From Eledone cirrhosa (lineage: Eukaryota), in contig OZ024741.1 of assembly GCA_964016885.1 (NCBI GenBank), positions 317,626,001 to 317,690,000 on the forward strand: a stretch of 64,000 bases of DNA. Reading direction: 5' to 3'. A program made the position numbers and the translations under genes. This document shows, one piece after another, positions 1 to 64,000 of this stretch. The number at the start of each line of letters is the position of its first letter. The stretch's first letter is position 1. The notes beneath the pieces were generated by a model. The model was not told the DNA's origin and did no database searches. It was given only the letters and a program-made list of their open reading frames with translations.

Positions 1-1
1 G

Positions 2-480
2 ATGCGCATGAAAGACAGCTGTATAAAAAAGGGCAGGGCGATCAAAATTGATGGAAGCTACGGAGTAGACAGACCCAGAAAAACCTGGGACGATTTGATA
101 AATTCCGATCTTACACACTTACATCTCTCCAAGACAATGTCACTTGACCGAGATCTTTGGTGCTACGCAGTAATACAGAATACCCACCTTGCCTAAGTGC
201 AAAGTGAAACCTACAGTCAGTAGGCACCTCTTAACCAAAAATCCCTCTACCCCTACCCCCATCTACACCACCCCTTTCTCTGTAAAGTTATGTTGGTACC
301 ACAACATCCAGTCCTAAATAAATGAGGTTGTGTAGGTGTCATGACAAAACAAAACACACAGTCCACACTGTAATGTGGCCGTGTAGGTAACACGGTAAAA
401 ACCTCCCATTCCACACTGTAAACGTTGTTGATGTTAGGAAGGCCATCCAGCCGTAGAAAACCTGCCAGACAGTCCTATTC
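2..480 (+). mobile_element. RTE-clade LINE 3' end (RT C-terminus and 3' UTR)
   Basis: ORF 2..196 (RPRKTWDDLINSDL) and the following UTR closely match the RTE copy at 60040-60510. Confidence 0.85.
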
Positions 481-542
481 GTCCTATCCACGTTTACAGG
501 TAGAAACTGTATGGAAGTCCACCAGATGGACTGTACTTATAA

Positions 543-758
543 CCCATTTACATTACTCTATATATATATATTAGTGTATTTTCATGGTAAAGGCTTTACC
601 TCACATAATTATCTCACATATCGAATCTATGAGATTTTGATGCTATTTATTTTGAGAACAATACCTTAACATTGGTATGAGCAGTGGGTTACAGTCAGTT
701 TGAACAGAAAGAGGTGAGAGAAATCTGACTGGATACAGTCGGTTTAAATGCTAAAGGG
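543..758. mobile_element. piggyBac-like MITE family 1 (~220 bp)
   Basis: Ends AAATGCTAAAGGG|TTAA; the body matches the intact copy at 12974-13201; the left TIR is partly deleted. Confidence 0.7.
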
Positions 759-1163
759 TTAAGTGTATACATGTCTGTGGAATACTCAACCACTTACATG
801 TTAATTCATGGACTGCACATTTAGCAAGCTGATCAAACAATAGGGGAAAAAAACCCTCCGAAGTGTGTAATACTTTTTCATTGAAAGAAAATGATTTAAC
901 TTTCATAGAATATCTAAGATATGATTTTTCTTTCAAAAAATCGCTATAAACTTTTTTATTTTGAATTTAGTTGATCAAACAGTTGACTGGTTATCATCAA
1001 AACTGAGAGAGAACCCATCATATACAACCAATATTCCTTAAATTGTTATTGTTGTTTGTTATTTGCTAAAAGAAGGTTAACTATGGTGTCCTTCATATTT
1101 AGTTTAATATCTGGATTACAAATGTGTTTTTGCCAATAATAACAAAGTGATTTGTCCTTTAAA

Positions 1164-1383
1164 CCTTTAGCATTTATATTACTCTATATTTACTATTGTA
1201 TTTTCACAGGAAACACTCTATCTCATATAATTATCTCACATAATATCGAATCTATGAGATTTTGATATTATTTATTTTGAGAACAATACCTTAACATCAG
1301 TATGAGCAGCCAGTTACGGCCAGATTGAACAGAAGGGGGTGAGAGAATTCTGGCCGGATATAACCGATTTAAATGCTAAAAGG
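1164..1383. mobile_element. piggyBac-like MITE family 1
   Basis: TIRs CCTTTAGCATTT...AAATGCTAAAAGG with TTAA flanks. Confidence 0.75.
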
Positions 1384-2131
1384 TTAATTTCTTGTTTGAC
1401 ATTTTTGAGAAATTGATCAGCAGCTACTCCCAATTGTTTTTAATAAGATTTTGATATCATCACCATCATCATCATCTCTTTCTCCATGATTGTATGGGTT
1501 AAGTCATCCTCCATACAGTATCTTTCTACTTTCCTTTATCATCTCCTTTGTGAGATTCAGTTTCTTTAAATTAGCAACTTTCTGCCCACATTTTTCTTGG
1601 TCTTCCTCTTCCACAGCTAAATGAAGTGGAAAAGCTGAATAAACACACTAAACAGAAAGAAAAAAAATCACTTACTGGCATTAATAGATCATCAAATAAC
1701 TGTTTGATATTAAAACATCTGTTTGGGTCCCTAGGTCAATCTAAGAATTTGCCGTTGTATTGTGTTGTTAAAGAGAAGGCCTGTTGTAAAGGAGAGACTA
1801 AACGATTCTATGTTCTATGGAATAAACAGATGTTAATCTTTTATTTCAGTGTTAACATTTAAAAAAGACCATATCACAAAGGCTGACTTTTCTTCTAGAG
1901 AACAGAAAATACTTTAGCACTCAACACCTGTTAATTCTTGCTTAAAATTCATTGTTTGATCACTGCTTCATGTTATTAAGCACACTTTTTATCAAAGAAA
2001 CACCATCATCATTATCCTCATCATTTCATACCTACTTTTCATGCTGGGATTGGTTGTCAACTTCTGAGGTTAGTCAAGTTAACCTGCATTGCTATGTTCC
2101 ATATATGGTATGGTTTCAGAATGCCCTTCAG

Positions 2132-3123
2132 AATAATAATGGTTTCTTTTATAGGCACAAGGCCAGCAATTTTGGGGGGAGGGAAAAGTCGATGAAATTG
2201 ACTCCAGTGCATGACTGGTACTTTATTTTATTGACCCCGTAAGGAGGAAAAGCAAAGTTAACCTCGGTGGGATTTGAACTCAGACCAGAAAGGGCCGTAA
2301 CTCTATGCTGCAAAGCATGGTGCCCGACCCTCTACCGATACTGCCAATCTATAATAATAATAATTGTTTCTACTTTTGGCACAAGGCCAGCAATTATCCC
2401 AGTGCATTACTGGTACTTTATTTTATCGACTCCGTAAGGATGAAAGGCAACGTTAACCTTGGCAGGATAATAACAATGATTTCATGCGGGCTTACAATAA
2501 AATTGAGTAAAAATACACAATAACAAAATCAGTTAACAATAAAAATATATTAAAAAAATAAAATATATAAAAATATAACAAAATAAATTCCCCAATAGGG
2601 GGTGAACCATCCAGGGGAAACTCAGGTACCCATCAATCCTGAACACCTGACACTTTGAGGGCACCCGGGAAGGCCACCCCTCTCTTCCTGAAGTTAACCA
2701 GCCTACAAGCACATGCCCAGAATAGGCCCATTCATGCGAGCCCACTCTAAGCATGTGCCTGTAGGTTGGTTAATAATAATAATTGTTTCTACTTTTGGCA
2801 CAAGGCCAGCAATTATCCCAGTGTATTACTGGTACTTTATTTTATCGACCCCGTAAGGATGAAAAAGGCAAAGTTAACCTCGGCGGGATTTGAACTCAGA
2901 CCATATGGTTTCTTATATAGGTACAAGGCCAGCAATTTGGAAGGAGGGGAAAGTCGATTAAATCGACCCCAGTGCGTGACTGGTGCTTTATTTTACCAAC
3001 CCCGTAAGGATGAAAGGGAAAGTAAACCTCAGCGGGATTTAAACTCAGATCATAAAGGGCTGTAACTCGATGCTGAAAAGCATGGCTCCTGACTCTCTAC
3101 CGATACTACCAATCCACCACCCT
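2132..3123 (-). mobile_element. Cluster of about 4 tRNA-derived SINEs (Deu/Nin-like central domain)
   Basis: On the minus strand: A box TGGCAGTATCGG, B box GAGTTCAAATCC and a GCCTTTCATCCTTACGGGGTCGATAAAATAAAGTACCAG-type core. Copies at about 2132, 2356, 2775 and 2907. Confidence 0.8.
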
Positions 3124-3246
3124 GGTTAATGATAATAATGATAATAATAATTTCTTTATTGGCCACAGAGGGCTCACATTAAGGAAACATTAAAGAAGGT
3201 ACAGGTCGATACAGTGTGGGTTTTTCTTTGTGTAAAATAAAATTTA

Positions 3247-4017
3247 CTAGCAGAATGGCCCGGCGTTGCTCGGGATTCTAAACATAGATTGGCATGTTTA
3301 GTCCTCCTTTCTGAAACAGTTTCGTTGTATGTTCACCAATTGATGCAGAAGTCCTAATAAAAAGTGAAGTCGCCTTGGGTGAATAGGCAAATAATTTTCC
3401 ATTAAGATATTTCAAAAGCATGTAATTGCGTTCCCTCTCTTTTTTGTTGTTGTTTTTGCTGCTTTTTTGTTGTTGTTTTGTGTATGCAAAAATATCTGTA
3501 CACGAATATATAATTATATATACATAATACATATATATATTAAAATAACAGATTAAAGTTTAAGCAAAGAATCGCTGCTTTCACCCTTAACGGGATCTTC
3601 TGAAACTAAAAAAATCAATCTGTGAACGCAGAAATAAATATTTCGAAAAACGTTACACACTATATATATATATATATATGTACATACACACTATATATAC
3701 ATACATACACACACACAGATAGCGTCATAGTGTCATAATGCAGACAGCCAGACATACAGACAGATATTATAAGGACGCGATATTATAGTCATGTATCTAT
3801 CTAAAAAGACAGACTAAGAATTATAGAGAGATCGCTAAACGGTGCGTAATGTGGTCCCTAGGGCATTGAGAATTTGAAATATTTTTTGCTCAAAACACTC
3901 ACACAACCATAAGTATTACATGTGTAAAGTTTGAAAACAAACCGTTGGGTGGTTCTCGAGTTTTATTGAGTCAGACAGACAGATAGACAGACAGACATTC
4001 TGTTTTAGATATATAGA
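3247..4017 (-). mobile_element. Non-autonomous Helitron
   Basis: Minus strand begins TCTATATATCTAAAAC with a (CTGT)n tract and ends in hairpin CCCGAGCAACGCCGGG followed by CTAG|T. Confidence 0.75.
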
Positions 4018-4457
4018 CTAACAGAATGGCCCGGCGTTGCTCGGGATTCTAAACATAGATTAGCATGTTTAGTCCTCCTTTCTGAAACAGTTTCGTTGTA
4101 TGTTCACCAATTGATGCAGAAGTTCTAATAAAAAGTGAAGTCGCCTTGGGTGAATAGGCAAATAGTTTTCCATTAAGGTTTTTCAAAAGCATGTAATTGC
4201 GTTCCCTCTCTTTTTTGTTGTTGTTTTTGCTGCTGTTGGTGTGATAGCAGCCGTTAGTCGTACTACTAACACAGTCTCGTCCTTCTTCAGGCAATCGTGT
4301 ATATCCCCTTCTGCCTCGTCAGCAATGAGAACAATATTTGCTCTAGGGTTCTTATATATTTGATATATATTTATCCTTATCGAGCCTCGTGAAATAAATA
4401 CGTTTGTTTATATTTTGTTATTGTATATGCAAAAATATCTGTACACGAATATATAAT
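4018..4457 (-). mobile_element. Helitron 3' portion joined head-to-tail to the previous copy
   Basis: 4018-4235 duplicates 3247-3465, including the terminal hairpin. Confidence 0.65.
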
Positions 4458-4738
4458 CTCCTTATAATATATAACCAGCAATTTCTCTGTCTGTCTGTCC
4501 GACAGTGGAAACACGTGCGCGCGTGGTTGCTATCTCTCTCTCTCTCTCTCCAGCTATCCCTCTCTTTTAGTCTGTCTGTTTCTCTCACTCTCACTCTTTC
4601 TCTTTGTAACACACTAACATTCCTCCCCTCTATCGCTGTGACGAATGGGGAGATGGAGGAGGAGGAGAGAGTCACTTCGTCACTTCACCTCTGCCTTTCT
4701 TTCTCTCCCCTCTCACTCCCTCATTACGTACAGACATT

Positions 4739-4931
4739 AGGGCGGTGGATTGGCAGAATCTGTAGAGAGTCGGACACCATGCTTCATAGCATGGAGTTAC
4801 GTCCATTTACGGTCTGATTTCAAATACCGCCGAGGTTAACTTTGCCTTTCATCCTCACGGGGTCGATAAAATAAAGTACCAGTAATGTACTGGGTAATTG
4901 CTGGCCTTGTGCCAAAAGTAGAAACAATTAT
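4739..4931 (+). mobile_element. tRNA-derived SINE (Deu/Nin-like)
   Basis: GGGCGGTGGATTGGCAGAATC head, GCCTTTCATCC core and GGCCTTGTGCCAAAAGTAGAAAC tail. Confidence 0.8.
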
Positions 4932-5049
4932 TAGAAACATTGCTTCATTTTTACATATCTAAGCATTAGTAAAATAACTAATAATTTCAAAAGTAATTTT
5001 TCAATTCCAATTGTTATGAACAGCAAAACATTAATAATAATTTTGTTCT

Positions 5050-5299
5050 AAGAAATATATATACATTTCTGTGTGTGTAATATATATATATATACACACA
5101 CAGAAATATATATACATTTCTGTGTGTGTAATATATATATATACACACAGAAATATATATACATTTCTGTGTGTGTAATATATATATATATATACACACA
5201 CAGAAATATATATATATACACACAGAGATATATATACATTTCTGTGTGTGTAATATATATATATATACACACAGAAATATATATACATTTCTGTGTGTG

Positions 5300-5344
<45 letters not shown>

Positions 5345-5350
5345 GAAATA
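5050..5350. repeat. Minisatellite with a self-complementary ~45-50 bp unit
   Basis: About 6 units of ACACACAGAAAT-ATATATAC-ATTTCTGTGTGT plus (TA)n. Confidence 0.85.
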
Positions 5351-5599
5351 TATGGGCATTTCTCTGTTTGTCTGTCCTTCCCTAAAACTCAAATGTAGGT
5401 GCTACAGAAATATTACCTTCCCCTTCCTTTCTCCACTTTGGTACTACCAAGAGAAACACTGTCGCTATAGAAACATTACCTTCCCCTCTCCACTGACTTT
5501 GGTCACTGAGGCCGAGGGAATCGCTGACTGCTATAGGGACACCTTGCACAAGCCAGAAGTAACCAGTTCGAGGCGGTTCTGACTTGACACCATGCCAAG

Positions 5600-6113
5600 T
5601 CTACTTATAATATATAATGGGCATTTCTCTGTTTGTTTGTCTGTCTGTCCGTCTGTCAAAAATGCCAAGGAAACAAATAGACGCGGTTTCAAATCTCTAT
5701 GCTTTTCAAATTCATCACATGAATCTTTATTTATACGTTTCGCTTTACGAGTGTTTCGACTTACGAGTGTTTCGGCTTACGAGTGTTTCGGCTTATCATT
5801 ATATATAAACGTTTCTATTTCCATCGTTTTATCGTAAAGGTTTATATATTTCCATCGGTATATCATAACGTTTATGTATCATAACGTTTATATTTCCGTC
5901 ACTAATCTCTTTTTCTCCTTTTTCGTTTTAACATATATTTATTTCAAAGATTTCACCGTATAGATAACATATATATTTATACATGCATAAAAGACACACC
6001 GAGAGACGGTGAACATGTGGTGCCGAAAACATTTCTCATCCAAATCTCAACAATATCAGTATATACACTAGATTTGCTAGCAGAAAACCGCCTACCGGGT
6101 AGTTTTCTGCTAG
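5600..6113 (+). mobile_element. Non-autonomous Helitron
   Basis: TC start, (CTGT)n near the 5' end, ends TTCTGCTAG|T. Confidence 0.6.
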
Positions 6114-6729
6114 TCTATATATATATAATTGAGGGTGTCTGTCTGTGTGTGTGTGTGTGTGAGTTTGAATCCCTAAAACTCGAGAAGTACCCAACCGATC
6201 TTTTTCAAACTTGACATGTGTGTTACTTATGTTTCAGGGAGTGTTATACACATAAACAAATTCAACTTTTTGATGCCCTAGGGCCCGCATTAGGTGAAAA
6301 ACTGCGTTTTTCAGCTTTGTAGGGGTTATTTGAAGCGTTACGTCAGACCGATTTCCTTGAAATTGTAACTATGTATTAGTCAGTCTCTTCTTCATACCGT
6401 GAGCAAAGAAAATCCAACTTTTTTATGGCCTAGGGCCCGCATTAGGTGAAAAACTTCATTTTTTCAGCTTTTTAGGCGATTTTTCCCGAAATTTCAAGGC
6501 ATATTATGCACATAAAAGAAATTCATTTTCTTGATCCCCTAGGACCCGCATTAGGTGAAAACCTGCATTTTTCCTGCTTCATCGAGGAAAATCTTAAAGA
6601 TTATCCAGCCATCAGAGTATTCGGTTTATTTTCTTTACATATTATCCAGGCATGCAGTTTTTCCACGATTAGGTCTGTTGGCGGCCCGCCAAAATACCTT
6701 ATCCCGTGCAACGCCAGATACCACTGCTA

Positions 6730-6730
<1 letters not shown>
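6114..6730 (+). mobile_element. Non-autonomous Helitron
   Basis: TC start, internal GGGCCCGCATTAGGTGAAAA repeats, hairpin and CTAG|T end; near-identical copy at 18951-19618. Confidence 0.8.
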
Positions 6731-6759
<29 letters not shown>

Positions 6760-6770
<11 letters not shown>

Positions 6771-7228
6771 TAACAGATTAAAGTTTAAGCGAAGAATCGC
6801 AGCTGTCACCCTTAACGGGATCTTCTGAAACTAAAAAAATCAATCTGTGAACGCAGAAGTAAATATTTCGAAAAACGTTACACACTATATATATATATAT
6901 ATATACACACTATATATACATATATACACACACACAAAGATAGTGTCATAATGTCGTAATGCAGACATACAGACAGATATGTTAAGGGCACGACGTTGTA
7001 GCTAAGTATCTATCTAAAAAGACAGACTAAGAAAGATAGAGAGATCGCTAACCGGCGCCTAATGCGGTCCCTAGGGCATTGAAAATTTGAAATATTTTTT
7101 ATTGCTCAAAACACTCACACGACCATAAGTATTACATGTGTAAAGTTTGAAAAAAAATCGGTTGGGTGGTTCTCGAGTTTTAGGGAGTCAGACAGACAGA
7201 CAGACATTCTCTGTTTTAGATATATAGA
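6760..7228 (-). mobile_element. Helitron 5' portion (family of 3247-4017)
   Basis: High identity to 3535-4017. Confidence 0.7.
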
Positions 7229-7239
7229 TAACAGAGTTT

Positions 7240-8130
7240 ATGAAAATAAACATTTAAAACAAACATAACAAATCCCCCAAAGGTGAGGAGACTCTAAGGG
7301 TTGCTCGTGTAGAAATCACACAAAAGCCACGGTCACCCTGTCCGCTAGGACAAAGTGTCCTCTCCCAGTTTTTCTACGCCAATCTACAGGTGTATGCTCA
7401 AGGCAGGCCCCTTCACACGGACCATGCTCACCACTCTCACCCACCTTACAACAACCTGGTTGGAAGACAGCACTTCCCTCTCCACCCTGATTTTCCTCAT
7501 CAAGTGAAATCTTAAAAAGTTAATCAGGGCTACACCGAAGAGAAAAATGGCTGTCTTCAGCCCTTTCAAATGAGTTCACCACACAACTTCTTTTGCCATA
7601 GCCACCAGGCAGATAAAAACTGCTTGTCCTTCCCCTCTAAAGGAGGATGGTGGGGAAATCTTCACAATAAATTCAGTTGGATCCATCCTACATGTGACAG
7701 CAGGTACTCGAAATAAACCCACAGGTCAGCAATACTCGGACACTCTACGAGTGCATGCAGGATGGTTTCATTGCCCTGCATGCACCTCTGACCAGCCTAA
7801 GTGAAAGCACTTCCATGTCTGTAGAGTTTATCTTGAACTGGCAAAGCTCTTCAGTAGCATTGCCAGGCCAGGGATTTCTGGAAGTTATCCATGGGTCCTG
7901 GACCAAAAGTTCTCTGGAAAAGAGTGGCTAGTTGATTTTCATCAATGCCCAGAGTCTCCCCAAGGACGTCATTGCTCTTACTCTACACTAAGCCTTTATA
8001 GAATGCTAAGGAGGAGTTTCCACTGATCGTACTATGCAATAGGGTGAGGGCTGTGAGCACTTGAAGACATTCAAGTCTCCAAATGCTCACTCTTGACCTT
8101 TGTTTGACCCAAGATTGCAGCTCCGTCAAT
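7240..8130 (-). mobile_element. Degenerate L1/Tx1-like LINE 3' fragment
   Basis: ETILHALVEC-type zinc-knuckle remnant and FICLVAMAKEVVW...KGLKT C-terminus; interrupted by stops. Confidence 0.55.
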
Positions 8131-8131
8131 G

Positions 8132-8815
8132 ATTTCTTTATTAACCACAAGGGTTTACATAGAGGAAAACATTAGTACAGGACAGTACAAATGGGGGTTT
8201 TTACATGCAAAAAAAGAACACGATAACAATAAAGAAAGATGTGACAAAAAAGAGAAACAATGGAGAAAGCCCACAAAAAGCCACAGTCATCCTGACCACT
8301 AGGGCAAGTGCCTTCTCCCAGTTTTCCTCCTTCAATACTTCAGGCACACACTCAGGTCAGGCCCATTCACATGAGCCATTCTTGCCTCTCTCACTCACCT
8401 TTCAACAAACTGGTTGGAAGGCAACACTTCACTCTCCACCCTCATTTCTCCATTTCAGGTAAAACCTGTAAAAGTTAATGAGAACGTTGTTGAAGAAGAA
8501 AGTGCCCGTCTTCAACCCTTTCATATGTATCCTACATACAACTTTTTTCACCTTGGCCACCAGACAGATAAAAACTGCTTGCCCTTCCTGGATAAAGGAG
8601 GGTGGCAGGGCGATCTTCATGATGGACTCAGCTGATAGCTGGATCCATCCTACATGTGAAAGCAGATGTTCGACATAAACCCACAAGTCAGCATTACTCA
8701 GACACTGGACAAGTGCATGGAGGATGATCTCATTGCCCCGTGCACATCTTGGGCAGGCATGGCTGATGGCACTTCCATGCCTGTAAAGTTTATCTCAAAC
8801 TGGCAATGCTCCTGC
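8132..8815 (-). mobile_element. Second L1/Tx1-like LINE 3' fragment
   Basis: ORF 8429..8686 is homologous to the 7384-7740 copy; AATAAA-containing 3' end near 8135. Confidence 0.55.
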
Positions 8816-9394
8816 AGGAGTCATACGGACACCATAATGACACATAGCAGTTTTAAGGCATTTTTAACCCTGGCAGAGCCCATCTTTTCTCCAGATCCGA
8901 ATACAGCAGTTTTCTTCCAGAGACAAATAGAGAGAGTGAGAGAATGGAAGTGAGAAAGAGGTATTGAGTAAGAATCAACCCCCAGTACTATACTGGTACA
9001 TTTTTATCGATATCGAAAGGATGAAAGGCAGTACTAGTGATAAAAACAAAATAAAAGCAAAAATCAAAAAATGAAACCATGGTGTATACCTGTCTGGTGA
9101 CAGATTTAAATGAAATTCTTGGGTTTGTTGATAAAACATACAAAACAAATAATATTATTCAAAAATTGAAAAAAGAAAATGAAGTAAACAAATGTTTCCG
9201 AGAGAATAGTAAGGCATCTGTTAACATTAAACGGTTTTAGAAAAAAAGTCTATTATTAATACACCTGTTTTGGTTCCAAGAAAGACCTAAGAAGTTCTTA
9301 TATAATGGAGTTACTATTGATTTGAATGGTGGTGGGGTGAGGGAAAAAAGGTGGCCTGAGAAGATAGGATAAAGATTCTATACTGAATAGCAAT

Positions 9395-9451
9395 ACACAC
9401 ATACATACACAAACATATACATATATACATACACACATATGTACATATATG

Positions 9452-9488
<37 letters not shown>

Positions 9489-9513
9489 GCACACATATAT
9501 ATACATATATGTA

Positions 9514-9579
<66 letters not shown>

Positions 9580-9623
9580 CACACGTATATATACATATAT
9601 ATATATATATATACATATACACG

Positions 9624-9657
<34 letters not shown>
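9395..9657. repeat. (TA)n/(CA)n microsatellite
   Basis: Directly visible; ends just before the splice acceptor at 9670. Confidence 0.95.
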
Positions 9658-9662
<5 letters not shown>

Positions 9663-9717
9663 ATTTCCAGCGTTTTGCTCAATCACTCTTTTGGTTCCCT
9701 GTCTAAAATTCTTCACC

Positions 9718-9775
9718 ATGTTCAGGTGTGGTGTTATTCTGATGTTGTTGGTTCTTGTAGGGTTAACCGTTGCAG
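9718..9775 (+). CDS. Small secreted protein, coding exon 1 (signal peptide [19 protein letters not shown])
   Basis: Acceptor TTTCCAG ending at 9670, CACCATG start context, hydrophobic core, phase-1 donor CAG|GTAGGA. Confidence 0.7.
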
Positions 9776-9960
9776 GTAGGAATATTTTCATATTTTATTT
9801 TTATCAAAGCATTACATATTTTGATTTTCAACTAAGCCAAATCATCCCAAAAAAATTTTTAATCCCCTTGTTACCATATTTCTAATGAAAGACACTGCTT
9901 CTGATTCTCAAATACTTTTTAAAATAATCATAATTAAGGTGAGGTTTGGAATATAACTTA

Positions 9961-10168
9961 ACTCTTTAGCATTTACATTACTCAATATTTACTATTTTGA
10001 TGGTAAACACTTTACCTCACATAATTATCTCACATGATATTGAATCTATGAGATTTTGATATTTAGAACAATATCTTAACATCAGTATGAGCAGCTAGTT
10101 GCAGCCGGTTTGAGCTGAAAGAGGTGAGAGAATTCTGGCCAGATACAGCCAGTTTAAAGGCTAAAAAG
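9961..10168. mobile_element. piggyBac-like MITE family 1
   Basis: Same body and TTAA flanks as the other copies. Confidence 0.7.
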
Positions 10169-10900
10169 TTAACAAAGATTGTACATGAAATTATTGTGAG
10201 GGATTTTTAGATAAATATATCCATTTTAAAATTTTGGATCATAGAACTAGGTGTGTTTCAGATGGTTTGCTATCAAATGGATTAATCTGTTTTTGATTTG
10301 TGTGTGAGTGTGTGGTTTTTTTATATTAAAAGTATAATTTATTCAAATTATATATATAATCATTATCTTATTTTAGATTCATTTCTTGGGTAAAGCAACT
10401 TTTTTTATGTCATTTACACTCTCAATCTTTTCTTAACATAAACAAAAAATCTTTAACTCTTTCATTACTATATTGCCAATGAAAGACAATATAGAAATGA
10501 AAGTGTTTAATAATTTTTGAAAGCAAGTATTTGAAAGGATTTAATAAAATGTATTCACATTATTAAGTTAGTGTTTGGAACAGAACTTAATGACATTTCT
10601 TACATAAAATTATGTTGGAAGGTTTTTACATAAATATAAACATTTTAATCCTTTTGTTACTATATTTCTTATGAAAGACACTGCTTATGATTTTCAAATA
10701 GTTTTTGAAAATAATCATGTATTTGGAGGGATTTAGTAAAATAACTTTCTTATTATTAAGTTGGTGTTTGGAACATAACTTAACAAAGGTTTTCACATAA
10801 AACCATGAAAAATTCTAGATCATTTTAAAATATATAGGTTTGTAAACAACATTGAAGGCAACGTTCGAACTTTCAAAGCACTGAAGGATTATGAGGTTCA

Positions 10901-11238
10901 TAGAAAATGTAAGAAATTGAAACAAAGAAAATAATTGTAAATACTTTTGGTTGCTATAAATAGCTTAGACATTTGACAGCCGATGATTGTTTTCAAGGGA
11001 AGCTGTTTGATTTAGTTTCTAATTTAGACAGTATTTTTTTACGGGATTTGGGGGGGGGGGGGGTCAATGATTAAAGCATTCAGCTGGTATCTGAAAGATA
11101 TGAGGTTTGATTCCTTGTTAGACTGCTGGCCGCTTTTTTTGTTTATAAGGGGTCTTTATCAGATCGATTTTCTAAGCCATTTATGAGAACCAACTGTATT
11201 TACAGTTATTTTCTGCACCTGAGATTCTTATATTTTCT
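10901..11238. mobile_element. MITE-like element with ~70-bp imperfect TIRs
   Basis: TAGAAAATGTAAGAA...AAATAGCTTAGA is the approximate reverse complement of 11171-11238; lies within a piggyBac-like family 2 MITE. Confidence 0.55.
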
Positions 11239-11788
11239 ATACAGCTTTGTATTGTAGAACAAGAGGTGGTTTCAGGCAGTTTGGTATCAAATAGTTGAAA
11301 GGAGGTCACTCTTCATTATAACTTTTCAAAATAGAAAATCTAATAACCATTATTTATACTAACCTGTCTGAAGCTTCAGGTTGATAGTAAAGGGGTAATT
11401 AGAGTAATTGTGTGTATTTGGTTTAATATACATAAACTATATTGCTGCATGTCATAGAAGGTGACATAAAGGGTTGGTATCTAGCCTTAAAACATTACCT
11501 CAAAAATGACCCCATGAGTCCAATTAACACTTGATAGCAAACTGTTTGAAACCACTCCTGGTTCTATGATACAATGTTTTAAGTGTTTATATTTATCAAT
11601 AAACCTTCCATCATAATTCTATGTAAGAAACTTTATTAAGTTATGCTCCAAACACCAACTTGATAAAAGAAAGTTATATTACTAAATCCCTCAAATGATG
11701 ATGGTGATGATTATGATGATGATGATGGTGATGATGATGATGATATGATGGCGATAATGATATGCAATTCTTTTCTTTTCTTTTCCAG

Positions 11789-11806
11789 CTCCAAAACAAG
11801 TTCAAA
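11789..11806 (+). CDS. Small secreted protein, 18-nt microexon 2 (APKQVQ)
   Basis: TTTTCTTTTCTTTTCCAG acceptor, GTAAGT donor, phase 1-1. Confidence 0.65.
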
Positions 11807-12841
11807 GTAAGTAGAGATGGAATATCTATTTTTTCTACCTTCTGATGATGGACCAGTGTCCAAAACATTAAGACACTTTTCTAATTTCTTTTAAGCATTA
11901 AACTAATTTTTCTTTTTTATGATTTTGACATCTCCCAAATTCCCCTCCTTTTACTATGTCCCCCTTACCTTTTACTATCTAAGTCCTTAATTTTCCTCCT
12001 CTCATATCCTTCATATTACCCCTCATCATCCAACCCATCCTAGCATGGAAAGGTGCGTACCTCCCCACCAACACTGTGCTCCCATTCTCCCATCCACATC
12101 CCCAATTCACCTTTTTGTCCAAGCCATACCAACATAGAAAGCAGGGCATGCCTCACAATATACTGCCAGATGCAACTTACTCACTTCATGGCCACCCCTA
12201 TGACCCAGAGCCAGATCTCTCATTGTGAAACAACTCCCTCCCACAGCAAGCAACATGTAGCTTACTCTCCTCACATCTCACACCCGTACTCCCATCATTG
12301 CCATCCCAGCCTGACCAAGGACACAATGAACACCTTAGTATTGTAAAGTGGTGGTGCTGGTGATACGACAAAAAGCACCCAGTCCTTACTGTAAAATGGC
12401 AATGCTGAAGTCATGATAAAATTCTTCCAGTCCACACTGTAAAGTGGTTGGCATTAAGAAGAACAGGACTTTTTTAACCTCAGAAGAGGGCATGCGTTTG
12501 ACCCATAGCAAGCATGGAAAATAGATGTTAAACAATGATGATGAAGAAGACATTATCAACGATATCATCATCATCATTACCGTTTAACATCTATTTTCCA
12601 GGTTGTCACATTCTGAGAGAAGAATTGATCCCAGTACTGGACTGGAACTGAATTTATTTACTCCCAAAGGAATGAAAGGCAAAGTTGACTTAAGTGTGAT
12701 TTGAACTCAGATCTCAGAGAATCAGAATGAACACTACAAATCATTCTTCCTGACGTCTTAGCAACTCTGCCAATCCCCCCACCCCCCACAGATGTGTATC
12801 TACTAGAAAAATGTAACTTCTTGTTTTGTTCAATTTTTCAG

Positions 12842-12907
12842 TGACGTTGCAGCAAAGTGAAAGCACTTTTGATTTTGACACCTATCTACCCGCCCGGGTG
12901 AAAAGAG
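12842..12907 (+). CDS. Small secreted protein, 66-nt exon 3 (MTLQQSESTFDFDTYLPARVKR)
   Basis: TTTTTCAG acceptor, AG|GTCAGT donor, open in phase 1, ends in an R-x-K-R furin motif. Confidence 0.7.
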
Positions 12908-12922
12908 GTCAGTACTAGTTAA

Positions 12923-13386
12923 CCTTTCCATGATCGCATTTCTAATGAAATACAGTCTATTTTAATTGATTAACCCTTTAGCATTTACATTACTCTCTAT
13001 ATACTATTGTAGTTTTGTGGTAAAGGCTTTATCTTACATAGTTATTTCACATAATATAAAATCGTTGAGATTTAAATGTTATTTACTTTAACGTTAAAAC
13101 TTTAACGTTAAAACTTTAACGTCAGTATGAGCAGTGGACGGTTTGAACAGAAAGAGGTGAGAGAATTCTGGCCAGGTATGGCTCGTTTAAATGCTAAAGG
13201 GTTAATTAAGAATTTCGAGGGATTTACTAAAATTATTAATTATTTCATTACTAAGATAGTAAATTAATGTAAGGTTCTTATATAAAATTATGTAGGAAGA
13301 TTTTAACTTAAATTAGAAACCTTTAAAATGGGTGATTTTATTTCATAGAATCAGAGCTGGTTTGGGCCAGATTGGTAACTAAAGGG
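12923..13386. mobile_element. piggyBac-like MITE family 2 with a family 1 MITE (12974-13201) nested at a TTAA
   Basis: Inner element TTAA|CCCTTTAGCATTT...AAATGCTAAAGGG|TTAA; the outer halves match family 2 copies near 10650, 16055, 34440, 37060 and 47650. Confidence 0.7.
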
Positions 13387-13390
13387 TTAA

Positions 13391-13804
13391 CCCATTAGCA
13401 TTTAAACCAACCGAATCCGGCCAGAATTTTCTCACCTCTTTCTGTCCAAACCAGTTATAACTGGTTGCACATATTGATGCTAAGATATTGTTCTGAAAAT
13501 AAATAACATCAAAATCTCATAGATTTGATATTATGTGTGATAATTATGAGGTAAAGTCTTTACCACAAAATTATAATAATATATATAGAGTAATGTAAAC
13601 CAGGCATGTCAAACATGCGGCCCTTTACAAGCACACCTGTGGCCCGCACAAAGGTTTTTATAGCATGAGTATGTTTTATCTTGGTAAAATTAGTTGTAAT
13701 GTGTGCAATTAGTTGTCGTGTGTGACCCTCAGACAACACATATGTGACCCATGTGGCCCTCGGGGGACCCTCAGTTTGACATGCCTGATGTAGATGCTAA
13801 GGGG
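13391..13804. mobile_element. piggyBac-like MITE family 1, reverse orientation, interrupted by a hAT MITE
   Basis: TTAA flanks; reverse complement of 12974-13201. Confidence 0.75.
13601..13787. mobile_element. hAT-like MITE
   Basis: 14-bp TIR CAGGCATGTCAAAC/GTTTGACATGCCTG with imperfect 8-bp TSD ATGTAAAC/ATGTAGAT. Confidence 0.8.
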
Positions 13805-14326
13805 TTAAAGGGTAATCGAGTTTATACTAATTTCATACATTTAATTCTTCATCAGGGAAAATTCTCCATTACACAGGAAATTATCTTTCACAGTATCATA
13901 CCACACCTATTTAAATGATCCTAAAAAGCCTGCATAGTTCGTAGACACAGACACGTGTACCCTTAACATAATTATCAAGGAGATTCAGTGTAATAGACAG
14001 TGTGTGACAAAACTGGACTTTTGAATTTCAGATACAGTCCATCTAATGGGCTTCATATAGTTTCTGTCTCCCCAATTTCATTCACAAGGGATGGGTCAAC
14101 CTGAGGCTATCGTAAGTGATACTTACCCAAGATGCCAAACAGAGATTGAACTCAGAGCCTCATGGTTGTCAGACAAACTTTTTCACCACTCTATATCATA
14201 AATGATAATTAGATATATATGAATGAATGATATATATGACTGAAATTATAATGAATAATATTAAATATCCATGCAGAACACAGCCTAATTTATTATAGAT
14301 ATAACTACAGCTTTTTATTATTAGAA

Positions 14327-14550
14327 ATTGGCAGTATTGGTAGAGCGTCGGACAACATGCTTTGTGCCATAGAATTACATCTCTTTATGTTCTAATTTCA
14401 AATCCTGCTGAGATTAGCTTTGTCTTTGCCTTTCATCCTTACAGGGTTGATAAAATAAAGTACCAGTCAGTAATGCACTGGGGTTGATTTAATCAACTTT
14501 AGCCTCCCCTTCAAATTGTTGGCCTTGTACTGAAAGTAGAAACAATTATT
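14327..14550 (+). mobile_element. tRNA-derived SINE (Deu/Nin-like)
   Basis: A box and GCCTTTCATCC core. Confidence 0.7.
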
Positions 14551-14718
14551 GGAAATCTCACTGTTAAAAGAATGAAATATTTATTTATTTATTTAATTAA
14601 GTTGCCAAATAAATGCACATAATGCAAATTAGAGTGACCTTTACTGTTATATTCTACACCCTGCTTGACATAAATAGCAATGCTATAAAATCCCTCTGTA
14701 GGCAGAATATAGGGAGAG

Positions 14719-14765
14719 TTACCTTCTGATGAAGTGACAATAATTTATGAAATGCATAAAGATAA
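14719..14765 (+). ncRNA. Putative minimal type I hammerhead ribozyme
   Basis: TTACCTT-CTGATGA-weak stem II-GAAA-TGCATA^AAGATAA; stem I pairs 6/7 and stem III is the palindrome ATGCAT. Confidence 0.45.
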
Positions 14766-14989
14766 TATCTTATGTTTTTCTGTGTTCAAAGGGAATGGCA
14801 GAAAGTATATACACTTCTTGCTTTTCACAGTGAGGTTTCTAATTCAAAACTATAGTTATATCTACATTAAATTTATCTCATATTTTATAATATAAACTGT
14901 ATTCTAGCATAAATATTTATTTAATTAATTACATGCTGTGTTGGATGTGCAGTGTAAATATGAGAGAGAGGCAGAGCATGGATGAGTAG

Positions 14990-15315
14990 AAGAAGAAGCT
15001 GGTTTTAAGAGGAATTCAAGATGGTGTGCAGGAGAGAAGACAGTGTTGGTTTGGACATGTAATGTGTATGGACAATAATCTTTGGGTGAAGAAGTGCCAG
15101 GAAATGTTAGTGAAAGGAAGTTGTGGTAGAAATAGACCAAGAAAGACCTGGGCAGAGGTTGTGAGAACTGACCTCCAATCACTGAAATTCACAGAGGCAA
15201 TGACAAAGGGTCATGATATGTGGAGAGATGCCATGCTGAGAAGGACCAGTCCAGCCCATGCAATTATGTGAAAAAGCAGACGTAAAAATGACAACGATGA
15301 TGATGTGATGATGAT
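14990..15315 (+). mobile_element. Degenerate RTE LINE 3' fragment
   Basis: WFGHV...RPRKTWAEVV motif and (GAT)n tail. Confidence 0.75.
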
Positions 15316-15713
15316 GATTTCCAAACAAATGCCCATATGCTAAATAGACTGACCATTTCACTGACCATGTTCTACATTTTGCTTGACATTTATTGTGATG
15401 CTATAAAGATCCTTCTGTAGGCAGAATCATATTAACAGTTATTTTTTGATGAGGAGATAATAATCTCAGATGTGGCATGGCAAATTCAAGTTTCCACCCA
15501 TAATTATATCCAGATAAAAAGAGATACTGGACCATCGGTGGTACACCTACATTTTATATGAAGTTCTCTTTGACTTTAGAGTACCGTCAATGTTTTTTGT
15601 GATTGTTATGACATCATGAATATTCTAGATATAATTTACAACTCTTATTTCAACAACATAACAAACATTATAAACATAACTTACAAATGTTGCTATTTTT
15701 GCATATTTTACAG

Positions 15714-15734
15714 CTGCCAAAAGACTCAGAGTTG
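15714..15734 (+). CDS. Small secreted protein, 21-nt microexon 4 (AAKRLRV)
   Basis: TTTTACAG acceptor, G|GTGAGT donor, phase 1-1. Confidence 0.65.
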
Positions 15735-16588
15735 GTGAGTATAATCAACTATCATCCTCATCATTAGTTTTATATCCATTTTTCAATACTGGTGTGGGTT
15801 GGATGAGAATTTTTGAGGTAGTATTCTATAGCCAAATGCCTCTCCTGATGTTAACACTCAGTTTTGTTTTGTTTTTTTTAAGTAAGGTACAGATCTTCAC
15901 ATAGATCTGAGCAGCACAATCTGTTTACATAGAAGATCAATAAGCATCACCATCTGTAATATCAAATGTGAATAGAAGAGACGGGCACACACACACATTT
16001 AGTAATATACCCAACATTCTTGTTATTAAGCTGGTATTTGGAACATAACTTAACCCTTTCATTACTATATTTCTAATTAAATACACTGTATATGATTTCC
16101 AAATCATTTTCAATATTACAAGAATTTGGAGATATTTAGTGATATAACTGACTTTCTCATTATTAAGCTGGTGTTTGGAACACAACTTAACCCTTTCGTC
16201 ACCATATTTCTAATAAAAAATACAACCTGTTAATGATTTTCAAATAATTTTGAAAAAAATCAAGAATTTTTAGGGATTTAGTAGCAGAGATAAGTAACAG
16301 AGTTTGATAATAAAACTGATAGAACTAGCCTGCTGTGAAATGAGAAGTTATAAACATCAGTATGGAGATGGTAAGTAATGAAATGAAATTAGGGATCTAT
16401 AAGCATAACAAAAATCTGCAAACCCTTCAGAAACTCTCTCTCTCTCTCCCTTTTCACTGTTTTAATTGCTAACATGTTTTCCCTATATATAAGTCTATCA
16501 ATAATTACAAATGTACATTCGATATTTTCTTTCAAAGTACATTTGTAAAAAGATATAGAAAGAATTCTTGGTTTCTAATATTTTTCAG

Positions 16589-16621
16589 AATTTGTTGTGA
16601 GAAGGCGAAAAAATAAACCTG
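16589..16621 (+). CDS. Small secreted protein, exon 5 short form (EFVVRRRKNKP); long form runs to a stop at 16699-16701
   Basis: TTTTTCAG acceptor; only phase 1 is open; weak donor CTG|GTATTG at 16622 and stronger donor AG|GTAAGA at 16734. Confidence 0.55.
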
Positions 16622-16883
16622 GTATTGTTGTTGTTCGGATTCCCAAGGACAATAAAGATAAGGTGCCACCCCATCACCGAGAGTGCAACAAGCACCACTA
16701 ATCTCCTGTGCCACTTACCTGACATATGAGTAGGTAAGAATACAGAGAGAGAGAGAAAGAGAGAGACTGGTGATTCCTGGGTGGAACACTAAACTAACTG
16801 CAAATTAGCTTTGGAATAGTTTCGGAAAATTGTGGGCCAGATATTGAATCTTCTGACCCCAGAATGGATATATGTTCTTTAAC

Positions 16884-17062
16884 AATAATTGTTTCTACTT
16901 TAGGCACAAGGCCAGCAATTTCCCAGTGCATTACTGGTACTTTATTTTATCGACCCCGTAAGGATGAAAGGCAAAGTCAACCTCGGCGGGATTTGAACTC
17001 AGATCGTAAAGGGACGTAACTATGCATCCGACCCTCTACCGATACTGCCAATCCACCGCCCT
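16884..17062 (-). mobile_element. Young tRNA-derived SINE with TSD
   Basis: Flanked by direct repeat TATGTTCTTTAACAATAAT. Confidence 0.85.
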
Positions 17063-17699
17063 ATGTTCTTTAACAATAATGACAACAACATCGTCAATAA
17101 CAACAATGTTGGTGCCACACTAAAATTAACCCAGTGCAATCTATAAAGTGGTTGGTGATCAAACAGAGATAACACAGAGTTGAAAGAACTACTAGATCTT
17201 ACTAACTAGACAACAACCTCTCTAGTGATGATGACATGATAAAATACACTCATTATTTTTAGTAATGTAATTGGCATTAGGAAGAGCATCCAGCCATAGA
17301 AACTATGAGTAAGACATGGTTCTTTGACCAGTTTAGCTTTGGAGTGTGATTACCTGTCCGACCAATGCTGGGTCCTATGGATGACCATTCCATATGTTCA
17401 TTTGCTGCCATGCCTTGATCCTTTAACACCTGATGAAGCTGTAGGGCATTATCATGACATATGTCTGGCAGAGCCCATCCTCTCCATGTTGGAAGGCAAC
17501 CAATTTCCTGCAAAGAAATGTATAGAGGGAAAGAGTAAGAGAGAATTGAGAATAAGTTATAGAGGAAAAATTGACACCATTACTGAACTGGTTCTTTATT
17601 TATTGATCTTAAAAAGATGAATGGCAAAGTTGACTTCAACAGGATTTGAACTCAGAGCGTAAGAAGTCAGAACAAATACCACAAAGTACATCGTATCCA

Positions 17700-18290
17700 A
17701 CATCCTAACAACTGAACAAAGTGCAAGAATTGCAGGAGCTGATGCAGTAATGTGCCAGCTTCAGCATTCAGTAATCAGAAGAAAGGAGCTAGGCATAAAA
17801 GCTAAACTCGCTATCTTCAATTTGGTATTCATGCCAACCTTTACTTCTGGTCACAAATCTTGCATAATGACCGGAAGAATATGATCGCAAATACAAATAG
17901 CCGAAATGGGGTTCCTCTGAAGGGTCCTTTGAGTAACTTTACTCAATAGAGTGTGTAATTCAGAGATTAGAGAGTCACTCCAGGTAGAGCCGCGACTTCT
18001 GCGAATTGAGAGATCACATCTCCGATACTATGGGCATGTGGTTAGAATGTATCAGGAAAGAATCGCTGGACAGATTTTACGGGCAAAACCAAGTGGCAGG
18101 AGACTCAGGGGTAAACCCCAAGCAAGATGTTTAAATAACATCCATGAGCTTGGCTGGTCTTGCTTGGCAATCTAGCCAGATCAGTGGGATATGGTTGCTT
18201 CTTACAGGTCCCACTGAAAGGAGTTTTTAAGGACTCTGCCCCCATGACCCTCTCAGGAATAAGTGGGAGAAGAAGATGTAGAAGAAGAAG
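17700..18290 (+). mobile_element. Degenerate RTE LINE 3' fragment (second family, (GAA)n tail)
   Basis: LLRIERSHLRYYGHVVRM motif; second copy at 52055-52548. Confidence 0.7.
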
Positions 18291-18950
18291 CCAAATGAAT
18301 GAAAGGGGAGCAGACATAGACACCCCTACAGCTGTACCTCCTTTCATTTAGCAAAACATTCAACATTCCAGAGGATGACAACTAGAAGGAGAGGGAGGGA
18401 AAGGGCTGCATCAACACTTGGTCTAGTACTTTCCTTATTGACCACAAAAGGATAAAAGGCCAAGTGGACCTCAGCAAGATTTGAACACAGAGCACAGAGA
18501 GCTGGAACAAATATCTGATGATTTAATGACTCTGCCAAACTCACCACTTTTTTTTTATGAATTATATGATAAACTGCTAAAACGCCATAATAAAAATTTA
18601 CAGAATTACAAATAAATATTTTTAAAAAATAAATTGTAAGCAGTATTTTCTAGTGGTCAACACTAAATAACCCAATGGGAAGCTAGTTGCAAAACATATA
18701 CATTAAAATTTTAACAACATATGGTGCCCCAGCATGGTACCCAGTATAGTACCCCAGTATGGTATCCCAGCATTATGCCCCAGCATGGCCACAGTCCAAA
18801 GACTACAACTATTAAAAGAATAAAAGACTAACTGCCTAAGGTTATAAACTGGATGAATCATCTAAAATCTTTGGTGAAACAGTTGTATTTAAATCTTTTT
18901 TCATACCGAACTTCCTGAAATTGTCCCTGGTTCTCTTATCCAGATTCTAG

Positions 18951-18978
18951 TCTATATCTATATATATAAAACTGAGGA

Positions 18979-19022
<44 letters not shown>

Positions 19023-19618
19023 TTTGAATCCCTAAAACTCGAGAAGTACCCAACCGATCTTTTTCAAACTTTACATGTGTGTTACTTATGTTTCAGGGAG
19101 TGTTATGCACATAAACAAATTCAACTTGTTGATCCTCTAGGGCCCGCATTAGGTGAAAAATTGCGTTTTTTCAACTTTTTAGGGGGTTTTTTGAGGCGTT
19201 ACGTCAGACCGATTTCCTTGAAATTGTAACTATGTATTAGTCAGTCTCTTTTTCATACCGTGAGCAAAGAATATCCAACTTTTTTATGGCCTAGGGCCCA
19301 CATTAGGTGAAAAACTTCATTTTTTCAGCTTTTTTGAGGCGTTCCGTCTAGCCGATTTTCCCAAAATTTCAAAGCCTATTATGCACATAAAAGAAATTCA
19401 TTTTCTTTATCCCCTATTAGGTGAATATCCCGCATTAGGTGAAAATCTGCATTTTTCCTGCTTCATCGAGGAAAATCTTAAAGATTATCCAGCCATCAGA
19501 GTATTCGGTTTATTTTCTTTACATATTGTTCAGGCATGCAGTTTTTCCACGATTAGGTCTGTTGGCGGCCCACATTCCAAAAGACCTTATCGCGTGCAAC
19601 GCCGAGTACCACTGCTAG
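18951..19618 (+). mobile_element. Non-autonomous Helitron
   Basis: Copy of 6114-6730 with TC...CTAG|T termini. Confidence 0.8.
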
Positions 19619-19835
19619 TATATTATACATTTCAAAGCAAGGAATTCATTTAATGTCAATTTATCTTATTTTCTAATGAATATCGAAAGAAATCATCCAT
19701 TTTGTTTTTTTGTTCTCCATTTTGAGAGGAGGAATGAAAGAGAGAAAGAAAAAGAGAGAGAGAGAGTAAGGGGTGAAAGAGAGTGAAGGGATGTGGCATG
19801 ACTGGGCATTGTAAAATCTGTTCTTCATAGTTTTA

Positions 19836-20128
19836 TCTATATATCTAAAACAGAGAATGTCTGTCTGTCTGACTCTCTAAAACTCGAGAACCACTCAACC
19901 GATTGTTTTCAAATTTTACACATGTAATACTTATGGTCCTGTGAGTGTTTTGAGCAAATATTTCAAATTTTCAATGCCCTAGGGACCGCATTACGCACCG
20001 TTTAGCGATCTCTCTCTCTCTCTCTTAGTCTTTCTTTTTAGATAGATACATAGATATAACGTTGCGCCCTTATAATATGTCTGTATGTCTGGCTGTCTGC
20101 ATTACGACCATTACGGCCATTCTGCTAG
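19836..20128 (+). mobile_element. Short internally deleted Helitron
   Basis: A|TCTATATATCTAAAAC...CATTCTGCTAG|T; same family as 3247-4017. Confidence 0.75.
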
Positions 20129-20412
20129 TATTTATCTAAAAACAGAAACACCTTTAGTTAAATTATGTTCCAAATACAAGCTTAAAATGAGAAAGTTATA
20201 TAACTAAATACCTTCAAATTCCTGATTATTTTCAAAATGACTTGAAAACCATTGGCATGGTAATGAATGGGTTAAATATTCTATCTATATTCCACCAAAG
20301 AAGTTCCTGGATTCTTTTATAAGTTTATAGAGATCAATGTTTGAAATATTAGGATATTTCCATCTCTATCAATGTGAAACCATTCCTTTTTAATGTGTTT
20401 AATGTTTTTCAG

Positions 20413-20490
20413 TCCAACTTCAGCAAGAAGAGATTCCAGTCCATTTCAGCTTCAAGCTGCAATCTGCAGAACCAGTAAAGCTAAATGGTG
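20413..20490 (+). CDS. Small secreted protein, 78-nt exon 6 (VQLQQEEIPVHFSFKLQSAEPVKLNG)
   Basis: TTTTTCAG acceptor, G|GTAAGA donor, open in phase 1-1. Confidence 0.6.
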
Positions 20491-21306
20491 GTAAGATGAT
20501 TGTTATTTAATCTGAGTATTGTACCTCTAGCCGTAAAGGCAGAATCATTAGAATATCAGATAGAATGCTTTGTTATATTCGTTTCAACTCTCTTTGATCT
20601 GTGTTCAACTTTGCCTTTCGCCCTTTTAAGGTCAATAAATAAAATACTAGTTCTGTATTGAGATTGATTCTCAATTTCTCTTCCCCACTCTCTCCCTTTC
20701 TCTCCCCTTCTCCCTTTTTCTCTTTATCTGGAAGACTTAAGCTGTGTTCAGACAATGGTTTAAATGTTCAAGATGATGCCTCACTCCTTATCAGCTCCAC
20801 CAGGAGTTAAGTGTTCATGGATGAATATATCTTCAGCAGGGATGGAAATGGATTTTAGGAAGTAGCTGTATGTTAGGGTCTGTGAGGCTGGGGTAGGGAA
20901 GGAGGGGGAGGGGTAGATGCAATATGGAGATGGCCATCTGCAAGAAAACACCCTGTGAGGTGAACTAGTTCTTTCATCATATCACTTTTATGTGAAATGA
21001 ATGAATGAATGAAAATGAATACTATTGTAGTTTTGTGGTAAAGACTTTATCTTATATAATTATCTCACATAATATCAAATCTATGAGATTTTGATGTTAC
21101 TTATTTTGAGAACAGTACCTTAACGTCAGTATGAGTGGCTAGTTACAACCAGTTTGAACAGAAAGAAGTGAGAGAATTCTGGCCAGATATAGCCAGTTTA
21201 AATACTAAAGGGTTATGATTCAGTTTATTGTCAAATAAAGCTATATCAAATGTATTTTATATTCTGCAAGCAATGTTACAAATATTTTCAATATTTATAT
21301 TTCCAG

Positions 21307-21320
21307 ATAGAACAATCTGA
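21307..21320 (+). CDS. Small secreted protein, last coding exon (DRTI-stop)
   Basis: TTTCCAG acceptor, TGA at 21318-21320, AATAAA near 21508. Confidence 0.5.
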
Positions 21321-21699
21321 TCACTGAACTTTTGGTTTCACTTGAATATTGCCTCTGTATTTGGATATTATCTCTGTATTTCGATGTTGTCTGTGTCGTT
21401 GGAAATTTACTTTAAAGATTAAATTTACCCATGTGCTGAATATAATTTCATGAATTTTTACCTGCCGAAAAAAAAAACATACCTTAGCAATTAATATAAG
21501 AGATAAAAATAAAATTGCAAATATCTCTTGTCTATATAAGTGTTTTAATTATTCTTATGTGACTGTGTTGGTGCCAGGAAGGCATCCAGCAGTAAAACAT
21601 TGCATCAAAAAGAACCTCATTAGTACGAAGCCATTCATGGGCTTCACATGGCTAACCCTTCTTTTAGCATTTCAAGTGACAGGTGTAGTTATCTGTGTG

Positions 21700-22160
21700 A
21701 GGAGGATGGGGGTTAATGAAGTCATGGTACATACTACCAAATCATAGTTGATTGTGAATAATGACTGTAGTACTCTATACATGAGTGTGTGTGTGTGTGA
21801 AGGCTTGGTACATACTATCAAATCATACTTGATTATGATTGATGGCTGTAGTTATCTATATGTGTGTGTGTGTGTTTGTGTGTGTGAACGCATGGTACAT
21901 ACTATCAAATCACACATGACTGTGTGTAATGACTAGTTATCTGTTTGTGTGTGTGTTTGTATGTGTGTGTGAAGTCATGGTACATACTACCAAATCATAC
22001 TCGATTATGAATGATGGCTGTAGTTATCTATATGTGTGTGTATGTGTGTGCGTATGTATGTGTGAGTGTGTATGTGTGTGTGAAGGCATGGTACATACTA
22101 CCAAATCATACTCGATTACGAATGATGGCTGTAGTTATCTATAAGTGTGTGTGTGTGTAT
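21700..22160. repeat. Tandem repeat, ~60-110 bp unit with variable (TG)n
   Basis: About 5 copies of GCATGGTACATACTACCAAATCATAC; one further unit at ~23200-23270. Confidence 0.85.
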
Positions 22161-22164
22161 GTAG

Positions 22165-22620
22165 TGTCAGAGAATGACAAAGCAACCATTCTCTGGGATA
22201 TGCCAATACATCCAGACAAAGAGATCAAAGCCAACCGACCAGATATTATAGTCAAAGACCACAAAGAAAGAAAATCCCTTCTAATAGATGTACCCCTCAA
22301 ATGACAATATATCTTCCAAGGAAATAGAGAAACTCTCCTAATATAAAGATCTAGAGATAGAAATAACTTAAACGTGGAAAATGAAAACAGAAACAATACC
22401 TGTAATAATAGGAGCTCTGGGAATGATAAAAAAAACACACAGACAAATGCATAGCCCAAACCCCAGGACTTACAAATATCTATATAACATACAAAAGATA
22501 GCACTACAAGGCACTGCACACATATTGTGAAAAGTACTCTCAATACAATAGAAACAACATCAGCACTGTTTATATCCAAGGCACATAGAACTGTGTTCGG
22601 TAAAGTAGTAATGATGTGTA
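22165..22620 (+). mobile_element. R4/Dong-like LINE relic (restriction-like endonuclease)
   Basis: ILWDMPIHPDKEIKANRPDIIV...LIDV and IPVIIGALG motifs, frameshifted. Confidence 0.7.
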
Positions 22621-22627
22621 ATAAAAA

Positions 22628-22814
22628 TAATAATAATTGTTTCTACTTTTGGCACAAAGCCAGCAATTATCCCAGTGCATTACTGGTACTTTATTTTATC
22701 AATCCCGTAAGGATGAAAGTTAACCTCGACAGGATTTGAATTCAGACCGTAAAGGGACGTAACTATGCTGAAAAGCATGGCGTCCAACCCTCTACCGATA
22801 CTACCAATTCACCA
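22628..22814 (-). mobile_element. tRNA-derived SINE (Deu/Nin-like)
   Basis: Matches 16884-17062. Confidence 0.8.
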
Positions 22815-23195
22815 ATGAAAACTATTATGTACAGTGCTCAGGTGCACTACAACTCATTAAAGGTAGTACATAGAATAATGTACAAATGTCAGGAAAGTAA
22901 ACAGTGTATGAGTCATGATATACACACAGACACACACACGTGTGCGTGTGTATGGAGGGGGAATATCAAGTGTAGTGTTGGCGAATTTCGGAAAGCATAA
23001 AAGTTTTGAAGGATGCAGTGTCCCGACAGCTAACAACTGATGCAGGTAGTTTGTTCCATGCTTCAGCAACTCCGAGCGTGAAAAAATGTTTCCGAAAGTC
23101 ATGGGAGCTGATTTTTGTAAGCGTGACCACGGGTGTTAGACACATGGGTTTCAAAAAGGTGCTCAGGGCTGTTGTTGGAAAGATGGTTAATATTT
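22815..23195 (-). mobile_element. CR1-like LINE 3' fragment
   Basis: HDFRKHFFTLGVAEAWNKLP; matches 27130-27640. Confidence 0.85.
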
Positions 23196-24189
23196 TGTGA
23201 TGACTGTAATTATCTATGAGTGTGTGTGTAGGCATGGTACATACTATCAAATTATACTCAGTTGTTAGTGATAGTGATAGTGGTAGTATAGTGTCCACGG
23301 GTCAGTATAACTGAGAACTCCAACCTTCAGTGTAACACAGGTAAAATGTTTCCTAACAAGATTTAAAGAGGAGGGAGCAACAATAAAGATAATTCAATGA
23401 TGATATAAGTGAATTGATATGGTTTTAAGTGGAACAGAAAATATATTCTATCTCAATCTGTTACTTGTTAGCAAAGATTTAAGAAGCCTGGCTTCCATCA
23501 CTTTAATTATTATTTTATTGCTTTTACTCGTTAGACTATAGCCAGGTTGGGCACCACTTTAAAGGGATTTTTAGTAAATCAAATCAACACTAGTACTTAT
23601 TTTTCAAGCCTGATACTTATATCAATCTCTCTTTTATCGAACTGTACTTGTGAACAATCGACCACACAAATGTGCAAACCTGCAGACAACCCAAACATGC
23701 GTGCATGCCCCACCCCTACACACACACATAAGGATAAATGAATAAAAAAAAAATGCATTCTCACCATAAGTAAAAGCAAAGATAGAACGTTCAATGCTAA
23801 GGGAATGGTTAGTTATGGTCCTAACCTGTAATGTGGAATGGTAATAGGCATTAAATATGGGAGGGTGGTGTTTAGCAGATGTTAAAAGAATTAGCTATGG
23901 AAATGAAGGAACCCAGTACTCTATTGGATAGATTAACTGGTGCACATAAAGATCGATGTACTAGGTTGCAAAAGGGATGCGATATTTGGTTCATGTTCAT
24001 GTTGATGTGGAGGGAGGGGTCAAAAGTTAGAATTTAACTAAGATTTTTAAGAAAGTCTTTGATATTTTGTGATGGCATGTGTTAAAGAAATTAAAGCGCC
24101 TATTAATTACATGGTGCCCACTCTCAATAATTTCCACAGCTTCCATGGTACATAAATCATGATGCAATTTTTACTTTTATTAACCACAA

Positions 24190-24430
24190 TAGGAAAAAGA
24201 AAATGATAATTAAATTCTTTAAATATATTGGTCTAAATCTAGAAATAGAGATTAACAGAGAAATAGTAAACTTCCTTGATATCACCCTAAACCTCAATTC
24301 TGGCTTCTTTTACCTAAACCATAAATTAAATGAAAATCTAAATTACATTAGCTTTAACTCAAACCACCCTATGGTAATAACCAAGGTTATAGTTAACAGT
24401 GTATTTTGGAGAATTTCTACACTGTCTGCA
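24190..24430 (+). mobile_element. Penelope-like element RT/thumb fragment
   Basis: VNFLDITLNL...YISFNSNHP...RISTLS motif typical of Penelope-like RT C-terminal regions. Confidence 0.65.
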
Positions 24431-24433
24431 ATA

Positions 24434-24480
<47 letters not shown>

Positions 24481-24865
24481 AATTATTATGTAAAGTGCTC
24501 AGGGGCACTACAACTCGTCAAAGGTGCATGTATAGTACATAGAATAATATACAAATGTCAGGGAAGTGAATCGTGTATGAGTCATGATATACATGTGTGT
24601 ATGTGTTTGGAGGGGGAACATTAGGTGTAGTGTTGGCGAATCTCGGGAAGCATGGAGGTTTTAAAGGATGCAGTGTCTCGACAGCTAACAACTGATGCAG
24701 GTAGTTTGTTCCATGCTTCAGCAACTCTGAGCGTGAAAAAATGTTTCTGAAAGTCATGGGAACTGTGCTGTTTTCTGACTTTGTGGGCATGCCCATGTGT
24801 GTTAGACACATGGAAATCAAAAAGGTACTCAGGGTTGTTGTTGGCAAGATAGTTGATATTTTTGA
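24431..24865 (-). mobile_element. CR1-like LINE 3' fragment with (ATT)n tail
   Basis: HFFTLRVAEAWNKLP; matches 27130-27650. Confidence 0.85.
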
Positions 24866-38369: not shown

Positions 38370-39036
38370 CCATATATACTCGAATATAAGTCGAGGAATA
38401 TGTGACCAAAAATCAATGGTAAAATGGGGAGCCGGCTTATATTCGCAGTCAGTATTTTGATGATTTTCACCAACTTCAAATTCTACGTAAATAAGGTACT
38501 AAAATATCTGGAGTAATTATATTACAATGAAACAGTTTTTCTACATTTACATCATCGTTGATGTTATTTATGCATTCCCTTAAAAATATTTACAAAATAT
38601 TTTTTATAATTTGAACTTTTTAATACAAAAATATCCCATACACACATAAATGTTTTTCTCTGACAATATTTTTCCTTTCAATCTTTTAACTTTATTTTAT
38701 AGCTCTTACTCTCTTTCCTTTATTGCTCTCACTTACTATCTCTCCATCCCTCTTTTACTCTGAATTTTTATACAAAGTTCTCTTATTCGATCTTTTGCTT
38801 TCAAAGAACTAGCATGTGAGTGGCCAGAAGTAAAAATAATTCAGGAAACTTGTTGAAGCTTAATTGTGTCTACTTTTGGCAGAAGGCCAGCAATTATTCC
38901 AGTGCATTACTGGTACTTTATTTTATCGACCTCATAAGGATGAAAGGCAAAGTTAACCTTGGCGGGATTTGAACTCAGACCGTAAAGGGGCGTAACTCTA
39001 TGCAGCATAGCATTGTATATATTCAAGTATATATGG
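38370..39036. mobile_element. Tc1/mariner-type MITE containing a SINE (38860-39015)
   Basis: TA|CCATATATACTCGAATATA ... TATATTCAAGTATATATGG|TA. Confidence 0.7.
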
Positions 39037-39251
39037 TAATAAATTTTTCATCACCGTTCAGGAATAATGAAAGCAAAAAAGTCCCTTAGAGTGAAAAATA
39101 AAAATATAATACAAGAGGTAATAGTATTAACTCATATTAAATGGATAGTATAAGACATTAAATAATTACGTTAAGAAGAAAACATACTTAGAATAAAAAA
39201 TGTTTTGAATCCCTGCAAAATCTTTGGTTTTCCTTTATATATTTATATATA

Positions 39252-39349
39252 CAGTGGTGTCCCCCAAAAATGTTCACTTTGATTACCTGTACAGGCAATA
39301 TTTATTAGAATGTTGTTGAAGTATGTATGTATTTTTGGGGGAGACCCTA
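39252..39349. mobile_element. Very short Tc1/mariner-like MITE
   Basis: GGTGTCCCCCAAAAA / TTTTTGGGGGAGACC termini within TA runs. Confidence 0.5.
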
Positions 39350-39357
39350 TATATATA

Positions 39358-39852
<495 letters not shown>

Positions 39853-42120
39853 CTAAAGGACCCCACAGCCAGAAATAAATTTCAAAGCATATTACTTGAT
39901 GCTTTCGACAGTAAGGAGGAACATTTAGAGTCGGACAATATAGAGGGACAGTGGGAATTTCTGAAAAGCAAACCTGCTGATGACGACAGACGAAGTCTGT
40001 GGCTGGAGCAGGCCTGTAGGCAGGAGGAGAGTAACATGGTGGTGGAGGGGTCAATTAAGGCCAAAAAGCAGGCTTGGAAAGTATGGTGGGATGGAGGAAG
40101 TAGAGAAGACTATCAAGTGGCCAGGAGGGAAGCTAGGAGACAAGTGTACTTAGCAAGAAGGGAAGCTGAGGAAAGAAAGTTCAAGCATGTTCTACAACGC
40201 GAGGACCAGAAACGTGAGGTGTTCAGGATTGCTAGGCAATGCGTCAAGGAAAACCGTGATATTGTCGGGGAGAAGTGTGTACTTAACGATGATGGCATAC
40301 TTGCCATCACCGACGCTGATAAGAAGGTAGCTTGGAAGTGTCACTATGAAAGGCTACTAAATGAGGAGAATAAATGGGAGAAAGACAGTCTCCCCCACAT
40401 CGACCCAATAGAGGGACCAGCAGTGTTAGTCGAGGGGAGTATAATAAGTAAGGCAATCAAGGATATGAAGACGGGTAAGGCGGCTGGGCCTTCGGAAATA
40501 GTTGCTGAGATGCTGAAGGCATCTGGCACGGTGGGACACACCATGGTCACCCGCATAGTTAACCAAGTCGTACAGAATGGGGTTGTTCCGAAGGACTGGC
40601 ATAGCAGCATCATCGTTAACTGTTATAAGGGTAAAGGAGACGCCCTAGATAGGAGTAACTATAGAGGCATTAAATTAATCGACCAGGTCATGAAGGTCAC
40701 GGAAAAAGTAATAGCACAACTAATCAGAGAGAGAATTGACCTAGATGAAATGCAGTTCGGGTTTGTGTCAGGCAAAAGTACCACAGACGCTCTTTTCATT
40801 GTACGACAACTACAGGAGAAGTACCTAGCTAAAGGTAAACCCCTCTACTTAGCTTTTGTCGACTTGGGGAAAGCCTTCGACAGAGTCCCCCGCTCCATTA
40901 TCTGGTGGGCTCTTAGAAAACTAGGCGTTGACGAATGGCTTGTGAGAGCTATACAAGCCATGTATAAAGAAACAGTCAGCAAGGTTAGAATTAACAACGA
41001 ATATAGTGAAGAGTTTAGCGTAAAAGTTGGCGTCCATCAGGGCTCTGTTCTCAGCCCCCTACTATTTATTATTGCCCTTCAGGCTATAACAGAGGAGTTC
41101 AAGACCGGCTGCCCATGGGAACTCCTATACGCAGATGATCTAACGCTCATAGCTGAATCAATGGCCGAGCTAGAGAAGAAATTCCAAACATGGAAGCACG
41201 GCCTAGAATCAAAAGGACTTAAAATTAACCTGGCTAAGACTAAAGTTCTAGTTTGTAGGAAAGAAAATAAGGCGGCGGTCCCTTCTGGGAAATGGTCGTG
41301 CTCGGTGTGTAGGAAAGGCGTAGGTAGAAACTCCATTTTATGTCCTAAATGCAAAGTATGGGTGCATAAAAGATGTAGTGGGATCACAGGTAAGCTAACT
41401 AAGAACATAGATTTTACGGTGCTCTGGTGCAATAAGTAGCAGCAAGAGCCCACAAAATACTAGCTCTTTCAATTGCGCAGAGGGTTCTATAGAAATAGTG
41501 GGCAGCTTCCATTACCTGGGTGATAAAATCAGCAGTGGGGGAGGGTGCTCTAAAAGTACAGTAGCTAGAGTCAGAACTGGTTGGAAAAAGTTCAGAGAGC
41601 TTATACCACTATTAGCTGCTAAAGGGTTCTCCCTAAAAATGAAAGGCAGGTTGTACGATGCCTGCATACGAACAGCAATGTTGCATGGCAGTGAGACCTG
41701 GGCATTGTGTGCAGAGGATATACGCAGACTAGAGAGGAACGAAGCTTGCATGCTCCGCTGGATGTGTAACTAATATACGTGAACGGCAAAGCATAAACGA
41801 ACTAAGGAAAAAATTAGAAATAAGAGGGATCAGATGTTGTTTACTCGAGAGAAGGCTACGTTGGTATGGACACGTGATGCGCATGAAAGTCGATAGTTGT
41901 ATAACAAAGTGCAGGGCAATAAAGATAGACGGTAGCCACGGAATAGGCAGACCTAGAAAAACCTGGGACGAGCTGATAAACTCCGACCTCACACACTTAC
42001 ACCTCTCCAAGACAATGTCACTGGACCGAGACCTTTGGCGGTACTCAGTAACAGAGAAGACCCGCCTTACCTAAATACATAGTAAAACCTACTACAGCCA
42101 GTAGGCATCTCTAACAAAAT
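39853..42120 (+). mobile_element. 5'-truncated RTE-clade LINE (RT, frameshifted)
   Basis: [26 protein letters not shown] and YADD; small deletions near 41417 and 41770 relative to the 58842 copy. Confidence 0.92.
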
Positions 42121-42122
42121 TT

Positions 42123-42392
42123 TGGCTTGATTTCTACAGCTGGATGCCCTTCCTAACACCTACCTCACTTACAGTGAGTGCTGGGTGCTTTTTTGCCGTG
42201 GTACCTCCACGTCCACTTTGCAATGGAATGATAGGGACCCCAGTCCTATCATCTCATTTCTACAGCTGAGTAAACTGGAGCAACGTGAAATAAAGTGTCT
42301 TGCTCAAGGAAACAACACATCACCCGGTCCAAGAATTGAACTCACAACCTTTCGATTGCAAGCCAAATGCTCTATCCACTAAGCCATGCACC
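42123..42392 (-). mobile_element. Composite tRNA/CORE-like/RTE-tail SINE
   Basis: Homologous to 39409-39678. Confidence 0.7.
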
Positions 42393-44019
42393 TTCACATT
42401 ATACATGTATATGTTTGTTGTTCACTTTTACATTTCATAATTATTATCAACCATCATTTTATATCTGCTTTCCATGCTGGCATAGTTTGGACAGGTTGTC
42501 ACAGTTTGTGTTGGTTTTTATTAAGAGTTACCACCCACCTAGGTGGGTCATTGAACCATGTTTGGCTTGTAGATTCAAACTTTTGACATGATTTCTACAG
42601 CTGGATGCTCTAACACCAACTATTTAAAAGTGTACTGGATGCATTTTAATGTGCCAGCAACAGTAGAAAGGTTGTCATGACTTTGACAAGACTAAAGAGT
42701 TCTCTTCGTACATTGTGAATATTTCACTTCTCCTTTTAACCCTTTTGATACTGAACTACCCTTGATTCAATGATACTAAACTGTATATTTTGTGTTTATA
42801 TTTATCTAAAAAAGCCTTCCAACACGATTTTCTGTAAGAATATTTAAGGTATGCTCCAGATACCAGCTTAATAATCCCTCTTGATTAGTTTCAAAATGAT
42901 TTCAAAGTCATAGCCTGTCTTTCATTTAAAATATAACAATGAAATGGTTATGCTCCAAACGTCAATATATTAATGAGTTATATTTCTCCAAATTCTTTAT
43001 TTTCAAAATTATTTGAAAATCATAGGCCATGAGTTAAATTACAAATTTACATATCTAATATTTGTTAGTGATGTGGAGTTGAAGTGTTGTAGTTCTATTC
43101 TGAGCTATACTTCTTACTCTCATCAACAAGTCTTGCTCAATCTTGATTTTTAAACAACAATCTTCTTTTCATCATATTCTAATTTATTCCTCAAAATGCT
43201 TTTAAAATTGTTAAATAATAAACCTATTTTTTGAATTGAAACTTTTTGCAAAGATGAAATCACACGAAGACTCTTTAGTTGCACAACAATCTCTCATGAA
43301 AAAATGCACCTAGTACACTGTAAAGTGGTTGGGGATAGGAAGAGCATCCAATCATAGAAAACTTGCTAAACAAAGGGTCAAGAAGACCCTGCAGCTGTGT
43401 CAGGGGCACAACAACCTCCCTAGTAATAGTGCCACGAAAATACACTCTAGAGAGAGAGAGAGTGCAGGAATTTATGTGAGTGAGATGTATCTGCCAGACC
43501 AGTTGAGAGGTCTGTAACACTGATTAGGTACTGACTTCATCTTTGACAACCTGACCAACTCTTGTTAGCAGGGAGAATGGATGTTAAATGATGATCATGA
43601 ATTATGTTATTATTTTTACATCTGTTTTTCCATGTTTGCACAGGTTAAACGAAACCTGAAACTTAAAGTTTCATGGGTATTAACCCTTAACATTCTGGAT
43701 TGATTGAGCAGAAAATATCTGAAAAACAAGTTTATTTATAGTATTTTTTCTTGTGGACAGACCATTATAAAAATTTGCAGTATTATCTCTTAACATCTTG
43801 TAATGATTTAGCAGAAAATATCTAAAACTGGGTTTGTTGATTCAAATGTTTATAGTATCTTTACAGTGTGATGGTTAGTTGGAGAGTGTGGTGATTAGTG
43901 GTGAGGGTGGTGGTTAATAGTGTAATGGTTAGTGAAGAAGGTGACAATTGATGGGGAGTGTGATAGTTAATGGTAGTGTGTGGAGAGAGATTGATGTGAT
44001 ACTGAGACAGTAGGGAGAG

Positions 44020-44455
44020 AGTTTGGGACTTCACTATACTAATGAATCTCAGGCTTGAACACAACTGGCCTGATATTGTAGTTATGCACAGAAGTAAGTG
44101 TGAATGCTAGGTTATTAATGTTACATTGTAGGAGACCAAAACATAGCTTTGAAAGAAATTGAAAAAATAACAAAATATACTGACTTGAAGATCAAAACTG
44201 CACGAATGTGATTAATACCACCTAACAACATCCAGATAATTCCAGTTGTCATTGGCGTTTTGGGTTTAATACCACTAAAACCGAGAGGGTATCTTAAGCA
44301 AATACACCTCGAAATACTAATTGCACTCGTACAAAAAAACTACTTTGTTGGATTTACTAAGGAAAGTAGTCTCTCTTTAAGGTCCTTATTGAGGCTTGGC
44401 AGACACTAGAAGATCCAGTAATTACCATGTTCAGTGTAAACCATCAATAATAATA
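44020..44455 (+). mobile_element. Degenerate R4/Dong-like LINE relic
   Basis: WDF...HNWPDIV, KEIEKITKYTDL and IIPVVIGVLG motifs. Confidence 0.6.
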
Positions 44456-44679
44456 GGTGGAGGGATTTGATAGAGACAGATCGAATGTCTTCCATTGTTT
44501 CTCATAAGGTTTATGAATAAGTCAGCAGGAAGAGACTTAAGAGCATAAGGATCAGGAGCCACGAAGGTAGATTTTACACCCTAACCTCTATCACCAAATT
44601 TATTTTAGTAACAGTTTATGGGCAAGTTTTCTCTAGCTCAGTGTGTCACCAGTCATCACATGCCTGTGACTTTATGAAT

Positions 44680-45200
44680 TTCAGTTTCTTAGAGTCAGTC
44701 CAAACCACTTCATCCCATGTCATCTTTGGTCTCCTTTTTCCAAAGGTTCCATCCAGATCAAATGCTCTGCACTTCTTTATACAACTGATATCCTCCAGAC
44801 ATGTCACAAGTCTGTACCAACACAGTCATCTCTCTTGCACTTTATATTTGATATCTTTTATACTCAACTCACTTGTGCTGTGTAACACAACACATCTAGT
44901 GTGGCACCAGCTCGACCACTTTCCAGTGTGTACAATGTGCTTTTTATTGTGGCACCAGCACTACCACTTTACAGGGTCTACTGAGTGATTTTGTTACTGT
45001 AGCAACAACCCTATTTTATAAAGTGTACTGAGTGCTTTTCATCTTGGCACCAGCACTAGAGTGGTGGTTATATCCTCAGCAGGCCTAAAGGGAGGGATCT
45101 ATCAACCCTACATTGTCTCGGTTTGATTGATACCACTTAACAGAGTGCTGGGTGCATTTTATCTTGTCACCAGGACTAGTAAGATTGCCTAAGGACTCAT
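44680..45200 (-). mobile_element. Degenerate RTE fragment and RTE 3' UTR subrepeats
   Basis: Reverse-strand RPKMTWDEVV and repeated GTGGCACCAGCAC units. Confidence 0.55.
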
Positions 45201-46549
45201 TACTCTAAGTTGTCTACATCAATGAAGACAGTGTGACTGTGAGAGAAGAGGATAGGAGTAGGAAAGACAGTGGAATGGGGGCGTAAGAGACAGTGGAGTG
45301 GGAAAGTGACAGAGATGAGGGAGAAAGAGAAACAATGGGTGGTAGTAGTATAAAATAATACATACACACACATTTATATATATATATATGAATTAAAAGT
45401 GACAAAGGCGCTGTGTGGTTACTAATAAATATTATTTAGAAAACGTAAGAGAAACACAAATATAAGGACAATTCCCACTCTGCTGTGGGTTGCTGATGTT
45501 TCGACACATTAAAACAGTACATTTCACCACAGTGCGTTGATAACGAGGAACATACATATACATATCTTCTTTTTTTTTTCTTTCTTGGTTGTCCATAGTA
45601 AACGATGATGGCATCTTTATTGTTGTTCCCATCTGCCGTGGGCACGAAGGTAGCTGTGGAGGCCGATCCTTGACTTGCAGTTCCGGGGACAGTGAGGGCA
45701 GGGGAAGAGACCAGAGTTAGTCTGGCAACTCCCAAAGGTAACCTCCACCTCTTATATATATATACATACATATAGATAGATAGATACATATATCTATCTA
45801 TTTTTGTACAGCTGGATGCCCTTCCTAACGCCAACCACATTGACAGTGTGTACTGGGTGCTTTTTGTCGTGACACTTACACGATCCCTTTACTGTGTGGG
45901 CTGGATGTTTTGTGGTACCAGCATAATGTATATATATATATATACATGCACAAATCATGATAATGATATATACATATTTGCGTGCATATAAATATACCAT
46001 ATATATGTAATATACATATACACTTCATATATATATATCATCAACCTTTTTGTTTTAATGTCCATTATTCATGGGTAGGACAGATTGACCCTTAGGGAAA
46101 AAACAGGTCAGAGGACCATGTTTAGCTCACCCGGGGCAGATACATACATATATATATATATATACAAACATATACATTATATATATATATATATATATAT
46201 CAGGATAGAACCAGTTTGGAACTAGTGAGACTATTACTCAACAGAGTACTTGATACTTGGTGTTTTGTCCATCCGATGCGCACATACATGTACGCTACAT
46301 ATCTACACACAACCACTCCCTAATCATATTAAAAATTTATATGAAAGAGTGTGTGTGTCTGTATCTACAAAATATGATAAATTATTTCTAAAACACTTCT
46401 ATGAAGAAAATTTACAATTGGATGAATAATGTATTCCCATATATGGACAAACCATGCCCCTGATGATACAGCCAGTCACCTGCGAAACAGTCTGGAACTA
46501 GCTGTTGAAATGGCAAGAGCTCAACCATTAGGGCCGATTCTTTATAAAA

Positions 46550-46897
46550 TATCATCATCATTATCGTCTATTTTCCACGTTAGCATGGGTTTAGACGGGA
46601 ATTGTCCCACTAGAGGCAAGATTGGTTGTCTTGCTCGTATAGGACTGTATGGCAGGTTTTCTACGGCTAGATGCCCTTCCTAACACAAACTACGTTTACA
46701 GTGTGGACTGAGGTTTTTACTGTGTTATCTACACGGCCACATTACAGCGTGGACTATGTGTTTTTTTTGTCGTGACACCTACACGACCTCATTTATTTAG
46801 GACTGGATATTGTGGTACCAACATAACTTTACAGAGAAAGGGGTGGTGTAGAGGTAGTGGGATGGGGGTGTATTTTTGGTTAGGAGGTGCCAAACCT
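46550..46897 (-). mobile_element. RTE 3' UTR-only copy
   Basis: Reverse complement of 215-480 and 60240-60600, with (GAT)n tail. Confidence 0.8.
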
Positions 46898-46968
46898 ATA
46901 TATATATATAGGTATGTAAAAGATAAACAGAAATAACAAAGCAAATGACACAATACATTGAAGAAGTA

Positions 46969-47006
46969 TATTAGTTTCGGACACTAGTCCTTCATCAGAA
47001 GATAAA
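46969..47006 (-). ncRNA. Hammerhead core lacking the 3' strand of stem I
   Basis: Minus strand CTGATGA-A-GGAC-TAGT-GTCC-GAAA-CTAATA. Confidence 0.45.
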
Positions 47007-47444
47007 GAGAAGAGGAAGGAACGGGAAGAAAAAATATGCATATTCAGTCAGCCATATGAGAAGTGGCTTGGTGGAAGAAGGGTAAAACCTTTGGTAATTC
47101 AGTACAAACAAATGTGTTCATAGAATGTATCTTTCTGAGGTTAAAGCTCCAAATTATAAAGAAGAATATTTTTGTTTTTAATGTTTTATTAGAAATATCC
47201 ATAAACTCACCTGAGAAAATACATGTAATAGCAATTGGGAGATCAAAAGATTACACAGAGCAATTTTGATGATCATTTGACATTAAAGGTATGTATCATT
47301 TACAGGTGACAAAGATTTAAGGCAAATAACCCTTACCTATAGTGTACCTGGCATATACAGGTGACAAAAGTAAGATTTAAGGCAAATATGCCTTACTTAT
47401 AGTGTACCTGATATTTACCTGAGTTTCTCTACGAGGCATAATGT

Positions 47445-49060
47445 ATTAATGATTTCTAATTTAGACACAAGGATAGCAATTTTGAGGGAGGGGAAGTCAA
47501 ATCAACCCCAGTATTTGAGTGGTGCTTTATTTTATTGACCCAGAACGATGAAAGGCAAAGCTGGATTTTTAACTCAGAATAAACACCAATTTTGTCCAGT
47601 CTCTTACATAGGCACAAGACGAGAAATTTGAAGGAAGTGTATAGTCAGTTAACCCTTTTAATACCAAATTTCCTGAAACTGCCCCTGTTTCTACGATACA
47701 AAACTGTTTTATTTCAAAGTAATTATATTTATCTAAAAACTTCCATCATAATTTTATGTAAGAACCTGTGTTAAATTATGGTCCAAACATCATATTTTTA
47801 ATTTTGGCACAAGGCCAGTAATTTGGGGAGGGGGGGGGGGGGGTTTGATAAAATCAACCCTGAAAGAATGAAAGGTAAAGTTCACCTTGGCGAGATTTAA
47901 ACTCGGAACATAAAGAGCCAGAACAAATGAGACAAAGCATTTTATCCAACGCTCTAACGTTTCTGCCAATCCACCACCCTCGGCAACTTAATAACAAGAA
48001 AGTCAATTATATTACTAAATCCCACCAAATTCTTGATTATTTTCAAAATGATTTGAAAATCATAGGCAGTGCATTTCATTAGAAATATGGTGATGAAAGA
48101 GTCAAATCATCCCCAGCATTTGACTGGTACTATTTTATCAACCCATCCTCCTTCCAGATAGATGTAAAACAAAGTTGACATTGGTGGGATTTGGACTCAG
48201 TAGGTAATAGGGTAGGAATATATACCACAAGGTATTGTGTGTGACAATTCTGTGAATTCATTGCCTTTAGGTATGATATTATAATGGCTTCTAAATCAGA
48301 TCCAGGGCCAGCAATTGGGAGGGGGGAGTCAAATTGACAACGATTCCCCAGTACATGACTGATACCCAGGGAAAAGATAAAAGGCAAAGTTGATCTTGTG
48401 GGATTTTCACTCAAAACACATAATACATTGAAACTAAATACCAGGAGGCGTTTTGTCGGATGCTCTAATGATTCTTGTCGAGTAATAATGGTTTCTACTT
48501 TAGGCACAAGGCCAGCAATTTGAAGGGAAGGGGAAAGTCGATTAATTCAATCCCAGTGCTTACTGGTAATTATTTTATCGACCCCGTAAGGATGAAAGGC
48601 AAAGTTGAACTCAGCACGTAAAGGACCGCAACTCTATGCCGGAGTCCGACGCTCTACCGACTCTGGCAATCCACCGCCCTTGCTGAGTAATAATTGTTTC
48701 TACTTTAGGTACAAGGCCAGCAATTACCCAGTGCATTACTGGTACTTTATTTTATCGACCCCGTAAGGATGAAAGGCAAAGTCAACCTCGGCGGGATTTG
48801 AACTCAGATCGTAAAGGGACGTAACTATGCTGGAAAGCATGGCATCCGACCCTCTACCGATACTGCCAATCCACTCTTGCTGAGTAATAACGGCTTCTAA
48901 TTTAGATAGAGGGCCAGCAATTTAGGGAAGTAGTAGAAAGTTGATATTATCAACCCCAGTATTTGACTAAAACTTTTTTATCAACCTCGAAAAGATGAAA
49001 GGTGAAGTTGACCCTGATGGGATTTGAACTCAGAATGTAAAGAGCCATAAATACCGATTT
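47445..49060 (-). mobile_element. Pile-up of co-oriented tRNA SINE copies and MITE pieces
   Basis: Repeated GGCACAAGGCCAGCAATT starts; the copy at 48688-48875 has TSD TTGCTGAGTAATAA. Confidence 0.8.
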
Positions 49061-49769
49061 GTGCCAAGTAAATAATCAAAACTAGAATATCTATCTATAA
49101 TGTATCTTTATTATTATTATTGTTATTGTTATTATTATTATTACAACAGACAAATAGTTATACAAGTTAACTATTATTAGTTAGACAAGTTAACTATACA
49201 AATAGTTATAACAAGTGGAATTACAATAATCCTTGTCTATTTTGTGATATGAGATACATGGTAACAGCATCAGTAAATATTTTATATCAAATCATTAATC
49301 AATAAGTGTGAAGGCATGTGATCTAGTGGTTAGGGTGTTAAGCTTATGATTGTAAGTTCATGGGTTCAATTCCCAGACCATGTGGATTTCTTTCCTGTCA
49401 CCAGCCACTTTAGAATATATATGTCATCATGTGTGTGTCTGTTTATATATATAAATGTATTTATGTGCATAAATTATATAAATGCATTTGCTTAAGATTT
49501 GTTCATGATTTCATTCAAAATGATCAAGGATATGTTGTGAGCAATGGAGATGATGCTCAAGGTGATGGTTAAGATAATTATAGTCCAAGAGGGCTTTCAG
49601 GAAAAGAAAAAAATATCTGATCCAAATATATAAACTTTGTTTTGCCTCAGTTAAAAATAAGGATGCTTTTTTATCTTCTCTCTTTTTTTTTGTTTTTAAA
49701 TTATTTCCAATTTGTCAATCGTTTGATGAGTTTAATTTAGTTCCTCAGTTGTAGGGTTTCAGTAATGAT

Positions 49770-50789
49770 TCAAAGTTGTTTGTATACAATACCTCTCATG
49801 ATATTTGGGTTGTATGGTTGCTGTTGATGGTGTGGATTGGTGATGGTGGTGGTGGTATTGGAGGTGGTGGTATTGGTGGTAGTGGGGGGGCCATTATTGA
49901 CAGTGGCATTGTGGGCATGATGAGGGGGAACAACATTCATCGCATTCATTCTTTCGACCAGGTGTGTTTTTTCATGACATTTTAACAGCGATTTATGAAC
50001 GAACTCTTTACCACAAACATCGCAGCTCAGCGGCATTTTACGGTTATTATTTTCATGGTTGCGAATATGAGTTTTCAAATTTCCTTTCTGAGAAAACCCC
50101 CGAGCGCAGATCGGACACGAAAATGGCTTCTGGCCATCATGGGACATCTTGTGGATCTTCAAGTTGCTGATTTGAGAAAAAGATTTTTGACAAACATCAC
50201 ATGAGTAAGGCTTATCTCCCGTGTGTGAGCGCTCATGGATTTTCAGATTTCCTTTCTGAGAGAATGATTTGTGGCATGTTTCACATGTAAATGGTTTCTC
50301 ACCTGAATGAACTCGATGGTGATTTTTTAAGCTAGCAATTTGAGAGAAAGATTTATGGCACGTGACACAAGTGTATGGTTTATCACCTGTGTGACATCTC
50401 TGATGGTGTTTTAGATTACCACGCTGAGAAAAAGACTTCCAACAGAGCGGACATTTAAAAGGCTTCTCTCCTGTGTGAGTTCTCATGTGGTGCTTTAGAT
50501 TTCCCTTTTGTGAAAATCCACGATTGCATGTTAAACATGTGTAGGGTCGTTCTCCGGTATGACATCGCTCATGACTGCGCATGCTTGACACCTGTGCAAA
50601 AACTTTGCGACAATACGAGCATGAATATGTTTTGTTTTCACTGTGTGTTTGTTGCTTGTGTCTTTTCATTTGATCATAGAGTGGGAAGACAGCCCCACAT
50701 GTTTCACAAGGAAACTGTCGACCAAGTGGGTAGTTAGGTGTAGAACTACTTTGCATAGAATACATTGTCACTGGTGTATGTTGTTGCAT
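49770..50789 (-). CDS. C2H2 zinc-finger transcription factor, 9 fingers, 339 aa
   Basis: Tandem fingers with TGEKP/TGDKP linkers and a T/N/H/Q-rich tail; candidate minus-strand acceptor at 51367-51385. Confidence 0.93.
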   Translation of the reverse strand: MQQHTPVTMYSMQSSSTPNYPLGRQFPCETCGAVFPLYDQMKRHKQQTHSENKTYSCSYCRKVFAQVSSMRSHERCHTGERPYTCLTCNRGFSQKGNLKHHMRTHTGEKPFKCPLCWKSFSQRGNLKHHQRCHTGDKPYTCVTCHKSFSQIASLKNHHRVHSGEKPFTCETCHKSFSQKGNLKIHERSHTGDKPYSCDVCQKSFSQISNLKIHKMSHDGQKPFSCPICARGFSQKGNLKTHIRNHENNNRKMPLSCDVCGKEFVHKSLLKCHEKTHLVERMNAMNVVPPHHAHNATVNNGPPTTTNTTTSNTTTTITNPHHQQQPYNPNIMRGIVYKQL

Positions 50790-51154
50790 TTTGTTTTTTT
50801 AAATAGATATTCAAGAATGAACTAAAATTAAAGAGAAATGTTTCCTAGCAAATCTATCTGATAAATTAGCAAAGAAACTGCATAAATTGTTGCAGGATCT
50901 ATATAATAATATAGGTAGTCATCAGAAAGTCAATAACTGCACTTGTTTGTGTGTATATGTATATATACTGTGAAACTTCAATATAAACAGTTACTATTAA
51001 CAAATATTATGTTGACTTTATATACATTGAGTCCTTAATTCAGTGTTTGTTTAGTGTGTTTATTACACCAACCATTAAAACAAACTCACTATTGCATATA
51101 AATAGCAGCAGAATAATGTGAGGATAAATAACTGCTCAGATAAAATATGACAGA

Positions 51155-51290
51155 TGTTATAATATATCTATAGCAAAGATAAGATATATCTACAGCAATG
51201 TTATGATATATCCGTAGCAATCTTGTGATATATCTATAGCAATGTTATGATATATCTATAGCAACGTTATGATAAAACTATAGCTAGCTA
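51155..51290. repeat. ~23-bp tandem repeat
   Basis: About 6 copies of GATATATCTATAGCAATGTTAT. Confidence 0.8.
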
Positions 51291-51774
51291 TATGCTACAT
51301 TCAGCTATGAAAGGAATTCTCTTTAGTTTCATCCCAGCTTTCAACATTTTACAGCATTAAAAACATCTGGAAAAAAAAGAAAAGAAAATAAGAAAATAGA
51401 TTTACATAAAATTAAAACAAAATATAATTAAAGAAAAAGGCACCAGGTGTGCACATATGTGCAGGTACATACACACACACATGATTACACCACACCCTAC
51501 AGAGAGACAAAGAAAATAAGAAGAAAGAGTAAAGAGTTGTGGAGATGAAGAGGAGGCTCTGAGGGCAGAGCTATTGATAAGGTCACAGATTGTAATGAAA
51601 AGAATTTGTCAATTACATAATTAGTTGATTAATGTACTGATTGGTAGATTTAATGGCTTGATTAATAAAACTGAATTAAAAACTTAACCAGTCTCTGGTA
51701 GCATGGTGATAAAATAATACTGTAGAAAAAAGTTAAAAGGGTGGAAGAAAGGGAGAAGTAATGTACAATATGAA

Positions 51775-52710
51775 TAAGCTAGAAGAGAAGCTAGGCACCA
51801 GGTTTACATAGCTAAGAGAGAAGCTAGGCTCCAGATTTACATAGCTAGGAAAGAAGATAAGTACCAGGTTTACATAGCTAGGCACCAGCTTCACATAGCT
51901 AGAATAGAGGCCAAGTTTATATAGCTAGAATAGAAGTCAGGTTTACATAGTTAGAGAAGCTAAGTTTATATAGCTAGAATAGAAACAAGGTTTACATAGA
52001 ATAGAAGCCAGGTTTACATAGCTAGAGTAGAAACAAGATTTATATAACTAGAATAGAGCATTCGGTAATCAGAAGAAAGGGGATGGGTGTAAAAGCCAAA
52101 CTTGCTAGCTTCAATTCGGTATTCATGCCAACCCTTGAATGTTGGGGAATGACTGAAAGAATATGATCACGAATACAAGCGGCCAAAATGAGGTCCATCT
52201 GAAGGGTCTTTGGAGTAACGTTACTCAATAGAGTGCATAGCACGGAGATCAGAGTCACTCCAGGTAGAGCCGCTACTTCTGCGAATTGAGAGATCACAGC
52301 TCCAATACTATGGTCATGTGGTTAGAATGTCTCAGGAAAGAATCACTGGACAGATTTTACGGGCAGTAGACCCAGGGGTAGACTCCAAGTAAGATGGTTG
52401 AATAACATCTATGAGCTTGGCTGGTCAAACTTGGGGATCCAGCCGTATCAGTTGGAGATGGCTGCTTCTGACAGGACCCTCTGAAAGGAATGTTTGAGGA
52501 CTCTTCCCCCATGACCCTCCCAGGATTAGGTGGGTAAAGAAGAAGAAGAATAGAAGCTAGGTTTATATAGCTAGAATAGAAGTCAGGTTTACATAGAATA
52601 AAAGAGAAACTAGGTGCCAGGTTTACATAGCTAGAAGAGAAGCTAGATGCCAGGTTTACATAGCTAGAGGAAAAAACAGGTGCCGGGTTACATAGTTTGG
52701 AGAAAAGCTG
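51775..52710. repeat. ~20-35 bp tandem repeat split by an RTE fragment (52055-52548)
   Basis: AGGTTTACATAGCTAG units on both sides of the insertion. Confidence 0.8.
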
Positions 52711-53320
52711 AAAATAGAATTTTTGCCAATGTTCTGTCTGAGTTGAGAAGATGAGAGGTGTGAGATTTTCTGAATTTCAACATAGAATATCAGGGGCCAT
52801 CAAGATGTTGTTGGAGAAGTTTTCTGAATGAGAATGGCACACTTACTCTCACAAACATAAAGAAGAAACAGTTTATTCTATGAGGTTATTGAATGTGGAA
52901 TGGATCTTACCCCACATAGACACAGCAGAGGGAACAGCTAATGAGGTAGAAAGTTATATGGTTAAAATGGTCATTAAGGATGAGGCATGGAAAGTGGCTG
53001 GCTCAACAGGGATTGTTGCTGAAATGTTTAGAATATCCAGTGAAGTAGGGTTCAAGCTGGTCACTTATATAGTATTGGGTAGTTCAGGAAGAGATCATAA
53101 CAATAACTAGCATAGCAGTATCATTGTCAACTGCTACAAAGGTGAAGAAGATGGTCTAGAAACAAGCAACTATAAGGGATATGAAATTGATGGAACAAGT
53201 ACTGAAAGTAACAGTATCTTAACATAACTGATTATGAAGAGAATTAGCATAGACGAGATGCAGTTCAGATTTGTGCCATCTGAGGTTTCCACAAATGCCT
53301 TGCTCTAGGTGAGACAAGAA
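52710..53320 (+). mobile_element. Highly degenerate RTE RT fragment
   Basis: GIVAEM, IIVNCYKG, NYKG and DEMQF motifs with stops. Confidence 0.65.
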
Positions 53321-53802
53321 TAAGTCACACTAAGAGCATTTAATGATCTGGAGGCCTTTGAAAGAGCAACAAATATTATATCAAAGCAGAATCAGGAAGA
53401 TAAACCACCAAAACTTGAAACACTCATCAAACTGATTTGTCCCAATGCTGCCGCAGCTGTTGAGCTCACTGATGATATTGATGTAGATATGAAGGTGCAA
53501 AACTAACTTATACTTCTAGCAGATGAAATTCATCTGTCATCTACCACAGTTAAATGAAATTAACAATTTACAGTATAAAAGTTAAAATTCTTGTTGAATA
53601 AATATTATAGTTTATGGGTTCATGTTTTATGCAGTGATATGATGTTAGAATTATTTTCTGTAATTTTGTTACAGTTTATCATGTTCAGTTTTGCGTGTGT
53701 ATATTTCCAATATTGGATATATATACATACATATATATACACAGATACATACAAACACAGATATATATATATATATATATATACACAGATACATACAAAC
53801 AC

Positions 53803-53839
<37 letters not shown>

Positions 53840-53904
53840 TGCAGTAGATGTACAGGGAAATTTGACAGTAGAAGTCGCATTGATAGACACATTTTTTTCA
53901 AATG

Positions 53905-54553
53905 CAGGTGGGTTTTATAGAAGTGGTTGATAGCTACCGGTACCTAGGCGATCAGATTAGCATAGGAGGGGGAGGGTGTTCCGACGCCATAGTATCTAGA
54001 ATAAGGACGGGTTGTAAGAAGTTTAGGGAGCTACTTCCTCTGATGACAAAAGAAGGGTTTCTCCCTGCGCACGAAAGGCCGGTTATATGATGCCTGTGTG
54101 AGGAGCACGATGCTGCATGGTAGTGAGACATGGGCAGCAACTGTAGAGGATATGCGACGGCTGGAGAGAAATGAGGCAAGCATGCTCCGTTGGATATGCA
54201 ATGTCAACGTGCGTGAATGACCGAGCATGGATGTGTTGAGACAGAAACTGTGTTTAAGAGGGATAAGTTGTAGTGTGCGGGAAAGAAGACTGCGATGGTA
54301 TGGACATATGATGCGCATGGAGGATAACCGCTGGGTAAAGAAGTGCCAAGAAATGCCAGTTGAAGGAAGATGCTGTAGAGGAAGACCACGAAAAACATGG
54401 GCAGAGGTGGTGAGAGCAAACCTCAGATCGCTGTAGCTCATGGTGGAGATGACGAAGGACCGTGACAAGTGGAGAGATGCTGTGCTGAATAGGACCCATC
54501 CCACCCTTGAAAGCAGGGAAAAGTGGACTTAAAATGATGATGATGATGATGAC
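53905..54553 (+). mobile_element. RTE LINE 3' fragment
   Basis: [23 protein letters not shown] and GRPRKTW motifs; (GAT)n tail. Confidence 0.85.
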
Positions 54554-54974
54554 AAAAACGTGTATATATATATATATACACATACAGCTTGGTGATGTGG
54601 TCGGGTTCATACATCTCTCTCTCTCTATTTATCATCATCATCATCATTTCATTTTACGTCCGCTTTTCCCTGCTTGCAAGGGTGGGACGGAAACTGATGC
54701 TGGCACATATATATATGTGTGTGTGTGTGTGCGTATATATATATATATATATATAGCATCAAAATGGATGTTAAACAATGATGATGATATGTGTGTGTGT
54801 TTTTAAATACACAAACACCATGGGGAAATTGACTCTATATTAACAGTTTCATTTAACTCCACATTTCTCAAATGTCTTGAAACCACAGGCAGTGCAAAGT
54901 TAAAGCAATATATACATGCATATATATATACTCAATATATTAATAAATGGAAACTATATTTATAAAACCATAAT

Positions 54975-55039
54975 TATTTTATTATATAAATTTCAAGGGC
55001 AACCAAGGCAATCTTGGTGCGCTTTCATCAGATAAAATA
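54975..55039 (-). ncRNA. Type I hammerhead ribozyme (left arm)
   Basis: Minus strand TATTTTAT-CTGATGA-stem II-GAAA-TTTATATA^ATAAAATA; 8-bp perfect stem I. Confidence 0.7.
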
Positions 55040-56089
55040 CAAAATTTGTTTTATAAATAGTGACATAACCGTAGAAAACAACCTTGACAGTTGAAAATTC
55101 GCTGGATAGTGAAATATTTTATTGAGGGTAATTCAAAGTTCTGTGTGAATATGCAAATGAATGTCCGAAAAATTGAAAAAAACAACCGTTTATTTAAATT
55201 ACGCTGTGGGAAGAAGAGAGAGAAAAGAAAAGAAAATATTAGTATATGTAGAAGTAGAGTGAAGAAAGAGTGAAGAAAGAAGCTTATCCGAGGATGAGTT
55301 CATATAACGTAAATAAGTCTTATGTTTATGTTACATATTTATGTTACGTATATTTACTAATAATTGTTAGAATTCTATTATAATAAATATTTATTTACTA
55401 TTATAAGTATATAGAAAATTAGATATATAGAAAAAATAAAGATATATTAAAAATAAAGATATATTAAAATATATTAAGATATATTAAAATATATTAAAAA
55501 ATATATTAAAATAAATATGAAGTAGAAGCATAGGATAAAATATAGATATAAGGATAGATATATGAGTGGATAGATGAGTATATCATGTTATAGATGATAA
55601 ATTATGAGGGATACTAGTTTATATTTAGTGTAAGTATTTAAATTAAAAAATTAACTGAGTTAATAAGATTACTTATATGTTTCAATGGTTTACATTGGAA
55701 AAATATTGAAAATCCCAGTTTTGTTTATTTATTAGTTATTATGAGATAATTTTGACAAAGATATGTTTAAAGATATATTTAGCCAGAGTTAGTTATTGGT
55801 TATAACTCTAATATTAAATAATTACAAAAAATAAAAAAATTAAAAATTATTAAAAGTATAAGAAAATACTAACAATAACAATTGTTAATATAAAATATTA
55901 ACAATTCTAGACAAAATTCTTGAAAATTCCTAGAAAAACTTTCCAAGAGATTTTTAAAAGATCTCAAAAAGACCCCGGAGATACTCAAAAGCCTTTAAAA
56001 ACATTTAAAAAGTGTTTAAAATTAATTAAAAACCTAAAATTATTCAGGAAATATAATTAAAGAAACCTAACATAAACTCTAAAACTAAC

Positions 56090-56795
56090 AGAAGAAATAG
56101 AACTAGAAACATAATCTGGTATGCTCCTCCATTTTCACTAAGTATTAAAACACCTTTAGCTAAACTATTTTTTAAAGCTCTTGATATTTTCCCAAGGCCC
56201 ATGGATATTACTCAATCTTTAACAGACATACAATTAAACTATCTTACTCTACTACTATGAACCTAGCACAAAATATAAATAGAATCAATAATAGAAATCT
56301 AAACCTTAACCAGAATAGTACTAATACCTCTAGCCATATCCAATATAATAATACTGTTCCGAATAATATAAACTCTGATAAATGTAATTGTAGAATTAAA
56401 TCTAACTGTCCTTTAAAAAATAACTGTTTAGTTAAAAATGTGGTCTATAAATGCAATGTCAGAACCAATGATAATATTTTTAACTATGTTGGCTCAACTT
56501 CTACAGACTTTAAATCTCGTTTCAATAACCATAAATGCTTGTTTAATAATATTGGTAAAAAATCTTCAACTTCTCTATCCAACTTGATATGGAACTTAAA
56601 ATCCAAAAACAGAGACTATTCTTTATCTTGGAATATAATTTCTTAAGCACCTGCTTACAAGAACACAGCTTTATCCAAATTTTGCAAATTGTGTGTTGAA
56701 GAAATTTTCTTCATACTTAAATGTAAGAACTCCATTAATTTACGTAACAATTTATTTAGTTCTTGTAAACATCGCCAAAACTCAACTTTTAGATC
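56090..56795 (+). pseudogene. Penelope-like GIY-YIG endonuclease domain (Naiad-like), disrupted
   Basis: NIIWYAPPF, IFNRHTIKLSYS, CNCR...CPL, VVY...YVGST..FKSRFNNH, CKLCVEE and CKHR; frameshift near 56195 and TAA at 56644. Confidence 0.8.
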
Positions 56796-56804
56796 TATAT
56801 ATGA

Positions 56805-56930
56805 AAACGTGGTTGGTGTTAGGAAGGGCATCCAGCCGTAGAAAACCCGCCAGACAGTCCTATACGAGCAAGACAACCAATCTTGCCTCAAGTGGGAAAA
56901 ATTCCCGTCCAAACCCATGCAAGCGTGGAA

Positions 56931-56966
<36 letters not shown>
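56805..56966 (+). mobile_element. RTE 3' tail insertion inside the Penelope-like element
   Basis: GGTGTTAGGAAGGGCATCCAGC motif and (GAT)n. Confidence 0.8.
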
Positions 56967-58440
56967 ATAAAATATAATTACACGTTTAATCTTCTCTACA
57001 TAATGTTTACTTTATCCAAACACCTATAATCTCATTTCTTAAATTATATGCATATATGTTCATAAATTCTAAATCTTTAAATTTAAATTTAATGTAATTC
57101 TAATTTTAATATCTTTTACTTCTTAAATATATATAATTACTTCTTAAATCTTTACTTTTTAATATTTTTACTTCTTAGATATCTTCATTTTTTATCTTTA
57201 TTTATCTTACTTCCAAAATATCTCATAATCTTTTTAGAAAAATTACTTAAAATTTTTTTTTTTTTAAATTACTTATTTCCCAAAAAATATTTTTTGGGGT
57301 CACCTTAATATTTTTAATATATTTTTTAGTATTTGTCTAATATTTTTTAATATTTTTAAGTATTTTTAAATATTTCTTAATATTTCTTTATATTTCTTGA
57401 ATAATTTTAGGTTTTTAATTATATTTCCTGAATAATTTTAGGTTTTTAATTAATTTTAAACACTTTTTTAAATGTTTTTAAAGGTTTTTTTAGTATCTCC
57501 GGAGTCTTTTTGAGATCTTTTAAAAATCTCTTGGAAAGTTTTTCGAGGAATTTTCAAGAATTTTGTCTAGAATTGTTAATATTTTATAGTCTTAATTTTT
57601 AAATGGTTTTAGTATTTTTTTATACATTTAATAATTTTTAATTTTTTTATTTTTTGTAATTATTTAATATTAGAGTTATAACCAATAACTAACTCTGGCT
57701 AAATATATCTTTAAACATATCTTTGTCAAAATTATCTCATAATAACTAATAAATAAACAAAACTGGGATTTTCAATATTTTTCCAATGTAAACCATTGAA
57801 ACATATAAGTAATCTTATTAACTCAGTTAATTTTTTAATTTAAATACTTACACTAAATATAAACTAGTATCCCTCATAATTTATCATCTATAACATGATA
57901 TACTCATCTATCCACTCATATATCTATCCTTATATCTATATTTTATCCTATGCTTCTACTTCATATTTATTTTAATATATTTTTTAATATATTTTAATAT
58001 ATCTTAATATATTTTAATATATTTTTATTTTTTCTATATATCTAATTTTCTATATATATATAATAGTAAATAAATATTTATTATAATAGAATTCTAACAA
58101 TTATTAGTAAATATATGTAACATAAATATGTAACATAAACGTAAGACTTATTTACGTTATATGAACTCATCCTCGGATAAGCTTCTTTCTTCGCTCTTTC
58201 TTCACTCTACTTCTACATATACTAATATTTTCTTTTCTTTTCTCTGTCTTCTTTTTTCTCTCTCTTCTTCCCACAGCGTAATTTAAATAAACGGTTGTTT
58301 TTTTCAATTTTTCGGACATTCATTTGCATATTCACACAGACCTTTGAATTACCCTCAATAAAATATTTCACTATCCAGCGAATTTTCAACCGTAAAGGTT
58401 GTTTTCTACGGTTATGTCACTATTTATAAAACAAATTTTG

Positions 58441-58505
58441 TATTTTATCTGATGAAAGCGCACCAAGATTGCCTTGGTTGCCCTTGAAATTTATATAATA
58501 GAATA
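58441..58505 (+). ncRNA. Type I hammerhead ribozyme (right arm, sense to the endonuclease)
   Basis: CTGATGA at 58449-58455, GAAA at 58486-58489, predicted AUA cleavage after 58497; stem I of 8 bp with one G-U pair. Confidence 0.7.
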
Positions 58506-58671
58506 ATTTTGGTTTTATAAATATAGTTTCCATTTATTAATATATTGAATATTTACTCCAGTTATCGGTTGAGTGCTCTATATAAGTTGTAAACTTTTAA
58601 GTTTGTTGGAATCCCAACAAATTAAATATAACTTCTACATATATATATATGTGCGTGTGTGTATGTATATA

Positions 58672-58750
<79 letters not shown>

Positions 58751-58751
58751 G

Positions 58752-58829
<78 letters not shown>

Positions 58830-58841
58830 TATATACATACA

Positions 58842-60613
58842 CAGGTCATGAAGGTCACAGAAAAAGTAATAGCGCAACTAATCAGAGAGAGAATTGACCT
58901 AGATGAAATGCAGTTCGGGTTTGTGTCAGGCAAAAGTACCACAGACGCTCTTTTCATAGTACGACAACTACAGGAGAAGTACCTAGCTAAAGGTAAACCC
59001 CTCTACTTAGCTTTTGTCGACTTGGAGAAAGCCTTCGACAGAGTCCCCCGCTCCATTATCTGGTGGGCTCTTAGAAAACTAGGCGTTGACGAATGGCTTG
59101 TGAGGGCTATACAAGCCATGTATAAAGAAACAGTCAGCAAGGTTAGAATTAACAACGAATATAGTGAAGAGTTTAGCGTAAAAGTTGGCGTCCATCAGGG
59201 CTCTGTTCTCAGCCCCCTACTATTTATTATTGCCCTTCAGGCTATAACAGAGGAGTTCAAGACAGGCTGCCCATGGGAACTCCTATACGCAGACGACCTG
59301 ACACTCATAGCGGAATCAATGGCCGAGCTAGAGAAGAAATTCCAAACATGGAAGCACGGCCTAGAGTCAAAAGGACTTAAAATTAACCTGGCTAAGACCA
59401 AAGTTCTAGTTTGTAGGAAAGAAAACAAGGCGGCGGTCCCTTCTGGGAAATGGTCGTGCTCGGTGTGTAGGAAAGGCGTAGGTAGAAACTCCATTTTGTG
59501 TCCTAAATGCAAAGTATGGGTGCATAAAAGATGTAGTGGGATCACAGGTAAGCTAACTAAGAACATAGATTTTACATGTGGCCGGTGTTCTGGTGCAATA
59601 AGTAGCAGCAAGTGCCCACACAATACTAGCTCTTTCAATTGCGCAGAGGGTTCTATAGAAATAGTGGACAGCTTCCGTTACCTGGGCGATAAAATCAGCA
59701 GTGGGGGAGGGTGCTCTGAAAGTACTGTAGCTAGAGTCAGAACTGGTTGGAAAAAGTTCAGAGAGCTTATACCACTATTAGCTGCTAAAGGGTTCTCCCT
59801 AAAAATGAAAGGCAGGTTGTACGATGCCTGCATACGAACAGCAATGTTGCATGGCAGTGAGACCTGGGCATTGTGTGCAGAGGATATACGCAGACTAGAG
59901 AGGAACGAAGCTTGCATGCTCCGCTGGATGTGTAACAGTAATATACGTGAACGGCAAAGCATAAACGAACTAAGGAAAAAATTAGAGATAAGAGGGATCA
60001 GATGTTGTTTACTCGAGAGAAGGCTACGTTGGTATGGACACGTGATGCGCATGAAAGTCGATAGCTGTATAACAAAGTGCAGGGCAATAAAGATAGACGG
60101 TAGCCACGGAATAGGCAGACCTAGAAAAACCTGGGACGAGCTGATAAACTCCGACCTCACACACTTACACCTCTCCAAGACAATGTCACTGGACCGAGAC
60201 CTTTGGCGGTACTCAGTAACAGAGAAGACCCGCCTTGCCAGTAGGCATCTCAAACAAAATACACCCCGTCCCACCACCACCACCCCCACCCCATCCACAC
60301 CACCCCGTCCTATGTAAAGTTATGTTGGTGCCGCGCCATCCGGGCCGAAACAAATGAGATCGTGTAGGTGTCACGACAAAAAAACACACAGTCCACGCTG
60401 TAATGTGGCCGTGTAGGCAACACGGTAAAAACCTCCCAGACCCACACTGTAAATGTGGTTGGTGTTAGGAAGGGCATCCAACTGTAGAAAACCTGCCAGA
60501 CAGTCCTATGCGAGCAAGACAATCACTCTTGCCTCAAGTGGGACTACCCCCGTCCAAACCCATGCAAGCGTGGAACACGGACGTTAAACGTTGATGATGA
60601 TGATGATGATGAT
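58842..60613 (+). mobile_element. Young 5'-truncated RTE LINE with uninterrupted RT-PHD-thumb ORF
   Basis: Open frame to 60317, near-identical to 40684-42070, (GAT)n tail, (TA)n on both sides. Confidence 0.93.
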
Positions 60614-60614
60614 G

Positions 60615-60710
<96 letters not shown>

Positions 60711-60733
60711 ATATATATATGTGTATATATATA

Positions 60734-62046
60734 TCATCATCATCATCACCGTTTTACGTCCGTTCTTCCACGCTAGCATGGGTTAGACGGGTTGTCCTGT
60801 TGTGTGCAGTGTCTGGTCGGCTGACCATGCCTTGCTCATACAGGAACTGATCTGGCTTGATTTCTACAGCTGGATGCCCTTCCTAACACCAACCTCATTT
60901 ACAGTGAGTGCTGGGTGCTTTTTCGTGGCGCCTACACGTCCACTTTACAGTGTGGGCTGGGTGCTTTTTTGCCGTGGCACCTCCACGGCCACCTTGCGGT
61001 GGGGGGTGTGGGGGCATATTGTTTATATGCTTCAGCATGTACCCATGGGAGGTCGGGTACTCTGTATTACTGCGTGACGCCAGATGTCACGGTCGTGTGT
61101 CATTGTCTATGAGAGGTGTAATTGGGTAAGGTCGGCTTTTATCACCTCATCCCAGGTCATCTTGGGTCTCCCCACTCCGCGGTTTCCATCAACTTCTAGT
61201 GCTCTGCACCTTTTTATGCAGCTGTCATCCTTCATACGCATCACATGTCCATACCAGCGCAACCGCCTCTCCTGCACACAGCATTTGATTCCTCTTATGC
61301 TCAGTCTCTCTCTCAATTCATTTATGCTTTGTCGTTCACGTATATTACTGTTACACATCCATCGAGCATGCAGGCTTCGTTTCTCTCTAATCTACGTAAG
61401 TCTTCCACCTTCAGCGCCCAGGTCTCACTACCATGCAACATCGCTGTTCGGATACACGCATCATACAGTCTGCCTTTCATTCTGAGGGAGAAGCCTTTTG
61501 CAGCTAGCAGTGGTAGTAGATCCCTAAACTTCTTCCATCCCGTTCTTACCCTAGTTATTGTACTTTCTGAACACCCACCTCCGTTGCTAATTCGGTCACC
61601 TAGGTAGCAGAAGCTGTCTACTGTTTCTACAGGGCCCTCCCAGAGATTGGTGGTACTTGTTTCCTGTGGCTGTTTGCTGCTTGCTGTTTCAGCACAGCTG
61701 CTGCATGTGAATCCTACATTCTTAATTAAGCTTCCTGAGATCCCGCTACATCTCTTGTGTACCCATTGTTTGCATTTGGGGCAGAGAATGGAGTTCCTAC
61801 CTACACCTTTCCTACATACTGAGCAAGGCCATTTCCCTGAGGGGATCTGGGTTCTGTTTTCTCGTCTACTTACAAGGACCTTAGTCTTTGTCATGTTGAC
61901 TTTGAGACCCTTTCTCTCTAGTCCCTGATTCCAGGTTTGGAATTTATTCTCTAGTTCTATCATAGATTCAGCTATGAGTGCGAGGTCATCAGCATACAGG
62001 AGTTCCCATGGGCATCCGGTCTTAAATTCCTCCGTTATTGCCTGCA
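60734..62046 (-). mobile_element. 5'-truncated RTE LINE, related subfamily
   Basis: ORF 61322..62047 with YADD and PHD finger; (GAT)n tail at 60734; tail-to-tail with the previous copy. Confidence 0.9.

Positions 62047-64000
<1,954 letters not shown>

What the first reader, a model, noticed from the sequence alone, without database searches (positions are those of the whole stretch)
9671..21520. Hidden microexon gene encoding a small secreted prepropeptide
Seen: seven short non-repeat segments (9718-9775, 11789-11806, 12842-12907, 15714-15734, 16589-16621, 20413-20490, 21307-21320) each follow a pyrimidine-rich AG, and all but the last end at a GT donor. Every internal exon is a multiple of 3 in phase 1. 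Spliced, they give 95 aa: [95 protein letters not shown]. Established: a signal peptide, an acidic pro-region and R-x-K-R are the layout of convertase-processed peptide precursors. Inference: a lineage-specific secreted peptide (neuropeptide, antimicrobial or gland product) that I do not recognise and that ORF scans miss.
Basis: partly seen in the sequence, partly recalled or inferred. Interest (0 to 1): 0.82.

Follow-up and report, generated by a model that had tools for sequence, protein, structure and literature searches.

The report
Octopus small-exon secreted beta-strand peptide
Seven short DNA segments scattered over 12 kb of an octopus-type genome join in frame into a likely gene for a 95-residue protein that is predicted to be secreted, cut at a basic cluster and built of beta-strands with one greasy face, but neither an RNA copy nor a relative of it has been found.

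Summary
All seven segments lie at the stated coordinates with AG/GT ends. The five internal ones (18, 66, 21, 33, 78 nt) are symmetric and phase 1, and the join gives 95 codons plus TGA. Eleven of 12 splice sites rank in the top 5% of the window; the exon 5 donor is weak. New, independent support: residues 20-95 alternate hydrophobic and polar residues as amphipathic beta-strands do (z 4.0; 11 of 50,000 shuffles; 0 of 600 chance mosaics). Best reading: a single-copy octopod orphan gene (about 0.9 that it is real). Its secreted product is probably cut at RVKR/KR/RRRK into two near-neutral beta-peptides that pack into sheets in a gland or skin secretion (about 0.4). It fails the gene-structure test for octopus venom family SF1 and only partly meets that for flatworm micro-exon genes. 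Splicing is inferred from DNA alone. Only single-exon pieces were searched, so the absence of relatives is weak evidence.

The parts
9671..9717 (+). 5' untranslated part of the first coding exon, behind an acceptor AG at 9669-9670; implies an unlocated upstream non-coding exon
   Evidence: acceptor 8.2 bits; no ATG before 9718; the stretch is also open in phase 1, see rival 4
9718..9775 (+). coding exon 1: ATG and the whole predicted 19-residue signal peptide, phase-1 donor
   Evidence: donor 99.5th percentile; hydropathy peak 3.4 over 11 residues; no SignalP-type predictor was available
   Evidence: acceptor 11.2 bits, donor 5.8 bits; unverified
11789..11806 (+). exon 2, 18-nt microexon (6 residues)
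   Evidence: best-scoring AG..GT pair of 79 in the window
12842..12907 (+). exon 3, 66 nt (22 residues), ends in the furin-type site RVKR
   Evidence: only phase 1 is stop-free; beta pattern z 2.7
15714..15734 (+). exon 4, 21-nt microexon (7 residues, basic); a second in-frame donor at 15791 would give 78 nt
16589..16621 (+). exon 5, 33-nt microexon (11 residues, holds RRRK); least certain exon
   Evidence: donor only 86.7th percentile; only phase 1 is stop-free
20413..20490 (+). exon 6, 78 nt (26 residues), faintly similar to exon 3
   Evidence: global shuffle p 0.007, 1 of 10 pairs, uncorrected; beta pattern z 2.5
21307..21320 (+). exon 7 coding part (4 residues and TGA)
   Evidence: acceptor 99.0th percentile
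21321..21535 (+). predicted 3' untranslated region with AATAAA at 21508-21513 (end position approximate)
   Evidence: 19-nt tandem repeat at 21342-21407

Best explanation
The seven segments are likely the exons of a single-copy octopod gene whose 95-residue product would be secreted and is predicted to be cut at its central basic cluster into two near-neutral peptides that would pack into beta-sheets in a gland or skin secretion. Steps and their status. (1) Shown in the sequence: seven in-frame segments with canonical splice ends, start context and poly(A) signal. (2) Inferred: they are spliced together. (3) Predicted from hydropathy: residues 1-19 are a signal peptide. (4) Shown by computation: residues 20-95 alternate hydrophobic and polar side chains with period 2 and have no helical amphipathicity. 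(5) Inferred from established convertase rules: cuts after RVKR (47), KR (51) and RRRK (62) would free peptide A (residues 20-45, 3.0 kDa, net -1), a 7-residue piece (52-58) and peptide B (63-95, 3.8 kDa, net 0). (6) Inferred: the +6 to +7 basic cluster on microexons 4 and 5 keeps the precursor soluble, and removing it lets A and B stack through their hydrophobic faces into sheets or fibrils in mucus, cement or saliva. (7) Possible but untested: skipping any internal exon keeps the frame (32 of 32 combinations), so splicing could add or remove the cleavage cassette.
For: Exon model. Phase 1 is the only stop-free frame of exons 3 and 5 and is the phase that exon 1 hands on. Beta periodicity: Kyte-Doolittle moment at 170 degrees z 4.0, 11 of 50,000 shuffles; 0 of 600 mosaics of chance AG-preceded stop-free segments of the same lengths reached it (max z 3.1). 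The spectrum peaks at 170-180 degrees and is negative at 100. It is present separately in exons 2+3 (z 3.2) and 6+7 (z 2.8). Hydrophobic-polar-hydrophobic triplets number 11 against 4.7 expected (p 0.002). The splice-site choice did not use this property, so it supports both coding and a beta-strand product. A and B share a faint likeness (exon 3 vs 6, global p 0.007; exon 2 vs 4, p 0.017). All basic sites lie between residues 44 and 62. Precedent that small secreted cephalopod precursors escape annotation: bioRxiv 10.1101/2024.04.14.589438, section read.
Against: Splicing, secretion, cleavage and assembly are all inferred from DNA. With the Eisenberg scale the beta signal is only p about 0.02, and eight scale/angle/window variants were tried. 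The basic middle (exons 4+5) shows little signal (z 1.1; exon 5 alone -0.8). The A/B likeness does not survive correction for 10 pairs (0.07), is p 0.044 in local mode, and is absent at DNA level (p 0.54; flanks p 0.075). The excess of symmetric exons is not significant at loose splice-score cuts. Alternation also fits an ordinary folded beta-sheet domain. The tissue is a guess: nothing here shows where the gene is expressed.
Confidence: 0.4

Rival explanations
1. One reading: signal peptide, disposable pro-region up to RVKR, then a cationic mature peptide (residues 48-95, net +6) acting on anionic membranes as an antimicrobial or salivary-gland (venom-type) peptide.
For: RVKR is a canonical furin-type site (established rule) and ends exactly at the exon 3 boundary; residues 48-95 have pI 11 and net +6. 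Cephalopod salivary glands express 27 superfamilies of short secreted proteins of unknown function (bioRxiv 10.64898/2026.02.02.703354).
Against: The 'pro-region' is net +1, not acidic, and carries the strongest sequence pattern. RRRK at 59-62 and KR at 50-51 would cut the mature part further. The SF1 venom family differs in gene structure and neighbours.
Confidence: 0.2
2. The 76-residue mature chain is not cut but folds (or dimerises) as a small all-beta domain, with the basic cluster as a surface patch that binds polyanions such as heparan sulfate, mucus or nucleic acid.
For: Period-2 alternation runs along the whole chain in five to seven stretches. The basic cluster also fits a bipartite nuclear-localisation-like spacing at 46-62, so the basic pairs need not be cleavage sites.
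Against: Three convertase-type sites cluster in 19 residues; there is no disulfide to stabilise a 76-residue secreted domain.
Confidence: 0.17
3. Classical neuropeptide or hormone precursor whose products act on G-protein-coupled receptors.
For: Signal peptide plus dibasic sites; cephalopod-specific secreted markers of neurons exist and some were annotated as non-coding.
Against: No Gly before any basic site (no amidation signal), no Cys pair, no short repeated motif. Whole-length beta periodicity is not expected of receptor ligands or their spacers (general knowledge).
Confidence: 0.12
4. The model is wrong: a chance chain of splice-like sites, a dead gene, or part of a longer gene in which 9671-9775 is an internal exon with a membrane anchor.
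For: Eleven candidates of equal splice strength exist in the span, so exons were selected. The exon 5 donor is weak. The stretch 9671-9775 is itself 105 nt, phase 1 and open. No homologue of any piece was found.
Against: Splice-site ranks, the unique signal exon, the start context and poly(A) signal, and the independent periodicity test. Of 13 upstream donors of 6.5 bits or more, none of the 6 in unique sequence has an in-frame ATG (2 of the 7 in repeats do). The homology searches used single-exon pieces from a species whose zinc-finger linker is only 65% identical to O. vulgaris, so they are weak.
Confidence: 0.11

Closest known systems
Micro-exon genes (MEGs) of Schistosoma and other flatworms (PMC4350168, PMC4671649, PMC10526429; passages read)
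   Same: Signal peptide wholly in the 5' coding exon; small symmetric internal exons between kilobase introns (816-3,791 nt); small secreted product of about 10 kDa (10.96 kDa); hard to annotate; skip isoforms stay in frame.
   Different: Seven exons rather than 10-20; exons under 36 nt hold only 72 of 216 internal coding bases; no MEG motif after the signal peptide; beta-strand rather than disordered or amphipathic-helix products; a mollusc, whereas MEGs are described as restricted to platyhelminths; no homology; alternative splicing not shown.
Octopod salivary superfamily SF1 (octopus tachykinins, octotensins; bioRxiv 10.64898/2026.02.02.703354, parts 1-2 of 10 and passages read)
   Same: Octopod-specific short secreted precursor with basic cleavage sites that can free more than one peptide. 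A resemblance between the signal peptides is recalled from memory only and was not tested.
   Different: [quoted passage not shown] This gene has seven coding exons, no paralogue in the window and C2H2 zinc-finger neighbours. It has no RRPYIL-type C-terminus and no amidation signal.
Cephalopod orphan secreted precursors ('bradykinin-like' precursor of Octopus bocki; obimac0019980)
   Same: Lineage-restricted, signal peptide, no recognisable domain, missed or mislabelled by annotation.
   Different: Their sequences were in figures or closed supplements and could not be compared; identity with one of them is not excluded.
Cross-beta adhesive and structural proteins of marine invertebrates, such as barnacle cement proteins (PMC9999432, passages read)
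   Same: Secreted proteins that assemble as beta-sheet fibrils; the analogy is to how it may work.
   Different: No homology shown; those patterns are blocks of charged and uncharged residues in larger proteins, not residue-by-residue alternation in a 76-residue convertase-type precursor.

Membership tests
Flatworm micro-exon genes (MEG) | Signal peptide mostly or entirely in the 5' flanking exon | tested here: met
   residues 1-19 lie in exon 9718-9775; definition
Flatworm micro-exon genes (MEG) | Internal exons symmetric (multiple of 3) | tested here: met
   5 of 5
Flatworm micro-exon genes (MEG) | Central coding part mostly made of microexons under 36 nt; 10-20 short exons | tested here: not met
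   3 of 5 internal exons but only 72 of 216 bases; 7 exons in all
Flatworm micro-exon genes (MEG) | Variation by alternative splicing of the microexons | not testable with these tools
   no RNA data could be laid; 32 of 32 skip isoforms are in frame, which only shows it is possible
Flatworm micro-exon genes (MEG) | Platyhelminth origin or homology to a MEG family | tested here: not met
   octopod neighbour gene; the motif given is absent after the signal peptide
Octopod venom superfamily SF1 | Reading frame mostly on two exons | tested here: not met
   seven coding exons
Octopod venom superfamily SF1 | [quoted passage not shown] | tested here: inconclusive
   no paralogue by tblastn in the 64-kb window and zinc-finger neighbours; genes beyond the window unseen
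Octopod venom superfamily SF1 | Tachykinin-, neurotensin- or myosuppressin-like peptide between basic sites | tested here: not met
   no RRPYIL-type end, no Gly before a basic site
Octopod venom superfamily SF1 | Sequence similarity of the precursor (signal peptide) to SF1 members | not testable with these tools
   sequences are in a figure and a closed supplement; resemblance recalled only
Convertase-processed peptide precursor | N-terminal signal peptide | tested here: met
   Met, basic residue, hydrophobic core (peak 3.4), small residues at 19-20; by hydropathy, not by SignalP
Convertase-processed peptide precursor | R-x-K/R-R or dibasic sites | tested here: met
   RVKR 44-47, KR 50-51, RRRK 59-62
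Convertase-processed peptide precursor | Acidic pro-region (as in many antimicrobial and venom precursors) | tested here: not met
   residues 20-47 net +1
Convertase-processed peptide precursor | Processed peptides present in tissue | not testable with these tools
   needs peptidomics
Amidated or disulfide-bonded neuropeptide | Gly before the basic site, or paired Cys in the mature part | tested here: not met
   none; the only Cys is residue 4

The most novel reading that the evidence does not exclude
A cephalopod counterpart of flatworm micro-exon genes in which exons are beta-strand modules and two microexons form a removable basic 'lock': convertase cleavage, or skipping of exons 4-5, would switch a soluble precursor into self-assembling beta-sheet peptides, giving octopuses an undescribed family of protease-triggered fibril-forming secretions.
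Probability: 0.12. Interest if true: 0.72.

Novelty: new member of a known kind. Interest (0 to 1): 0.38.

Why it matters
If real, it is one more small secreted octopod gene that ORF scans and protein catalogues miss, and it shows that the octopus secretome is under-counted. Its sequence pattern gives a cheap, direct test: two synthetic peptides of about 3-4 kDa. If they self-assemble after cleavage, octopuses, which lack the squid suckerins, would have their own beta-sheet material or membrane-active peptide, and the micro-exon layout would be a candidate way to vary it. If it is simply a gland peptide, it is an ordinary orphan of modest interest.

Tried and rejected
RNA: no RNA holder listed for the 3' end 21300-21530 (3 runs, one sample, one study, kind not on record); this says nothing on expression. 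Laid on 9660-21600, their contigs run straight through exon-intron borders, so I read them as genomic DNA, possibly the source sample. Listed pieces of X1 cover exons 2, 4, 5, 6 and 7 with 0 differences (exons 1 and 3 are not among the listed pieces). All 15 listed substitutions lie outside exons. The 15 joints shown join repeats, and 1,928 more were not shown, so the call neither shows nor excludes splicing. No whole genome is held, so synteny, paralogues elsewhere and the upstream exon could not be examined. Protein searches used single-exon pieces with some in-frame flank; the whole spliced protein was never searched or folded, which leaves its relatives and fold open. Exon 6 piece: 0 hits among 1.84 billion representatives, no usable Atlas hit (25), no Pfam, best PDB sequence match E 0.44 (65). 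Exon 3 piece: no Atlas (61), Pfam or PDB hit. Exon 5 piece: one Pfam match at E 0.06, below its cut-off (24), rejected. Exon 1 piece: no candidate among 40-130-residue proteins (28); 38 candidates among longer ones, none with E up to 10 (54). Exon 6 was not searched in the 90%-cluster collection. AlphaFold of a 30-residue exon 6 piece: pLDDT 82, pTM 0.22, no secondary structure assigned (60), no Foldseek match (69); uninformative. Three versions of the two zinc-finger proteins are not in the protein collection by exact look-up (27), which suggests this assembly is not annotated there. Literature: 10 searches. Five 7-8-residue motifs occur in 0 papers (42). Five-residue motifs gave 0 hits in the supplements of PMC7693380 and PMC7551771, and 1 unrelated hit in PMC11525497 (one file cut when stored). 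Exact motifs would miss diverged orthologues. The sequence file of the 822 salivary transcripts (bioRxiv 10.64898/2026.02.02.703354) and the O. bocki supplement are closed, and either could hold a relative. Tandem exon duplication as origin: no DNA similarity between exons or their 150-nt flanks, not shown. Helical amphipathic peptide: rejected (z negative at 100 degrees). Earlier scan notes on this genome or sequence: none.
Full report
Setting. The window is AT-rich (35% GC), 43% covered by within-window repeats, and carries two C2H2 zinc-finger frames. The one at 35479-36969 is 83% identical to a protein of Octopus vulgaris and O. sinensis, 65% in its linker, and 45% in the linker to Argonauta hians. 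The source is therefore an octopod rather distant from the annotated Octopus species. No whole genome is held.

The observation. All seven segments are present as stated and join to 95 codons plus TGA; the five internal ones are 18, 66, 21, 33 and 78 nt, all phase 1. Introns are 816-3,791 nt. None of the exons lies in a within-window repeat. The first coding exon starts at an acceptor at 9671, with 47 untranslated bases and a CACCATG start; AATAAA lies at 21508.

Is it chance? With a rough, recalled splice-site matrix, 11 of 12 sites are in the top 5% of all AG or GT sites of the window; the exon 5 donor is at the 87th percentile. Strong AG..GT pairs inside the span are symmetric and open in 4 of 4 cases, against 2 of 14 elsewhere. 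This cut was chosen after the fact, and at loose cuts the excess is not significant (5 of 13 vs 13 of 66; 6 of 19 vs 34 of 172). No simulated span of 300 reached four. The signal exon stands out among 30 ATG-to-phase-1-donor candidates, and phase 1 is the only stop-free frame of exons 3 and 5.

Independent support, and the main new finding. The 76 residues after the signal peptide alternate hydrophobic and polar side chains. The Kyte-Doolittle moment at 170 degrees has z 4.0 (11 of 50,000 shuffles). None of 600 mosaics made from chance AG-preceded open segments of the same lengths reached it. The signal peaks at 170-180 degrees, is negative at the helical 100 degrees, and holds separately in exons 2+3 (z 3.2) and 6+7 (z 2.8) but not in the basic exons 4+5 (z 1.1). 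On the Eisenberg scale it is only p about 0.02, and eight variants were tried. Splice signals do not produce this pattern, so I put the gene at about 0.9 real and the exact exon chain at about 0.7. The open points are exon 5, a possible extra 21-nt exon at 11245-11265 and a second donor at 15791.

What the product looks like. Residues 1-19 are a predicted signal peptide (hydropathy only). All basic sites (RVKR 44-47, KR 50-51, RRRK 59-62) cluster in the middle, mostly on microexons 4 and 5. Full cleavage would give A (20-45, net -1), a 7-mer and B (63-95, net 0). A and B faintly resemble each other (exon 3 vs 6, p 0.007 global, 0.044 local, 1 of 10 pairs; nothing at DNA level). There is no amidation Gly, no mature Cys and no N-glycosylation site.

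How it most likely works. I commit to a secreted precursor kept soluble by a central basic cluster and clipped by a convertase, whose near-neutral amphipathic beta-peptides then pack into sheets in a gland or skin secretion (0.40). Shown: exon anatomy, periodicity, charge layout. Inferred: splicing, secretion, cleavage, assembly, tissue.

Relatives. None was found, but only single-exon pieces of 30-74 residues (19-27 of them real) were searched, from a species far from annotated ones, so this is weak evidence. The sequencing-run search and read-laying are reported under Tried and rejected.

Comparison with known kinds. The layout works like flatworm micro-exon genes (signal peptide in the 5' exon, symmetric small exons, about 10 kDa; passages of PMC4671649, PMC4350168 and PMC10526429). 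It is not a member: microexons hold only 72 of 216 internal bases, there are 7 exons, and the host is a mollusc. Phase-1 symmetric exons behind a signal-peptide exon are also the usual build of animal secreted proteins (recalled). Earlier scan notes report micro-exon secreted genes in a placozoan and a fungus (unchecked leads), so the layout outside flatworms is not by itself surprising. It is not the octopod venom family SF1, whose frames mostly lie on two exons between NR-GRF and FABP genes (bioRxiv 10.64898/2026.02.02.703354, parts 1-2 of 10 and passages). It could belong to one of that paper's 27 superfamilies of unknown function, whose sequences I could not see. Cephalopod secreted precursors annotated as non-coding RNA are on record (bioRxiv 10.1101/2024.04.14.589438, one section). 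Other papers were seen as passages only: PMC13311285, 10.1101/2022.06.11.495763 (43), PMC9068888, PMC7656900, PMC9999432. Supplement searches only: PMC7693380, PMC7551771, PMC11525497. I found no description of this peptide in ten searches of an open-access library.

Verdict. Probably a real, unannotated octopod orphan gene for a small secreted beta-strand precursor: a new member of a known kind, interest 0.38. The boldest reading not excluded is a MEG-like, protease- or splicing-triggered self-assembling peptide system (probability 0.12, interest 0.72).

Noticed in passing
window 35479-36972 +: Single-frame 497-residue C2H2 zinc-finger gene, orthologue of O. vulgaris/sinensis XP_029644586.1 / CAI9732998.1 (83%) and Argonauta GAB1604351.1; a synteny anchor for finding orthologues of the peptide gene.
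   Followed up: partly
window 49770-50798 -: Second C2H2 zinc-finger open frame of 342 residues with about nine fingers and an Asn/Thr-rich tail.
   Followed up: partly
window 11245-11265 +: 21-nt symmetric, phase-1, stop-free segment with a strong acceptor (11.2 bits) and weak donor (5.8) between exons 1 and 2; could be an optional exon adding a Cys.
   Followed up: partly
window 7282 +: Strongest donor upstream of the gene (11.0 bits, unique sequence, no in-frame ATG); candidate end of the missing non-coding first exon; others at 8043 and 9336.
   Followed up: no
window 25833-27371 +, 39619-41439 +, 58632-60317 +, 33142-33651 -: Long open frames that look like LINE reverse-transcriptase or endonuclease remnants (label from recalled motifs, not tested); 25833-27371 is open over 512 codons.
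   Followed up: no
window 24131-24493 + and 56185-56646 +: Asn-rich open frames resembling Penelope-type retroelement proteins (recalled resemblance, not tested).
   Followed up: no
window 16879-17063 and about 17 other places: A short interspersed repeat with up to 18 matches in the window and summed contig depth of about 3 million against 5-16 for unique pieces: a very abundant family.
   Followed up: no
window 62051-63997: About 1.9 kb of (TA)n, running to the end of the window.
   Followed up: no
window 29865-29936 +: Three nested acceptors sharing one donor, all giving symmetric open phase-1 segments (72, 60, 42 nt) in unique sequence; may belong to another gene.
   Followed up: no
exons 3-5 (window 12895-16621, residues 46-62): The basic cluster also fits a bipartite nuclear-localisation-like spacing, odd for a secreted protein.
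   Followed up: no
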